Origin: an uncultured Nisaea sp.
GTDB taxonomy: Bacteria; Pseudomonadota; Alphaproteobacteria; Thalassobaculales; Thalassobaculaceae
Reading direction: 5' to 3'
DNA length: 64,000 bases
Assembly: GCA_964342575.1 (NCBI GenBank)
Contig: CAYFGZ010000001.1
Span: 6,310-70,309, forward strand
Numbering within the stretch: the stretch's first letter is position 1; each line of letters opens with the position of its first letter. The position numbers and the translations under genes were made by a program. Shown here piece after piece: positions 1-64,000 of the stretch. The notes below the pieces were generated by a model. It did no database searches. It was not told the DNA's origin and worked only from the letters and a program-made list of their open reading frames with translations.

Positions 1-663
1 ACTGCTCAGAGTGGTGGTGATATTCTCATGGAAATAACTAACCCCGACGGAAGTATCGCGGAAGCATGTGGTAACGGCACACGGTGTGTCGCCCAGTTGT
101 TGATGACCGAGACCGGCCTCGATACTGTCATTGTTGAAACCATCGCCGGTATGCTTTCATGCAATCGCGTTGCTGGTCATCTTGTTACCGTGGATATGGG
201 CAGAGCCTTAACTTCTTGGCATGAAATTCCTTTGGCACGTGACGCGGACACGCTCAATGTCAAATTAAAAAACGCTCCGTTTGATAACTGCACGTGCGTA
301 AACATCGGCAATCCACACGCGGTGTTTTTTACTGAGGATTGTGGAGAAATACCCCTAGAAAAAGTTGGGCCAATCATTGAAAATCATGAAATATTTCCTG
401 AGCGCACTAATGTCGAGTTCGCGACGATTTTGTCGCCAAATAAAATAAGGATGCGTGTTTGGGAACGCAGTGCTGGAATAACAACCGCCTGCGGCTCAGG
501 AGCTTGCGCCGTATTAGTTGCTGCTGTTAGAAAACAATTCGTAAGCTCCAAAGCAGATGTTATACTAGATGGCGGGACGCTTTCTGTTGAATGGACAAAG
601 GATAACCGAGTCTTAATGACAGGACCTACCTCGATGAGCTACCGGGGACAATTTGAAGTATGA
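1..663 (+). CDS. dapF: diaminopimelate epimerase (5' end cut by window edge)
   Basis: The frame is open from base 1. Motifs GNGTRCVA, NIGNPHAVFF and ACGSGACA match the two catalytic-Cys loops of DapF. Confidence 0.95.
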   Translation, partial: TAQSGGDILMEITNPDGSIAEACGNGTRCVAQLLMTETGLDTVIVETIAGMLSCNRVAGHLVTVDMGRALTSWHEIPLARDADTLNVKLKNAPFDNCTCVNIGNPHAVFFTEDCGEIPLEKVGPIIENHEIFPERTNVEFATILSPNKIRMRVWERSAGITTACGSGACAVLVAAVRKQFVSSKADVILDGGTLSVEWTKDNRVLMTGPTSMSYRGQFEV

Positions 664-746
664 TGTTATTGCTAAGTTGAATTGTTACTTATTTTATGGC
701 TCGATACTATTGCTTTTAATTTTATTTTACTAAGTCTCTCTTAATC

Positions 747-2027
747 ATGACCCCTAAACACGAACATATCAATAAAGTTGAAACTTTTGGCTGCAGGCTC
801 AACGCCTTTGAATCCAAAGTTATTGAAGACAATCTGCCTAAAGATTTCACGCGGCCACGTATTGTTTTTAATTCCTGCGCAGTTACCTCGGAAGCGGAAA
901 GACAAGTTCGACAAGCGATTCGGAAAGCTCGCAGGAAAAACCCTAATGCTGAAATAATTGTCACCGGGTGTGCCGCACAAATAAATCCTATAATGTTCCA
1001 CCGTATGCCCGAAGTCGATAGGGTTCTCGGCAACGAAGAAAAATTAGACCCACATATTTGGGGCAAAAACAATTGTTCTGAATTCGCTGTAAACAACATA
1101 ATGGATGTTAAAAAAGTTGCACCGCAACTTATTTCTGGTTTCAATGGACGTTTGCGAGCCTTTGCTCAAGTGCAGCAAGGCTGTGATCATCGTTGCACAT
1201 TTTGCATTATACCTTACGGGCGGGGAAACAGTCGCTCTGTTCCAATAGGCGAAATTGTCAAACAAGCGCAAATCCTCATAAATAATGGATATCGAGAGCT
1301 CGTTCTGACTGGAGTGGATATTACTTCTTATGGCTCAGATCTACCCGGAAAGCCCCAATTGGGAAGTATGATAAAACGGTTATTGGCCAATGTGGAGGGC
1401 ATAGAAAGGCTCAGGTTATCCTCTATAGATCCGAGTGAGTTGGATAACGATTTATTGGATTTAATTTCTAACGAACCTCGACTCATGCCTCACCTGCATC
1501 TAAGCATTCAAGCGGGCGATGATCTTATTTTAAAACGCATGAAGCGCCGTCACTCTAGAAGTACCATTTCGCAAATTTCGAACCTCTTAGAAACTCTTAG
1601 ACCTGGCATTGTACTCGGGGCCGATCTTATAGCCGGGTTCCCAACGGAAACTGATGACATGTTTCAAAGATCGTTGGATCTTATCTTCGAAGCGAACCTA
1701 ATCCACTTGCACGTTTTCCCATATTCACCGCGGCAGGGAACACCCGCCGCGAAAATGCCGCAGGTGTCCGCTAGCGTTAGAAAAGAACGGGCGCGCATTC
1801 TTCGTGACGCTGGAAAAGAAGTAATGACCCATTATCTAAGAAATCGCGTGGGATCCACCGAAAACGTTTTGATTGAAAAAAACGGTGCCGGGTATACTGA
1901 ACATTTTGTTCCAATGAGCGTTGAAGGATCAAGTGTTCCTGGCACGATAGTTTCAGCGTTAGTACAAAAAGTCCGAGAAACTAAACTGATTGGAAAGGTA
2001 TTTTCGGAAGGGTCGGTGCGAAATTGA
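747..2027 (+). CDS. mtaB: MiaB-like radical-SAM methylthiotransferase (tRNA t6A37 methylthiotransferase MtaB type)
   Basis: It has an N-terminal UPF0004 region (VETFGCRLNAFES) and a radical-SAM CDHRCTFC motif. The dapF-mtaB-ftsY order is typical of alphaproteobacteria. Confidence 0.9.
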   Translation: MTPKHEHINKVETFGCRLNAFESKVIEDNLPKDFTRPRIVFNSCAVTSEAERQVRQAIRKARRKNPNAEIIVTGCAAQINPIMFHRMPEVDRVLGNEEKLDPHIWGKNNCSEFAVNNIMDVKKVAPQLISGFNGRLRAFAQVQQGCDHRCTFCIIPYGRGNSRSVPIGEIVKQAQILINNGYRELVLTGVDITSYGSDLPGKPQLGSMIKRLLANVEGIERLRLSSIDPSELDNDLLDLISNEPRLMPHLHLSIQAGDDLILKRMKRRHSRSTISQISNLLETLRPGIVLGADLIAGFPTETDDMFQRSLDLIFEANLIHLHVFPYSPRQGTPAAKMPQVSASVRKERARILRDAGKEVMTHYLRNRVGSTENVLIEKNGAGYTEHFVPMSVEGSSVPGTIVSALVQKVRETKLIGKVFSEGSVRN

Positions 2028-2962
2028 CTACTAATACAAGTACCCCCAAGGGGTGGATTAGAAAGTTAAAAAATGGGCTTTCTGCATCTTCCAACAAAAT
2101 GGTTTCTGGCATAACTGGACTTTTGAAAGAACGACGGCTGAATGGCGATACGTTAGAGCAGTTAGAAGATTTACTCATTGGCTCAGATTTAGGTGTTGAG
2201 GCTGCTAACTTGCTTACAATTAAACTTGCAAAACAACGGTTTGATAAAAAGGTAACAAATGAAGAGGTAAGGACCTCTTTTTCTGCTGATATCGTTGACA
2301 TTTTGACCCCAGTGGCAAAACCGATCATCGTTGATGATTCGCTAAAACCTCAGGTAATTCTAGTCTGTGGCGTTAATGGGAGCGGAAAAACAACAACTAT
2401 TGGAAAGTTAGCTCATCAATGGAAAGAAGAAGGAAAAAACGTCTGGCTGGCGGCGGGAGATACCTTTCGAGCGGCCGCCATCGAGCAACTCGAAGTCTGG
2501 GGACAACGAACTGGAACCCCTGTAATCGCGCACCCGCAAGGTAGTGATCCAGCAGCCTTAGCTTTCGATGCAGTACAACAAAGTCGCTTGGATAAGGCCG
2601 ACATACTGATAATTGATACCGCCGGTAGATTGCAAAACCGCACCGAACTAATGGATGAGCTTGCCAAGATGGTCCGGGTGATAAAGAAGCAAATACCTGA
2701 AGCGCCTCATGATTGCGTACTGGTTTTGGATGGAACCGTGGGCCAAAATGCTCACAGCCAAGTGCAAAATTTTGGAGATATGGTTGATATTTCCGGGCTT
2801 ATAGTCACGAAACTTGATGGATCCGCCAAAGGAGGGGTTGTTGTGGCGCTTGCCGAAAAGTTTGGGCTGCCTATACATGCTGTGGGAGTAGGCGAAGGTG
2901 TAGACGATCTCAGGCCGTTTGATCCCATTACATTTTCAAGAAGCCTAATGGGTTTGGATTGA
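2024..2962 (+). CDS. ftsY: signal recognition particle receptor FtsY
   Basis: SRP-GTPase motifs GVNGSGKTTTIGKLA, DTAGRL and TKLDGSAKGG are present. The start overlaps the mtaB stop by 4 nt. Confidence 0.95.
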   Translation: MTTNTSTPKGWIRKLKNGLSASSNKMVSGITGLLKERRLNGDTLEQLEDLLIGSDLGVEAANLLTIKLAKQRFDKKVTNEEVRTSFSADIVDILTPVAKPIIVDDSLKPQVILVCGVNGSGKTTTIGKLAHQWKEEGKNVWLAAGDTFRAAAIEQLEVWGQRTGTPVIAHPQGSDPAALAFDAVQQSRLDKADILIIDTAGRLQNRTELMDELAKMVRVIKKQIPEAPHDCVLVLDGTVGQNAHSQVQNFGDMVDISGLIVTKLDGSAKGGVVVALAEKFGLPIHAVGVGEGVDDLRPFDPITFSRSLMGLD

Positions 2963-3047
2963 TTTCATTTTTGCCTTTTATGGGCCAACCTGATCCCTTA
3001 AACTTCCGGAGCTGTTTCTAGTCATTCTACCTTTGGGAGATCAAAAA

Positions 3048-4100
3048 ATGTCGACTGCCCGTGGCGCAACCCCCGAATCTGATCGGCCCAACTTTTATGC
3101 TCGAATCTCCGACTATAGTATGACGCCTCTCTGGGAAGTAATGAAAGATTTAGTGCTTCCTGAACCCGATAGTCCGTGCATCCCAGCTCTTTGGAAATAC
3201 TCCGACATCCGTCCTCTTATACTTGAGGCCGGGAAAGTCATAACAACAGAGGAAGCTGAGCGTCGTGTCCTAATTCTCGAAAACCCTGGCATGCCCGGAA
3301 AATCTCGGATAACTCGCTCTATCTACGCCGGCATGCAGTTAATTCAACCGGGTGAAATAGCAAATAATCACAGACATACTCAAACTGCCCTCCGCTTTGT
3401 TTTGGAAGGTTCCGGCAGCTATACAGCAGTGGGTGGTGAACGAACGATGATGCACCCGGGGGATTTCATAATAACACCACAATGGGCATGGCACGAACAT
3501 GGAAATGATGGAGAAGTTCCAACCGTATGGTTGGATGGCCTTGATATACCGATTGTACAATTTTTTGATTCTAGCTTTTCACAACACAAGCAAAACAGTA
3601 AACAGTACGATACAATAAAACCTACTGGCGACTCCATCGCTCGGTACGGAAGCGGGCTTCTTCCCGTTGATCAACCTGCTAGCGGGTTATCGTCACCTGT
3701 TTTCAACTACCCATTCGAAAGAACAAGAGAGGCACTGGAGACCATGCGACGAGATGAACAATGGGACCCATGTCACGGCCTAAAGATGAAATATGTAAAT
3801 CCTCTGACAGGAGACTACGCGATGCCAACCATGGCTGCTTTTATACAACTTTTGCCCGCTGGGTTTAATGGTGTTCGTTATCAGTCCACCGATAGTATGG
3901 TCTATGTATGTGTAGAAGGAAGCGGAAAAACAACGCTGGATGATCAGGAACTACTGTGGTCCGAAAAGGACACTTTCGTAATTCCAAGCTGGATGCGGCA
4001 TTCTCACCAAGCCAACGACGACGCGATTCTGTTTAGCTTCTCTGATCGTTCCATCCAACAAAAGTGCGGATTGTGGAAAGAATTTAGAGAGAACGAATAA
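3048..4100 (+). CDS. gentisate 1,2-dioxygenase-like bicupin
   Basis: The metal and cupin motifs HRHTQTALRFVLEGSG...MHPGDFIITPQWAWHEHGN match the gentisate dioxygenase pattern. I chose the ATG at 3048, preceded by GGGAG, over the TTG at 3033. Confidence 0.8.
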   Translation: MSTARGATPESDRPNFYARISDYSMTPLWEVMKDLVLPEPDSPCIPALWKYSDIRPLILEAGKVITTEEAERRVLILENPGMPGKSRITRSIYAGMQLIQPGEIANNHRHTQTALRFVLEGSGSYTAVGGERTMMHPGDFIITPQWAWHEHGNDGEVPTVWLDGLDIPIVQFFDSSFSQHKQNSKQYDTIKPTGDSIARYGSGLLPVDQPASGLSSPVFNYPFERTREALETMRRDEQWDPCHGLKMKYVNPLTGDYAMPTMAAFIQLLPAGFNGVRYQSTDSMVYVCVEGSGKTTLDDQELLWSEKDTFVIPSWMRHSHQANDDAILFSFSDRSIQQKCGLWKEFRENE

Positions 4101-4146
4101 AACGCTTTATAAATCCCTGCCAACAACAGTTTTTGAGCAAAATAAT

Positions 4147-4941
4147 ATGAAAATCACTACATGGAATATAAATTCAGTTCGACTACGGGCCTCTTTAGTC
4201 ACAAAACTATTAAAAGATGTTCAGCCCGACGTGCTATGCCTTCAGGAAACCAAATGTCCTGATGAGCTTTTTCCATATCAATCTTTTTATGATATCGGTT
4301 ATCGCCATATCGCCGTTCACGGTATGAAAGGTTACAATGGCGTTGCCCTAGTATCTCGGCTGCCCTTCAAAAATGAACAACGCTTAGATTGGGTAGACAA
4401 ATCTGACTGTAGACACATCTCGGCAACTTTTCCTAAAAATATTGAATTGCACAATTTTTACGTTCCAGCCGGGGGAGACGAGCCAGATATCGAAAAAAAC
4501 GAAAAGTTTGCCCATAAACTAGAATTTTTAAAAGAAGTAAAAGAATGGTTTATCTCAGAGCGACAAAGCGCAGATCCTATTATCCTCGTTGGCGATCTTA
4601 ACATAGCGCCTTTAGAATCCGATGTGTGGTCACACAAACAACTATTGAATGTCGTTTCTCATACTCCTGTAGAAGTTCAACATCTCAACAACCTTATGAA
4701 TTCCCTTGACTGGACAGACGCCATTCGTCATCTGATACCCGAACCCGAGAAATTATATACTTGGTGGAGTTACCGAGCTCGTGATTGGGCTGTTTCAAAC
4801 CGAGGCCGACGTCTGGACCACATTTGGGTGACACCCCCACTGCTAGAAAATATCGCAGGTTCTAGCATCTCCAAAACTGCCCGGGGATGGGAAAAACCAT
4901 CAGATCATGTGCCGGTAACGACTGAACTTTCTATCCGTTAA
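4147..4941 (+). CDS. xthA: exodeoxyribonuclease III
   Basis: EEP nuclease motifs WNINSVR, LCLQETK, GDLNIAP and SDHVPV are present. Confidence 0.93.
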   Translation: MKITTWNINSVRLRASLVTKLLKDVQPDVLCLQETKCPDELFPYQSFYDIGYRHIAVHGMKGYNGVALVSRLPFKNEQRLDWVDKSDCRHISATFPKNIELHNFYVPAGGDEPDIEKNEKFAHKLEFLKEVKEWFISERQSADPIILVGDLNIAPLESDVWSHKQLLNVVSHTPVEVQHLNNLMNSLDWTDAIRHLIPEPEKLYTWWSYRARDWAVSNRGRRLDHIWVTPPLLENIAGSSISKTARGWEKPSDHVPVTTELSIR

Positions 4942-4942
4942 T

Positions 4943-5938
4943 CTAAGCTATGCTCCCTTGGAGTTCATCTTCTATAAAGGCTTCGATAACATTTTCCATA
5001 GATTTATCTCGGATAAACCCGAGATCTAACGCTTTTTTGGTGTCGAATTCAGGCGGCCATCCATCCACTATCTCTTGAATAAATGGATCGGGAATCCAAT
5101 CAATCCTACTAGCAACAACATCGCCCGCCACTGAACGTAAAGCTTCGGCAATACCGCCTATGCTCATACTAAAGCCTGGGAGAGTTACTTCTCGAGACAT
5201 GCCCCAGTTACTTTCAGTTAAATTATGGGCATGCACAATGTTCTCTATTATCGAGCGTGGCGATGCAAGGAACATCTTTGATTCCGATTTAACAGGACAA
5301 GTGGCCCTTTCTCCCCGAAGCGGCTCTCTTATTATGGAACTCGCAAATGTGGATGCTGCCTTGTTCGGTTTTCCGGGCCGGACAACAACCGTTGGAAAGC
5401 GCAACGCGCGACCATCCACAAATCCTTTTCGAGCGTAGTCGTTCACCAAAAGCTCTCCGATCACTTTTTGGGTCCCGTACGATGTTTGGGGCGTTCTTGC
5501 CGTCATATCAGCGATAACATCGGGCATGTCACCACCAAAGGCAGCACAAGAACTCGCAAAAACAAGTTTCGGTTTAGTGCCATGACCTCTGCATATATCT
5601 AGAATGCAACGAGAGGCATCCAGATTCACGGCTAGACCGAGGTCGAAGTCTTCTTCCGCTCCCGCACTCACCACCGCAGCTAAATGAAATACACTATTTG
5701 TATCAGAAGGTATTGCCTGTTCCAACAGACTTCTATCCGTGATATCGCCTGTCAACACGGTTATTCGCGGGTCGAATTTCAAATCTTCTGGGGGCTCAAC
5801 CACATCTAACAGAGTTATTTTTTCCACTTGTGCCTGAGATCCCGTTTCAGACGACAATACGTTTGCGCCCAGTAATCGCCGCGCTAACTTTTGCCCTAAA
5901 AACCCAGATCCGCCAGTTATCGTTATATTCATCCTCAC
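4943..5938 (-). CDS. NAD-dependent epimerase/dehydratase family dehydrogenase (D-erythronate dehydrogenase DenD-like by context)
   Basis: It has a Rossmann TGGSGFLG motif and a catalytic SYGTQK (YxxxK). It sits next to OtnI-like and OtnK-like genes. Confidence 0.6.
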   Translation of the reverse strand: MRMNITITGGSGFLGQKLARRLLGANVLSSETGSQAQVEKITLLDVVEPPEDLKFDPRITVLTGDITDRSLLEQAIPSDTNSVFHLAAVVSAGAEEDFDLGLAVNLDASRCILDICRGHGTKPKLVFASSCAAFGGDMPDVIADMTARTPQTSYGTQKVIGELLVNDYARKGFVDGRALRFPTVVVRPGKPNKAASTFASSIIREPLRGERATCPVKSESKMFLASPRSIIENIVHAHNLTESNWGMSREVTLPGFSMSIGGIAEALRSVAGDVVASRIDWIPDPFIQEIVDGWPPEFDTKKALDLGFIRDKSMENVIEAFIEDELQGSIA

Positions 5939-5949
5939 TCATCGCTCTT

Positions 5950-6723
5950 CTACATATCTTGCATCCATCCCAAGCCTGCTACTGTCTCGCCCTTAGGTCG
6001 ATACTCACAACCAACCCAGCCATCATAGCCAAGTTGGTCCATTAGCTGGAATAAATATTTATAGTTAATTTCACCAATATTTGGTTCGTGTCTACCGGGG
6101 GTGCCGGCTATTTGCATATGGACCGTAATATCTAAAAATTCTTTCAAGTGCTCGGCTAGGTCACCCTCCATTATCTGACAGTGATATAAATCAAACTGTA
6201 ACTTAACGTTTTCAGCAGCAACATCCTCGATTATCCTCCGAGCCTGATTCTGATAATTTAGAAAATAGCCAGGTATATCGCGAGTATTAATTGGTTCTAT
6301 TATCAAACTTTTTCCGCGTGCGGCCGCTACTGGAGCCGCACGTTTCAAGTTTTCTACTAAAGTCGTCCTATGTTTTTGAAAATCACTTCTATTTTTTACC
6401 AAACCGCTCATGGCATGAATGTGCTGGTTCTCGAGGACCTCAGCATAGTCAAGAGCCAGATCCACAGCCTGTTCGAATTCTCCCTCTCGGCCTGGAATGG
6501 ATGCTAATCCTCGCTCGTTCTTTTCCCAGTCTCCGGGGTAAGTGTTGAATAGTACCTGCTTTAACTCAAACTTGTCGAGCCTGGTTTTTATCTCTTCTGC
6601 GGAATATTCGTAGGGAAATAAAAATTCCACGGCCCGGAAACCAGCAGCTGCGGCAGCCGAAAAACGGTCCAAAAACTCATATTCATTAAACATCATGGAA
6701 ATATTAGCAGCGAAGTTTGGCAT
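5950..6723 (-). CDS. hydroxypyruvate isomerase family protein (2-oxo-tetronate isomerase OtnI-like)
   Basis: The family-typical N-terminus MPNFAANISMMFNE and the C-terminal GCEYRP motif are present. I moved the start to that Met; the ORF track extends to 6765. Confidence 0.7.
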   Translation of the reverse strand: MPNFAANISMMFNEYEFLDRFSAAAAAGFRAVEFLFPYEYSAEEIKTRLDKFELKQVLFNTYPGDWEKNERGLASIPGREGEFEQAVDLALDYAEVLENQHIHAMSGLVKNRSDFQKHRTTLVENLKRAAPVAAARGKSLIIEPINTRDIPGYFLNYQNQARRIIEDVAAENVKLQFDLYHCQIMEGDLAEHLKEFLDITVHMQIAGTPGRHEPNIGEINYKYLFQLMDQLGYDGWVGCEYRPKGETVAGLGWMQDM

Positions 6724-6768
6724 GTCTGACAAGCACCCACGTTTTTTATTATAAAAGGATTCCACTAA

Positions 6769-6796
6769 TCTGTACTATACAATTTAGCGGTACAGA
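6769..6796. promoter_or_regulatory. possible operator palindrome in the otnI-like/otnK-like divergent promoter
   Basis: The sequence is TCTGTAC-N14-GTACAGA, with 7-bp perfect arms. Confidence 0.3.
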
Positions 6797-6845
6797 CTAC
6801 TCTAACTAGATTCATTGTCAAAAGTCGTTTTTAAAGGAAGTATAA

Positions 6846-8114
6846 ATGGGAATAATTCTCGGTTGTATCGCAGACGATTTCACCGGCGCGACTGACCTGG
6901 CCAACATGTTGGTAAAGGGAGGCCTCAGAACCGTTCAGTTGCTGGGGGTTCCTAACTCCGACGACCCTGTGCCAACAGGCGATGCAATCGTCGTAGCCTT
7001 AAAGTCTAGGACAATTTCTCGGGCTGACGCTGTCTCTCAATCGTTGACAACACTGGAATGGCTGAAAAAAACCGGGGCTCGACAATTCTTTTTTAAATAC
7101 TGTTCAACATTCGACTCAACCGACCAAGGTAACATAGGCCCTGTGGTGGAGGCCCTCATGGAGGATTTAGATACAAATTTCACTGTAGCGTGCCCCGCTT
7201 TCCCAGAGACAGGGCGGACTGTGTTTAAGGGTCACCTATTTGTTGGAGATACTTTATTGTCAAACTCTCATATGCGGCAACACCCTTTAACGCCGATGAC
7301 AGACAGCAACCTCGTTGCAGTCCTTAATCGCCAGACAGATCTAAAAATAGGCCTTGTTCCGCATCACCAGGTAAGTGCTGGATCCGACACCATCCGCAAA
7401 GCCTTCAATAAATTGAAAGAGCAAGACATAGGCATTGCAATCACGGACGCTATTCAAGACGAGGATCTATTAATTTTAGGTGAGGCACTTTCTGACTTTC
7501 AGCTCATTACTGGCGGATCAGGCATTGCAATTGGTCTTCCAGATAATTATCGGAAAGCAGGACTTCTCAATACTACTCGCACGAATACGCAACTGCCCCC
7601 TGTGGAAGGCCCCGGCCTTGTGCTATCTGGAAGTTGCTCAGAGATGACTTGTAAACAAGTGGAAGAATTTTCTAAAACACACGCAAGCTATCAACTTGAT
7701 CCCATAGAACTTGTAACCGACCCACAGTCGATTGAAAGTGCAATCGCCTGGGCAAAGCAAAATATTGTAGCTGGCCCTGTTCTGCTATATGCAAGCGCAC
7801 CCCCCGAGGCCGTTCAAATGGCCCAAAGTAAACTGGGGCGCCAAAGGGCCGGGGAGGTCGTTGAAAGCGCTATGGCTGAAATATCCCAGGAAATGGTCGC
7901 TGACGGTGTTCGGCGGCTTGTTGTAGCTGGAGGAGAAACCGCTGGTGCTGTTATGACGCGGCTCAAGATAAGGGGCTTATTAATCGGAGAACAAATAGAT
8001 CCAGGGGTGCCGGGCACACTAACTATGGGAACCCCTCAGATTGCTCTGGCGCTAAAGTCTGGGAATTTTGGATCCATCGACTTTTTTGAAAGGGCCTTGC
8101 GGGTAATGCCATGA
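6846..8114 (+). CDS. four-carbon acid-sugar kinase (DUF1537 family, 3-oxo-tetronate kinase OtnK-like)
   Basis: The N-terminal IADDFTGATDLA motif is characteristic of DUF1537 kinases, and the ~420 aa length fits. Confidence 0.75.
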   Translation: MGIILGCIADDFTGATDLANMLVKGGLRTVQLLGVPNSDDPVPTGDAIVVALKSRTISRADAVSQSLTTLEWLKKTGARQFFFKYCSTFDSTDQGNIGPVVEALMEDLDTNFTVACPAFPETGRTVFKGHLFVGDTLLSNSHMRQHPLTPMTDSNLVAVLNRQTDLKIGLVPHHQVSAGSDTIRKAFNKLKEQDIGIAITDAIQDEDLLILGEALSDFQLITGGSGIAIGLPDNYRKAGLLNTTRTNTQLPPVEGPGLVLSGSCSEMTCKQVEEFSKTHASYQLDPIELVTDPQSIESAIAWAKQNIVAGPVLLYASAPPEAVQMAQSKLGRQRAGEVVESAMAEISQEMVADGVRRLVVAGGETAGAVMTRLKIRGLLIGEQIDPGVPGTLTMGTPQIALALKSGNFGSIDFFERALRVMP

Positions 8115-8191
8115 AATTTATTCAGCGCAACGCTCTGTCCCTGGCAAAAACACAATGCACTGGCTGAAAATAATAGGATACGGTCAAATCA

Positions 8192-9007
8192 ATGCTAAGG
8201 AAAAATGGACGAGCTTTTGACTTAATTGACTCGGGGTATGGCCCTCCGTTGCTGTTCGTCCCCGGTTCTTTTAGCACACCCGCAGCATGGCGGGGAGTTC
8301 AGGAACACATAAGAGGAAAATACCGGCTCCTAACCACCAGCCTCTGTGGATATGGGAAAACCAGCGAAAGCCGGAGCGTGAAAGATAATTTGATCCATCA
8401 TGAGATAGAGATACTGGAGACTATAGCTCAGGAAATTAACGAACCGCTTCATTTGATAGGTCACTCCTTTGGGGGCACCGTCTGTTTAGCCGCAGTACTG
8501 GAGGACGCTTTTCCAATAGCAAGCGTTACAACATTTGAGGCCAATCCCGTCAATTTAGTCAAAAATAGTTTTAAACCAGAACTCTTCTTGCAAGTAAAAC
8601 AGGCGAGCCGACTCTTCCAAGCAGAATATTCTGCAGGCAATAATGACGCTGCAGAATTCATTATAGATTTTTGGGGTGGTTCTGGATCTTTTACTGCGTT
8701 ACCAGAAGAGGTTAGGGAGTATTGTCGAAAAACGGCAGGCGCCAATATTCTTGATTGGCTGACAGCATACAGCTTTCTGGCCATTCAACGTGATTATGAA
8801 AAAATAGGTGTGCCCGCACTAATAGTAAGAGGTGAAATGGCAAATAGCGCAATGATAGAAATTACTGAAATACTATGCAAAAGTATAAAACACTCAAAAT
8901 CGGCTATTGTCGAAGGTTCGAATCATTTCTTAATAAATACCCATCCTGATAAATGCGCCAAACTAATCAACTGGTTTCTTTCAATTCTGCATAACAAAGC
9001 GAGGTAG
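8192..9007 (+). CDS. alpha/beta-fold hydrolase
   Basis: It has the nucleophile elbow HLIGHSFGG and the ~270 aa length typical of this fold. Confidence 0.8.
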   Translation: MLRKNGRAFDLIDSGYGPPLLFVPGSFSTPAAWRGVQEHIRGKYRLLTTSLCGYGKTSESRSVKDNLIHHEIEILETIAQEINEPLHLIGHSFGGTVCLAAVLEDAFPIASVTTFEANPVNLVKNSFKPELFLQVKQASRLFQAEYSAGNNDAAEFIIDFWGGSGSFTALPEEVREYCRKTAGANILDWLTAYSFLAIQRDYEKIGVPALIVRGEMANSAMIEITEILCKSIKHSKSAIVEGSNHFLINTHPDKCAKLINWFLSILHNKAR

Positions 9008-9060
9008 CGTGACGAAGGAAGCCGTCTTTGTTACAGCGTTTACGCCATTTTTTTCCTGCT

Positions 9061-10350
9061 TCACTTACGCCCCATATGATCGGGAAACCATCTGACCAAG
9101 ATCAGCAATAAGAACAACCCTGGCAATGCCATTACCACTGAAAAAACAAAAAAATCAACCCAACCTAGTGCATCAACCACATATCCAGAGGGTGAGGAGA
9201 GTATATTACGACCAAGCGACATCAATGCCGATAGGAGGGCGTATTGGGTGGCCGTGAACGAAATATTTGTCAATCCGGATAAATAAGCGACAAAAGCCGC
9301 GGTTCCCATCCCACCAGTGATGTTTTCAACTGCTATCGTAAGAGTTAGGGCAGTAAGATCATACCCAACAATCGCCTGATATGCGAAGATTAAGTTTGAA
9401 GCCGCCTGTAAAATTCCTGTTATTACTAACGTTATCAGCATGCCGAATCGCTTGATTAGTATGCCACCAATAAAAAGACCAATTCCCAGTGCTAAGACTC
9501 CGAATAGTTTTGTGATCTCGGCGATTTCTGTCTTTGAAAAACCAAGATCGATGTAGAAAGGATTGGTCATTACACTTAAAAAGGCGTCGCCTAGCTTGAA
9601 TGTAACAACGAACAATATAATTAATATCCACCCCGGTCGGGTGGCGAATTCAGAGAACGGGTTAACGACATAATACATCAACCAATCTCGTAGGGACCGG
9701 TTTTTCAAATCAGGCGTCAATGCTGCTTCAGGTTCGGGGCTGAGAATTACAATTAGCATCCCAATGCAAATGAGAAGGCTCATAACCAAATACGCATGCG
9801 TCCAGGTCCAGTAATCAGCGAGAAACAGTGTACCGGCCCCGGCCACGAGCATGCCTCCACGATACCCATAAGTAACCATTGCGGCACCCATTCCCTGTTG
9901 CTCGTCCGGTAAAGTTTCTATTCGGTACGCATCGATTACGATGTCCTGACTGGCAGAAAAAAAAGCTACAAGCACCGCGAAAACAGCCATAGCAACCGGC
10001 GCTTGTTTAGGATCGGAATATGCCAGCCCAATGATAGCACTAGCCAGCATAACTTGAGATGCTATCAGCCAAGCCCGGCGTCGACCCAGTAGGTCGGTCA
10101 GAAAAGGCAAACGCAGGCCATCCATTAGAGGTGCCCATATAGGTTTTAATGCGTACGGTAATCCAACGAGTGCAAATAATCCGATCGTTGATCTTTCGAC
10201 GCCAGCCTCTCGAAGCCAGGCGCTTAAGGTTCCAAAGGAGAGGAGTAGTGGCAGGCCACTAACAAATCCTAGAATCAAGATAGTGACGAGCTTCCTCTGA
10301 AAGTAGGGAGCTAAATATTTTAAAAAAAAAGAAAGCAGCCTGGACGTCAC
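9061..10350 (-). CDS. ampG: AmpG-family MFS muropeptide permease
   Basis: It is a polytopic membrane protein with the AmpG-like loop WAPLMDGLRLPFL..GRRRAW. Confidence 0.8.
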   Translation of the reverse strand: MTSRLLSFFLKYLAPYFQRKLVTILILGFVSGLPLLLSFGTLSAWLREAGVERSTIGLFALVGLPYALKPIWAPLMDGLRLPFLTDLLGRRRAWLIASQVMLASAIIGLAYSDPKQAPVAMAVFAVLVAFFSASQDIVIDAYRIETLPDEQQGMGAAMVTYGYRGGMLVAGAGTLFLADYWTWTHAYLVMSLLICIGMLIVILSPEPEAALTPDLKNRSLRDWLMYYVVNPFSEFATRPGWILIILFVVTFKLGDAFLSVMTNPFYIDLGFSKTEIAEITKLFGVLALGIGLFIGGILIKRFGMLITLVITGILQAASNLIFAYQAIVGYDLTALTLTIAVENITGGMGTAAFVAYLSGLTNISFTATQYALLSALMSLGRNILSSPSGYVVDALGWVDFFVFSVVMALPGLFLLLILVRWFPDHMGRK

Positions 10351-10351
10351 A

Positions 10352-11362
10352 TCACGCCCCTGCGGAAACTTTTGCTATCAATTGTTTTAGGCTGGCCTCG
10401 GGGCGAGCACCAAAGTGGGTAATTATTTGGGCGGCAGCCAAGCCGCCAAGTGTTCCGCACATGCGAAGGTTCATATCACTGATGAATCCATAGAGGAAGC
10501 CTGCTGCGTATAGGTCGCCGGCTCCCGTAGTATCAACCACATTCGGAACGTATTCTGCGGCAATCGCGATAACGGTCTCTCCACGTATAACTACCGAGCC
10601 CCTAGCATCCCTGGTTAAAGCGAGTAAATCGCAGTCTTTTCTCGCTGCCGTGGTGGCGGTATCGAAGTCGGGTGCCTCGTATAAGGAAATAATTTCTTCC
10701 TCGTTGGCAAATAATATGTCCACGTGGTTTGCAACCAAATCGCGAAATTCCGGTCGGTGTCGTTTGACACAAAAAGCATCAGATAGCGACAGCGCTACTT
10801 TTGTCCTAGCGTTCTTTGCTAGCGTTATAGCCTTTAAGAAGGCAGCTTTTGCCCCGGGGGGATCCCAGAGGTATCCTTCTAGATACAAGACACGGCTATG
10901 TACAACTAGATCTGCTTCAATATCACTCTCGCTTAGGTTTATGCTGGCACCAAGGTGAGTGTTCATTGACCTCTGAGCATCCGGGGTCACAAAAACTAAA
11001 CATCTTGCTGTCTCAGCTGGATCGTTACTTGGGACAGTTTTATAGATGATCCCGTTATCAACCATTCCTTGTTGGAAAATCAATCCAGCTTCGTCGTTTT
11101 TGACTTTGCCTATAAACGCGGTCCCAGCTCCCAAATCGCTCAACCCCACTACTGTATTAGCGGCAGAGCCACCGCAAGCAGTTACGGGGGAGGTCATCTT
11201 ATTGTAGAGTTGGTTAGCTCTGGCACCTTCTATGAGATTCATCGATCCCTTTTTTATGCCTTCCCTATCCAGAAAAGCATCGTCAGTTACTGAAATCACG
11301 TCTACAATAGCGTTACCAATCGCTGTTACATCAATCTTTGGCCTCAATGGATTACAACACAC
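10352..11362 (-). CDS. PfkB-family carbohydrate/nucleoside kinase (adenosine kinase-like)
   Basis: The PfkB signature DTTGAGDLYAAGFLYG is present. Confidence 0.8.
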   Translation of the reverse strand: MCCNPLRPKIDVTAIGNAIVDVISVTDDAFLDREGIKKGSMNLIEGARANQLYNKMTSPVTACGGSAANTVVGLSDLGAGTAFIGKVKNDEAGLIFQQGMVDNGIIYKTVPSNDPAETARCLVFVTPDAQRSMNTHLGASINLSESDIEADLVVHSRVLYLEGYLWDPPGAKAAFLKAITLAKNARTKVALSLSDAFCVKRHRPEFRDLVANHVDILFANEEEIISLYEAPDFDTATTAARKDCDLLALTRDARGSVVIRGETVIAIAAEYVPNVVDTTGAGDLYAAGFLYGFISDMNLRMCGTLGGLAAAQIITHFGARPEASLKQLIAKVSAGA

Positions 11363-11479
11363 TTCTTGAAAAAAACTTGATTAAGATTTGGGACGCGAAT
11401 TTTCCTAATTGCGAGCCGATCCAGTATACCGAAAAAGATAATTTGATAGAAGGGGTTTAGATATTTTTGAGTTTACGAA

Positions 11480-12166
11480 ATGTTATTAGGCGCGATAAAG
11501 ACACTTGCCCAGTTGGGCGATCCGGGTTTTCGAAGAGTTTTGCTGTATAGTGTGAGTTTGTCGGTTATAAGCCTTATTGCGTGCGTTGGGCTGAGTTGGG
11601 GACTACTCAATAAAATTGGTGTTTTTGGAATAGGATTTATTGATACTCTAGTTCCGTGGATCGGCTCAGCCGTGATTTTTTCCGTCGGTTTGGTATTTTT
11701 TCCATCTACTATCATGCTAATTTCTAGCTTATTTGCTGGCCGAATTTTGGCTTGTGTTGAAAGGAAATATTTTCCTAACGAAACAAGATATATCGAAGTT
11801 GGACTTTTTGATGCAGTAAAAGGTAGCATTGCGTTAGTACTAATTTCCGGGATTCTTAACATTTGTTTATTACCGGTCTATGCTCTCGGTATGCTCATTC
11901 CAGGCTTAAGTTTTGTCGTGTTTTATTGCGCAAATGGCTATCTTATCGGGAGAGAACTGTTTGAAACTGTTGCCGGACTGCACCTGCCGGCTAATCAATC
12001 AAAGGAATTACGCAAAAAAAACTTTGTGAGGATTACATGGGGTGGCGTGATAGTGACTTTTTTTGCAACAATCCCAATAGCCAATTTGCTGACGCCAATA
12101 ATTGGGCTCGGGATGATGGTTCACCTATTTCATCGACTACGGGAAGCGGACAGGGAAACCGATTAA
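11480..12166 (+). CDS. EI24/CysZ-like integral membrane protein
   Basis: It has about four hydrophobic segments, with size and layout like the alphaproteobacterial EI24-domain (sulfate transporter family) proteins. I recognised no catalytic motif. Confidence 0.55.
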   Translation: MLLGAIKTLAQLGDPGFRRVLLYSVSLSVISLIACVGLSWGLLNKIGVFGIGFIDTLVPWIGSAVIFSVGLVFFPSTIMLISSLFAGRILACVERKYFPNETRYIEVGLFDAVKGSIALVLISGILNICLLPVYALGMLIPGLSFVVFYCANGYLIGRELFETVAGLHLPANQSKELRKKNFVRITWGGVIVTFFATIPIANLLTPIIGLGMMVHLFHRLREADRETD

Positions 12167-12167
12167 A

Positions 12168-12644
12168 ATGAGTACTAACCTTTTGGGTAATCTATTGTCC
12201 TGGTTAATATTAGCCGGTTATTTGTTTGTTCTGACGGGCTGCAGTGAAATAGCGTTTTTTCCAACTAAGACCTCTGACCGCCTTCCCGCCGTGAAAAATA
12301 AGCCTGTGCAAACGAGGCAGGTAGCTAACGCAGTTATTAAACCATTGAATACTAATCAGCGACCGCTTGCAAGCTCCTCGGCCGCGCCCGTGGTCTCCCC
12401 AGAGGAATTAATTAACGCAACGAGAGGGGAACTTATACAAAAATTAGGGGAAGCTGCTCTTGAACGTAGAGAGAAAAAGGTCCTTACAATGCTGTTTATC
12501 GATGAATATTGCGTTCTAGAGATTTTTCTTTATGGGTCGAGGGGAAATGAACACGCCACCTACTATGAGTTTCGAAGCCGTACAGGCCAAAGTTTTGCGA
12601 TTCCTGATTGTTATCGCCGAATTAGGGCCGGGAATGCAGGCTGA
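12168..12644 (+). CDS. hypothetical lipoprotein
   Basis: A signal peptide ends in the lipobox-like VLTGC. The start lies 2 nt after the preceding stop. Confidence 0.5.
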   Translation: MSTNLLGNLLSWLILAGYLFVLTGCSEIAFFPTKTSDRLPAVKNKPVQTRQVANAVIKPLNTNQRPLASSSAAPVVSPEELINATRGELIQKLGEAALERREKKVLTMLFIDEYCVLEIFLYGSRGNEHATYYEFRSRTGQSFAIPDCYRRIRAGNAG

Positions 12645-13176
12645 ACAAGTGAAGTTTAACCAGTTAACGTTCGACAAAAGTAAATGCGGTGAAATTCGGT
12701 TGGAATTACGCCCATACAGATCTATTACACCGTTGGGAGGGCGAGTAGTGCTGTTGTCTCTAGTTGCAGCCGGTTGGTTTATTGGCGGTAGTTTTTGGTT
12801 GGTGGGAGCATGGCCTGTTGGGGTCTTTATGGTGTTAGATATTGCCCTGATTTGCACCATTTTTGGAATGATGACTTCTTTTGGGGCGAATTGGGAAGAG
12901 ATACAAATCAGCCGTGAGGTATTAGACGTTAAAAGTTACCGCAGATCCCAGTGTGTAGACTATTTTTCTGTTCAAACCTATTGGGCTATTATCGAGCTAA
13001 AAGAGGTTCGACACCATCAGGGCAAACTGGTTATTCGTACACGCGGGGAACGACACGAAGTAGGCAGGTTTCTCAGCTGGGCAGCAAAAGAACAATTAGC
13101 GCACTGGCTTAGCGCACAGATAGCAAAATATTCTAGTGAGGATTATCGGGAAACACCTGCTACCCTTAGTTTCTAG
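12634..13176 (+). CDS. DUF2244-like integral membrane protein
   Basis: LRPYRSITPLGGRVVLL is followed by two TM helices (GAWPVGVFMVLDIALI), resembling DUF2244. I moved the start to the ATG at 12634 to limit overlap with the upstream gene. Confidence 0.55.
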   Translation: MQAEQVKFNQLTFDKSKCGEIRLELRPYRSITPLGGRVVLLSLVAAGWFIGGSFWLVGAWPVGVFMVLDIALICTIFGMMTSFGANWEEIQISREVLDVKSYRRSQCVDYFSVQTYWAIIELKEVRHHQGKLVIRTRGERHEVGRFLSWAAKEQLAHWLSAQIAKYSSEDYRETPATLSF

Positions 13177-13985
13177 GACTCTATTCCGAGAACATCCCTC
13201 ATTGTATACAAGCCAGGAGGTCGATCTTTCAACCAATGGGCAGCAACGACCGCACCGGCCGCATATATTCCCCTATCGGATGCCTTATGGTGCAATTCCA
13301 CACGCTCGCCAGAACTAACAAACATCACCGAATGTTCACCAACCACAGAACCACCCCGAAGGGCGGCAAACCCTATCTCTCCCCTTGGCCGCACTCCAAC
13401 CAAACCGTCTCGCGCCATTGTACTACTCTCTCTAAATTTTACTCCTCGTCCACGCGCCGCAGCCTCCCCCAAGCTAATGGCAGTACCAGAGGGCGAGTCG
13501 ACTTTTTGATTATGGTGAAAGTCTAAGATCTCTATGTCGAAATTGTCATCCAAGGCGGTAGCCACTTGTTCAACAAGTGCAAACAGCAGGTTAATTCCTA
13601 AGCTCATATTGGACGCAAACACTACCGGCACTTCTTGACTGGCTGCTCTCAAACTTCGATCTTGTTCAGGGGACAGGCCTGTGGTCCCAACAACCCAGGG
13701 CGTTTTTGTAACGATAGCCGCATCAGCATTGCCTGGTACTGATTCTGGGAGGGTAAAATCGATCACAACGTCTGCCTCATCAAAACATTGGGAAGTATCG
13801 GCCGTTACACTCTTGCCAATTGGATAGCCCACAGCTAGCTGCCCGACATCGTCCCCTTCATACTTACTTCCAGGCCGTACGAGGCCCCCTGAAACTGAAG
13901 AGGACGGGTGTGCGAGAATTTCTTTTACAATCATAGTTCCCATCCTACCTGCCACGCCAGCAACTCCTATTGATAGTTCGGACAT
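13173..13985 (-). CDS. dapB: 4-hydroxy-tetrahydrodipicolinate reductase
   Basis: It has GVAGRMG (NAD binding) and EILDFHHNQKVDSPSGTA (the DapB signature). Confidence 0.95.
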   Translation of the reverse strand: MSELSIGVAGVAGRMGTMIVKEILAHPSSSVSGGLVRPGSKYEGDDVGQLAVGYPIGKSVTADTSQCFDEADVVIDFTLPESVPGNADAAIVTKTPWVVGTTGLSPEQDRSLRAASQEVPVVFASNMSLGINLLFALVEQVATALDDNFDIEILDFHHNQKVDSPSGTAISLGEAAARGRGVKFRESSTMARDGLVGVRPRGEIGFAALRGGSVVGEHSVMFVSSGERVELHHKASDRGIYAAGAVVAAHWLKDRPPGLYTMRDVLGIES

Positions 13986-14137
13986 TGTTCCTATAACTCC
14001 CTTTCATCGTGAAAATTGTTGGCTTTTTGTCTTTTTTCGTGTAATTGTTTTCTCCCGTTCTTCACTATTTGCTGCATCTAGTAATTTGTTAAAATTAGGT
14101 AATTCGGTTCGATATAACGGTTATAAGGCCCACTTTG

Positions 14138-14668
14138 ATGAAACTGGAAATATTTTGCTTGGGAATCCTTTTTAATGGTAAACGAACGGGATATGAAATT
14201 CATAAACTATTTAATACATCCCTTGCCCACATCCGGCAAGCGAGTTTTGGTGCACTGTACCCAGCGCTTAGCCGGTTAGAAATCAAAAATCTTATCGCGG
14301 CTGATTTGAGCTCCAGAGATGCCGACCGAACCAGTCTTGGGAAACGAGTGTACCATATCACCGAAGCCGGTCGAGAGAACTTTGTTGCGCAGCTCCAAAC
14401 AGTATCCGCTTCAGAGTCGGTTAATTCTAGTTTTTTATCAGCGATGTATTTTGCCGATCACCTCTCAAATACGGATATATCTCTTTTAATAGCCGAACGG
14501 CTCGCAAATCTTGAAAAAATACAGCGGCGACTTTTAGCACTACCTCTATCTTCCATGACGGATGGCCAAAGGTTTACAATTCGTTATTCGCTAACCGCGG
14601 TCCGCGCGAACATCGATTTTCTAAAAGGAGAGGGGAAAGCAATACAAAAATCGATCGCCCGCTCTTAA
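14138..14668 (+). CDS. PadR-family transcriptional regulator
   Basis: The winged-helix region GYEIHKLF....FGALYPALSRLE is present. I preferred the ATG at 14138 over the TTG at 14135. Confidence 0.8.
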   Translation: MKLEIFCLGILFNGKRTGYEIHKLFNTSLAHIRQASFGALYPALSRLEIKNLIAADLSSRDADRTSLGKRVYHITEAGRENFVAQLQTVSASESVNSSFLSAMYFADHLSNTDISLLIAERLANLEKIQRRLLALPLSSMTDGQRFTIRYSLTAVRANIDFLKGEGKAIQKSIARS

Positions 14669-14800
14669 CCGGTACTACCGGGTAAACTGCTGTTTTACGC
14701 CATTTATTTTATAGAATGGTCTGTAGTAGGCCCTAAAAATAGCCTTAGGAACCCCACTTACTTACAGCCTTCAACCGCAGCACTACTTATACCTACTGAT

Positions 14801-15919
14801 TTAGAGATCGCTCCACAGTTCTTTTACCTTTGCAAAAAAGCCGCTAGCCTCCGGGCTGGTTTTTGGACTGGTGCTGGCCGCAAATTCCTCCAACAATCGT
14901 TTCTGGTTCTTGTTGAGGCTTACGGGGGTCTCCACCGCCGCCTCCACATACAAGTCCCCGCGGGCTGCACTCCGCAAAATAGACATCCCCTTCCCTTTCA
15001 GGCGGAATTGTGTGCCGGTTTGGGTGCCAGCCTTTATTGATATTCGAGCCCGCCCACCTCCCAATGTCGGCACGTCGATTTGGCCCCCTAGGGCAGCAAC
15101 ACTCATCTCTAACGGGACCCTGCAATAAATGTTCGCCCCATCTCGCCGGAATATTGGGTGGTCTTCGACTGTTAAGAAAATATATAGGTCCCCTGTCGCC
15201 CCATTTCTTGGGCCGGCCTCCCCCTCTCCACTAAGCCGAATACGGGTACCCTCCTCCACACCGGCGGGAATATTTACTGATAGATTCTTTTCTTTCTGCG
15301 TCCGACCACTACCACCACACGGTCGGCAAGGTTTGGTTATCACCTCCCCCGCGCCGCGGCACGCTGCACACGTCCGTTCCACGGTAAAGAATCCCTGTTG
15401 GGCGCGTACCCGCCCTTGTCCGCCACAGGTGCCGCACACCTGCGGCTTTGACCCCTCTTCAGCTCCAGTTCCCGAGCACAACTCGCAACCCACCGCTGTG
15501 GGAACCTTTATTTCGGTCTGTTTCCCGCTGAACGCCTCATCGAGCGAGATTGACATGTTGTATCGAAGATCCGATCCCCTGTTATTTGCTCGAGCCCCCC
15601 TCCGCGACCCCGTAATATCCCCAAACATCTGATCGAAAATATCCGAAAACCCAGACGCAAACCCTGACGCCCCTTGTGCCCCCCCTAGGCCGCTCTCGAA
15701 AGCTTCGTGTCCAAACTGATCATAGGCGGCCCGTTTTTGGTCATCTTTAAGAACTTCATAGGCTTCATTAACATCTTTAAATGCCTTTTCCGCCGCCGGG
15801 TCATCCGGATTGCGGTCAGGATGATATTTCATAGCCATTTTCCGGAATGCTGACTTCAATTCCGCCTCTGTAGCATCCCTCCCAACGCCTAAAAGTTCGT
15901 AGTAATCCTGCTTAGCCAT
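14801..15919 (-). CDS. dnaJ: molecular chaperone DnaJ
   Basis: It has a J-domain ([16 protein letters not shown]), a G/F region and four CxxCxGxG repeats ([32 protein letters not shown]). Confidence 0.97.
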
Positions 15920-16027
15920 ATACACCGCCCTTTAAGCAAAAGATGCCTCTAGAGCCAAACCATGCAATTCCTGCAGCACACAGCAGCCAACTTGTTTTAT
16001 TATCCTGGGCTATGGCGCGCGCCTCCC

Positions 16028-17968
16028 TCAGGCCGATTTTTTATCGTCTTTATCATCGACTTCCTCGAAATCGGCATCAACAACCTCGGCTTCAGCGTTT
16101 GCACTCGCCCCTTCGGGCGCATCGGCCCCAGCCTCGGCTTCCGCCATAGTCTCCTCACTCTCTTGTTGTGCCTTATACATCGCTTCACCCAGCTTCATCG
16201 ATCCCTGTTGCAGAGCCTCCACTGCCGCCTTAATAGCCGCCCCATCATCGCCCTCCAATGCCGCCTTTAGATCATCAATGAGTTTTTCAATCTCAGAGCG
16301 CTCAGATTCTTCAATTTTTTCGCCAAAATCTTTCAGCATGCGCTCTGTGGAATGAACCGCCTGCTCTGCTTGGTTTCTAACTTCCACAAGCTCTCTACGT
16401 TCTTTATCCGTTTCCGCGTTTTCCTCAGCATCGTTTATCATTTTTTCGATGTCTTCGTCCGATAAACCACCAGAGGCCTGTATCCTGATTTGTTGCTCTT
16501 TTCCAGTGGCTTTATCCTTAGCCGAAACATTAACTATCCCATTTGCATCGATATCAAATGTGACTTCTACTTGAGGAATTCCTCTAGGAGCTGGGGGTAT
16601 TCCCACCAGATCAAACTGGCCTAAAACCTTATTATCTGCAGCCATTTCCCGTTCTCCCTGGTATACTTTGATAGTAACTGCTGTTTGATTATCATCAGCT
16701 GTGGAAAACACCTGGCTCTTCTTCGTGGGAATAGTCGTGTTTCTGTCTATCAATCTCGTAAACACGCCTCCGAGCGTCTCAATCCCGAGAGATAGCGGGG
16801 TCACATCAAGAAGAAGCACATCTTTAACGTCCCCCTGCAGCACTCCAGCTTGAATTCCTGCTCCCATAGCGACCACCTCGTCCGGGTTAACACCCCGATG
16901 AGGTTCGCGACCAAAAAAGTTTTGCACCGTTTCAATAATTTTAGGCATGCGGGTCATGCCGCCAACCATTATCACCTCATCTATTTCTCCGGCACTTAGC
17001 CCTGCGTCCTTCAAAGCCGCTTTACATGGCTCAACCGTTCTCGAAACAAGGTCTTCAACCAAGGCCTCTAGCTTCGCACGCGTCAGCTTAATATTGAGAT
17101 GTTTAGGTCCGCTTTGGTCCGCCGTGACAAATGGAAGGTTTACTTCTGTTTGCATGGAACTGGAAAGCTCCATTTTTGCCTTTTCGGCCGCCTCTTTAAG
17201 GCGCTGCAAGGCTAATTTATCGTCTCGCAGATCAATTGTGTTATCTTTTTTGAACTCGTCTGCCAAATAGTCAATAATTCGGTGATCAAAGTCCTCTCCG
17301 CCTAAAAAAGTATCGCCATTTGTAGACTTTACCTCGAACACCCCGTCGCCTATTTCCAAAATTGAGACATCAAAGGTTCCTCCCCCTAAATCGTAAACCG
17401 CTATGGTTCCGCTATTCTTCTTATCAAAACCGTAGGCCAGAGCCGCAGCCGTCGGTTCATTGATAATACGAAGGACGTCCAAACCCGCTATTTTGCCAGC
17501 ATCTTTCGTTGCCTGTCTCTGCGCATCATTAAAATACGCCGGAACCGTGAGGACCGCCTGTTCTACGGCGCTGCCTAAAAACGCTTCCGCATCCTCTTTT
17601 AATTTTCGCAACGTAAAAGAGGATATTTGGCTGGGGCTATATTTTTCTCCATTGGACTCAACCCACGCATCGCCGTTTTCACCTGCAACCACTTTGTAAG
17701 GCATTAACTCAGAAAATTGTTTTGCATTTTCGTCATCATGTCGCCGCCCTATAAGCCTCTTGATGGCAAAGAGGGTGTTTTCAGGATTAGTGACGGCCTG
17801 CCGTTTTGCTGCCTGACCTACTAATCGCTCTCCCTCGTCTGCAAAAGCGACCATCGAAGGGGTGGTTCTGGCGCCCTCCGCATTTTCAATCACCTTTGCA
17901 TCCTTGCCGTCCATGAAGGAGACACATGAGTTTGTAGTACCAAGATCAATACCTATCACTTTTGACAT
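16028..17968 (-). CDS. dnaK: molecular chaperone DnaK (Hsp70)
   Basis: Motifs [18 protein letters not shown] and VGGMTRMP are present. I set the start at [10 protein letters not shown]. Confidence 0.98.
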
Positions 17969-18051
17969 AAAAACCCCTCTTCGTGGCCAAGACATCGCAT
18001 TATCCCGGCGTTAGTTAGAAATCAGCAGTAAAGCGGCTTAACTACCTGGCT

Positions 18052-18080
18052 ATATAGTTAGCTTGTCCTGCGCCTGCAAG
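18052..18080 (-). promoter_or_regulatory. candidate heat-shock (sigma-32-type) or sigma-70 promoter of dnaK-dnaJ
   Basis: The minus strand reads CTTGCA-N17-CTATAT, about 85 nt upstream of the dnaK start. It resembles the alphaproteobacterial RpoH pattern CTTG-N17/18-CYTATNT. Confidence 0.4.
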
Positions 18081-18217
18081 CACCCAAACCCAGAATAATG
18101 CACCCGTACCTATTTTATTTGCTGTTGACGGCGCGAATTTAATGTTTCCTGCTCAATATTAGTACTTATCTCCAGTATTTGAACAAATTATGTAAGGATG
18201 CCCAATCACCCCCAATG

Positions 18218-18841
18218 TTATGCCGTTGTGTCAACGCTATGCGCTTTATCTGAATTTCCGGCCTTCGAAACCCCCACCATAGCCGGCCGAAGAACCCTTT
18301 CTTCAATTGCATAACCGGCCTGCAAAACCTGAACAACTATTCCGGGTTCCTCCTCTGTGTCCTCTACCTCAAACATTGCCTGATGGAAATTATAGTCAAA
18401 TTTTTCCCCTAATGGATCGATGCGTCGGATACTATTATTGTCGAACACCTTTTGAAGTTCCTGTTCCGTCATTTCGACCCCAACCACAAGGTTTTTTATT
18501 GCTTCATCCTCTATGGTGCGATCTTTGGGAACCGCCTCTAGAGCTCTGCCAAGGTTATCTGCTACCGACAACAATTCTTTAGCAAACGTCGCAATCCCAA
18601 ATTTTCGGGTCTGCTCTTTTTCCCGCTCTGCGCGCTTTCTGTAATTCTCGCTATCGGCCACCGCCCTGAGCAGTTGGTCTTTCATCTCCGACAACTGCTT
18701 TTCCAATTCCTCCTCGCGACCAAGGCCTTCTCCCGCAGGAGTTTCGACGGCACTCTCGCCTTCAACAACTTCGGTCACTTTATCAACGCTGGCATCCATC
18801 TCAGCGTCCGGGGCAACTTCTTCTTTTTGCTCATCACTCAT
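18218..18841 (-). CDS. grpE: nucleotide exchange factor GrpE
   Basis: It has an acidic N-terminus, a coiled coil and the C-terminal DPLGEKFDYNFHQAM motif. It lies immediately downstream of hrcA. The start is either 18841 or 18862. Confidence 0.93.
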   Translation of the reverse strand: MSDEQKEEVAPDAEMDASVDKVTEVVEGESAVETPAGEGLGREEELEKQLSEMKDQLLRAVADSENYRKRAEREKEQTRKFGIATFAKELLSVADNLGRALEAVPKDRTIEDEAIKNLVVGVEMTEQELQKVFDNNSIRRIDPLGEKFDYNFHQAMFEVEDTEEEPGIVVQVLQAGYAIEERVLRPAMVGVSKAGNSDKAHSVDTTA

Positions 18842-18924
18842 ATCAAACTTCAACCCACCCAATCGCTGTTTTCAACAAATTTCGTAACTTGACTTTTATA
18901 CAAAAATATCCGTTTTCCCAACTA

Positions 18925-19974
18925 TTAATCTAGCAGTTTTCCAACTAATTTTGATGTATAATCCACCACCGGAATAATTCTCGCATAATTCATTCTAACT
19001 GGGCCTATAACGCCCAATGCACCAACAACCTGCTTTTGTTTATCATGATATGGCGCTATTATCATCGAGCAGCCTGCATGCTCAAAAAGATGGTTTTCTG
19101 AACCTATAAATATTTGAACGCCTTCCGCTTCACGCGTAGCATCCAGCAGGCTTACCACGCTTTCCCTGCGCTCTAAAGCGTCAAATAAAATGCTTATACG
19201 CTCAAGCCCTTCAACCGCATTTACCTCTTGCAACAAATTGGATTGCCCTCTGAGAATTAACGAGCCACCCTCCACGCCACCAGCCCAAAGGGCCACACCA
19301 TCCGCTACAATTTTGTTAGTGAGTGTATCGAGTTCGGTTTTCTGCTGCTTGATTTCATTTAAAATCTTACCTCGCGCCTCATCCATGGTCGAATTCACGA
19401 GCCTGGTGTTTATATAATTCGTGGCCTGAACCAGTGCTGACGTTGGCAGCCCAGAAGGTAAGTCAATCACCCTATTTTCAACGACACCTGTGTCGGATAC
19501 CATCACTACGAGTGCCCGCCTATCTCCAAGGGGAACAAATTCTAATTGCCGTAGTGGCGAATCTGTTTTTGGCGATATCACAAGTCCAGCACACTCACTT
19601 AAGCCCGACAGTGCTGCACTGGCATCCTCCAAAATTTCGGCAAAAGAGCGGCCTGCCGACGAGCACTTTCCCTCTAAACTAGCTCGCTCGTCTTTGGTTA
19701 AGTCTCCTCCGACTTCCAATAATCCGTCCACAAACATGCGCAACCCGAGGTCCGTCGGAAGTCTGCCGGCAGACGTGTGGGGAGAAAACAACAACCCAGC
19801 ATCCTCTAGATCAGCCATCACGCTTCTAATTGACGCTGATGAAAGATTAGTGGCCATAAGTTTTGATATTGTTTGCGATCCTATAGGTTCGCCGGAAGCG
19901 AGAAATGAGTCGACGATGTGCTGAAACACCGTCCTTGACCTTTCGTCAAGCGTTTTTATTCCATAGCTCTTCAT
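18925..19974 (-). CDS. hrcA: heat-inducible transcription repressor HrcA
   Basis: The N-terminal LDERSRTVFQHIVDSFLASGEPIGSQTISK matches HrcA. I moved the start to MKSYGIK; the ORF track extends to 20085. Confidence 0.9.
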   Translation of the reverse strand: MKSYGIKTLDERSRTVFQHIVDSFLASGEPIGSQTISKLMATNLSSASIRSVMADLEDAGLLFSPHTSAGRLPTDLGLRMFVDGLLEVGGDLTKDERASLEGKCSSAGRSFAEILEDASAALSGLSECAGLVISPKTDSPLRQLEFVPLGDRRALVVMVSDTGVVENRVIDLPSGLPTSALVQATNYINTRLVNSTMDEARGKILNEIKQQKTELDTLTNKIVADGVALWAGGVEGGSLILRGQSNLLQEVNAVEGLERISILFDALERRESVVSLLDATREAEGVQIFIGSENHLFEHAGCSMIIAPYHDKQKQVVGALGVIGPVRMNYARIIPVVDYTSKLVGKLLD

Positions 19975-20120
19975 AAAAATAAAATAAAATCCCAACTTGC
20001 GAAGGTCAACGTGCTTAACAATAGAAAAGAAATTAAAATTTAATGATACACAACGGAACAAAGTCAGCGTACTAGTATTCTTCAAATAAAAAACGAGTTT
20101 TCAAAGAGAGGCTGTTTTTA

Positions 20121-20852
20121 ATGACCTTGCCCTGCATTAGGCCTTCTGGCCGGAAAAACAATGAAGCTAGAACAGTATCGATTGATCTTGGTACCGCTAA
20201 ACATGCCGAGGGCTCTTGTCTCATTAAGAGCGGAGAAACGCATGTTTTGTGCACAGCAACGGTAGAAGAACGAGTTCCCCCTTTTTTAAGGGGGCGGGGC
20301 CTTGGATGGGTGACAGCGGAATACGGTATGCTCCCCCGCTCCACGCATACTCGGACCGACCGGGAAGCTGCTCGGGGCAAACAAAGTGGTCGCACATTGG
20401 AAATTCAGCGTCTTATAGGTCGCTCTCTCCGGGCGGTTACAGATGCCGAAGCCTTGGGAGAAAGACAAATCCGAATTGACTGCGATGTTCTGCAAGCAGA
20501 CGGCGGAACAAGGACCGCCGCCATCACCGGGGGTTATATAGCTTTGCACAAGGCGTTGGATGATTTAGTTGAAAGGAGTGTGCTTCCGTCATTACCTCTT
20601 TTGGATCAGGTTGCTGCTATATCCTGTGGCCTTTACCAGGGACAGCCCGTCCTTGATTTAGATTATGCCGAAGATTCCATGGCGCAAGCGGACGCAAATT
20701 TTGTTCTGACAGGATCGTCTCAAATAATTGAAATCCAGGCTACCGCAGAAAAAACACCTTTTTCTCAACAGGAATTCGAACAACTCCTTAGGTTAGCTCA
20801 GTCCGGTGTTTCTGCTCTAGTAAATCTTCAAAAATCGGCTTTGAGCCTGTAG
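20121..20852 (+). CDS. rph: ribonuclease PH
   Basis: Motifs [25 protein letters not shown] and [18 protein letters not shown] are present. Confidence 0.96.
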
Positions 20853-20862
20853 GCAAAGAGAA

Positions 20863-21480
20863 ATGTCAATTTCGGGTATCGATAAACTTGTTGTGGCCAG
20901 CCACAATAAAGGAAAGATAAAGGAAATGATGGAGCTTCTGACCCCCTTGGGCATACAGACCATTTCAGCATACGACGCTGGCATTAATGAACCACTCGAA
21001 ACCGAGGAGACCTTTGAAGGGAATGCATTATTAAAAGCTCTAAACGCTGCTAACACAGCACAGTTGCCCGCTATTTCTGATGATTCTGGTCTGTTAGTCA
21101 AGTCGCTTAATGGAAAACCCGGTGTGTTTTCTGCCCGCTGGGCAGGGCCTCACAGGGACTTTAGCCTGGCAATGCAAAAAATAAACAACCGACTTATGAA
21201 CGCCGACAGAAAAAAGGGCCAATCAGTCTCTAGAGCAGCCCAGTTCGTTTGTGCGCTAGCTTTAGCCTGGCCAGGGGGTAGAACAAAATGTTTTGTAGGA
21301 AAAATAGACGGTCGAATTTGTTGGCCTCCCCGGGGCCAAAATGGGTTTGGTTATGATCCTATTTTCGTGCCAGCGGGCTCCACAAAAACATTTGGACAAA
21401 TAGATCCCTATTGGAAGCACTCGATTAGTCACCGAGCCAAGGCCTTTAAAATGCTGACTCAGAGTTTATCGGAGCATTAG
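20863..21480 (+). CDS. rdgB: non-canonical purine NTP pyrophosphatase (RdgB/HAM1)
   Basis: Motifs VASHNKGKIKE, SDDSGL and GFGYDPIF are present. Confidence 0.92.
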   Translation: MSISGIDKLVVASHNKGKIKEMMELLTPLGIQTISAYDAGINEPLETEETFEGNALLKALNAANTAQLPAISDDSGLLVKSLNGKPGVFSARWAGPHRDFSLAMQKINNRLMNADRKKGQSVSRAAQFVCALALAWPGGRTKCFVGKIDGRICWPPRGQNGFGYDPIFVPAGSTKTFGQIDPYWKHSISHRAKAFKMLTQSLSEH

Positions 21481-22683
21481 ATGAGCAATACTGAAAGCAC
21501 TTCCGAGCTTAGTCTCTACGTTCACTGGCCTTTCTGCCTATCTAAATGCCCTTATTGCGATTTTAATAGCCATGTTTCCCAAGAGCTCAGTCATTCCCGT
21601 TGGCGTAATGCTTTGATTGTTGAGCTAAAACATTTGTCTGAAAACCTTCAGGATAGGCGGTTGAAAAGTATATTTTTTGGAGGTGGAACGCCATCGTTGA
21701 TGGAGCCAGAAACGATATCAAAAATCGTTCACGAGGCGAACAGTCTGTGGCAAACCGACAAAAAGCTAGAAATCACTATGGAAGCCAACCCTTCCTCTGT
21801 AGAATCTGAGTCGCTAGAATTGTTTCGAGATGCTGGCATTAACCGTTTATCACTTGGTGTGCAGTCTTTTGATGATGAAGCGCTTAGGTTTTTGGGACGA
21901 GGCCATACAGCAGAAGATGCTATCGCTGCAATAGAGAAGGCTCATGCTTTGTTCGACAATATCTCTTTCGATCTCATTTACGCCAGACCCCATCAGTCGC
22001 TACGACAATGGATGTCAGAACTCGCTAGCGCTATCAGTTTAGCTGGAAATCATCTTTCCGTGTACCAACTCACGATAGAGAGAGGAACTCAGTTCTTTAG
22101 GAGGCATAAAAGAGGTGAATTTCAAATTCCAGATAGTGATGAGTCTGGTTTGTTATATGAGGCAACTGTGGAGAAATTGCACTCTGTCGGGCTCCCTGAC
22201 TATGAAATATCGAATCATGCGCGACCCGGCTCTGAGTGTCTTCACAACCTGCAATATTGGGAGACTGGCGACTACCTCGGTATAGGGGCCGGCGCCCATA
22301 GCCGCATTACAACAAAAAATGGACAACGGTTCGCTTTTCGGACACATTCAGCGCCTAACGCCTGGTTGCAAAAAGCTGAGATGCATGGCCATGCTATACG
22401 AGAGAAAAAAAGAATCAATGCCTATGAGCAATTGGTTGAAACGCTTATGATGGGGCTTAGATTAACCAAGGGATTGCCCGTTAGTCGACTGGAGTCGATT
22501 TCTGGATTGGAGATCGAAGAACTTTTTCCTTCTGAAATCATTGGCATGTTGACAGATCAGGGGCTTTTGGAAATCACTAGTAGTATTGTTAGGGCAACAC
22601 CCTCTGGGCGTCAGCGCCTCGATGGATTGATAGGGTTTCTCCTAGAAAACACGGACCCCGGTTTTCAGAAAAGCACCCGTTAG
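21481..22683 (+). CDS. hemW: radical-SAM heme chaperone HemW
   Basis: It has LYVHWPFCLSKCPYCDFNS (CxxxCxxC). The rph-rdgB-hemW order is conserved. Confidence 0.9.
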   Translation: MSNTESTSELSLYVHWPFCLSKCPYCDFNSHVSQELSHSRWRNALIVELKHLSENLQDRRLKSIFFGGGTPSLMEPETISKIVHEANSLWQTDKKLEITMEANPSSVESESLELFRDAGINRLSLGVQSFDDEALRFLGRGHTAEDAIAAIEKAHALFDNISFDLIYARPHQSLRQWMSELASAISLAGNHLSVYQLTIERGTQFFRRHKRGEFQIPDSDESGLLYEATVEKLHSVGLPDYEISNHARPGSECLHNLQYWETGDYLGIGAGAHSRITTKNGQRFAFRTHSAPNAWLQKAEMHGHAIREKKRINAYEQLVETLMMGLRLTKGLPVSRLESISGLEIEELFPSEIIGMLTDQGLLEITSSIVRATPSGRQRLDGLIGFLLENTDPGFQKSTR

Positions 22684-24269
22684 TTATCAATTTTTCTTCT
22701 ATCATGATCATTAAATTCTATTGGAGCCTCATCAATTATCTTAACCCCTTTTTGTTGAACTTCAAGTATTGCAAAGCCACGTTCATTTGAACCATCGGGT
22801 AATAACCGAACTATGCCGTCGACCCCCGAATAACCTCTAGAATCTATGATCGCTTCCCCTTTATAATTATCCATTCTTTTCAAAAGGGCTAAAGTGACCC
22901 CCAACAGCATCGCATCATACCCCAAGGTGGCTAATCGCGGCGGTTGGTATCCAAAAAACCCCTTAAACTTAGCGTAAAACGGCGTCAATAGTTCTGGTGA
23001 CGGGGCTACATACCATGAACCCAGTAGGGCCGGCTCTATAGTTAGATCAGACATATCATCCCAAAAAGTCGTGCCCAACAATTTAACACGCGCGGGATCC
23101 ACATCATAAAAAGCAAGTAAGGGCGCGATTCTTTTAAGTTCCGGGCCGCCCGATGGCAAAAGCACAGAATCAAAAGGCGGATCACCAAGTGTTTCTAGTT
23201 CAGAAAGTCGCCTTAGCGCGTTTACTGCTATTTCATCTCTTTGTTTCGATAACTGTTTTTTGTGAGCTCTTAAGTTATCCTGCCGATTTTGATAATCAGA
23301 AAAATTACGGACCAAACTCGTTAAATCCTCAATTCCGGGTTCATAGTAACTTTCCCGCACCACTGTACTTTTTGTCCCTAATGCACTTTCGTTCGCTATC
23401 TCGACTGCCAAATCTCCAAATTCATTTTTTGGAGCCAGGACGCCTATCCGCTTGTAGCCCCGGCTAGTTGAGAATTGAATTATACGCTTAACCTGTTGGC
23501 CCGGCAGAAACCCAAAAATGTATACACCATTTCCCGCTGCGGCTATATCGTTCGAAAAGCTTATTACCTCAACGCCTGCCGCCCGAACTGTAGGCGCAAT
23601 TGCCTCTGTAGAGGATCCAAAAAGAGGCCCTAAAATCAGCTCAACATTACTTTTTACAGCCAATTTTGCTGCCTCTATTGCTGTTGTTGGATTGCCTCTA
23701 GTATCAAAGATAATTAACTCTAGTTGATCATCGGCTGCTTCAAAGAAAGCCAATTGGATAGCATCGAGCAAGGCTCGCCCTACATGAAATCCTTTTTCGG
23801 AAAGTGGCAGCAACACCCCTATTCTTGGTTTGGATTCGTGCGTTGGCAATTTCAGCCGTCGTTTTTGGGGCTCGGAGATGCTGAGACTGGATGTAGTAAT
23901 TACTTCCTGCCCAACCGGTAGCAATTTCTTTGAAAGATCGCCAGTACGACCCACCAAAGATTCTGTCTTCGGTTTGACTGCGTCTGGTTTTGCGGACCCA
24001 GAAGATATGATTTCCTTGTTTTTCTTATTTGTTTGGTAACTGGGTATAGGACCACCAACACTCGGCACGACATCGCTGGCGATGCCTCTCCTGGAATTCT
24101 CAGGATCTGCTTGGCAACCAACACATATCAGCGTAAAAAGAGTCATCAGAGCAGTTATTCGTCCTCCACGACGATTTTTAGGGAATGCCCTTGAAAACAA
24201 AACCAATAAATTTTTCGGCTGGTCGCACAAAACTGATCTCCCCAAAAGTCCCGATAAAATGGAATGCAT
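22680..24269 (-). CDS. penicillin-binding protein activator LpoA-like lipoprotein (periplasmic-binding-protein fold)
   Basis: The lipobox LICVGC is followed by a low-complexity linker and a type-I PBP-like C-terminal domain. It is divergent from rsmI, as yraM/lpoA is in E. coli. The start is uncertain: ATG 24269, TTG near 24206/24200, or ATG 24146. Confidence 0.65.
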   Translation of the reverse strand: MHSILSGLLGRSVLCDQPKNLLVLFSRAFPKNRRGGRITALMTLFTLICVGCQADPENSRRGIASDVVPSVGGPIPSYQTNKKNKEIISSGSAKPDAVKPKTESLVGRTGDLSKKLLPVGQEVITTSSLSISEPQKRRLKLPTHESKPRIGVLLPLSEKGFHVGRALLDAIQLAFFEAADDQLELIIFDTRGNPTTAIEAAKLAVKSNVELILGPLFGSSTEAIAPTVRAAGVEVISFSNDIAAAGNGVYIFGFLPGQQVKRIIQFSTSRGYKRIGVLAPKNEFGDLAVEIANESALGTKSTVVRESYYEPGIEDLTSLVRNFSDYQNRQDNLRAHKKQLSKQRDEIAVNALRRLSELETLGDPPFDSVLLPSGGPELKRIAPLLAFYDVDPARVKLLGTTFWDDMSDLTIEPALLGSWYVAPSPELLTPFYAKFKGFFGYQPPRLATLGYDAMLLGVTLALLKRMDNYKGEAIIDSRGYSGVDGIVRLLPDGSNERGFAILEVQQKGVKIIDEAPIEFNDHDRRKIDN

Positions 24270-24313
24270 ATCTATGCTAGTGTCATACTTAAACGGCTCA
24301 TAATGGCAAAATT

Positions 24314-25165
24314 ATGACAATTACACTATTAAGCACTGGTTTGACATTGGTTGCTACCCCTATTGGCAATATGCTAGACATTTCAAAACGAGCCATGTCT
24401 GCTTTGGCTGAAGCAGACGAGGTTCTGTGCGAAGATTCACGTGTCTCAAGAAAGTTGCTATCCAGATACGGAATAAAAACCAAGCTTCGCACTTATCACG
24501 AACACAATGCCTCAAAGGTTCGGCCAAAAATATTAGAAAAACTAAAATCTGGCGCCAAAATCGTATTGATAAGTGACGCCGGAACTCCAACCATCTCGGA
24601 CCCCGGATACAAGTTAATACGAGCCTGCATAGATTCTGATATCAGAGTTTCTACGATTCCTGGCCCTACCGCCGTAATCGCAGCATTATCGATATCAGGG
24701 CTGCCAACTAATAAGTTCTACTTTGGCGGGTTCCTACCCACCAAAACGAATGCCAGAAAAAAAATACTTAATACCTGCCAGCAGTTAGATGCCACGATGG
24801 TTTTTTACGAGTCTCCATCTCGGTTAGCGGCTTGTCTAGAGGACGCTACTGTTTATTTTGGCGAACGGTCAGCTGCTGTTGCCAGAGAATTGACTAAATT
24901 ACATGAGGAGGTTAGGAGAGGCACCGTAGCTGAACTTTCTAAATTTTATAGTAGTTCCACCCCGCCTAAAGGCGAAGCGGTTTTATTGATAGGTCCCCCA
25001 GACTCAAAAGCAGTTTGGAACGAGTCTGCCGTGGAACGAGCCCTTAGTGAGGCTTTAATGAGCAACACGCTACGCGATGCTGTTCAACTTGTGGCCGCTG
25101 CGTCGGGTGTATCTAAATCTATTATCTATGATTTAGCCCTGGAGCTTAACAAACCAAAAAGCTAA
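24314..25165 (+). CDS. rsmI: 16S rRNA (cytidine1402-2'-O)-methyltransferase
   Basis: Motifs LVATPIGN, ISDAGTPTISDPG and FYESPSR are present. Confidence 0.94.
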   Translation: MTITLLSTGLTLVATPIGNMLDISKRAMSALAEADEVLCEDSRVSRKLLSRYGIKTKLRTYHEHNASKVRPKILEKLKSGAKIVLISDAGTPTISDPGYKLIRACIDSDIRVSTIPGPTAVIAALSISGLPTNKFYFGGFLPTKTNARKKILNTCQQLDATMVFYESPSRLAACLEDATVYFGERSAAVARELTKLHEEVRRGTVAELSKFYSSSTPPKGEAVLLIGPPDSKAVWNESAVERALSEALMSNTLRDAVQLVAAASGVSKSIIYDLALELNKPKS

Positions 25166-25226
25166 CCTAAACTTCTCGAAAACGCGCCGAGATTGCCGTA
25201 AGCTAAAGTTAGAAGGGGAGTTTCAT

Positions 25227-25838
25227 ATGAAAACAAAGTATCAAACCTTTGCTAAACTAGCTATGATCTGCTTTGGAAGCGGGATCGTCTTGTGTATACA
25301 ACAGTCCTGTTCTCCAGTTTCTCCTGTTGGTTTGGCCGTAGGCGCCGGTGCAACAGTTATCCACGCTAGTCAATCGGAAAAAGGCCTTAAAAAGTCGGCA
25401 GAAGATTTACGTACACGTGCAGAAGTGCTCCACTATTTATTCCAAAAAAACGTAACCCTTTTTAGCTCTGTTAATGTGTCTGTCGAGAATGCTCGTGTAC
25501 TCTTAACAGGCGCAGTTAATCGGCCAATGGACCGAATCAACGCCACCAAATTAGCGTGGAAAGCGACTGGGGTTCGGGAAGTAATTAACGAACTTCAAGT
25601 CCAGAACACGTCTAGCATCGCCAATAGCGCAAAAGACTTGTTGATAAACAAGGCCCTTCAAACTCAACTCCTATTAGACAAAAATATCAAATTTATCAAC
25701 TACAGTGTAGATACCGTAAATGGCATAGTATATCTGTTTGGCATTGCCGAAAATCAGGAAGAACTAGACCGGGTGATAGATCTTGCTCGAAATACAAACT
25801 ATGTAGAGGACGTGGTAAATTATGTCACCCTGGAATGA
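25227..25838 (+). CDS. BON-domain periplasmic/lipoprotein (DolP/YraP-like)
   Basis: It has a signal peptide and two BON-like repeats (VENARVLLTGAV ; VNGIVYLFGIA). Confidence 0.75.
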   Translation: MKTKYQTFAKLAMICFGSGIVLCIQQSCSPVSPVGLAVGAGATVIHASQSEKGLKKSAEDLRTRAEVLHYLFQKNVTLFSSVNVSVENARVLLTGAVNRPMDRINATKLAWKATGVREVINELQVQNTSSIANSAKDLLINKALQTQLLLDKNIKFINYSVDTVNGIVYLFGIAENQEELDRVIDLARNTNYVEDVVNYVTLE

Positions 25839-25994
25839 TTAAAAGTCCCATGAGTCCTAGGTGCTTGCAATAGACCAAGGGAGAAAGCCTCTCGGCATTA
25901 GGTTTTTCATTTTGTAGACGAGGATCGATCGTATGATTCAAAAGCCGCTCCAACTGTGTCCGACGAAAAGTAACAAAACAAGGAAATATACAAC

Positions 25995-26936
25995 ATGAGC
26001 CTCAACGTTGCGTTTCAAATGGATCCGATCCAGTCGATTGATATAAATGGGGACAGCAGTTTTGCGCTCGCGCTGGAAGCTCAAGCTCGAAATTATGCAT
26101 TGTTTCACTATTTACCAGAATCTCTTTCGCTTAAGCGCGAGAAGCCTATAGCAAAAGTAAATTCCTTCTCGGTTCAACGGGTCCGCGACAACCATTTCTT
26201 TCTGGGAGATAAAGTGACAGCTGACCTGGCGACAGACTTCGATGTGGTTCTTATGCGCCAAGACCCGCCTTTCGACATGTCCTACATTACAGCCACCCAC
26301 ATCCTCGAACACGCTCAACCAGCCACATTGATTGTAAACAACCCTGAAAACGTCCGAAACGCTCCAGAGAAATTGTTTGTGACTCATTTTAAGAGTGTTA
26401 TGCCTCCTACACTAATAACTTCTGACGAATCTGAAATTTTTTCCTTCCGAAAAGAATTTAAAGATATTATTGTCAAACCTTTATTTGGAAATGGTGGAGC
26501 AGGTGTTTTCCACATCAAACCAAACGATGAGAATCTTAGTTCTCTGATAGAACTTTATAAAACGTTTTACCGTGAACCCTTAATAGTTCAACAATATCTG
26601 CCGGCTGTGCGGAGGGGTGACAAGCGAATAATTTTGGTTGATGGAAATCCTGTAGGTGCGATCAATAGAGTGCCGGCGGATGGCGAAGCTCGCTCAAACA
26701 TGCACGTTGGGGGAACTCCCACGAAGTGCGACCTAACCAATCGAGACAGAGAAATATGCGAACAAATAGGGCCTAGTTTGCGGGAACGTGGTCTGCTTTT
26801 TGTTGGCATTGATGTGATTGGTGATTACTTAACAGAGATAAACGTAACTTCACCCACCGGCATACAGGAATTAGATCGGTTTAATGACACAAACGTTGCG
26901 GGCTTAATATGGGATGCCATCGAGAAAAAGTTATAG
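25995..26936 (+). CDS. gshB: glutathione synthetase
   Basis: Motifs [29 protein letters not shown] and EINVTSPTG are present. Confidence 0.94.
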
Positions 26937-26937
26937 A

Positions 26938-27312
26938 CTAAGGCCGGCTTTTTAGAGGCTTAACCATCTGTCCCAGTCTCCTCCCACCTAAAATATGAAT
27001 ATGCAGATGGGGAACCTCTTGCATACCGTGTTCACCGGTATTTGCTATTGATCGAAAGCCGTCGGTAGAAATATTTTTTATTCTTGCTACCTCTCCAACG
27101 GCCTTTATAAGGGCCGATTGCTCCTCTTGAGTGGCTCGCTCTGAAAAATCCATCATGGATACATACGGTTCCTTTGGGATTATCAATACGTGCACCGGGG
27201 CCTGCGGATTTATATCCTCAAACGCTAACACATGATCGTTTTCATAGACGGTTTTATTTGGTATCTCGCCCCGAAGAATTTTAGCAAAGATATTATTGAG
27301 ATCGTAGGTCAT
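26938..27312 (-). CDS. HIT-family (histidine triad) nucleotide-binding protein
   Basis: The histidine triad HLHIHILGG is present. Confidence 0.9.
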   Translation of the reverse strand: MTYDLNNIFAKILRGEIPNKTVYENDHVLAFEDINPQAPVHVLIIPKEPYVSMMDFSERATQEEQSALIKAVGEVARIKNISTDGFRSIANTGEHGMQEVPHLHIHILGGRRLGQMVKPLKSRP

Positions 27313-27329
27313 GCGATTACTTTCAAAAA

Positions 27330-27650
27330 TTACGTCGTAATGCGATTTAATTTTTCATCCAACCCAGAGGTTCCTCTTCGGTCTTTCAGCTCTTTCCAAA
27401 CACTCTGAGGATCAATATCGGCGTCGGCCCATAGTACCAGAAGATGATATAGGAGATCTGCACTCTCTGAGATGAGATTCTGTTTCGAATTGCCTAAGGC
27501 GCTGACCACCGTCTCTACCGCTTCTTCACCCACTTTTCGCGCTATAAAAGGGGTGCCTGCAGCAAACAACTTGGCCGTATATGAGGTCTCTACATTTGCA
27601 TTCCGTCGCTCATTAATTAACTCGTAAAGTTGATTCAATTCCTTTGCCAT
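27330..27650 (-). CDS. hisE: phosphoribosyl-ATP pyrophosphatase
   Basis: It has a MazG-like EEAVE...DLLYHLLVLW region and is the last gene of the his operon. Confidence 0.9.
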   Translation of the reverse strand: MAKELNQLYELINERRNANVETSYTAKLFAAGTPFIARKVGEEAVETVVSALGNSKQNLISESADLLYHLLVLWADADIDPQSVWKELKDRRGTSGLDEKLNRITT

Positions 27651-27681
27651 TTAAACCCCCTTTATACTATCTTCCAGTAAA

Positions 27682-28440
27682 TCACAGTCTAACCGATAAT
27701 CCTCTAGAGGCCATGTTTTCCTTCGCTTCTGCAACACTAAATTCCCCAAAATGAAACACGGATGCAGCTAAAACAGCGGAAGCCCCACCATTTAAAACCC
27801 CTTCCGCAAAGTGCTCAAGCTTCCCAACTCCTCCCGAGGCTATAACAGGGACTGAGACTGCCGAAGTAATCGCCTTAGTGAGCGATATATCAAAGCCTTC
27901 CCTGGTTCCGTCTCGGTCCATAGAGGTTAATAGAATTTCACCCGCTCCATATTCGACCATCCGTTCTGCCCACCCGATAGCGTCTATGCCTGTGGGATTC
28001 CGGCCCCCATGTGTAAAAACCTCCAGTTTTTTTCCCGACACTCTTTTTGCATCGATGGCAACTACGATACATTGGGATCCAAATTTCCCAGCCGCCTCCT
28101 TAACGAATTCCGGCCTGTTCACAGCCGCCGTATTTATTGACACTTTGTCGGCACCTGCCAACAATAATCTACGGATGTCTTCTTCCTTTCTAATTCCTCC
28201 TCCCACGGTAAGTGGCATAAAGCATTGCTCTGCTGTTCCGGCTACTATATCCAATAAAGTGTCTCTATTATCACTACTGGCAGTGATATCCAAAAAAGCA
28301 AGCTCGTCCGCGCCCTGGGAATCATAAAATCTAGCCTGTTCCACCGGGTCACCTGCGTCGATCAGGTCGACAAAGTTCACCCCCTTCACTACCCGTCCCC
28401 CCTTAACATCTAGGCACGGTATAACTCGAACCGCTAACAT
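27682..28440 (-). CDS. hisF: imidazole glycerol phosphate synthase cyclase subunit
   Basis: Motifs [29 protein letters not shown] and ASVFHFGE are present. Confidence 0.97.
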
Positions 28441-28451
28441 TTATCTCCCCC

Positions 28452-29174
28452 TTACTTTAGAATATTTAATCCCTCTTCCAGATTTAATGTTCCGTCATAT
28501 AAAGCTCGCCCGCACACAACTCCTATTATATTAGGCGTTGCCTTTTTTCTTAGGGCTCTAAGATCATGGATCGACGACACCCCGCCCGAGGCTATAATTG
28601 GTATTGCCGTTGATCTAGCCATTTCTATTGTTGCCTCTATATTGAGACCACTAAGGGCTCCGTCGCGATCAATGTCAGTATAAATTATGGCGGCAACACC
28701 GCAATCTTCAAATCTCTTTGCTAATTCCTCGCAACGAATATCTGAGTCCTCAACCCAACCCTCCGTTGATACCATTCCTTTTCTAGCGTCCACACCAACT
28801 GCTATTTGACCCGGAAATAAATAGCAGCTTTCCCTGACAAGATCGGGGTTTTTCAGCGCGGCCGTCCCTAGTATTATTCTCGACACTCCGCGGCCTATCC
28901 AGCGTTCGATGCTATTAATATCCCGAATTCCTCCACCTAGTTGAACCGACACATCTACGCGGCCTAAAATTGAACTTATAGCTTCCTCGTTTATGGAGGC
29001 GCCCGCCAAGGCACCGTCTAAATCCACTACGTGGAGCCATTGGCAACCCGACTCAGCAAACATTGTGGCTTGGTTTGCTGGTGACGTATTAAATAAGGTC
29101 GCTTCGTCTATATTGCCTTTGAGCAACCTCACACAATTCCCGTCTTTTAAGTCTATAGCAGGAAATAAAATCAT
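28452..29174 (-). CDS. hisA: ProFAR isomerase
   Basis: Motifs ILFPAIDLKDG, LHVVDLDGA, QLGGGIR and IASGGV are present. Confidence 0.96.
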   Translation of the reverse strand: MILFPAIDLKDGNCVRLLKGNIDEATLFNTSPANQATMFAESGCQWLHVVDLDGALAGASINEEAISSILGRVDVSVQLGGGIRDINSIERWIGRGVSRIILGTAALKNPDLVRESCYLFPGQIAVGVDARKGMVSTEGWVEDSDIRCEELAKRFEDCGVAAIIYTDIDRDGALSGLNIEATIEMARSTAIPIIASGGVSSIHDLRALRKKATPNIIGVVCGRALYDGTLNLEEGLNILK

Positions 29175-29201
29175 ATTTTACCGACCCCCACCGTCGCCTT
29201 T

Positions 29202-29747
29202 TTAGCTTAGCTTTTTAAAGTAAAAACATCCTTTTACGTATTTCCGGTCTACACGGGCATAATGCGGGTGTTCCCCAAATCGTACGTAACCCAGCCTTTC
29301 AAACAATCGAATTGCAGCTATTTGCGTCTCTCTTACATCAAGGTTCAAAACATCGAAATCGGTTTCCCTTGCTCGATTTTCAGCGGAGCGTATCAATTCC
29401 GCTGATAGTCCATGGCCCCTTGCCCAAGGCGCTACAAAATGCGTCGTTAAGTTACATGCGAAGCTTTGGGCTTCGTTATTTCGAGCTGGTCGAAGTATTT
29501 GGCACGATCCTGCAACAGCTCCATCCAACCTGCCAACAAACAGATCCCGCTCCGGAATCAGCAAGACCCCTCTCCAATAAGCCTCCAAGACATCCCTTGG
29601 CGGGGGAGCTAACCAACCGAACCCACCCCCATCGTTGATGGCCATTTCTGCGGCATCGCAAAGATCATTTAAATCAGCGGAACCTAAACTATCAATCAAT
29701 TCAACTTGGGTCGTAGGTGGAGGATTCTTTTTATCGGTTTGGGTCAT
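29202..29747 (-). CDS. GNAT-family N-acetyltransferase
   Basis: It has an acetyl-CoA loop ARGHGLSAELI (R/Q-x-x-G-x-G/A type) and a size of ~180 aa. Confidence 0.8.
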   Translation of the reverse strand: MTQTDKKNPPPTTQVELIDSLGSADLNDLCDAAEMAINDGGGFGWLAPPPRDVLEAYWRGVLLIPERDLFVGRLDGAVAGSCQILRPARNNEAQSFACNLTTHFVAPWARGHGLSAELIRSAENRARETDFDVLNLDVRETQIAAIRLFERLGYVRFGEHPHYARVDRKYVKGCFYFKKLS

Positions 29748-29757
29748 TTCGGATCCC

Positions 29758-30408
29758 TTAAGGTCGCCATTTTAGAAAATTTTCTAGCATCTGGAGTCCT
29801 GCCGCCTGACTTTTTTCTGGGTGAAACTGGGTGCCCAAAACGTTGTCGCGACCTACCATCGCCGTTATTGGCCCACCATATTCGGTTGTCGCCATTATTT
29901 CGTTATTATTATCCAGCTGCATGTGGAAGCTATGCGCAAAATAAAAATAAAGATCTTCGCTTATTCCATCCAGAACAGGATGCCCTCTCCGCTTTATTTT
30001 TAGCTGATTCCACCCCATGTGAGGCACTTTGAGGTTATTATGGGCATCCTCGTTCTGCAAGAAATCTATTTTACATACCGAAGCCGAGAACCAGTCTAAC
30101 CCTCTTGTCTGAGTTAGTTCGTGCCCCATTGATGCCGTCAATTGCATGCCTACGCAAATTCCTAAAAAAGGTCTTCCCCGAACAACTATATGCTCTTGCA
30201 AAGAATCAATCATTCCAGGCAAGGCCGACAAGCCTTTCTTACAATCTGGAAACGTGCCAACACCTGGTAAAACCACATAATCTGACTTTGCTACCGCTTC
30301 TGGGCAGCTACTCGTAGATACCTTAGTTTTTCCATCCGCGACTTTTTGAAACGCTTTAGCGGCGGACCGCAAATTTCCCGATCCATAATCTATAATTATT
30401 AAGCTCAT
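29758..30408 (-). CDS. hisH: imidazole glycerol phosphate synthase glutaminase subunit
   Basis: It has FLGICVGMQL (catalytic Cys) and VPHMGWN, with His/Glu near the C-terminus. Confidence 0.96.
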   Translation of the reverse strand: MSLIIIDYGSGNLRSAAKAFQKVADGKTKVSTSSCPEAVAKSDYVVLPGVGTFPDCKKGLSALPGMIDSLQEHIVVRGRPFLGICVGMQLTASMGHELTQTRGLDWFSASVCKIDFLQNEDAHNNLKVPHMGWNQLKIKRRGHPVLDGISEDLYFYFAHSFHMQLDNNNEIMATTEYGGPITAMVGRDNVLGTQFHPEKSQAAGLQMLENFLKWRP

Positions 30409-30413
30409 TTGGA

Positions 30414-31031
30414 TCAGCCCTTTTTATCGCTCCCGCCCAAAGAACCTTTGGTAGAAGGTATCATCCCATAAGCACGATTATCAATAGTTGCTGCTTGCCG
30501 CAATGCTCTACCAAGCGCTTTGTAGCATGATTCAATTATGTGATGCGTGTTTTCTCCATACAAATTCCGAATGTGAATAGTCATACCCGCAGCTTGAGAA
30601 AAAGCCTGAAACCATTCTCGGAATAGCTCCGTGTCCATTTCACCTAATCTAGAATTCGGCAGAGACACCTGCCAAACAAGATGCGGTCGCCCCGAAACAT
30701 CCACAGTTGCGCTGCTCAATGTTTCATCCATAGGAATTTGTGCATGACCAAACCTAGTTATTCCCTGGCGAGTTCCCAACGCCTTGTAAACGGCCTCACC
30801 TATTATGTATCCGGTATCTTCCGTGGTGTGATGAAAGTCGATATGCAGATCGCCAACGGCTTTAAGCGAAATGTCAATTAATGAGTGACGCGACAACTGC
30901 TCAAGCATGTGGTCCAGAAATCCAATTCCAGTAGAAATATCATAAGATCCTGTGCCGTCTAGATTTACTGTCGCTTGTATTTGTGTTTCAGTTGTAATTC
31001 TTTCCACATTTGCGATGCGTTGGTCCACCAT
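30414..31031 (-). CDS. hisB: imidazoleglycerol-phosphate dehydratase
   Basis: Motifs [17 protein letters not shown] and [10 protein letters not shown] are present. I set the start at MVDQRIA; the ORF track extends to 31046. Confidence 0.96.
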
Positions 31032-31178
31032 TTGCTGTCTCCACATACTAGGAACGCGGTTTTTTATCAGGAAGTAGGGCTGCTGACCAGTCCAACCAAG
31101 AATTCGTTTTACAAAGTTCCATCTTGACCTCTCAATAACAGATCATTATCAGCGATAGAGAAAGGGGTTTTCTGCGCT

Positions 31179-31724
31179 ATGAACACCGATAATATTAAAT
31201 GGCATGGTACGACTATTCTTTCGGTTCGAAAGGGCGGAAAGGTTGTAGTTGCAGGGGATGGTCAAGTGACTTTTGGCAACACTGTAATAAAAAGTAAGGC
31301 CAATAAGGTCCGGCGATTAGCTGATGGAAACGTTTTAGCTGGATTTGCCGGGGCTACAGCCGATGCTTTTACTTTGTTTGAGCGTCTGGAGTCAAAATTG
31401 GATCAGCATCCTCAGCAATTAGTAAGAGCATGTGTTGAACTCGCTAAGGACTGGAGAACAGATCGTTATCTGAGGCGCTTGGAGGCGATGATGGCAGTAG
31501 CGGATTCAGATCATTCGCTTATCTTATCCGGCAATGGAGATGTTCTGGAACCGGAAGATGGCCTAATTGGAATAGGTTCTGGTGGTTCTTTTGCTCTGTC
31601 AGCAGCGCGCGCGCTTTTGCATGAAAAAGATGTAAACGCTGAACAAATTGCTCTACGCTCTATGCAGATAGCAGCCGATATCTGCATTTACACAAATACT
31701 AATGTAACTATGGAATCAATATGA
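31179..31724 (+). CDS. hslV: ATP-dependent protease subunit HslV
   Basis: It has [12 protein letters not shown] (N-terminal Thr nucleophile) and [13 protein letters not shown]. Confidence 0.96.
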
Positions 31725-31741
31725 ATATTGGGGTCGAACTT

Positions 31742-33049
31742 ATGACTACTTTCAGTCCACGAGAAATCGTATCAGAACTTGATCGTTTTATTGTGGGGCA
31801 AACCGCAGCAAAAAGAGCCGTTGCAATCGCTTTGCGAAATCGTTGGAGGCGACAGCAACTTGAAGACGCTATCCGCGAAGAGGTTCAGCCAAAAAATATT
31901 TTGATGATAGGGCCTACTGGTGTCGGAAAAACTGAAATTGCTCGTCGATTAGCCCGCTTAGCAGACGCGCCCTTCATTAAAGTCGAGGCAACAAAATTTA
32001 CCGAAGTTGGATATGTTGGAAGAGATGTCGAGCAAATCATAAGAGACCTCCTGGAAAGCGCAATTGACTCCACTAGAGAAAAGATGCGCAAAGAAGTCAA
32101 AGCAGCAGCCGAACTAGCCGCCGAAAATAGGGTTCTTGACGCCATTGCCGGCCAGGACGCTAGAGAAGAAACTCGACAGAAATTCCGGCAGAAACTCAGG
32201 GCCGGTGAACTAGATGACAAACAAATAGAAATTGATGTCGCAGATCCTAGCGGTGGCCTACCCACTTTTGACATTCCCGGTATGCCCGGCTCACAAATGG
32301 GTATGATAAACTTAAATGATATGCTTGGAAAAGCTCTCGGCGACAGGACAAAAAAGAGAAATATTACTGTTTCTGAATCTTATTTAGTTTTATTAGACGA
32401 AGAAGCCGACAAACTTCTAGATGAAGATCGAGTAATTCGCCAAGCTATCGATTCCGTTGAACAAAATGGGATTGTTTTTTTGGATGAAATCGACAAAATA
32501 TGCGCGAGGGCCGAACGACAAAACATCGATGTCTCACGGGAGGGCGTACAGAGAGATCTGCTTCCTTTGATAGAGGGCACTACCGTCGTCACTAAACACG
32601 GTTCTGTAAGAACCGATTTTATATTGTTTATTGCATCTGGCGCTTTTCATCTTAGCAAGCCCTCTGATCTATTGCCAGAATTGCAAGGTCGGCTGCCAAA
32701 TCGGGTTGAACTGCAGCCGTTGACTCGGGATGATTTCAGGCGGATATTAACAGAGCCCGAACATAGTCTTATAAAGCAATACACTGCTCTTTTAAAAACA
32801 GAAAATGTTGTGTTAAACTTCAAGGAAAATGCTATAGATGCTTTAGCGGATCTTACGGTAGAAGTTAACAGATCGGTGGAAAATATAGGAGCTCGGCGGT
32901 TACATACCATAATGGAAAAACTTTTGGACGAAATCAGTTTTTCAGCTTCTGATGAAAGTGGAAAAACAATTTCTATTGATGAAGATTATGTCGAGAAATA
33001 CGTAGGCGATTTAGCAAAAGATGAGGATTTAAATAAGTTCATTCTTTGA
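31742..33049 (+). CDS. hslU: ATP-dependent protease ATPase subunit HslU
   Basis: It has [16 protein letters not shown], Walker [16 protein letters not shown] and Walker [11 protein letters not shown] set the start at [10 protein letters not shown]. Confidence 0.97.
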
Positions 33050-33082
33050 GGTGTGCTCCTACCATCGCCTGCACTTTCTTTA

Positions 33083-33460
33083 TCAGTATTGGGGGGCGTT
33101 ATAGTGCAAAGGATCTCTTAATTCAGCTAAAAGTGCGTCGAGCTGAGAATCGTCCAGTTCCACTATTTTTTGAGAAAGTCTATTTGCAAACTCTGTGGCT
33201 TTTGGGCTGAGGCCACGGGTGTCTAATTTAACCCGGGTGTTCGATAACTGGGCAAGTTTCTCTAGAGCCTCTGCATCATCCCAAATTAAACCAAAATATG
33301 CTTTTATTTGGCGCATCAAACCGACAGATGGTACGCCCCGCTTACCCGTTTCCAGCGCAGATAGATATGCTGCAGAAACGCCTAGTGCCTCAGCCATAGA
33401 CACCATTGTTACCTGTTTTTGTTTTCGCAACTCTCGCAACTTTTTTCCAAATAGCGTCAC
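33083..33460 (-). CDS. XRE-family helix-turn-helix protein
   Basis: It has an N-terminal HTH_3-like segment (LRELRKQKQVTMVSMAEALGVSAAYLSALETGKR). Its start overlaps the smr stop (ATGA). Confidence 0.75.
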   Translation of the reverse strand: MTLFGKKLRELRKQKQVTMVSMAEALGVSAAYLSALETGKRGVPSVGLMRQIKAYFGLIWDDAEALEKLAQLSNTRVKLDTRGLSPKATEFANRLSQKIVELDDSQLDALLAELRDPLHYNAPQY

Positions 33461-34056
33461 TTTTTACCCCTTTTTTTTAAAAGCACATAAAAAGCCCCGT
33501 CACCTCCGTGTTCAGGCCGAGCCGGGGCAAATGCCAAAACTTGGCCGCTCATAGGCGATTCCGATAACCAAACGGGCACTTTTTGCCGAAGGACTCCTAT
33601 TGCAGGTTTACCATAGTCGCTGAGGCCTTTTCTTGATCTATGCCCTTTTCCAGTTATCACTAGCAAAACACGGCGTTCATTCTGATATGCTTCCTTCAAG
33701 AACGCGTCAAGTGTTTCTCGGGCTTTAAGCTGGGACATTCCATGTAAGTCCAATCTTTCATGGATACTCACTTTTCCTCTCTGCAAACTCACCGCTGTAG
33801 CCCTATCCAGACCCGGAGCCCTACCCGACGGAAAATGACTTAAAGGTATTGGAGTCGTAGCACGTACCTTATCCGGATAGCGATGGGCCGTTTCACGGCG
33901 ACCACGTTTAACAGGGGTGTCCATTAATTGCCCGTCACCTTGTATGCCCACTGCTGTACTGCTCGAGTCTTGCTTGAGCGGCTGAACATCATCGAGCACA
34001 CTTTCGAACAATTTTTTGTCAGCCGGCGTTATTGAACGATCGTTCCTCTTTGCCAT
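33457..34056 (-). CDS. Smr/MutS2-C family (small MutS-related) nuclease-domain protein
   Basis: The C-terminal Smr domain has LDLHGMSQ...LVITGKGHRS. Confidence 0.85.
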   Translation of the reverse strand: MAKRNDRSITPADKKLFESVLDDVQPLKQDSSSTAVGIQGDGQLMDTPVKRGRRETAHRYPDKVRATTPIPLSHFPSGRAPGLDRATAVSLQRGKVSIHERLDLHGMSQLKARETLDAFLKEAYQNERRVLLVITGKGHRSRKGLSDYGKPAIGVLRQKVPVWLSESPMSGQVLAFAPARPEHGGDGAFYVLLKKRGKK

Positions 34057-34104
34057 ATTAATAAAGCTCTTACCCGTTAAACCGTTTAACTTTTATATTT
34101 TAAG

Positions 34105-35283
34105 TCATGGGGCGTCCACTGTTTTGGGCAAAAACATGTATAGTTCGCCCAATGCCCTCATCGGCCCCGCCAACTTTTCCGCTGCTGCTCCGGGTCCCCA
34201 AAAAACATCGCCTCGGATTGGCCCCTTTATAGCGCCACCAGTGTCTTGAGCCACCATAAGCCTTTGCAAGGGTTCATCTTTTTCATCCTTATAATCAGCA
34301 ACCACCCACACAGGCGCCCCTAGCGGAACAAAGGTTCTATCGATGGCCAAAGACCTTCCTGGCGTTAGCGAAACTCCTTGGGCGCCTAATGGTCCCGGGC
34401 CCAAGTTTCTCTTAAAGAATATGTAGGACGGATTCAGGTTCATAATGCTAGTTTTTCGACTGGGATTGGAGATCAGCCATTTCCTTATAGATTGCAGGGA
34501 AATGTCTTTCTCAGCTATTTCGCCCGTTTTTATTAAATGCCTACCAATAGGGTAGTAATGGTGCCCATTTTTTCCTGCATAACCAATTCGGTAGGTAGTA
34601 CCGTCGGGGAGCAAGGCTTGACCTGATCCTTGTACGTGTAGAAAAAAAGCGTCTATATCGCTAGTCAGCCACAGGATTGGTTTAAGATCTCCAGACAGCG
34701 CGCCATTTTCTATTTGTTGTCTAGTGTAATAAGGTTTGAGGCGTCCATTTATTACACGCCCAATAATGGTCCGGTCTTTATGCAGGTCTCCCCAATCAGC
34801 TAATTTCGCCTCAATAAGTTCCGACGGCTTTGGGAAGAGTGGCGCGTTATATGTCCTGGACTTCTCTAAAGACCCCCGTAAAAGGGGTTCGAAATAACCG
34901 GTAAACAGACCGCTTTTATTGCTTTTTGTTCCCAATTGAAAAACATTGAAGTTTGACTTTAGATACTTTCGGAAAGACTTTTCTCTCACTTGGCCTTGCG
35001 GCAAACGCCGACACACCTCCTTCCAATCCCGCCACAAGCCCGCTCTACCCGATAATCTGAGTTGGGTGTTATATTTACTGCGTAAAATTGCACCACACGA
35101 TTTTCTCAAAGCCGGTAGTGCTTTTAAAACATTATCTTCCTCCCACCCCGGCAGGGTCGTTATCGGCGTCGATATCAAAACTACCTCCGCAGGAGTGTCT
35201 GTCGGTTTTTTTACTTGTGAGCATCCACAGAAAATCAATACCGAAATAGCGGCTACCAGTCGGGGGATGGAGGTGGGTTTCAA
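34105..35283 (-). CDS. mltA: membrane-bound lytic murein transglycosylase A
   Basis: It has an MltA core plus the 3D-domain motif AQDTGGAIKGPIRGDVFWG, and a lipoprotein-like signal VLIFCGC. The ORF track start at 35400 would overlap tim44 by 107 nt, so I tentatively use the TTG at 35283. Confidence 0.85.
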   Translation of the reverse strand: MKPTSIPRLVAAISVLIFCGCSQVKKPTDTPAEVVLISTPITTLPGWEEDNVLKALPALRKSCGAILRSKYNTQLRLSGRAGLWRDWKEVCRRLPQGQVREKSFRKYLKSNFNVFQLGTKSNKSGLFTGYFEPLLRGSLEKSRTYNAPLFPKPSELIEAKLADWGDLHKDRTIIGRVINGRLKPYYTRQQIENGALSGDLKPILWLTSDIDAFFLHVQGSGQALLPDGTTYRIGYAGKNGHHYYPIGRHLIKTGEIAEKDISLQSIRKWLISNPSRKTSIMNLNPSYIFFKRNLGPGPLGAQGVSLTPGRSLAIDRTFVPLGAPVWVVADYKDEKDEPLQRLMVAQDTGGAIKGPIRGDVFWGPGAAAEKLAGPMRALGELYMFLPKTVDAP

Positions 35284-35293
35284 TATTCGGCTG

Positions 35294-35965
35294 TTAATTG
35301 GTTTCCTGGGGAGTGTCTGTGCGTACAAGAAGCCAGTTGGGGTTTGATGATTTGATCTCCCGATTAAAGGTCCAAAGGTCCGTGAGGGTTTCAATAACAT
35401 CGGGATTACCCTCCACTTCGTTTCCTTCTGCGTCTCTAACTACCTTTATCTGGTCGCTAACGAACTCGACTGTTATATTAGCCGCAGCGCCATTTATTTG
35501 AACATCATTTATTTGCGCGGATTTAATCGACACAATATTAGTCTCTAAAGATAAATTGGCCTGCTTTCGTTGGCGAATAGCCTGCTCAAACCGAGAAAAC
35601 AAACTGTCACCAAGTAACCCCTCGAGCTTCGCTGTGTCCCCTGATGAATAAGCTGACACGATCCAGGAAAAGGCCTCTTTTGACCCCGCGATAAACTCTT
35701 GATCATTAAAAGTAGGGTCGCTTTGCTTCAATTTTGTTAGACCGTCTACCTCGCTTGCCGCGTCCGCTGGTTGTGACGTCGTGTCTGGAAGCGAAACAAC
35801 GTTATCATTATCTGGATTCGAGGTTTTTGGTTTTGTGGGGTTGTTGCCTTGGGGCTTCTGGTGTCCGGTTTTGCGACCCAATGTTCTTCGTAGTTGAAAC
35901 ACTAGATATCCAGCGAGCATTGCAAACACTATTATATCAAAAAACGCGAATCCATCATTCATCAT
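35294..35965 (-). CDS. Tim44-domain membrane protein
   Basis: It has an N-terminal TM helix, a basic and low-complexity linker, and a C-terminal Tim44-like domain. The tim44-mltA-smr order is conserved in alphaproteobacteria. Confidence 0.75.
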   Translation of the reverse strand: MMNDGFAFFDIIVFAMLAGYLVFQLRRTLGRKTGHQKPQGNNPTKPKTSNPDNDNVVSLPDTTSQPADAASEVDGLTKLKQSDPTFNDQEFIAGSKEAFSWIVSAYSSGDTAKLEGLLGDSLFSRFEQAIRQRKQANLSLETNIVSIKSAQINDVQINGAAANITVEFVSDQIKVVRDAEGNEVEGNPDVIETLTDLWTFNREIKSSNPNWLLVRTDTPQETN

Positions 35966-36167
35966 GCGTCTCAGGCCCCTATAGTTTTAGAATATCGGAA
36001 CCAGCCTTTCCGTATTTTATAGTCAGTACGTTATAATTAGACCGTAATCTCGTTCTAGAAAACTTCTATTTAGCATAAAAACCAAATATAATATTAAATG
36101 TTACCTATTTTTCTAGTATTTACTTGATTAAACTTAGGCGCTTAATGTCCAAAGAGCAACCACTGGA

Positions 36168-36674
36168 ATGCGTATAATACCGATACTTTTTCTAGCTATT
36201 ATCGTTTCCGAAATATATCTCTTCGTAGAAATCGGCGGTATACTGGGAATAACAGTTACTATTTTCCTAATCCTTTCGACAGCTATAGCTGCTGTAATAT
36301 TGTTCCGGCTTCAAGGTTTTCGGGTCTTAACGGAGACCCAATTGGCCTTGTCAACAGGCACGTTCCCTGTTACGCCGATAGTACATGGATTTGGAATATT
36401 AATAGCTGGGGCACTTCTTATAATACCCGGATTTTTTACCGATTTTATCGGTATTATCTTTTTTGTTCCCAGCTTGCGAGCTGTACTTACAAGAGTTATT
36501 CTCAGGAAGGTAATGAGAATTGGTGCTTTTAATGTCACCGCTACGGCTAATTCGCCTAGCGAGGCAGGGCCGATTATAGATGGGGAATACAGTGTTAAGA
36601 CCAGCTGTGAACACTCGGAGGCTGCAACTTCGCTTGCCAAGGATAGTGACCCGGACACTTCAGAAAACAGGTGA
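36168..36674 (+). CDS. fxsA: FxsA-family membrane protein
   Basis: The motif LIIPGFFTDFIGIIFFVP is present, along with three or four TM helices. Confidence 0.85.
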   Translation: MRIIPILFLAIIVSEIYLFVEIGGILGITVTIFLILSTAIAAVILFRLQGFRVLTETQLALSTGTFPVTPIVHGFGILIAGALLIIPGFFTDFIGIIFFVPSLRAVLTRVILRKVMRIGAFNVTATANSPSEAGPIIDGEYSVKTSCEHSEAATSLAKDSDPDTSENR

Positions 36675-36677
36675 CTC

Positions 36678-37235
36678 GTGTTATTAACTCGCCATGGGGA
36701 ATCCATCTTTAATCGTATTTTTAAAAGTACTAGAGTAGACCCGGGTATTATTGATCCCCCCCTGACTGAGCTTGGTTTCAGGCAATTGCGGGAAACAGCT
36801 AAAATTTTAGCCCAGCATAACCTTACAAGAATTATTTGTAGCCCGTACCGTCGAGCTCTTCAAAGCGCTTGCACTCTTAATCAAACCCTAAATGTCCCTA
36901 TTTCTGTTACGCCACTGGTTCGTGAACAATTCGGGTTTTCTTGCGACATAGGGACATCCGGAGAGATTCTTTCGGAGGAGTGGCCAAGAATAAACTTTTC
37001 CAACCTGCGTCCTCGTTGGTGGCCAGAAAACAAGGAATCCTTCGAAGATGTAGTAACCCGAGCCAACTCGTTTTTCGACGAAGTAAACGCTGACCCTCTC
37101 TTCGATTCTACGTTAGTGGTCACTCATTGGGGCTTCATCCGGGCCATGACGGGTTTATCTGTAACCAATGCAACCACTGTCAAAATTACACACTCAGGCG
37201 CTAGCAGTGTTGTACACGGGGATGCTCTATGCTAG
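36678..37235 (+). CDS. histidine phosphatase (phosphoglycerate-mutase-like) family protein
   Basis: It has the catalytic RHGES near the N-terminus and a second His in VTHWGFI. The start is GTG. Confidence 0.8.
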   Translation: MLLTRHGESIFNRIFKSTRVDPGIIDPPLTELGFRQLRETAKILAQHNLTRIICSPYRRALQSACTLNQTLNVPISVTPLVREQFGFSCDIGTSGEILSEEWPRINFSNLRPRWWPENKESFEDVVTRANSFFDEVNADPLFDSTLVVTHWGFIRAMTGLSVTNATTVKITHSGASSVVHGDALC

Positions 37236-37283
37236 GTGATATCCGAAATAACCTAATCAACCATGTTTCTCAAGGACAGCGTC

Positions 37284-37745
37284 ATGGATAGTTCAACTTC
37301 AAATTCAGAAACCAGTGACGCTACGGTAACCGGGCCTGGGGTTCAGGTAAACGCTCAATATATCAAAGATCTATCGTTCGAGAATCCCAATACCCCTGGA
37401 ACCATTACGGTGGAAGAAGAGCCTAATATAGAGGTAAATATCGATGTAAAAGGATCAAAGCTAGATGATGCCGTATACGAAGTCGTGCTTACACTGTCTG
37501 CCATAGGACAAAGCGCGGATACAAAATTATTTATTGCAGAGCTTAGTTATGCTGGAATTTTTGCTCTCTCCAACATAAAGGAGGAGGATGTTCAACCAAC
37601 TTTGTTGATTAGTTGCCCCACTCTCCTTTTTCCATTTGCTAGAAATATAATAGCAGACGTTACTAGAGATGGAGGTTTTCCACCTCTGCTGATGCAACCC
37701 GTGGATTTTCATCAACTATACGTTCAATCTCAACAAAAGACTTGA
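37284..37745 (+). CDS. secB: protein-export chaperone SecB
   Basis: Motifs AQYIKDLSFENP and CPTLLFPFARNIIADVTRDGGFPPLLMQPVDF are present. I set the start at MDSSTS. Confidence 0.92.
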   Translation: MDSSTSNSETSDATVTGPGVQVNAQYIKDLSFENPNTPGTITVEEEPNIEVNIDVKGSKLDDAVYEVVLTLSAIGQSADTKLFIAELSYAGIFALSNIKEEDVQPTLLISCPTLLFPFARNIIADVTRDGGFPPLLMQPVDFHQLYVQSQQKT

Positions 37746-37761
37746 GTTATCTAACGCTGGT

Positions 37762-38436
37762 CTATTTCTTCCAAAGTGGATTGGTGAGTTGGCCAATCAG
37801 GCGTAGGTGTTGTCTTTTCTCGATATCGGTAGGAGCGAATCTCCGCTTCGATCGATTGCCTTTAGGGTGACTGGGGCCAGTTTTTTCCAGCTTAACATTT
37901 TCTAAGGTGAAACCAGGTTGTCGCCCGCCTATTAACTCTAGATAAACACCTGCTAAAAGATCTACATCTACCAGCGCTCCGTGGAGGTTTCGGTGAGAGT
38001 TATCTATATCAAATCGTCGACACAAAGCATTCAGGCTTGCTTGTGCCCCTGGATACTTTTGCCGAGCAAGCTGAAGTGTATCGACAACTCTTTCCATTGG
38101 AACCGTTGGTAATTTCAGCCGGGATAATTCCATGTTAATAAAGCCTATATCGAAGGGCGCATTGTGAATTATCAAGACGTCTGCTGCCAAGAAATCTAAA
38201 AATTCTGGCACGATATCAGCAAAAACTGGAAACTCCTTCAAAAATTCGCTGGATAAGCCATGAACCTCAAAAGCGGCCCCATCGACATCTCGTTCTGGAT
38301 TTACATAGGTTTGATATCGTCTTCCTGTTGGCAAATGATTAATAAGTTCCAGTGCCCCTATCTCTATTATCCGGTGCCCCGTTTTTGGATCAAGTCCCGT
38401 GGTTTCTGTATCCAGTATAACTTCACGCAAATACAT
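37762..38436 (-). CDS. dnaQ: DNA polymerase III epsilon (proofreading exonuclease) subunit
   Basis: The Exo I, II and III motifs are present: ILDTETTGL, IHNAPFDIGF and HGALVDVDLLAGVY. Confidence 0.93.
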   Translation of the reverse strand: MYLREVILDTETTGLDPKTGHRIIEIGALELINHLPTGRRYQTYVNPERDVDGAAFEVHGLSSEFLKEFPVFADIVPEFLDFLAADVLIIHNAPFDIGFINMELSRLKLPTVPMERVVDTLQLARQKYPGAQASLNALCRRFDIDNSHRNLHGALVDVDLLAGVYLELIGGRQPGFTLENVKLEKTGPSHPKGNRSKRRFAPTDIEKRQHLRLIGQLTNPLWKK

Positions 38437-38461
38437 CTCCCTAAATAGTTCTTTGCCAATA

Positions 38462-39055
38462 TCATATTGGCTTAAGTATAACCTTTATAAATCGTTGTAG
38501 TAGCCTATACGTAAATGCTTTCCCAAGTCCTGTGGGGACAACAAATGTTGCCCTTCGGCGTTTTTCCACATCTGGCAATTGTCGGTCTCGAATGTTCTCC
38601 AGTTTTTCCGTTGTCATGCCAGGCCGTGCTAATGCCCTCCGCTCTTGGAGAAATTTAGGTGCTGTGACGACCATAATAGAATTACAGTAGTTTCCCCCTC
38701 CTGTCTCATATAACAACGGCACATCTAACACAACCAACCGAGTATGGCGCCGACGATGTAATTTCAGAAAATCTTCCCGACTTTCGGCAACCAACGGATG
38801 CACCATACGCTCAAGTCTAGATAGGTTTGTGGGGTTTCCTAACGTTAATTTCCCTAAAATAATCCTGTCGACAGCACCAGACACTATGGCCTCTGGAAAC
38901 ACGGTGTTGATAATTGGTACCGCCCTTCCGCCTTTTCTAAATAGGCTATGGACACAGTTGTCAGCATCGTGAACTGGTAATTTCATGCTTTGGAGCATCT
39001 TGGCTACAGTGCTTTTTCCCATAGCAATTGATCCTGTTATTCCAAGAACCTGCAT
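38462..39055 (-). CDS. coaE: dephospho-CoA kinase
   Basis: It has the P-loop GITGSIAMGKST and VLDVPLLYE. Confidence 0.92.
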   Translation of the reverse strand: MQVLGITGSIAMGKSTVAKMLQSMKLPVHDADNCVHSLFRKGGRAVPIINTVFPEAIVSGAVDRIILGKLTLGNPTNLSRLERMVHPLVAESREDFLKLHRRRHTRLVVLDVPLLYETGGGNYCNSIMVVTAPKFLQERRALARPGMTTEKLENIRDRQLPDVEKRRRATFVVPTGLGKAFTYRLLQRFIKVILKPI

Positions 39056-39439
39056 GAGATCATTTTCCGTGTTGTTAATAACTAGAGTAGAACGACTTAA
39101 TGGTTTTTGGATATCTGCATTTGGTTTCTATTTGTTTAATATAGGCGAGGTTTTTAAACTATCATCAACGAGAAAAACACAGCCTTATAACCTGTAAGGA
39201 AGTATTATCAACTAATGTACTATACCTTTTCAACTATTGTTATCCCCGTTTTCCACTATAACATAGAGGCGTGGAACCAGGCTTATTTTAACTTATTAAC
39301 TAAGTTTCCCCCCTTTTCCACGCCCCAATATATTAATAAACAGATTGTGAATAAATTGTGTGTAATAATTAATCCACGTTCCTAACGGTTCTACTACAAT
39401 CACTATTTTATTACATAAAGTATATTAGGATAGTTATTT
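39056..39439. other. candidate chromosomal replication origin (oriC), hemE-adjacent
   Basis: This is the largest non-coding gap in the window. It is AT-rich and lies between divergent coaE(-) and hemE(+). It holds DnaA-box-like 9-mers: TTATCCCCG 39240-39248, TTTTCCACT 39249-39257, TTCCAC on the minus strand at 39271-39276, TTTTCCACG 39314-39322, TGTGAATAA 39346-39354 (= TTATTCACA, 1 mismatch to TTATCCACA) and TAATCCACG 39370-39378. Confidence 0.6.
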
Positions 39440-40483
39440 ATGACCACTGAACACTTATTAATGAATACGTTACATGGCAAACCAACTACCCGGGCCCCTT
39501 TTTGGTTTATGAGACAAGCTGGCAGATATTTACCAGAATACCGACAACTCCGAAGCCAATCTAACGGGTTCTTGAATTTATGTCTAAATCCGAAAACTGC
39601 AAGCGCTATTACCTTACAACCCATACATCGTTTTAACATGGACGCAGCAATATTATTTTCAGATATTCTTATTGTACCCTTTGGTTTAGGTATGGAAATC
39701 GATTTTGTAGAAGGTCGAGGTCCGGTGCTTGACGCATTAAAAGACAGTAAAAGTCTAAGTAAACTGACTCAAAAAAACAATTGGTCCAGGATACAAGCCA
39801 CATATGAAACAGTTTCTAAAGCCAGAGAATCCTTGCGACCGGATAAAGCCTTAATAGGCTTTGCCGGTGCGCCGTGGACTGTTGCTACTTATATGATAGA
39901 GGGCGGCACGAGCAGGGATCACAGTAAAGCTAAAGAATGGGCTTATGCGCAGCCAAACAACTTCAAAACTCTTATAGAGATTTTAGTGGAATCGACGATC
40001 GAACACTTATCCAAGCAAATCGATGCTGGAGCGGATGTTGTTATGTTGTTTGATTCATGGGCGGGAGCCCTAGCCCCCGGCCAGTTTGACAAATGGGTTA
40101 TATCGCCAACAAAAGAGATATGCCGACGGGTACGGAACATACACCCTAAAATAAAAATAATAGGGTTTCCTCGTGGAGCTGGGGCGGGATATATCAAATA
40201 CTCAAAAGAAACCGAAATAGATGCCGTAGGGCTGGACACAAGCGTTTCGCCAATCTGGGCTGCGGCAGAGTTGGAGGCACCACTTGTAATACAGGGGAAC
40301 TTAGACCCCGTATTATTGGTAGCTGGGGGAAAAGGTTTGCAAGCAGCAACGTTGAAGATATTGGATGCTTTCGATCGACGACCATTTATTTTTAACTTGG
40401 GGCACGGAATTTTACCATCGACACCACCAGAGCATGTAGCGGAATTATCCGAGTTTCTGGGGGCTTATAGAAAGGGTGGTTAA
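39440..40483 (+). CDS. hemE: uroporphyrinogen decarboxylase
   Basis: Motifs PFWFMRQAGRYLPEYR, DAAILFSDILIVP and FNLGHGI are present. Confidence 0.96.
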   Translation: MTTEHLLMNTLHGKPTTRAPFWFMRQAGRYLPEYRQLRSQSNGFLNLCLNPKTASAITLQPIHRFNMDAAILFSDILIVPFGLGMEIDFVEGRGPVLDALKDSKSLSKLTQKNNWSRIQATYETVSKARESLRPDKALIGFAGAPWTVATYMIEGGTSRDHSKAKEWAYAQPNNFKTLIEILVESTIEHLSKQIDAGADVVMLFDSWAGALAPGQFDKWVISPTKEICRRVRNIHPKIKIIGFPRGAGAGYIKYSKETEIDAVGLDTSVSPIWAAAELEAPLVIQGNLDPVLLVAGGKGLQAATLKILDAFDRRPFIFNLGHGILPSTPPEHVAELSEFLGAYRKGG

Positions 40484-40490
40484 CTGGAGA

Positions 40491-40919
40491 ATGGAGTATT
40501 TTGATCTAATAAAAGCTCTTCACATAATCAGCATTATAGCGTGGATGGCGGGGCTTCTATATTTGCCGCGGATATTTGTTTATCATGCGTCAGTAGAGGA
40601 GGGGTCAAGTCTGGACCAGACGTTTAAAATTATGGAACGACGTTTGGCGATTTGGATAATGAATCCGGCTATGATATTGAGCTTCAGTTTCGGACTGTGG
40701 ATGTTGTTTTTGTCGCCGGAGCTGCTGGAGCAGGGGTGGATGCAGGGAAAAATATTATTGCTAGTGGTATTGACGGGATACCACGGCGCCTTGTCCAGAT
40801 GGAGGAGGTTTTTTGCGCATAACCAGAACACACTAACACCGCGGTTCTATAGGGTTATAAATGAAGTTCCTACAATATTGATGATTGGAATAGTATTGCT
40901 GGCTGTTATTAAACCATAG
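40491..40919 (+). CDS. hemJ: protoporphyrinogen oxidase HemJ (UPF0093/CopD-like)
   Basis: It has LHIISIIAWMAGLLYLPRIFVYH and four TM helices, and follows hemE directly. I set the start at MEYFDL. Confidence 0.85.
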   Translation: MEYFDLIKALHIISIIAWMAGLLYLPRIFVYHASVEEGSSLDQTFKIMERRLAIWIMNPAMILSFSFGLWMLFLSPELLEQGWMQGKILLLVVLTGYHGALSRWRRFFAHNQNTLTPRFYRVINEVPTILMIGIVLLAVIKP

Positions 40920-41094
40920 GATTAGGGACAGTTATATTTGACTTTTCCAATTGAATTCGGTACATGGTTGTTCCAGCGAGTTCCTTCCTAGCGAGATAGG
41001 CCGCTTGTTTCAAGAGCTGGAGTGGCACGCATATAGGCTCGCGGATCCAGCCTTCAAGAGTCTCCACAGCAAATAATAAAAAGATAAACATTCT

Positions 41095-42357
41095 ATGCAT
41101 CTCCAAGACCTTAAAAGTAAGAGCCCTGCCGATCTACTCGTGTTTGCCGAGGAATTGGAAATAGAGAACGCAAGTGTTCTTCGGAAGCAGGACATGATGT
41201 TTGCTATCCTGAAACAGCTAGCAGAGAATGAGGTGGCTATATATGGGATGGGGGTACTAGAGACACTAGCAGATGGCTTCGGGTTTTTAAGGTCGCCAGA
41301 GTCAAATTATCTGCCAGGACCAGACGATATTTATGTTTCGCCAAGCCAGGTCCGAAAATTTGGTCTCCGGAATGGGGATACTGTAGAGGGACAAATCCGA
41401 TCCCCTAAGGATGGGGAGCGATACTTTGCCTTACTTAAAGTAAACCAAATTAACTTTGAAGATCCAGAAGTAGTTCGGCATAGAATAAATTTTGATAATC
41501 TTACCCCATTGTATCCAGATGAGCGACTTTCCTTGGAAGCAGAAAAAGACGCCAAAAAAGAAGAAGACCCAACCTGCAGAGTGATAGATCTAATCTCACC
41601 TATAGGGAAAGGGCAACGAGCACTGGTGGTTGCGCCACCACGAACCGGCAAAACTGTTATGCTGCAAAACATAGCGAAATCAATCGCGCTCAATCACCCA
41701 GAGGTTTATCTGATAGTTCTACTTATTGATGAACGGCCTGAAGAAGTTACAGACATGGATCGTACGGTCAATGGCGAAGTTATAAGCTCCACATTCGATG
41801 AACCCGCTAGCCGCCACGTCCAAGTGGCAGAAATGGTAATAGAAAAAGCAAAACGGCTGGTGGAGCATCGACGTGACGTGGTTATACTGCTAGATTCGAT
41901 AACGCGCTTGGCTAGAGCATATAATACGGTAGTACCATCATCCGGTAAGGTGTTAACAGGAGGTGTAGATGCAAATGCTTTACAGAGGCCGAAGCGGTTT
42001 TTTGGAGCTGCGAGAAACATAGAAGAAGGAGGATCTCTGTCGATTATAGCAACAGCACTAATTGATACGGGATCGCGCATGGATGAAGTAATATTTGAGG
42101 AATTCAAGGGAACGGGGAACTCTGAGCTGATCCTGGATAGAAAACTTTCAGATAAGCGGACATTTCCCACTATTGATATTACCAAGTCGGGAACCAGAAA
42201 AGAGGAGCTGTTGGTCGATAAGGGAACGCTGTCGAAGATGTGGGTATTACGCCGCATATTGTCTCAAATGGGGACGGTTGATGCGATGGAGTTTTTGCTT
42301 GAAAAACTAAAGGTTTCGAAAAATAACGATGATTTCTTTGACGCCATGAACTCATAA
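41095..42357 (+). CDS. rho: transcription termination factor Rho
   Basis: It has a GFGFLR RNA-binding domain, Walker A PPRTGKT and [13 protein letters not shown]. Confidence 0.98.
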
Positions 42358-42404
42358 GGTGACCGGAGGAAAGCTCTGTTTTGAAGGAAAACTCTGAGCT
42401 GCCT

Positions 42405-43379
42405 CTAAGGAATTAGAATAGTAGAAGCCGTCGTTGATCGTGCTTCTAACGCTTCATGCGCTGCTCGGGCTTCTTTTAAAGGAAATCGCTGGTCGATGCG
42501 AACGGTTACTTGATTGGAAACGATGACTTTGAATAGATCTTCAGCCATAGCAGCGAGCGATTCCTTGGAGTTTGCGTAATGAAATAAAGTAGGCCGTGTG
42601 AAGGTAAGCGAGCCCTTTTGTGCAAAAACCCCTAAATCCACGGGGGGAATAGGTCCCGAGGCTTGGCCGAAACTAACCATTTTGCCAAGCGGTTTTAGGC
42701 AGTCGAGCGATTTCTCAAATGTGTCCTTTCCTATAGAATCGAAAACGACCGGGACCTTCTCTCCAGAGGTTATTTCAAGCACACGGTCCAGGAAATCATC
42801 GCGTGTGTATATTATCGGAAAGTCGCAGCCGTTTGCTTTGGCTAGCCCCGCTTTTTCCTCATTGCCAACGGTTCCTATTACGGTCGCACCTAAGCTTTTA
42901 GCCCATTGACAAACTAGCAATCCCACGCCGCCGGCCGCAGCGTGGATAAGGATGGTGTCTGATGGCCCGACTTTATGGATTTGTCGCAAAAGATATTGAG
43001 CGGTCAGCCCTTTCAGCATTACAGCAGCAGCAGTATCGTCGCTGATTTGACTAGGGATGCTTACAACATTATTTGCATCAATGACCCGCTCTTCCGAATA
43101 TGCCCCTGGAGGCGGCGAGGCATAGGCCACTCTATCCCCAACCGCGAGATCAGTTACATTGTGTCCCAGGGCTTCAACTATGCCGGCGGCCTCCATCCCT
43201 AAGCCGGAAGGAAGGGGGAGTGGGTACAGACCGCTCCGGTGATAGGTGTCGATGAAATTCAAGCCGATAACAGTGTGCCGAATCCGGATTTCATTGGGGG
43301 ACAGGGGCGGTGTCTCCACGTCCTCCCAGGTCAGTACTTCAGGCCCACCTGGTTTATGGAAGCGAATAACCTTGACCAT
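42405..43379 (-). CDS. qor: NADPH:quinone oxidoreductase (zeta-crystallin-like MDR)
   Basis: It has the MDR fold with the AAGGVG cofactor motif and no structural zinc ligands. Confidence 0.85.
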   Translation of the reverse strand: MVKVIRFHKPGGPEVLTWEDVETPPLSPNEIRIRHTVIGLNFIDTYHRSGLYPLPLPSGLGMEAAGIVEALGHNVTDLAVGDRVAYASPPPGAYSEERVIDANNVVSIPSQISDDTAAAVMLKGLTAQYLLRQIHKVGPSDTILIHAAAGGVGLLVCQWAKSLGATVIGTVGNEEKAGLAKANGCDFPIIYTRDDFLDRVLEITSGEKVPVVFDSIGKDTFEKSLDCLKPLGKMVSFGQASGPIPPVDLGVFAQKGSLTFTRPTLFHYANSKESLAAMAEDLFKVIVSNQVTVRIDQRFPLKEARAAHEALEARSTTASTILIP

Positions 43380-43567
43380 CGGGTTCTCCTTACAGGATGT
43401 TTGGGAGGGGTGAAATATTTAACGGCAGTTGCAGCACAGTCTACTCCCTAACAAACGTGATTTAAATGTTTAGGGTATACTTTCTATGCGTATATAACAT
43501 AAAACGATACTTTCGGAAAGCCGCCCGTGGAAAACAAACCTGGAAAAAAGGGCACAAAGATAAATCA

Positions 43568-44899
43568 ATGACGACAAGGTATGACGAGACTATTTTCGCT
43601 CTAGCAACGACGCCAGGAAGGTCGTCAATAGCTGTGATTCGGATATCTGGAGAATTAGCAAAGACGGTTTGTGGAATTTTTAATTTTCAAGCGCCGCCGC
43701 CCAGGGTTGCAGGTGTACGGGCGTTGGAGGACGCCCGTCGAAAGCTGGATGAGGCGATGGTAATTTTTTTCGAGGGCCCGAGGAGCTTCACTGGAGAAGA
43801 TATGGTGGAGCTTCATTTGCATGGCGGCAGAGCCGTTGTCGAGGCTATTTTGGGAGCGCTTGGCAAACAACCAGGGTTGAGAATGGCCGAGGCAGGGGAA
43901 TTTACAAAGCGCGCAGTTATAAATGGTAAGATTGATCTTACAGAAGCGGAGGGAGTAAATGACTTAATCAGCGCCCAAACAGAGGCTCAGAGGGTTCAAA
44001 GCCTGCATCAAATGGAGGGAGGCCCTGGAAAACAGTTTAATGAATGGTGTAACACCATGGTGCAGATGGCAGCACATGTTGAAGCGTATATTGATTTTCC
44101 CGAAGAGGAGATCCCCAAAGATATTTTGGCGGGAATTGAAGGAAATATAAACAGCATGATTGACGACATGGAAGACCATCTAAACGATAACCGTAGGGGA
44201 GAGATTTTACGCGACGGCTTAAGGGTCGCTGTTATTGGCCCTCCAAATGCCGGGAAGTCTTCATTTGTGAATTGGTTGGCACAAAGAGATATAGCCATTA
44301 CATCTGATCAAGCAGGGACTACCCGAGACATTATCGAGGTCTCACTGGATTTAGATGGGTATCCGGCCGTGCTGGCAGATACAGCCGGCCTCAGAGAATC
44401 TATAGACCCCCTAGAGACGAAGGGCATAGAGCGAGCGCGTGAGTGGGCAAAAATGGCTGATATACGTATAATTTTAGTGGCAGCCCCAGAATTACGATGC
44501 TGGCAGAAGTCTTGGGCCCCAACCGGACCGGACGACATTGTTATCATCAATAAAATCGACCTAGAAAACCCAGTTAATCAGCCCCCAGGAATGTTAAAAA
44601 TCTCATTAAAAAAGAAGGAAGGGCTGACGTCTGTTCTAGAAAGACTGCATGCGGTGGCTAAAAACAAAATGAGCGGTCAAGAGCCGGCAATCATTACAAA
44701 AGCGAGGCATAGAGAAGCACTAGAAGCCAGTGTGGCAGGCCTTAAGAGAGCCCAACAAACTATTAGGGGGGCATGCGAGCCCGAACTATTGGCAGAAGAC
44801 TTTAGAGCTACAATTCAGTCTCTGGGAAGAGTTACGGGAAGAGTAGATATAGAAGACTTGTTGGATGTAATTTTTAATGATTTTTGTATCGGAAAGTAA
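43568..44899 (+). CDS. mnmE: tRNA uridine-5-carboxymethylaminomethyl modification GTPase
   Basis: It has TIFALATTPGRSSIAVIRISG, G1 GPPNAGKSS, G3 DTAGLRE and the C-terminal FCIGK. I set the start at MTTRYDETIF; the ORF track extends to 43466. Confidence 0.96.
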   Translation: MTTRYDETIFALATTPGRSSIAVIRISGELAKTVCGIFNFQAPPPRVAGVRALEDARRKLDEAMVIFFEGPRSFTGEDMVELHLHGGRAVVEAILGALGKQPGLRMAEAGEFTKRAVINGKIDLTEAEGVNDLISAQTEAQRVQSLHQMEGGPGKQFNEWCNTMVQMAAHVEAYIDFPEEEIPKDILAGIEGNINSMIDDMEDHLNDNRRGEILRDGLRVAVIGPPNAGKSSFVNWLAQRDIAITSDQAGTTRDIIEVSLDLDGYPAVLADTAGLRESIDPLETKGIERAREWAKMADIRIILVAAPELRCWQKSWAPTGPDDIVIINKIDLENPVNQPPGMLKISLKKKEGLTSVLERLHAVAKNKMSGQEPAIITKARHREALEASVAGLKRAQQTIRGACEPELLAEDFRATIQSLGRVTGRVDIEDLLDVIFNDFCIGK

Positions 44900-44915
44900 T
44901 GTTTCACGTGAAACA
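44900..44915. promoter_or_regulatory. parS: parS centromere-like ParB binding site 1
   Basis: A perfect 16-bp palindrome TGTTTCACGTGAAACA lies immediately after the mnmE stop codon. It matches the parS consensus tGTTNCACGTGAAACa. Confidence 0.9.
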
Positions 44916-44989
44916 AAAAAAGTCGAATAAATGCTTTTAAAATTGTCGCCGTATTATTAAAAGGTACTAATGAGAGTATATGCATTCTG

Positions 44990-46888
44990 GTGAAGGGGCA
45001 TGATTTGGCCGAAATAGATGTGATTGTAATAGGCGGCGGACACGCGGGGACAGAGGCGGCCGCGGCTAGCGCCCGTCTCGGGGCTCGTACTGTTTTGCTA
45101 ACTCAAAAAAAATCAACGATAGGTGAAATGTCCTGTAATCCAGCCATCGGGGGGTTAGGTAAGGGGCACCTGGTCCGAGAGATAGACGCGCTGGATGGAA
45201 TTATGGCGAAGGCAGCTGATGCGTCAGGGATACAGTTTCGGGTGCTCAACCGAAGCAAGGGGCCAGCCGTTCGTGGTCCGCGGGTTCAAGCAGACAGGGC
45301 TCTTTATCGACAGGCTGTGCAGAGAGAATTAGAGCAAACGAACAACCTTACTGTAATGGAGGGAAGCGCGGAAGATATTTGTCAGCGGGAAGATGGTTCC
45401 GTGGTGGCGGTTGTGACGGACACAGGGGCGGCATTAGATTGCAGGGCAGTAGTGCTCACCACGGGAACTTTTCTAAGAGGGGTTATCCATTGCGGTGAAC
45501 GAAAAACACCTGCTGGCCGATTTGGCGACGCACCGGCAGCGGGGCTGTCCCTCACATTGGAGCGTATGGGGTTTTGTTTGTCGCGGCTAAAAACAGGTAC
45601 GCCGCCACGGCTAAACGGCAAGACCATAAATTGGGCCGCAGTAGAAAAACAACCGGGCGATGAGCCACCCGAACCGCTGTCGACCTTAACGACATCAATT
45701 CCCCAGAGGCAAGTTCCGTGCTACATCACCCATACTAACACCACCACTCACGAAATTATAACTCGCAGCCTACATAAATCACCAATTTATTCGGGGCAAA
45801 TAGAGTGCGTCGGCCCCAGATATTGTCCTTCTATAGAGGACAAAATAGTTCGTTTTGCAGACCGGCAACAACATCAGATATTTTTGGAGCCGGAGGGCCT
45901 GGACACCGACTGGGTTTATCCAAATGGAATATCGACGTCTTTGCCAGAAGAAATTCAAAAAGAACTGGTTCAAAGTATTTTGGGCCTCGAGCAAGCCGTG
46001 ATGGTGCGTCCCGGATATGCCATAGAGTATGACCATGTTGATGCTCGGGAGCTAAAGCACACACTTGAATCGCGGAAAGCGCCGGGGTTGTTCATGGCAG
46101 GGCAAATAGCCGGAACAACAGGATATGAAGAAGCGGCGGGTCAGGGGCTCGTGGCAGGAATTAATGCTGCCCTTCGGGCCGAGGGTCAGGACCGGGAGTT
46201 TGTAGTCGATCGAGCCGAGGGCTATCTGGGCGTGATGATAGATGATCTCGTGACAAAAGAATTAAGTGAACCCTATCGAATGTTTACATCAAGGGCGGAG
46301 TACCGCCTTCAATTGCGCGCCGATAACGCGGATATGCGGCTGACACAAAAAGGGTTGGATGTGGGCTGTATTGGCCCGGAACGGCAGAAGAAATTTGAAG
46401 AAAAACGAGACCGATTGTCCAATATAGAGGAGATGCTTCAGTCTCTAAAAGCTTCCCCAACTCACCTGACGAAAGCCGGCATAGCCGTTAACTTGGACGG
46501 CATTCCCCGATCTGCGTACGATCTTTTAGGAAATAGAGACCTAGACCATAACAAGCTATCTTCCATATGGCCGGAGCTAAGGGGCCTCCCAGAAAAATAT
46601 ATCGAGCTGGTGAAAACCGATGCGCTCTATGCGAGCTACATTCAAAGGCAAGAAGCCGATATTAGGTCTTACAGAAAAGACGAAAGCCTTGTTTTTCCTA
46701 AAGAAATAAATTTCGACCTGGTTGGCGGCTTATCTAATGAGGCACGGCAAGCACTTGAAAAAACAAACCCCCAAACGTTAGGGCAGGCAGCAAGAATTCC
46801 TGGGATTACGCCGGCCGCAGTCGTCACTCTGCTCAGACATGTAAAGGCGACAAGTCGAAGAGAAAGGCAAGTAGTGGTGACGCAATAG
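44990..46888 (+). CDS. mnmG: tRNA uridine-5-carboxymethylaminomethyl synthesis enzyme (GidA)
   Basis: It has the FAD motif [14 protein letters not shown], plus [17 protein letters not shown]. The start is GTG. Confidence 0.97.
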
Positions 46889-46892
46889 TATC

Positions 46893-47525
46893 ATGACCCG
46901 TGGCCGAGAAATTTTTAATGAAAATATCAGTGTTTCACGTGAAACACTTTCAAAACTAGACATATACGAGCAATTATTAAAAAAATGGCAACCAAAAATA
47001 AATTTAATATCAACAAAAACAGTAGATAAAATATGGGAGCGCCATTTTTTTGACAGCGCCCAAATATTCCGACTTTTACCAAGAGGTACAAAAAGTATTT
47101 TAGACATAGGTACAGGCGCGGGGTTCCCTGGGTTGGTCTTGTCAATAATGGGGATGCCAGGTGTAAACCTGGTCGAGCCTGATAAGAAAAAGTGTTATTT
47201 TTTAGCAGAGGTTTTGCGCTCAACAGCAACCAGCGCAACACTGCATCCCTGCAGGATTGAAAATGTGCCGAAGGCCAAATATGATGTTGTGACCGCCCGC
47301 GCCCTAGCCCCACTCGATCGGTTAATTCCTATGGTTAGGCCCTACTTTGGGCCAGAGACAATCGGTGTTTTCCCAAAGGGACACAAAGTTAAACAGGAAT
47401 TGACGGCGACGAAAAAAAATTGGAAGATGGATATAGCTCTAATCCAAAGCATTTCTGACAGCCGTGGAAAAATAGTAGTAATAAAGGACATACTGGGTGA
47501 ACCAAACAACGGACAAAGCTATTAA
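46893..47525 (+). CDS. rsmG: 16S rRNA (guanine527-N7)-methyltransferase
   Basis: It has the SAM motif DIGTGAGFPGLVL and TARALA. Confidence 0.93.
   Translation: MTRGREIFNENISVSRETLSKLDIYEQLLKKWQPKINLISTKTVDKIWERHFFDSAQIFRLLPRGTKSILDIGTGAGFPGLVLSIMGMPGVNLVEPDKKKCYFLAEVLRSTATSATLHPCRIENVPKAKYDVVTARALAPLDRLIPMVRPYFGPETIGVFPKGHKVKQELTATKKNWKMDIALIQSISDSRGKIVVIKDILGEPNNGQSY
46931..46946. promoter_or_regulatory. parS: parS centromere-like ParB binding site 2 (inside rsmG coding sequence)
   Basis: It is identical to site 1 (TGTTTCACGTGAAACA) and extends to the 18-bp palindrome GTGTTTCACGTGAAACAC. It encodes residues VSRET of RsmG. Confidence 0.9.
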
Positions 47526-48324
47526 ACGGGATGTTTCTACGAGAGTTTTAGCGGTTGCAAACCAAAAAGGCGGCGTAGGAAAAACTACTACGGCGGTAAA
47601 TCTGGCGACGGCGATGGCGGCCTGTGAGTTAAGGGTATTACTGATAGATTTAGACCCACAAGGTAATGCGAGCACGGGTCTGGGAATACCGAGAGACGCC
47701 AGAGATTTAGACACCTACGCTGTACTCAGCGGAGATTGTAGCCTTTCCGGAGCGATAGCGCCCTCTGCCGTGCCCGGGCTTTGGATTGTGCCCACCTCTG
47801 AAAATTTGTCCGGGGCTGAGTTAGAGTTAGTGGCGGAGGAGAAACGGGAATATAGGTTGCGCGAGGCATTGGTGCGGCACTCGGAAACGGAAAGAGAGGT
47901 GTTTGATTTTGTAATAATTGATTGCCCGCCTTCCCTGGGGTTGCTGACGTTGAACGCTCTAGTCGCATCGGATGCGGTTTTAGTGCCCTTGCAATGCGAA
48001 TTTTATGCGCTAGAAGGCCTTAGTATGTTGCTTAAAACTATCGAAAGAGTGCAACGTGTTTTTAATCCCTCATTGGATATTCAGGGAGTCGTGCTGACGA
48101 TGGCTGATCAGCGAAATAATTTATCGGAGCAAGTAGCCGCCGACGTCAGAGAACATTTGGGGGCGAAAGTGTATAATACCGTAATACCGCGAAATGTCAG
48201 GATTTCTGAGGCGCCGTCGCATGGCCTGCCAGCATTGGTATATGATCTAAGGTGTGCCGGGTCCCAGGCGTACATCCATCTAGCGGGGGAGGTAATACGG
48301 AGAGAACGGAGTAGCGCGGGATGA
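47497..48324 (+). CDS. parA: chromosome partitioning ATPase ParA
   Basis: It has the deviant Walker A VANQKGGVGKTTTAVNLA. The GTG start overlaps the rsmG 3' end by 29 nt. Confidence 0.95.
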   Translation: MNQTTDKAIKRDVSTRVLAVANQKGGVGKTTTAVNLATAMAACELRVLLIDLDPQGNASTGLGIPRDARDLDTYAVLSGDCSLSGAIAPSAVPGLWIVPTSENLSGAELELVAEEKREYRLREALVRHSETEREVFDFVIIDCPPSLGLLTLNALVASDAVLVPLQCEFYALEGLSMLLKTIERVQRVFNPSLDIQGVVLTMADQRNNLSEQVAADVREHLGAKVYNTVIPRNVRISEAPSHGLPALVYDLRCAGSQAYIHLAGEVIRRERSSAG

Positions 48325-49229
48325 CTGCCGATCAACCTTCAAAAGGAAAACGACGTAAGCTTGGTCGCGGCTTGTCCGCGCTTTTTGGTGAAGCGAATGT
48401 TTACCAGCAGAGCCCTGCGACTGATAGGCAAACCAAAATGATACCAACATCGAATATCAGGCCGGGCCCAGAACAACCACGGCGAAGTTTCGATGGAACA
48501 GAATTGAAGACACTTGCCGAGAGTATAAAGCAGAAAGGAATCTTGCAACCGTTGTTATTACGCAGAATGGAGAGTGGGGGCGACATTTATGAAATCATAG
48601 CGGGCGAGCGACGCTGGCGAGCCGCTCAATTAGCGCAGATTCACGAGGTCCCCGCCGTAATTGGTCGTTATGATGAAAAGGAAGCCCTAGAGATAGGTCT
48701 TATAGAAAATATCCAACGCAGCGATCTATCTCCTCTTGAAGAAGCGGCGGGTTTTGAAAGGCTTGTTGGAGAATATGGTTACACTCAAGACCAGGTATCT
48801 AAGACCGTAGGCAAGAGCAGGAGCTACATAGCAAATTCGCTGAGATTACTTGCACTTCCTTCTGGTGTTAAGGAGCATTTAGAATCAGGTCGACTAACAG
48901 CTGGTCACGCGCGTGCTCTATTGGTTGCAAGAGACGCTGAGAAATTAGCTGAGTATGTTGTTGCGGGGAGTTTGTCGGTGAGGGCCACCGAAAGACTCGT
49001 GCACCGAAATGCGACCGAGATTGGGGCAGTTAGCCCAGTCAAGAAAAGAAGTAGCATGTCATCGAGCAGTCGTTTAGACCCTGACATTTTGGCCTTAGAG
49101 AAAGATATCTTTGAGAAGCTGGGATTGTATGTTGAAATACAAGACCAAGGGGATAGAGGAGGAAAGGTTACCATTCGGTACCATGATTTGGACGAATTCG
49201 AATATCTTTTGAAAAAACTAGCCCCATAA
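48321..49229 (+). CDS. parB: chromosome partitioning protein ParB
   Basis: Motifs GILQPLLLR, IAGERRWRAA and IENIQRSDLSPLEEA (HTH) are present. The start overlaps the parA stop (ATGA). Confidence 0.95.
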   Translation: MTADQPSKGKRRKLGRGLSALFGEANVYQQSPATDRQTKMIPTSNIRPGPEQPRRSFDGTELKTLAESIKQKGILQPLLLRRMESGGDIYEIIAGERRWRAAQLAQIHEVPAVIGRYDEKEALEIGLIENIQRSDLSPLEEAAGFERLVGEYGYTQDQVSKTVGKSRSYIANSLRLLALPSGVKEHLESGRLTAGHARALLVARDAEKLAEYVVAGSLSVRATERLVHRNATEIGAVSPVKKRSSMSSSSRLDPDILALEKDIFEKLGLYVEIQDQGDRGGKVTIRYHDLDEFEYLLKKLAP

Positions 49230-49239
49230 AAAAACTTAG

Positions 49240-50268
49240 TTATTTCCGATAAGGTTTTGATTGCCCGATGCATAGCCCTAGAAGTATCTGGGAGGTAACA
49301 GTCGAAGCTGGAAACCCTGTTCCTTTGCATAGTTCTTCGGCCTCGTTTAAACGGTTCAAAGCATGCTCTAATCTTGGAGTAGACCACTGTCTAACTTGAC
49401 GCTCAAATTGGCTCCGGCGGTTCCAGAAAACTGGGGGGCGAAGCCGGCTAATGGCGTCTATTAAGGGGTTCCCGTTGTCGAAATAGGACCGGGCAGTTTT
49501 TAACCGCTGGAAATGTTTCATAGTTAATCTTATAACGCCGATAGGATTCTGTCCTTCAGCTGCCGATCGTCGTAACGTCAAATGCAGCGACTCTAGATTT
49601 CCATCCGCAACACAATTTGCAATATCATCAAAAAGTAAGGCTCCTCCATCACCTATGGCTAGCTCTACGTCGGATAACTTAAGACTGTTGTCGTCCGCGT
49701 AGAGGCAGATTTTTTCTAATTCGCTCTTCGTTTGTAGACGATCACCACCCAAACGCGTTGCCAAATAGGCGATGGCATCCTGGTCAGCCGTGATGTTATT
49801 GGCATTAAGGGTCACTTTTATGAAGGTCTCTAAATTATCTCCTTGGTCGCCATAACAAGCTAATATGCCTAGCTGGTCTGACTGCTCAAAGAGCTGCCGA
49901 AGTTTAGAACGGGTGTCTAAAGCACCGGCTTGGAGCACCATTTTAGCTACCGGGGACTCGAATTTTAATAGCCCTTTAATCGAATCGGTTAGCAAATCGG
50001 AGCAGTTTCGTATTCGCACGAGTCGGTTGCCGCCCGTCATCGAAAATGCCATCACAGCATCCGGTAGACACGCTGGGTCTTCACTGATGGAGTTTGGATC
50101 CAGCTCGTCCACCTGGAAAGGATCATTTATGTCAGAAACACAACCTTTTGCTATCGATGTAGCTGTCTCGTTGACATGGCCTGAATCAGGACCATAAACT
50201 AAAATGCCCACCAATTTTTCTGGAAAACCGTCAGAAAGCCGAGTCAAATCTTTTGGCTTCAACTTCAT
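49240..50268 (-). CDS. holA: DNA polymerase III delta subunit
   Basis: Its size and its position downstream of leuS-lptE match the conserved leuS-lptE-holA operon. The fold is helical and delta-like, with no Walker A. Confidence 0.8.
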   Translation of the reverse strand: MKLKPKDLTRLSDGFPEKLVGILVYGPDSGHVNETATSIAKGCVSDINDPFQVDELDPNSISEDPACLPDAVMAFSMTGGNRLVRIRNCSDLLTDSIKGLLKFESPVAKMVLQAGALDTRSKLRQLFEQSDQLGILACYGDQGDNLETFIKVTLNANNITADQDAIAYLATRLGGDRLQTKSELEKICLYADDNSLKLSDVELAIGDGGALLFDDIANCVADGNLESLHLTLRRSAAEGQNPIGVIRLTMKHFQRLKTARSYFDNGNPLIDAISRLRPPVFWNRRSQFERQVRQWSTPRLEHALNRLNEAEELCKGTGFPASTVTSQILLGLCIGQSKPYRK

Positions 50269-50798
50269 CTGGTGTCCTTCGGCTGTTGGTCGCGTTGTCC
50301 AAAAAAAAGGGCTAAGGTAAGCTTTATATTGTCACCTATGGCATGTACCGCTCGTCTTCTGGCATCATGCTGTGCTGTAATATTTGCATACTCTGACTCA
50401 ACAATATTGAAAACTGTCGTGGATTCCGTGGTTTTGTTAACAAGGGTTGAATTAGAGCTTAAGCTATTAAGTTTAAAGTGAGCTTTTATTTTAACCTTGG
50501 CAAAGGTGGACGTTGCGTCGCGAAGGATAACCATATTCGATCTTGTTTCTTCCAAAACGACCTTTAAAACATAGTGAGGAGCTTGGGGACGACCAGTTGG
50601 CGTGAGAATATCGATCAGGTAATTGCGCAATTGCTGACCAACTCGATCTCGAATCGGGTCTATATTAATTACAGATAGCTGCTGTATAATCCCGTTACCA
50701 GAGGTTGGATTCGACGAATAAAGTGGTTTAAAGCCGCACCCCCCAAGAGAGTTTAATACTGCAATAAGTATTATCCAATGGACGCTACGCCACGACAT
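50265..50798 (-). CDS. lptE: LPS-assembly lipoprotein LptE
   Basis: It has a signal peptide with the lipobox LGGCGF and sits between leuS and holA. I set the start at MSWRSVH. Confidence 0.65.
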
Positions 50799-53343
50799 TA
50801 ACGATTCGATTCGGCACAATAACTACATTGCGAATGTCTTTATCCATTATCGATTTTTGCACGTTTTCGAGTTCAAACGCGAGCTTTTTTATCAGCTCCT
50901 CGGAAGAATCTCTGGGCAACTGGATTTCACCTCGCAGCTTGCCGTTAACTTGGACAGCAATCTTAACTAAATCGTCAATAACAAGTGCTTCATCGTAATT
51001 TGGCCAAGGTTCTTCTCGAAGCAAAGTTACGTGGCCCAGTTGCTGCCATATCTCCTCGGCTATATGTGGAGTCATAGGCTCTATCATCCGCAACAGGGTT
51101 TCATAGCCTTTATACATGGCGGCGGCGGCGCTACGGTCCGAAGGAACGAAGTTAACTAAGCAGTTGGTTAGTTCTCTTAGTTGCGCAACAGCGCTATTGA
51201 AACGCCAGCGTTCAATGCTTTCGGTAACTGATTTTATAGTCTTGTGGATGGTTTTGGTGAGTTCAGTAGCTTGCGCCGACTCCTTATCGGGGGGATTATC
51301 GATGGGTAGATGGTTTTCCCTGAATTTTAAGATACTTCGCCATAGTTTATTTAGATACCGCCACGCTCCGTCGACACCCGCTTCTGTCCATTCAAGGTCC
51401 CTTTCTGGAGGGGAGTCTGAGAGCATGAAAAGCCTTGCTGTATCGGCGCCATAAGCTTCAATAATGGCTTCTGGGTCCACGACGTTTCGGCGAGACTTGC
51501 TCATTTTTTCAATGCGGCCGACCTCTACTCGTTCACCGGTTTCTAAGTTCACTAGCTTTCCCGAATCATCCTTTTTTACTTGCGACGGGAAAAGCCAACC
51601 TGACGAGTCACTATATGTTTCATGACAGACCATTCCTTGGGTCATTAGCCCGGCGAAAGGCTCGTCTATATCTAGATAACCGCATTTGCGGAGGGCCCTT
51701 GTAAAAAACCGTGAGTACAAAAGATGCAACACAGCGTGCTCTACACCGCCAATGTATTGATCCACGGGGAGCCAATAACTGGCTGAGGCTGGATTAAAGG
51801 CCGTTGCTCCCTTGGGATCACAGAATCGGGCGAAATACCATGAGGATTCAAAAAAAGTGTCAAAAGTATCAGTTTCTCTCCGCGCCGCGCTGTTGCATTT
51901 GGGGCAAATAGTTTCCTTCCATGTCGGATGGTTTTCGAGAGGATTTCCCGTTTTCTCGAAGTCAACGTCCTCGGGAAGTGCTACTGGAAGTTGCCGGTCG
52001 GGAACCGGCACACATCCGCAATGCTCACAATGAATTATTGGAATGGGACAACCCCAGTAACGTTGTCTCGAAACCCCCCAGTCTCGAAGACGGTAGGTGA
52101 TTCGTGGACCGCCGCGTCCTTCCTTAGAAAGGCGTTCTACCACCTGGCTTTTTGCTTCTTCAATTGTCAAACCATCCAAAAAATGAGAGTTATATAATTT
52201 TCCACTCCCCACAAAAGCCTCTGAGTAAATTTTAAAGGAGGCAGGATCCTGATCGTCCGGTATTACCACTGGCTTTACAGGTAATGAGTATGACCGGGCA
52301 AAGTCTAGGTCCCTTTGATCATGAGCGGGGCACCCAAAGATAGCCCCCGTGCCGTATTCCATAAGCACAAAATTTGCCACATAGAGTGGGAGTTTTAGGT
52401 CTTTTATAAATGGATGCATTACTCGTAAGCCCGAGTCATATCCTCTCTTCTCGGCCGTCTCTATATCTGCTTCGCTGGTACTTAATTTATTGCATTCAGC
52501 AATAAACTCAGCTAGCCCCTTGTCTTTTTTGGCCGTAGCGCTGGCTAAAGGGTGGTTTGCGGCGATAGCGCAAAAAGATGCTCCGAAAATAGTATCTGGT
52601 CGGGTAGTAAAGACTTCTAGACGATTTTCTTCTCCCACAATGTCGAAAAAAATCTGTGCACCTTCGGAGCGGCCGATCCAGTTGTGCTGCATCAATTGAA
52701 CTCGAGCAGGCCAACGATCTAGTGAATTGATGGCTTGTAAAAGGTCTTCTCCATACTCAGTTATTTTAAGAAACCACTGGGATAGCAATCGCTTTTCGAC
52801 GGTGGCACCGGATCGCCACCCTTTTCCGTCAATAACCTGCTCGTTTGCAAGCACGGTATTTTCTGCGGGATCCCAATTAACCCAACTTTCCTTACGGTAC
52901 GCTAATCCATTTTTAACGAAGTCGGTAAACATTTTCTGTTCGTGTTTGTAGTAATCCGGAGAACAGGTTGTAATCTCGCGGTTCCAATCGTAGGAGAGAC
53001 CCATCCCCTGAAGTTGTTGGCGCATCGATTCTATATTCTCATAGGTCCATTTTGCTGGATGAACATCGCGTTCTAGTGCAGCATTTTCAGCTGGAAGCCC
53101 AAAAGCATCCCACCCCATAGGGTGAAGAACGTTAAACCCTCGGGCTTTTTTATATCTAGCAACCAGGTCCCCTAGCGTGTAATTGCGAACGTGCCCCATA
53201 TGTATTCGGCCGGAGGGATAAGGGAACATTTCCAAAACATAGAACTTCGGAAGCTGTGGATTTTCGCTGACGGAAAACGCCGATGTCTCGGCCCAAACGC
53301 GCTGCCATTTCTGTTCAGTTTCTCGAAAGTTATAACGCATCAT
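50785..53343 (-). CDS. leuS: leucine--tRNA ligase
   Basis: It has the HIGH-type motif [15 protein letters not shown] and the KMSKS motif, and is 852 aa long. Confidence 0.98.
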
Positions 53344-53402
53344 TCGGGTGACTATTCCTCTTGGTTGGCCGTCCTGGCGGTTTGGTTATAAGACGTTTGG
53401 CT

Positions 53403-53942
53403 CTATTTAACCTGAGGGGCAGAGCTTATTCGTAATTGTCTCGCACGAGTTAAAATAGAATCCTCCAATTCGCGATCCAGATCACTGCTTGTAGACGAAT
53501 CAATCCAACTTTCGTTAGAGGCCCTGACCTGTTTGAATAGCTTGGCTCTGACGCCATCCGATCTCAATGCCTTGCCAAGTATGAATAAATTTATTTTGAA
53601 TCGTTCGCCCTCGGATCCCGGGGGAGCATACCAATCTGTAATGATCACTCCACCGAAGGGGTCCGCCGAAACAAGTGGCATAAAGGCGATGGTATCCAGC
53701 GCCGCCCGCCATAGGAAACTGTTTACTCCAATGCCTGCGCTACCCTCGTTGCGTTCTGATAATCCCCCATCATTTTGAAACAACGTTATCCCATCAGATC
53801 CAAAGATGCTTTGGTGCTTTTCATAGGTAGGTATCCCCCCTGGCCCTGTTCGAGGGTAGCTGTACTCAATGTTAGAGCCCTCACACCCCAATAAGAAAAC
53901 AATAAAACTACCTAATATTGAGAACCGCACAGTTCGTTTCAT
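53403..53942 (-). CDS. DUF3576-like lipoprotein
   Basis: It has a signal peptide with the lipobox FLLGCEG. Its position immediately upstream of leuS is typical for this family in alphaproteobacteria; that point is from memory and unverified. Confidence 0.6.
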   Translation of the reverse strand: MKRTVRFSILGSFIVFLLGCEGSNIEYSYPRTGPGGIPTYEKHQSIFGSDGITLFQNDGGLSERNEGSAGIGVNSFLWRAALDTIAFMPLVSADPFGGVIITDWYAPPGSEGERFKINLFILGKALRSDGVRAKLFKQVRASNESWIDSSTSSDLDRELEDSILTRARQLRISSAPQVK

Positions 53943-54202
53943 GACCTCGGTTTCCATCCATTGCAATGCGTCGCTGAAATCTCTTTTAGCGTTTTGTTAA
54001 TAAAGACACAATTCAATATGACACTTTGGTTTCCAAAAGTATTTAATTGCTGATAAAATCGCCTAGAAATTCGGGTCAACAATTTAAAATTAGAAGCATC
54101 GACTAGTGATCAAGATTTATAGACTATTTCTCGGATGCCTGTGGGTTGTGTGACATTTATGGTACACTGCAGTGTTTTTGCACCAGATACGGCGATCAGG
54201 GT

Positions 54203-54232
54203 TTGACGTGAAGCCTCGAAACACAGTATTTT
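54203..54232 (+). promoter_or_regulatory. possible sigma-70 promoter of the porin gene
   Basis: The sequence is TTGACG-N17-GTATTT (or N18-TATTTT), about 95 nt upstream of the ATG. Confidence 0.3.
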
Positions 54233-54241
54233 CGCCTCAAT

Positions 54242-54285
54242 TGGAGAGATTCTATGGCGGTGATCGCCATTATTTGAACTCTCCA
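54242..54285 (+). promoter_or_regulatory. nested stem-loop in porin 5' leader
   Basis: An outer stem TGGAGAG/CTCTCCA (7 bp) encloses an inner hairpin ATGGCG-GTGAT-CGCCAT (6 bp). Confidence 0.35.
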
Positions 54286-54327
54286 GATTAACCGGCCAGT
54301 TTATGGCCTTTTAGGGAGAAGATAAGT

Positions 54328-55461
54328 ATGAAGAAAATTCTTCTAGGTTCAACCGCAATCGTTGCCGCGGGCATGATTGCGTCTGCTCCAGCAAGTGCTG
54401 CGAGCAAAATCAAAATAGGTGTTGGCGGTTACATGGAGCAGTGGGTTGGTTACGTCAGTAACGACGATGGTACCGACCAGGATTTCAGTGGCTTCGATGT
54501 AAAGTCTGACGCTGAAATTAACTTCAAAGGCAGTACAAAGCTCGATAATGGCTTGTCAGTTGGAGTTAATGTTCAGCTCGAAGCTAACCATAACGGTGGT
54601 GACCAAATTGACGAATCCTACATCATCCTGAAGGGTGGTTTCGGGGAAATCAATATTGGTTCCGAAAACTCGGCTCAGTATAAGATGCACTACGCGCCAT
54701 CTGACTTTGGTATTGGCATGAACTCTGGTGACGAAAGTTCCTGGGTGGCCACTATCCAGGATGCTGATGGAGACAGTGTTAGCAAAGGCGGCATGTTCCG
54801 TGCACCAATGGGTTCTACCTATGTTGAAGTCACACGAGCGAACGACTCGGAGAAGATCACCTACTACACGCCACGTGTAGAAGGTTTTCAACTCGGTGTT
54901 TCGTACTCGCCTGACTCCAATCAGGATGCAAATGCTCAGCCAAACCGTGATGCGGTAAACTCTGACCTTGTAATGGTAGGAGCAAACTTCAAGCGAAACA
55001 TGGGCGGCATGTCAATTGGAGTGTCAGCTGGCTACGGTACAGTAACCGATGCACCGGCAGCTCCTGGCAGTCTGGAACCATCAGCGATGAACTTTGGCGT
55101 CAAAATTGGCATGGGCGGAATGAGCGCAGGTGTCAGTATGGCTAGCTTTGAAGACCACGGTGCTCAGGATGGTACATCCATGAACGCTGGTGTAGCCTGG
55201 TCGTCTGGACCAATGGGTGTAAGTTTTGCTTATCTCCATGGTGAACGTGACGGTACGGGGACTACGGGTGCTGGTGATCTAGACGGTCAAGCCGAAGCTG
55301 ATGTATTTCATCTATCAATGAAATATTCTCTCGGCGGCGGTGTAACGTGGGCTGGTACGCTAGGCCACGCGACCTTTAGTTCTGACGATGTTGACATAGA
55401 TAATACTGTCGATTCGGTCAGCGCTACTTATGTTGTTACGGGCATTAAGATCGGCTTCTAA
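54328..55461 (+). CDS. outer-membrane general porin
   Basis: It has a signal peptide ending ASA-AS, an alternating beta-strand pattern rich in G/S/Y, and a C-terminal Phe (GIKIGF). Confidence 0.8.
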   Translation: MKKILLGSTAIVAAGMIASAPASAASKIKIGVGGYMEQWVGYVSNDDGTDQDFSGFDVKSDAEINFKGSTKLDNGLSVGVNVQLEANHNGGDQIDESYIILKGGFGEINIGSENSAQYKMHYAPSDFGIGMNSGDESSWVATIQDADGDSVSKGGMFRAPMGSTYVEVTRANDSEKITYYTPRVEGFQLGVSYSPDSNQDANAQPNRDAVNSDLVMVGANFKRNMGGMSIGVSAGYGTVTDAPAAPGSLEPSAMNFGVKIGMGGMSAGVSMASFEDHGAQDGTSMNAGVAWSSGPMGVSFAYLHGERDGTGTTGAGDLDGQAEADVFHLSMKYSLGGGVTWAGTLGHATFSSDDVDIDNTVDSVSATYVVTGIKIGF

Positions 55462-55482
55462 TAACGTAAGACACAAGTTAGG

Positions 55483-55513
55483 AAGAGGCTGCCTTTTGGC
55501 AGCCTCTTTTTTA
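55483..55513. terminator. bidirectional rho-independent terminator between porin and sulfotransferase 1
   Basis: The sequence AAGAGGCTGCC-TTTT-GGCAGCCTCTT forms an 11-bp perfect stem. A T-run follows on the + strand, and only a short AA on the other side. Confidence 0.9.
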
Positions 55514-55527
55514 TCTCAACTTCTTAT

Positions 55528-56355
55528 CTACGTTAAATAACCCAACATTTTCATTACACGACCGTGTTTCCCCGTGATTCGTTCGATCTGCTGACTCGAT
55601 AATTGCTCTTTCCACGACCCCGATTTGCCTTGTCGGAAAAAACGGTCAGCATGGGGGGGGCGCTCGCTAAAGCCGGAAGCATTCTCTTGCTTAGCAAGTT
55701 CCGTGAATGATGAAAACTGGATCGCGCGAGACAGTCTTTCCTCTACGATTTGAGTTCCAAGGGCTCTGAGCACCTTGGAAAACTCCTCTAGCGGGTTAGT
55801 AAGAAGGTCCTCGTAGCGGATAAGAAGACTGGGGAGCTGGTCATTTTGTAGCCAGGAAGTAACATGTTTTTCCCAGCTTCCGATAAAGGTGAGGACATTG
55901 TAGTTAACTTGTAACGTAGCATTTTGGTCACTTGCCATAAGGTTGATAGCATCGTCGAGGTTCAATCCCAAGTGCGCCGCATATGATGACGCCAGGTCGA
56001 GCGGGTTCCGGACCAAATATATGGCTCCTTTAGATACAAGTGGGTTTATGAGTTGATGGTCAGCCCAGATGGTATTCTGGCTGTGGGTTTTGACAAAATG
56101 ATCATGAGGCTTAAAATTTGCGATTAGCTCCTGTGCACGTCCTCTAAGTTCTACAGTTTCTATGTCCGAAAGTTCCTCCACGGGCCTTCCTGCGGCTTCC
56201 TGAAAAAACCTGGGGCGCGTGTCACTGAGTGTGAAAGCTCGCAGGTCCTCGATCTGGAAGGGTTCCTTCGTGTTCATCACATAGTTGGCAAGGAAAGCAC
56301 GCATCCAAGTGTTCCCGGACTTTGGAAAAGAGGCAATCCAAATGATCTTACCCAT
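55528..56355 (-). CDS. cytosolic-type (Sulfotransfer_1-like) PAPS-dependent sulfotransferase, copy 1
   Basis: It has the 5'-PSB loop FPKSGNTW, catalytic FVKTHS, the 3'-PB VRNPLDLASSY and the C-terminal FFRQGKSGSWKEQL. Confidence 0.85.
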   Translation of the reverse strand: MGKIIWIASFPKSGNTWMRAFLANYVMNTKEPFQIEDLRAFTLSDTRPRFFQEAAGRPVEELSDIETVELRGRAQELIANFKPHDHFVKTHSQNTIWADHQLINPLVSKGAIYLVRNPLDLASSYAAHLGLNLDDAINLMASDQNATLQVNYNVLTFIGSWEKHVTSWLQNDQLPSLLIRYEDLLTNPLEEFSKVLRALGTQIVEERLSRAIQFSSFTELAKQENASGFSERPPHADRFFRQGKSGSWKEQLSSQQIERITGKHGRVMKMLGYLT

Positions 56356-56370
56356 GCCGCCGACCGCCCT

Positions 56371-56437
56371 TTATATTATCTTGGCCGAGTAATTTGTTAG
56401 GTAAAAGCAGCCTTCTTTTCCTCCCAAGAAAATATAG
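56371..56437. repeat. imperfect inverted repeat in the divergent sulfotransferase/oxygenase promoter region
   Basis: TTATATTATCTTGG (56371-56384) pairs with CCAAGAAAATATAG (56424-56437). That gives 12 Watson-Crick pairs, 1 GU and 1 mismatch, with a 39-nt spacer. Confidence 0.45.
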
Positions 56438-56550
56438 TACAATGGTGCTACTTGTGAAAGTTTTTCTGAACAACTGCAATTGCCTAAATAATACAGAATG
56501 CAGTATGACTTAAATTACCCCAAACACGTAAGTTTTTTTGGAGCGGCACA

Positions 56551-57747
56551 TTGGAAAGTTTTAATTATAATGATTTGTTCAAGAAACTTGATCGAAGAGA
56601 ATTCCTCGACAACTATCACGACAAAAAACCCTATTTTGAGCAGGGGGCTATCAAGGATGTCGGCGCGATTTTCTCCTGGGCGGATCTCAATGACCTATTT
56701 AATAGGCCAAAGCTCTGGACAGGGGATATGATAGAATTAGGAATAGAGGGGAATTTGGTGCCACCAGCTCAATATTGTAAATATGGAATGAGTCGAGTGG
56801 GCGACCAGGTTCTTCGGCCAGACGGTCAGCGAATCAATCATTTCTTGCGTCAGGGTGCTACGTTGGTTCTGGATTACTTAGAGGGTATTCACCCCGGCGT
56901 TCGAGGGGTGGCGAACTGTATAGAACGGTTAACCGGGACTGTCACATCCTCGAATGCGTATTGCTCTTGGCAAGGCGTGAAAGGCTATGCGTCTCATTTC
57001 GATACGATGTGTGTTTTCGCAATTCAGATAGAGGGGGAAAAGACCTGGAATCTCTATAAGGGCCGAGTGAACGAGCCTATGGAAATTCCCGGCTCTAGCC
57101 CCTCTGAGTTTTCCATAGAACAACATAATTCCCAGAAAGGACCACTTGACCAACAAATATTGATGAAACCAGGTGACATCCTCTATCTCCCTAGAGGGTT
57201 ATATCATGACGCACTGGCAACGGACACGGCTTCTCTTCACTTGTCCTTTGGTGCGACATATCTTGCCGGGTTTACAGCCGTTAGTATGCTGGTGCAGGAA
57301 ATGCAACGAGAGGAATTTTTTCGTAAGCGGCTGCCCCATTTCGACGACCAAGCCGAGCTCTCAAAATATCTGACAGAAGTTGGCAGCGCTGCAGCCAAAC
57401 GCATGGCCGATCCGGCGTACCATGAACGGGTAGCGAATCATATGAGGCAGAATTTAGGAGATAAGGTTTCTGGGCAGCGGCTCCCAATTCGAGACGCAGA
57501 CCGATGTTATATGACGACGCGACATGAGCCTAAGCTGATTAGAAGGGGACAAAAGTACAATCTAGTACATCAAGGAGTGGCAATGGAAATATTGCAAGAA
57601 AACGTTACTGTCGTTAAGGATATACTCAGCAGGGAAGTGTTCTGGCTGTCGGAAATAACGAATCTAGAATCTGGGCTAGACAAAGGTTTGAACCAGCTAT
57701 TGAAGGATTTAGTTAATCACAAGATTATTTGGCGATTAGCTGGCTAA
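56551..57747 (+). CDS. JmjC/cupin-4 family Fe(II)/2-oxoglutarate-dependent oxygenase
   Basis: The facial triad candidates are SHFD (HxD) and LPRGLYHD, and the double-stranded beta-helix segment VFAIQIEGEKTWNLY...PGDILYLPRG is present. A ~130 aa C-terminal extension resembles ribosomal-oxygenase-type proteins. The TTG start has GGAG 7 nt upstream. Confidence 0.75.
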   Translation: MESFNYNDLFKKLDRREFLDNYHDKKPYFEQGAIKDVGAIFSWADLNDLFNRPKLWTGDMIELGIEGNLVPPAQYCKYGMSRVGDQVLRPDGQRINHFLRQGATLVLDYLEGIHPGVRGVANCIERLTGTVTSSNAYCSWQGVKGYASHFDTMCVFAIQIEGEKTWNLYKGRVNEPMEIPGSSPSEFSIEQHNSQKGPLDQQILMKPGDILYLPRGLYHDALATDTASLHLSFGATYLAGFTAVSMLVQEMQREEFFRKRLPHFDDQAELSKYLTEVGSAAAKRMADPAYHERVANHMRQNLGDKVSGQRLPIRDADRCYMTTRHEPKLIRRGQKYNLVHQGVAMEILQENVTVVKDILSREVFWLSEITNLESGLDKGLNQLLKDLVNHKIIWRLAG

Positions 57748-57768
57748 TCTCGAAAATGGAGATAGATT

Positions 57769-58614
57769 GTGAGCGGCATTATTTGGTTAGCCTCCTATCC
57801 TAAGTCGGGAAATACTTGGCTTAGGATTTTCATTGAAAATTTGTTTCGGAATACCCATGTTCCAGCGAATATTAACGAATTAGGGGTTGTAAAATATACA
57901 GATAATTCGTACTCGCTGTATGAAAAAGTAGTAGGGCACTCAATAATAGGTCAGGAAGATCACCAGCTGCATGGATACAGAAAAGCGGTGCAGGATTACC
58001 TAGGTAGCCAAACGCAAACCATTTTTGTTAAGACACATAACGCCTTACTGGTACATGAGGGTTCTCCCCTTATCCATATGGAAAATACCGTGGGAGCTGT
58101 GTACCTTCTTCGGAATCCCTTCGATATGGTAGTTTCATTTGCACATCACTATCGAATAACATACGACGAAGCTATCCAAGCGATAGCATCCCCCTATCAC
58201 CGTATAAACACCACACAGCAGGGTCTTTTTCAGATTCTAGGAGGTTGGACCAATCATTATAACAGCTGGTTTGGGGTCGAAAATTTTAACCCACTTTTTA
58301 TTCGGTATGAGGATATGATCCGAAATCCAGTGAAAACTTTTGGGAAGTTTATGAAGTTTTTGGGATTACCAAAAAACCCGCAGCGGCTAAAACGGGCGAT
58401 TTCTAACAGCTCATTCGAGGAGGTTTCCGACCAAGAGGCGAGAAATGGATTTGGAGAACGTTCCCGGCCAGACCAAACGTTTTTTAGGACAGGAAGAGTT
58501 GGGGCCTACAAAAAGGTTCTGTCTGAAACGCAAATTAGTCGAATCATTGAAACCCAGTCTGATTTGCTCCTTGAAAAAGGTTATATATGTAAAGACGGAA
58601 AACCAAAGGTGTAA
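57769..58614 (+). CDS. cytosolic-type (Sulfotransfer_1-like) PAPS-dependent sulfotransferase, copy 2
   Basis: It has YPKSGNTW, FVKTHN, LRNPFDMVVSF and FFRTGRVGAYKKVL, and is clearly paralogous to 55528-56355. The GTG start has GGAG 7 nt upstream. Confidence 0.85.
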   Translation: MSGIIWLASYPKSGNTWLRIFIENLFRNTHVPANINELGVVKYTDNSYSLYEKVVGHSIIGQEDHQLHGYRKAVQDYLGSQTQTIFVKTHNALLVHEGSPLIHMENTVGAVYLLRNPFDMVVSFAHHYRITYDEAIQAIASPYHRINTTQQGLFQILGGWTNHYNSWFGVENFNPLFIRYEDMIRNPVKTFGKFMKFLGLPKNPQRLKRAISNSSFEEVSDQEARNGFGERSRPDQTFFRTGRVGAYKKVLSETQISRIIETQSDLLLEKGYICKDGKPKV

Positions 58615-58634
58615 AAAAATGTATTACAAAAACA

Positions 58635-60563
58635 ATGGTTACTGAAAACGTTCTGGATAAGATCTTGTCGCTTGCTGCTGTGGGACGATGGCCAGAAGCT
58701 AGAAAAATATATCGACGGGTGCTAAAGACTAACCCAAAAGACTGGAATCTATTATACAAAATAGGAATACTAGAAGCCAAAGCAGAAAATTATCCAGTGG
58801 CTATCACCATTCTTGAAAAAGCAAAGAAAATAGATCCTAAAAATTCGCAAATAAACGTAAATCTAGCGCAACTTTATGCTCTAAATGATCAACCAAGCAA
58901 AGCATGGCCAATTCTCCAGGACTTAAGACAAAAGGTCGGAGATTCAGAGCCATTTTATCGTCAGCTTGGTGGCGTAGCACAAAAGCTCCAAAAATATGAA
59001 GAGGCCGAAGATTCATACAGGAAAGCCTTGGATTTGGGCAGTAAAGATGTAGAACTCTTGAATAATTATGCCGTCCTTCTGCAGGGGTATGGGAGGTCCG
59101 TGGAAGCTGTACAGTTGCTTGAAAGGGCGTTCGCGGAAGACTCTACATCCACCGCAATTGCGAACAATCTAGCCAATTTGTGTATAATTTTTGGCAGAAT
59201 GGATAGAGCCCTGGCTATGTTTAATGACGCGTTAACGCGAAATCCAGAAAATGTTTCTATAAACCGGAATCTTGCTCTTCTTCATAGAAGCTTGGGTGAT
59301 CCAAAACGCGCGTTGGATGCAGCGCAACGCGCAGCCATTTTGGATCCCCAAAACGTAGATAGCTTGACCATCAGTGCTGAATTACTTGAACGGCGTGCGG
59401 AACTAGATCGCGCGGCCCAGCTTTTGGAGTTTTGTCTGATTGGATCACCCGATAATATCGATGCAATCTCGCTAAAGGCTCGATCTCTTAGGCGTGTTGG
59501 AAAGATTGATAGTTCAATAAAATTCCTGGAGGAAAACCTGCTTCGATTAGGCGAGATGCCTAACACGTATAAAATTAATTTTGAGCTAGGGCACGCTTAC
59601 CAGGCCCAAGGTAATTATAACGAAGCTTTCCCTATTTTTAATCGGGCTAACAAGCTTCAAGAACAAGACTCAGAGGAGAAAAATATAGAACCCAGCCGTG
59701 CGTTTACAAGGCTCAGGGACCTGAAATCAATCTTGTCCAGGATCGAGATTGATGAGGCCCCAAAAAATTCAGCGGTTGATGGACACGATGATCCCGTCTT
59801 CATGGTAGGGTTTCCGAGATCTGGGACAACTTTATTGGATCAAGTGCTGGATAGTCACCCGGGAGTAGTAGTTTTGGAAGAACGGCCATTAGTAGCCGGT
59901 ATGATACGGCGGCTAGCCTCCGACGATTTCAGGTATCCTCAGGATTTAGCGCAGTTAAATAGTCGGATGATACAAAAATTGCGCTCTGGGTATTTTCAGG
60001 ACCGTATGCAGTTTATAGAGGTTGAGGCTGGTGAGGTTTTTGTCGACAAAATGCCATTAAATATTAACGAGGCGATCCTAATAAATAGCGTTTTTCCAAA
60101 AGCCCGATTTATTGTCGTTATCAGGGATCCTTGTGATGTGTGCTTAAGTTGTTTCACACAGGCCTTCGAACTCAATGACTGGATGGCTGTTTTTAATGAC
60201 ATCGCTGCCACAGCTAAACTTTATAATGAAGTTTTTGATTTATGGTATGAGACGGTCAGTAAATTTAATATAGAATATCATGAGGTAAGATACGAAGATT
60301 TGGTAAACGATCTACAAGGGACAGCATCGAAAATCTTAAAGTTTCTCGATTTGTCATGGGACAATAAGATGGCCCGACATGACGAGCATGCCCGCAACCG
60401 TGGATACTTGGCTACGCCGAGTCATGCTCAGGTTACTCAGCCAGTCTATCAACATGCAGTTCAACGTTGGAAGCTTTATGGCGGTCACATGAAAGAAGTA
60501 GAAAAGCTATTGCAAACAAAGAGACGCCAGTTAGGATATTCTACGACGGGCCAAAAGGACTGA
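58635..60563 (+). CDS. TPR-repeat protein fused to a Sulfotransfer_3 (tyrosylprotein-sulfotransferase-like) domain
   Basis: The N-terminal ~370 aa contain many 34-residue TPR-like repeats. The C-terminal domain starts with FMVGFPRSGTTLLDQVLDSHP, a PAPS 5'-PSB loop of the TPST/RaxST type. Confidence 0.85.
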   Translation: MVTENVLDKILSLAAVGRWPEARKIYRRVLKTNPKDWNLLYKIGILEAKAENYPVAITILEKAKKIDPKNSQINVNLAQLYALNDQPSKAWPILQDLRQKVGDSEPFYRQLGGVAQKLQKYEEAEDSYRKALDLGSKDVELLNNYAVLLQGYGRSVEAVQLLERAFAEDSTSTAIANNLANLCIIFGRMDRALAMFNDALTRNPENVSINRNLALLHRSLGDPKRALDAAQRAAILDPQNVDSLTISAELLERRAELDRAAQLLEFCLIGSPDNIDAISLKARSLRRVGKIDSSIKFLEENLLRLGEMPNTYKINFELGHAYQAQGNYNEAFPIFNRANKLQEQDSEEKNIEPSRAFTRLRDLKSILSRIEIDEAPKNSAVDGHDDPVFMVGFPRSGTTLLDQVLDSHPGVVVLEERPLVAGMIRRLASDDFRYPQDLAQLNSRMIQKLRSGYFQDRMQFIEVEAGEVFVDKMPLNINEAILINSVFPKARFIVVIRDPCDVCLSCFTQAFELNDWMAVFNDIAATAKLYNEVFDLWYETVSKFNIEYHEVRYEDLVNDLQGTASKILKFLDLSWDNKMARHDEHARNRGYLATPSHAQVTQPVYQHAVQRWKLYGGHMKEVEKLLQTKRRQLGYSTTGQKD

Positions 60564-60576
60564 TAGGGATGAGAGA

Positions 60577-61242
60577 GTGAATATAGCGGATAAACTAACC
60601 AATGTTCTTTCCAAGATAAACCAAGTTTCAATAGCGGCCGGCCGGGATTCTGGCAGTGTGTCACTAGTAGCAGTAAGTAAAGTACAGGATAGCGCTGCTA
60701 TTGAGCAGGCCCTTAATGCTGGGCATCGGGTTTTTGGGGAAAATAGGATCCAAGAAGCTAAAGAGAAATGGCCGCCCCTAAAATCAAGGTATCCGGGAGT
60801 TGAGTTGCATTTAATAGGTCCATTGCAGACGAATAAAGTAAAAGAGGCTGTATCGTTATTTGATGTAATAGAGACGATCGACCGCCCTAAATTGGCTCGG
60901 GCATTGAAGCAGGAGATGGTCAGGCAGTCTGTTGAGATTCCATGTTTTGTTCAAATTAATACTGGCGAGGAAAAGCAAAAAACAGGAATTTTTCCAGATG
61001 AAGCCGTGGAGTTTATAGAATATTGCAGGCGTGATTTATGTATAAAGATAGAGGGGTTAATGTGTATTCCGCCGATAGACGAAGAACCAGCCCTACATTT
61101 CTCTCTATTGAAATCTATAGCAAAGAAGGCCGGAGTTCTTAATCTCAGTATGGGTATGAGTGACGATTTCGACGTAGCCATAGAAATCGGGGCTACGCAC
61201 ATTCGATTAGGGACATTGATATTTGGAAAGCGGCCATCTTAG
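60577..61242 (+). CDS. yggS: YggS-family pyridoxal-phosphate homeostasis protein
   Basis: It has VSLVAVSKVQ (PLP Lys), HLIGPLQTNKV and LSMGMSDDF. The start is GTG. Confidence 0.92.
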   Translation: MNIADKLTNVLSKINQVSIAAGRDSGSVSLVAVSKVQDSAAIEQALNAGHRVFGENRIQEAKEKWPPLKSRYPGVELHLIGPLQTNKVKEAVSLFDVIETIDRPKLARALKQEMVRQSVEIPCFVQINTGEEKQKTGIFPDEAVEFIEYCRRDLCIKIEGLMCIPPIDEEPALHFSLLKSIAKKAGVLNLSMGMSDDFDVAIEIGATHIRLGTLIFGKRPS

Positions 61243-61248
61243 GCGTAG

Positions 61249-61767
61249 TCAACTGCCAGCCACAATCATCACTTCTGGATTTTCAACTTGTTTTAACACA
61301 TCTAAAAGAAAATGTTTCTCGATAGCTATGCAACCGGCTGTGGCCCCAAAGTCAGGGCGGGCTATATGCAAAAATATGGCACTGCCCGCACCTAAAACGC
61401 GTGGACCATCATTATAGCCAAGTTCTACTACAATATCGTACATATTGTCCGCCCTCCAGAGAACCTCGTGACTAAAGGGATGGGGTATGCAAACTAGACG
61501 GTTGTAATTTTCTTTGTCGGTTGGATCATCTGACCAACCCATTATTTCAGTCAGAGGTACAAGTGGAAGTGGGGTTACTGGTTCCTCTATTCGGTCGGGT
61601 CGATAAAATACACGCCTAAGTGGCCATGTGCCGATTGGCGTGCAGCCATCCCCCTCCTGTTTTCGGTCAGTGAAGCCCGATTTTCCGATACAACAGGGAA
61701 TGGCATAGTTGTTAAATTTTAACCGAGCTTGGTTTCCATCTGACATGGAAGAAATAAAAATTGGCAC
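61249..61767 (-). CDS. L,D-transpeptidase catalytic-domain (YkuD-like) family protein, no signal peptide
   Basis: It has the H...GC catalytic motif FLHIARPDFGATAGCIAI. I see no N-terminal hydrophobic segment. Confidence 0.7.
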   Translation of the reverse strand: MPIFISSMSDGNQARLKFNNYAIPCCIGKSGFTDRKQEGDGCTPIGTWPLRRVFYRPDRIEEPVTPLPLVPLTEIMGWSDDPTDKENYNRLVCIPHPFSHEVLWRADNMYDIVVELGYNDGPRVLGAGSAIFLHIARPDFGATAGCIAIEKHFLLDVLKQVENPEVMIVAGS

Positions 61768-61777
61768 GAGACCTCGC

Positions 61778-62569
61778 TTAATGTTTTGGCTCAGTTATTT
61801 GACGCGAACGGAGTTTTTCGTATTTTCCAAGAGTTTGCAACACCCATTGTTCGACATTAGCATTGGCCTTGGGCGTGCCCGAGCCATAATCTGGAAAATA
61901 GGGGGCCGGAGGCGATAGAAATTCGCCAGACTCTTCGGAAAAGCCCGTTGCTCGGCCGGCTGTATTTTTGTTTATCTGTGGAGAGGGGCTGGGAGGAGCT
62001 GGTTGGACTACTGTTGAATGTGTTGCTGTTGAAGTTAGCTTAAAAACTTTATTTTTCCTATTGGTGCTTACGTGAAAAAATTTATTAGGCTTAGAAGCGT
62101 CTACTAGAGAAAATTTAGTGGTGGTCCGGTAGTCTTCATCGAAAGACGGATTGATCTTTGGTGAGTAATCTGCTCTATCGCTGCCATGAAGCCCAGAATT
62201 ATTCCGTGAATTGTTGTGAAACGCGTTCTTCCCAGGGTTTTGTATCTCGGATCCCATTTCGGAGTTAGTAATGTAGTTGCCGAGAGCAATGATCAATCCC
62301 GCAGGGCCACCATAAAGGGCGCCTCCTAGGAACTTTGGAACCTCCCCAATTTTGTCGCCCGATACAGCTCGATAAACCGTGGAGACGATCGGAAGGTGTT
62401 GAAGGGGATTAATCACGTCTATAAAATCCTTAAATTCGACTGTTTTTTTTGTTGAACCTATAGCAACATTTTCATTGTCGGGAGACATCGGGTCAGCCTC
62501 GCCTTGGGGTGGGGAGGAAAACGCCCGTGCCGTCCCATCCCTCAGTTCATTAAAAGTTGTCGCAGTCAT
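61778..62569 (-). CDS. hypothetical protein (low-complexity Pro/Ser-rich C-terminal half)
   Basis: It is a long ORF with an SD-like AAGGG 5 nt upstream of the ATG. I recognised no motif. The conserved-looking core is FIDVINPLQHLPIVSTVYRAVSGD. Confidence 0.5.
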   Translation of the reverse strand: MTATTFNELRDGTARAFSSPPQGEADPMSPDNENVAIGSTKKTVEFKDFIDVINPLQHLPIVSTVYRAVSGDKIGEVPKFLGGALYGGPAGLIIALGNYITNSEMGSEIQNPGKNAFHNNSRNNSGLHGSDRADYSPKINPSFDEDYRTTTKFSLVDASKPNKFFHVSTNRKNKVFKLTSTATHSTVVQPAPPSPSPQINKNTAGRATGFSEESGEFLSPPAPYFPDYGSGTPKANANVEQWVLQTLGKYEKLRSRQITEPKH

Positions 62570-62573
62570 TTTA

Positions 62574-62595
62574 ACCCTTTCGTGGTCGAAAGGGT
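62574..62595 (-). promoter_or_regulatory. perfect hairpin sequestering the Shine-Dalgarno of the hypothetical gene 61778-62569
   Basis: The minus strand reads ACCCTTTCG-ACCA-CGAAAGGGT-TAAA-ATG. The stem is 9 bp with a 4-nt loop, and its 3' arm contains the only SD-like AAGGG. Confidence 0.6.
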
Positions 62596-62683
62596 CCGTG
62601 CAAACTTCGTACCAAAAATCAAAGCGTAACGAATTAAAAAATTCATAGTAAAAGTTTTGCTATTCTAATTTTGGATGATTACT

Positions 62684-63886
62684 TTAAAAAAGATGACCTG
62701 TTTTATCAGCTTTAGTCTTTAGATATCGAGCATTGTGAGGATTTGACGGAAAAACATGCGCCACTCTCTCGACGACAACGATGCCGGTAGACGCCAACTG
62801 TGCCACTTTATCTGGGTTATTTGTTAATAGTTTAACGCTTTGAACACCAAGCTGTTTCAAAATTTCGCCTGCTGGCGCGTAAATTCTTTCATCAACCTCG
62901 AAGCCCATTTGATTATTTGCATCGGCAGTGTCTGATCCTAAATCCTGTAAATTATATGCGCGTAGCTTATTCACAAGGCCAATGTCCCGGCCTTCTTGTG
63001 CTAGATAAACTAATACTCCGCTACCGTGGTTGGCGATGGTTTTAATCGCGCCCCGAAGCTGATCACCGCAGTCGCAGCGCAGGCTTCCAAGCAAATCGCC
63101 CGTCAGGCATTGCGAATGGAGCCTTACTAAAACAGGTTTGGTGATGTCTGGTTGTCCAATCAAAATGGCAACGTGTTCTTCGCCGCCATCTATTGGCCTA
63201 AATGCTATCAACTCCGCATTTTCAGCGTCGGCTAGTGGTACTCTAGCTGAAGTAGCTCTAACCAGCCGTTGCGCTCGCAGCTGCGGAAAAATGTTTATGG
63301 ACTCTGTGTCAACCAAGAGGAGGCCGTTTTCCTTGGCCGAAGCCGCTAAGCGATCAAGAAGCGACGGGGGAATTCGAGAAAAAATAATGCTCGGGAGTAG
63401 CCGAGAAAACTTGATAAGCTGAATAGCTTTAGAGGCAATCCCATCACTGGGTTCCGGAACAATTGACAAATCAGTTAAATTTGGATGGCTAATCTGATCA
63501 GCATTTTTTTCGTGTTCAAAAACAGGGTTTGACAGTCTCTGGACAAAATCGGCCCCATTATCAGGGGGAATACTGATGCTTACAATAGCGGTGGGATCTC
63601 TGTTTAATTTAATCGCGGCGCTGCGATGGTTAGTAATGACTAACGATGGCTGGGATCCCGCTATTTGCGCTATTAGATCCAGCCCATTTGTTGTGGCTAG
63701 CTCAGCCGCCTGTACTATAGCTGCGGTTCTTTTAGTGCTATCTACAAGCATTATAATTGCACCTCTTCTGAGGTCTCCTATAGCCCGTTCGACAGACGTT
63801 TGGGCTGGAGACGAATCAGTAGGTACAATGTTGATTGCTTTGCTAGAGTAGTCACGAGCCTCTTTAAAATTTCTAAAACTAGTCAT
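62684..63886 (-). CDS. ribA: GTP cyclohydrolase II with N-terminal degenerate RibB-like domain
   Basis: The C-terminal half has VRLHSQCLTGDLLGSLRCDCGDQL (the zinc and GTP site of RibA). The N-terminal ~200 aa lack the DHBP-synthase catalytic acidic motif. Confidence 0.85.
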   Translation of the reverse strand: MTSFRNFKEARDYSSKAINIVPTDSSPAQTSVERAIGDLRRGAIIMLVDSTKRTAAIVQAAELATTNGLDLIAQIAGSQPSLVITNHRSAAIKLNRDPTAIVSISIPPDNGADFVQRLSNPVFEHEKNADQISHPNLTDLSIVPEPSDGIASKAIQLIKFSRLLPSIIFSRIPPSLLDRLAASAKENGLLLVDTESINIFPQLRAQRLVRATSARVPLADAENAELIAFRPIDGGEEHVAILIGQPDITKPVLVRLHSQCLTGDLLGSLRCDCGDQLRGAIKTIANHGSGVLVYLAQEGRDIGLVNKLRAYNLQDLGSDTADANNQMGFEVDERIYAPAGEILKQLGVQSVKLLTNNPDKVAQLASTGIVVVERVAHVFPSNPHNARYLKTKADKTGHLF

Positions 63887-64000
63887 GGGTACGTTGAACC
63901 CTAAGCTGTCCGCTAGGTCAAGAGTTGTTCTTAATTTATTTTTGCTTTAATTAAAGAAAAGTACGAATTGGGAGCCAGACAGTGGTTAGGAGAGTTCAAG

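Follow-up and report, generated by a model that had tools for sequence, protein, structure and literature searches.

Four genes encoding one JmjC-type oxygenase and three sulfotransferases (ST1, ST2 and TPR-ST) lie together in the window, i.e. the stretch of 64,000 nucleotides from an uncultured Nisaea sp. that was analysed. Their proximity raises the question of whether these enzymes act together, what they modify and whether the oxygenase supplies the hydroxyl group that is subsequently sulfated, as proposed by the initial annotation. With a slot-conserved hydroxylase, three sulfotransferases and a fusion in relatives, the block looks like an uncharacterised bacterial set for the modification of proteins or peptides.

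Layout and composition of the block

The ORF list matches the genes, coordinates and strands of the initial annotation (Table 1) as well as the gaps of the plus-strand unit (21 nt between JmjC and ST2, 20 nt between ST2 and TPR-ST). The gene yggS has the same orientation as TPR-ST, begins 13 nt 3' of it and is probably co-transcribed. ST1 and JmjC are divergent. The region between them contains no credible small ORF and no Rfam match, and promoter-like matches are no more frequent there than in shuffled sequence. All four block proteins are cytoplasmic; a signal peptide or transmembrane segment is absent from each.

Table 1. Features of the block and its flanks (positions in the window).
Feature	Position	Strand	Description
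DUF3576 lipoprotein	53403-53966	-	PF12100 (2e-40); lipobox-like N-terminus; between leuS and the porin gene; conserved slot flank
Porin_4 outer-membrane porin	54328-55461	+	PF13609 (2e-50); N-terminal signal peptide
ST1	55528-56355	-	275 aa; cytosolic-SULT-type, predicted PAPS-dependent sulfotransferase; PF00685
ST1/JmjC divergent intergenic region	56356-56550	.	195 nt; presumed promoter region
JmjC_2 Fe(II)/2-oxoglutarate oxygenase (JmjC)	56551-57747	+	398 aa, TTG start; PF08007, ROX architecture
ST2	57769-58614	+	281 aa; cytosolic-SULT-type sulfotransferase; PF00685
TPR-ST	58635-60563	+	642 aa; TPR repeats and TPST-like catalytic domain; PF13469
yggS (PLP-binding protein)	60577-61242	+	PF01168; conserved slot flank

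Re-inspection of the block and its neighbours gave the same outcome as the first reading. PKS/NRPS, glycosyltransferase and exporter genes and precursor-peptide ORFs are absent inside and adjoining the block, and no PAPS-supply gene is found near it. Scaffold-biosynthesis genes are also absent from its vicinity. The lack of a precursor peptide, an exporter and a PAPS-supply gene in the environs is a point against a tailoring function.

Two side claims about the block do not hold. By eye it had looked more AT-rich than its flanks. The GC contents of ST1 (0.484), JmjC (0.465), ST2 (0.421) and TPR-ST (0.434) compare with 0.461 ± 0.027 for the 57 other genes of the window, and the codon usage is within the range of the window with GC3 of ST1 as the sole outlier (z = +2.8). 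The reading as an AT-rich or foreign island is thus not supported. Furthermore, the block is not simply "accessory", as its oxygenase has long been established at the yggS/porin/DUF3576/leuS slot in many alphaproteobacteria. This slot extends from the porin gene to yggS beside leuS and parAB-gidAB and occurs in marine and soil alphaproteobacteria. Synteny of yggS is kept in nearly all slot loci, and in the alphaproteobacterial loci a porin gene, at times in 2–3 copies, is located beside the slot.

The oxygenase and the sulfotransferases

Pfam agrees with the domains assigned initially, and all motifs that had been read by eye are present in the four proteins. The oxygenase matches PF08007 with an E-value of 2e-23 (82.7 bits, cutoff 22). 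Its facial triad is H149-x-D151...H219; these three residues and K164 are invariant in an alignment of 18 sequences. The AF2 model (pLDDT 82.9) comprises a barrel (residues ~1–238), a helical dimerisation domain (~240–308) and a winged-helix domain (~319–396). Foldseek lists NO66 and MINA53 as best matches of this model (~1e-21, ~450 columns), with YcfD and YxbC next in rank. At the sequence level NO66 (3e-14) and YxbC (1.5e-12) are matched, and E. coli YcfD only with an E-value of 0.008, so that an assignment as YcfD orthologue was rejected.

As judged from the model, the oxygenase has the three-domain architecture of the ribosomal oxygenases (ROX) NO66 and MINA53. The Pfam family JmjC_2, the HxD...H triad and the order of JmjC, dimerisation and winged-helix domains are common to it and the ROX enzymes NO66/RIOX1, MINA53/RIOX2 and YcfD/RoxA; a Lys at the 2OG-binding position is shared with NO66 and MINA53. 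In contrast to the ROX enzymes, to which it is only 14–19% identical, it is genomically coupled to sulfotransferases and fused to one in relatives. To our knowledge, neither coupling nor fusion of this kind occurs in any ROX enzyme. All characterised ROX enzymes that we know of (NO66, MINA53, YcfD) hydroxylate protein side chains. For YxbC-like JmjC proteins we know of no substrate, which counts against tailoring of a protein or peptide.

ST1 and ST2 match PF00685 (2e-25 and 3e-27, respectively) and are 35% identical to each other. ST1 contains the motifs PKSGNTW, KTH, RNPLD..S and FFRQGKSGSWK, with equivalents in ST2, and the family alignment shows no variation at K12, H90, R115 and S123. The closest solved structures are Teg12/Teg14 for both, together with SULT1 aryl sulfotransferases for ST1 and SULT1B1/1C for ST2. 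Teg12/Teg14/StaL and SULT1 have the 5'-PSB loop, the catalytic His and the 3'-PB motifs in common with ST1 and ST2. However, these best matches are modest (E ~1e-13 to 1e-15), both proteins are members of a large family in alphaproteobacteria with tandem arrays in the yggS slot, and the block, unlike the surroundings of Teg12/Teg14/StaL, has no NRPS or glycopeptide cluster. The nearest enzymes are peptide-phenol and aryl sulfotransferases, which was counted in favour of protein or peptide tailoring. Against it, small-molecule substrates are common among SULT-type enzymes. ST1 is confined to the sub-lineage of the window, with orthologues in L081/L082, L094 and L001. The L001 copy is split over two frames.

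In TPR-ST, the catalytic domain (residues 387–576, nt 59793–60362) is preceded by ~370 aa of TPR repeats. The protein matches PF13469 Sulfotransfer_3 (6e-36) and many TPR families. The catalytic domain can be aligned over its full length with the tyrosylprotein sulfotransferases TPST1/2, including the PAPS-binding loops and the catalytic positions. The alignment with TPST1/2 (~250 residues, 4e-14 to 2e-12) takes in PRSGTTL, the EE position, DKMP, RDP..S and S..QV. Like RaxST, TPR-ST is predicted from its sequence to be cytoplasmic and PAPS-dependent. It differs from TPST (TPST1/2, plant TPST) in the lack of a Golgi membrane anchor and from both TPST and RaxST in its N-terminal repeats. Unlike in raxX-raxSTAB, a precursor peptide and a RaxA/RaxB-type exporter are not adjacent. 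Among natural proteins the TPRs of OGT and SPINDLY are most similar to those of TPR-ST, and in these proteins an N-terminal TPR superhelix also precedes a C-terminal transferase domain. That domain is a glycosyltransferase in OGT/SPINDLY and a sulfotransferase in TPR-ST, and the resemblance is regarded as an analogy of architecture only.

Linkage and separability in related genomes

Adjacent sulfotransferases are found in three separate clades of the oxygenase (A, B and C). In clade A, which contains its close relatives, ST2 is located directly 3' of JmjC in 14/14 loci with gaps of ~20 nt. In L005, JmjC and ST2 have moved jointly to another locus. In clade C, which is gammaproteobacterial, JmjC and a sulfotransferase gene form divergent pairs at loci other than the slot; the link is therefore independent of the slot. 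Additionally, a natural fusion (TPR-Sulfotransfer_3::JmjC_2) is present in 13 protein clusters (P0121–P0133; 51–100% identity, four data sources), located in the same yggS slot. The fusion proteins keep both sets of catalytic residues. They are unlikely to be assembly artefacts because the 13 clusters come from independent sources. The co-occurrence of oxygenase and sulfotransferases suspected initially is thus borne out, and these gene arrangements support a functional link between them.

JmjC-only, ST-only and mixed slots are all observed. Of the 24 oxygenase-seeded slots with full coverage, 11 lack sulfotransferases, and JmjC is absent from 7 of 9 ST-seeded loci; with a rough NJ tree and seeded sampling these figures are conditional frequencies rather than prevalence, and because each genome was sampled as stretches of ≤20 kb, the gene for a "missing" partner could lie in another part of the genome. 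Many slots contain 1–4 tandem sulfotransferases and no oxygenase. In an abundant TARA lineage (L089/L090, L176-178), a clear orthologue of ST2 (61% identity to ST2, 34% to ST1) is the only gene of the set between yggS and the porin gene, accompanied by neither JmjC nor TPR-ST. This implies an acceptor of ST2 that is independent of the oxygenase of the block. Homologues of JmjC elsewhere have differing neighbours, namely NAD-GDH, purB or a GluQRS-like gene. The JmjC-only and ST-only slots could also mean two unrelated functions at one permissive insertion site, which counts against a tailoring set.

According to the initial annotation, scattered homologues or a stand-alone ribosomal oxygenase would speak against its proposal. 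The slots with positional homologues of the oxygenase and no sulfotransferase do so in part.

Substrate and order of the reactions

The favoured explanation, with a probability of roughly 55%, regards the block as the most complete form of a modular cytoplasmic tailoring set in the conserved slot. The target shared by its enzymes would be encoded outside the block and is probably a protein or peptide. The hydroxylase would work alongside predicted PAPS-dependent sulfotransferases of two kinds, the TPR-tethered, TPST-like TPR-ST and the SULT/Teg12-like ST1 and ST2. All of them would decorate one common substrate, which may be recruited by the TPR domain of TPR-ST. Oxygenase and TPR-ST would form the tightest pair, apparently gained and lost jointly and fused in one lineage, whereas ST2 and ST1 would sulfate further hydroxyls present independently of the oxygenase. 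Protein or peptide is most probably the nature of the substrate in view of the ROX fold, the TPST-like domain and the OGT-like TPR array. Speculatively, the neighbouring porin is a candidate.

A strict sequence, in which the hydroxyl made by the oxygenase is itself O-sulfated afterwards, is rather doubtful. Most plausibly it would concern TPR-ST only, for which it is possible; for ST2 it is unlikely. In a variant, an aromatic residue would be hydroxylated (Phe to Tyr or Tyr to DOPA), and the phenol formed would be a fitting acceptor for TPST-like or aryl sulfotransferases. The three sulfotransferases of the block are all similar to enzymes that sulfate phenols or Tyr. JmjC-only genomes are compatible with this order, hydroxylation being able to stand alone. 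The JmjC/TPR-ST fusion and the tight operon coupling suit consecutive steps, but the fusion agrees equally well with action on the same substrate. Furthermore, the solitary ST2 orthologue and the many slots with sulfotransferases and no JmjC imply that ST2-type enzymes, at least, need no such oxygenase. In the known ROX products, Arg or His carries an aliphatic C3 alcohol, and we are aware of no precedent for the sulfation of such alcohols. Of the initial proposal, the linkage of the genes is therefore supported (clades, fusion) and the obligatory order is not, given the JmjC-less ST2 and the oxygenase slots lacking sulfotransferases.

The initial annotation knew of no characterised pathway of this composition, and a published description of such a block was not found in the literature. 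The logic, however, had been predicted before. Iyer, Abhiman, de Souza and Aravind (2010) proposed hydroxylation and then sulfation for other bacterial dioxygenase-sulfotransferase operons (PMC2938197), which favours the strict sequence. As in these operons, a 2OG oxygenase and a P-loop sulfotransferase are co-encoded or fused, with a peptide or protein as the presumed target. In contrast, their dioxygenases are of the beta-hydroxylase/PhyH type, or of the FIH1-type JmjC in eukaryotes, and collagen-like/tail-collar substrates and PAPS synthetases are co-encoded (PMC2938197). The block has neither a substrate nor a PAPS gene, its oxygenase belongs to the MINA/NO66 clade and its sulfotransferase is TPR-tethered and TPST-like. 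The neighbourhoods given for the MINA/NO66 clade in that study also differ (ATP-grasp genes, mnmA/purB). Additional support for the strict sequence is provided by the YxbC-like JmjC enzyme CzlI, which hydroxylates peptide Phe to Tyr (PMC11575548).

It is unlikely that the block hydroxylates and sulfates a metabolite (aromatic or amino-acid-derived, an osmolyte or an envelope/LPS precursor), with the TPR repeats serving complex assembly and not the binding of a protein substrate. Xenobiotic, steroid and natural-product sulfotransferases are indeed among the enzymes most closely related to ST1 and ST2, the tandem arrays recall the diversification of tailoring enzymes, and envelope genes (porin, DUF3576 lipoprotein, lptE) are neighbours. 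A precedent is plant jasmonate metabolism, in which a 2OG oxygenase step is followed by a sulfotransferase step. However, the ROX winged-helix architecture, the TPST-like domain and the OGT-like TPRs indicate protein or peptide substrates, and the neighbourhood contains no scaffold-biosynthesis genes.

Coincidental co-location of a housekeeping (e.g. ribosomal) hydroxylase and unrelated accessory sulfotransferases in a permissive slot would agree with the JmjC-only and ST-only loci and with the differing contexts of JmjC homologues elsewhere, but is highly improbable in view of several findings not expected by chance, namely the conserved fusion protein, the gammaproteobacterial pairs outside the slot, the joint relocation in L005 and the closely spaced JmjC-ST2 pairs throughout clade A.

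Layout and chromosomal setting of the block

An ORF listing places the four genes of the block exactly where the initial annotation had put them, and a Pfam search bears out every domain assigned there. The catalytic motifs that had been read by eye are present and conserved in alignments of homologues. The sulfotransferase gene ST1 and the JmjC oxygenase gene are divergent, with 195 nt between them. On the plus strand, JmjC and ST2 are separated by 21 nt and ST2 and TPR-ST by 20 nt, and yggS (60577) starts 13 nt past TPR-ST.

Genes of the block and related features at the porin...yggS slot of other loci
Feature	Locus	Position	Strand	Size	Domains and remarks
ST1	window	55528-56355	-	275 aa	PF00685 Sulfotransfer_1, 2e-25
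JmjC oxygenase	window	56551-57747	+	398 aa	TTG start; PF08007 JmjC_2 (formerly Cupin_4), 2e-23
ST2	window	57769-58614	+	281 aa	PF00685 Sulfotransfer_1, 3e-27
TPR-ST	window	58635-60563	+	642 aa	long TPR array and PF13469 Sulfotransfer_3, 6e-36
TPR-ST::JmjC fusion	L015	2467-5619	+	1050 aa	single ORF: TPR repeats, Sulfotransfer_3, JmjC_2
TPR-ST::JmjC fusion	L087	10001-13126			same yggS slot
TPR-ST::JmjC fusion	L088	3030-6188			same yggS slot
Lone ST2 orthologue	L089	7001-7849			abundant TARA ocean lineage
Lone ST2 orthologue	L090, L176-L178				abundant TARA ocean lineage
Array of 3-4 tandem genes	L095	6143-9490		~280 aa each	Sulfotransfer_1
Array of 3-4 tandem genes	L103	5985-8687		~280 aa each	Sulfotransfer_1
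Array of 3-4 tandem genes	L106	6962-9618		~280 aa each	Sulfotransfer_1
Array of 3-4 tandem genes	L111	17-3062		~280 aa each	Sulfotransfer_1

The block had been described as AT-rich, which is not borne out by its composition. The GC contents of ST1 (0.484), JmjC (0.465), ST2 (0.421) and TPR-ST (0.434) compare with 0.461 +/- 0.027 for 57 further window genes; codon usage does not stand out and is inside the range of the window. The only GC3 outlier of the block is ST1 (0.529, z = +2.8 relative to the other window genes); judged by this higher GC3, it may be a later addition than ST2 and TPR-ST. The same slot holds oxygenase and sulfotransferase genes across many genera, which argues against a genomic island, and no tRNA or other RNA family is found by Rfam in the whole window. 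Recent horizontal transfer is thus ruled out by gene-wise GC, GC3 and codon usage together with synteny.

The block is preceded by gidA/gidB/parA/parB-like genes, holA-like and lptE-like genes, leuS, a DUF3576 lipoprotein gene and a Porin_4 gene. It is followed by yggS, a YkuD L,D-transpeptidase gene, a gene without Pfam match and the gene of GTP cyclohydrolase II. Just upstream of leuS (44990-50819), ORFs of gidA and gidB size precede parA and parB, which are confirmed by Pfam, and ORFs without Pfam match occupy the holA and lptE positions. The region is a core, probably origin-proximal part of the chromosome. The other annotated genes of the window are of the housekeeping type (dapF, a radical-SAM MiaB-like gene, ftsY, dapB, dnaK/dnaJ/grpE/hrcA and rph).

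Pfam annotation covered positions 1-20852 and 47497-63886. No PAPS-supply gene (cysDNC, APS kinase) is present in the annotated parts, in line with what had been noted earlier. A gene of the CysZ/EI24 family (sulfate transporter family) lies about 44 kb from the block (11480-12166, plus strand). The reported lack of an exporter or precursor-peptide gene also stands: among all ORFs of at least 20 aa around the ST1-JmjC intergenic region there is no credible or conserved small ORF, and the block neighbours (porin, DUF3576, yggS, YkuD) include no ABC or MFP genes. A sulfated RiPP system of the RaxX-RaxSTAB type was therefore rejected, as neither an adjacent precursor-peptide gene nor a peptidase-containing ABC exporter with its partner was found, and neither the ORF listing nor Rfam gave a credible RiPP precursor. 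The 263-aa protein without Pfam match (61778-62569, minus strand) has a conserved N-terminal domain (approximately residues 44-109) and a low-complexity, Pro/Ser-rich C-terminal half. It was dismissed as a co-varying substrate, since the N-terminal domain is kept in slot loci with and without sulfotransferases.

Neither a signal peptide nor a hydrophobic segment occurs in any of the four block proteins; the porin and the DUF3576 lipoprotein of the flank do carry such features. All four enzymes are thus predicted to be cytoplasmic, where PAPS is available.

Active sites and predicted architecture of the four enzymes

The oxygenase reaches 82.7 bits against PF08007 (cutoff 22) and belongs to the JmjC_2 family. 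The Fe(II) facial triad HxD...H (H149, D151 and H219) and Lys164 are invariant across 18 oxygenase homologues and the fusion proteins. By analogy to NO66 and MINA53, Lys164 is the putative basic 2OG-binding residue. In phmmer searches the best matches of the sequence are human NO66 (3e-14), B. subtilis YxbC (1.5e-12) and MINA53, whereas YcfD from E. coli and R. marinus is barely detected (E 0.008-0.01; E. coli YcfD 0.008). Orthology to YcfD/RoxA, the L16 Arg81 hydroxylase, is thus rejected.

The AlphaFold2 model (pLDDT 82.9) comprises a JmjC barrel, a helical (dimerisation) domain and, at the C-terminus, a winged-helix-like domain. In Foldseek, this model matches NO66 and MINA53 at ~1e-21 across about 450 aligned columns, followed by YcfD (~1e-16) and YxbC. 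By model and alignment, the oxygenase thus has the full three-domain architecture of the ribosomal oxygenases (ROX). An exhaustive HMMER search across 1.84 billion representatives yields only 171 clusters that match the oxygenase at E <= 1e-30. One 50%-identity cluster stands for the subfamily of the window, and the match that follows has 37% identity; the subfamily is thus compact and distinct.

ST1 and ST2 share 35% identity. Both carry the 5'-PSB loop (PKSGxTW), the catalytic His (KTH) and the 3'-PB motif (RNPxD...S), and Lys12, His90, Arg115, Asn116, Asp119 and Ser123 are invariant in the family alignment. Pfam matches and motifs assign both to the cytosolic SULT-type sulfotransferases (PF00685). 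The nearest solved structures are the glycopeptide-aglycone sulfotransferases Teg12/Teg14 and cytosolic aryl sulfotransferases.

The catalytic domain of TPR-ST aligns end to end with TPST1/2 and 8w5z over about 250 residues, including the PRSGTTL loop, EE, the Lys of DKMP, RDP..S and the C-terminal Ser of S..QV. The acidic EE position holds the catalytic Glu in TPST2; the roles of the aligned residues are assigned by analogy to TPST2 structures. This alignment and the PF13469 match place the enzyme with the TPST-like sulfotransferases. The TPR part has its closest natural counterparts in the substrate-binding TPRs of OGT and SPINDLY. The TPR-sulfotransferase family is large: of the candidates scored, more than 2300 proteins reach E <= 1e-20.

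Linkage and separability of oxygenase and sulfotransferases

Loci were collected by an oxygenase-seeded scan with one genome per GTDB species, and the best 80 of at least 582 loci were analyzed with tblastn, iterated HMMs and a rough neighbour-joining tree from a quick alignment. About 15-20 kb around each gene were inspected; absences are therefore local, and frequencies are conditional on the seeded sampling. Genes in high-GC loci were called by HMM searches on stop-to-stop ORFs and by GC3-filtered calls (a GC3 heuristic). Single-linkage clustering of the longest ORFs in these loci was discarded, as it merged unrelated families and picked up shadow ORFs.

Three of the oxygenase clades carry a neighbouring sulfotransferase in all their members. 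Clade A comprises the window, L001-L008 (Nisaea, Thalassobaculum and uncultured alphaproteobacteria), L081, L094, L174 and L175. In each of the 14 clade-A loci the oxygenase is immediately followed by ST2, and in nearly all of them TPR-ST comes next; ST1 is present only in the window, L081/L082, L094 and L001. In the MAG of L001, the ST1 orthologue (9003-9862, minus strand) is split over two overlapping frames and is either a pseudogene or affected by an assembly frameshift. In L005, the oxygenase-ST2 pair is relocated together to an unrelated locus beside his genes. In clade B (L015, L048, L051, L059, L060, L064), the oxygenase again lies in the yggS slot, and one or two TPR-STs directly adjoin it. 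Clade C consists of gammaproteobacterial loci (L058, L067, L077, L078, L079) in a wholly different genomic context, in which a ~320-aa sulfotransferase (Sulfotransfer_3) is divergent from the oxygenase. Several additional TPR-STs are present in L058 and L078. In L071, a methyltransferase occupies the divergent position and a Sulfotransfer_3 ORF lies downstream.

In some lineages the two enzymes are encoded by one gene. A collection of 5.8 billion proteins contains 13 clusters of such TPR-ST::JmjC fusions (P0121-P0133; 51-100% identity, 1012-1052 aa), with sequences from four sources (ENA, NCBI, JGI and Logan). One of them is named 'TPR repeat protein/ribosomal protein L16 Arg81 hydroxylase' by JGI. 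The fusions retain the oxygenase triad and the sulfotransferase loops, and their genes occupy the same slot between yggS and DUF3576/leuS with further sulfotransferases. This Rosetta-stone fusion is the strongest evidence that oxygenase and TPR-ST work together. Oxygenase and sulfotransferase thus show both marks of a functionally linked module, a neighbourhood that is kept in divergent genomes and the fusion of genes.

The association is not universal. Of 24 fully covered oxygenase-seeded slots, 13 have one sulfotransferase or more, and the 11 that have none belong mainly to Geminicoccaceae and various Rhodospirillales.

Separation in the opposite direction was found by an ST2 protein search with three look-ups and by a metagenome scan seeded with an ST1/ST2 alignment. 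The TARA lineage listed in the table has a lone ST2 orthologue (61% identity to ST2, 34% to ST1) between porin gene and yggS, and oxygenase, TPR-ST and ST1 are all absent from the slot. Its LeuS is 73% similar to that of the window, the same level as in lineages with the full block. Some of these lone-ST2 protein clusters have hundreds of member sequences. In the metagenome scan, the slot often holds one to four tandem Sulfotransfer_1 genes, and the oxygenase is present in only two of nine fully covered slots and absent from seven. L094 reproduces the four-gene block of the window exactly, and L095 has four sulfotransferases and the oxygenase. The proteins of the tandem arrays share ~40% identity with ST1 and likewise with ST2, and suggest a family of paralogues that diversifies rapidly.

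The clade-A oxygenase is thus never found without ST2, whereas ST2 is often found without the oxygenase. A pathway in which ST2 depends on a hydroxyl group made by the oxygenase predicts the opposite. Hydroxylation followed by sulfation is therefore not supported as an obligate order, since sulfotransferase orthologues occur without the oxygenase within the ~15-20 kb inspected (L089/L090, L176-178 and seven of nine ST-seeded slots).

Reaction order and candidate substrates

The best-supported reading is that the block encodes a modular set of cytoplasmic tailoring enzymes with a shared substrate encoded outside the block. A protein or peptide is favoured as substrate by the ROX architecture of the oxygenase and, in TPR-ST, by the TPST-like catalytic domain and a TPR array resembling that of OGT. 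Oxygenase and TPR-ST would act as a tight pair, being co-present, co-lost and fused, and ST2 and ST1 would sulfate positions whose presence does not depend on the oxygenase.

The order proposed in the initial annotation, hydroxylation and then sulfation, is unlikely for ST2, whose orthologues can stand alone in the slot, and may hold for TPR-ST. An attractive but conjectural variant is aromatic hydroxylation by the oxygenase and subsequent sulfation: all three sulfotransferases resemble phenol- or Tyr-sulfating enzymes, and the YxbC-like JmjC enzyme CzlI turns a peptide Phe into Tyr (PMC11575548). The other rivals are a small-molecule pathway, against which the features that favour a protein or peptide speak, and coincidental co-location. 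Coincidence is unlikely in view of the fused genes, the oxygenase-sulfotransferase pairs of gammaproteobacteria and the joint relocation in L005.

For the modular set, the always-adjacent Porin_4 precursor and ribosomal proteins are speculative candidate substrates, the latter because of the ROX precedent. For the porin, one paper states that Omp1X, like RaxX, is sulfated by RaxST (PMC4892823). At rather long odds, the block may perform a housekeeping-type cytoplasmic protein sulfation, in which the ROX hydroxylase and the TPR-tethered TPST-like sulfotransferase, fused in some lineages, would both modify one residue or patch of a protein of the cell itself. This could be a protein of the ribosome or of translation, or the precursor of the neighbouring porin. 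The product would be an O-sulfated hydroxy-amino acid, a sulfotyrosine from a newly hydroxylated aromatic ring or, with sulfate as the leaving group, a dehydro residue. The latter chemistry is that of CurM and retinol dehydratase.

A literature search (JmjC and sulfotransferase clusters, TPR-sulfotransferases, YxbC, RiPP sulfation) retrieved no characterised system of this composition. Neither linkage nor fusion between a ROX-type oxygenase and TPR-TPST-like sulfotransferases is described in the papers found, and none of them is a functional study on TPR-sulfotransferases. The closest precedents are CzlI and the predictions of Iyer et al. 2010 (PMC2938197). According to the latter, the products of certain dioxygenase-sulfotransferase operons in bacteria are predicted to act on collagen-like or tail-collar proteins from the same operon, first by hydroxylation and then by sulfation. 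The authors also report eukaryotic sulfotransferase domains fused to FIH1-type JmjC domains. The MINA/NO66 clade is described there with neighbourhoods other than sulfotransferases, whereas the ROX-type oxygenase of the window is sulfotransferase-linked. The earlier statement that no characterised pathway has this composition thus agrees with the search, but the kind had already been predicted. So far it is known as a prediction only; the block is not categorically new and its chemistry is putative.

The locus is widespread and abundant in alphaproteobacteria, including TARA ocean, soil and freshwater metagenomes, and a ROX-type hydroxylase is repeatedly combined there, even fused, with TPST-like and SULT-like sulfotransferases. 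To our knowledge, protein or peptide sulfation is almost unrecorded in bacteria, RaxST/RaxX being the textbook case, and for JmjC protein hydroxylases of bacteria YcfD is the main example. Defined gene sets are available, namely the four-gene block, the three-gene version from cultured Nisaea and Thalassobaculum strains and the 1050-aa fusion. They may lead to a post-translational modification or a class of sulfated metabolites that is new and relevant to marine organic sulfur, and they open a first way into the function of the TPR-sulfotransferases, a very large and uncharacterised family.

Neighbours of the JmjC-only clades (NAD-glutamate dehydrogenase, small OmpA-domain protein, GluQRS-like protein) were set aside as substrate clues, being lineage-specific and not decisive. 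In 16 of 21 Acetobacteraceae loci (L012, L014, L020-L022, L025, L027, L032, L033, L038, L045, L046, L052, L054, L066, L068), the JmjC homologue is divergent from the gene of a ~1600-aa NAD-specific glutamate dehydrogenase, an enzyme that makes 2-oxoglutarate, located upstream of JmjC, which itself lies at about 10 kb of the locus. A small OmpA-domain gene is often found 3' of JmjC in the Acetobacteraceae loci. In L085 (8001-11109), a JmjC homologue with 35% identity to that of the window lies two genes upstream of purB, an arrangement similar to the purB/mnmA neighbourhood described for genes of the MINA/NO66 clade in proteobacteria (PMC2938197). A PF13759 (2OG-FeII_Oxy_5) oxygenase adjoins or lies near JmjC in two unrelated loci (L083 9281-9946 and L005 8369-9163, both minus strand), which hints at multi-oxygenase neighbourhoods like those in Iyer et al. 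2010. Two loci of the Brevundimonas clade contain two or three tandem JmjC paralogues (L075 739-4275; L057 8669-11017), and in the Brevundimonas loci a 282-aa tRNA-synt_1c (GluQRS-like) gene follows JmjC (L047 11137-11985).
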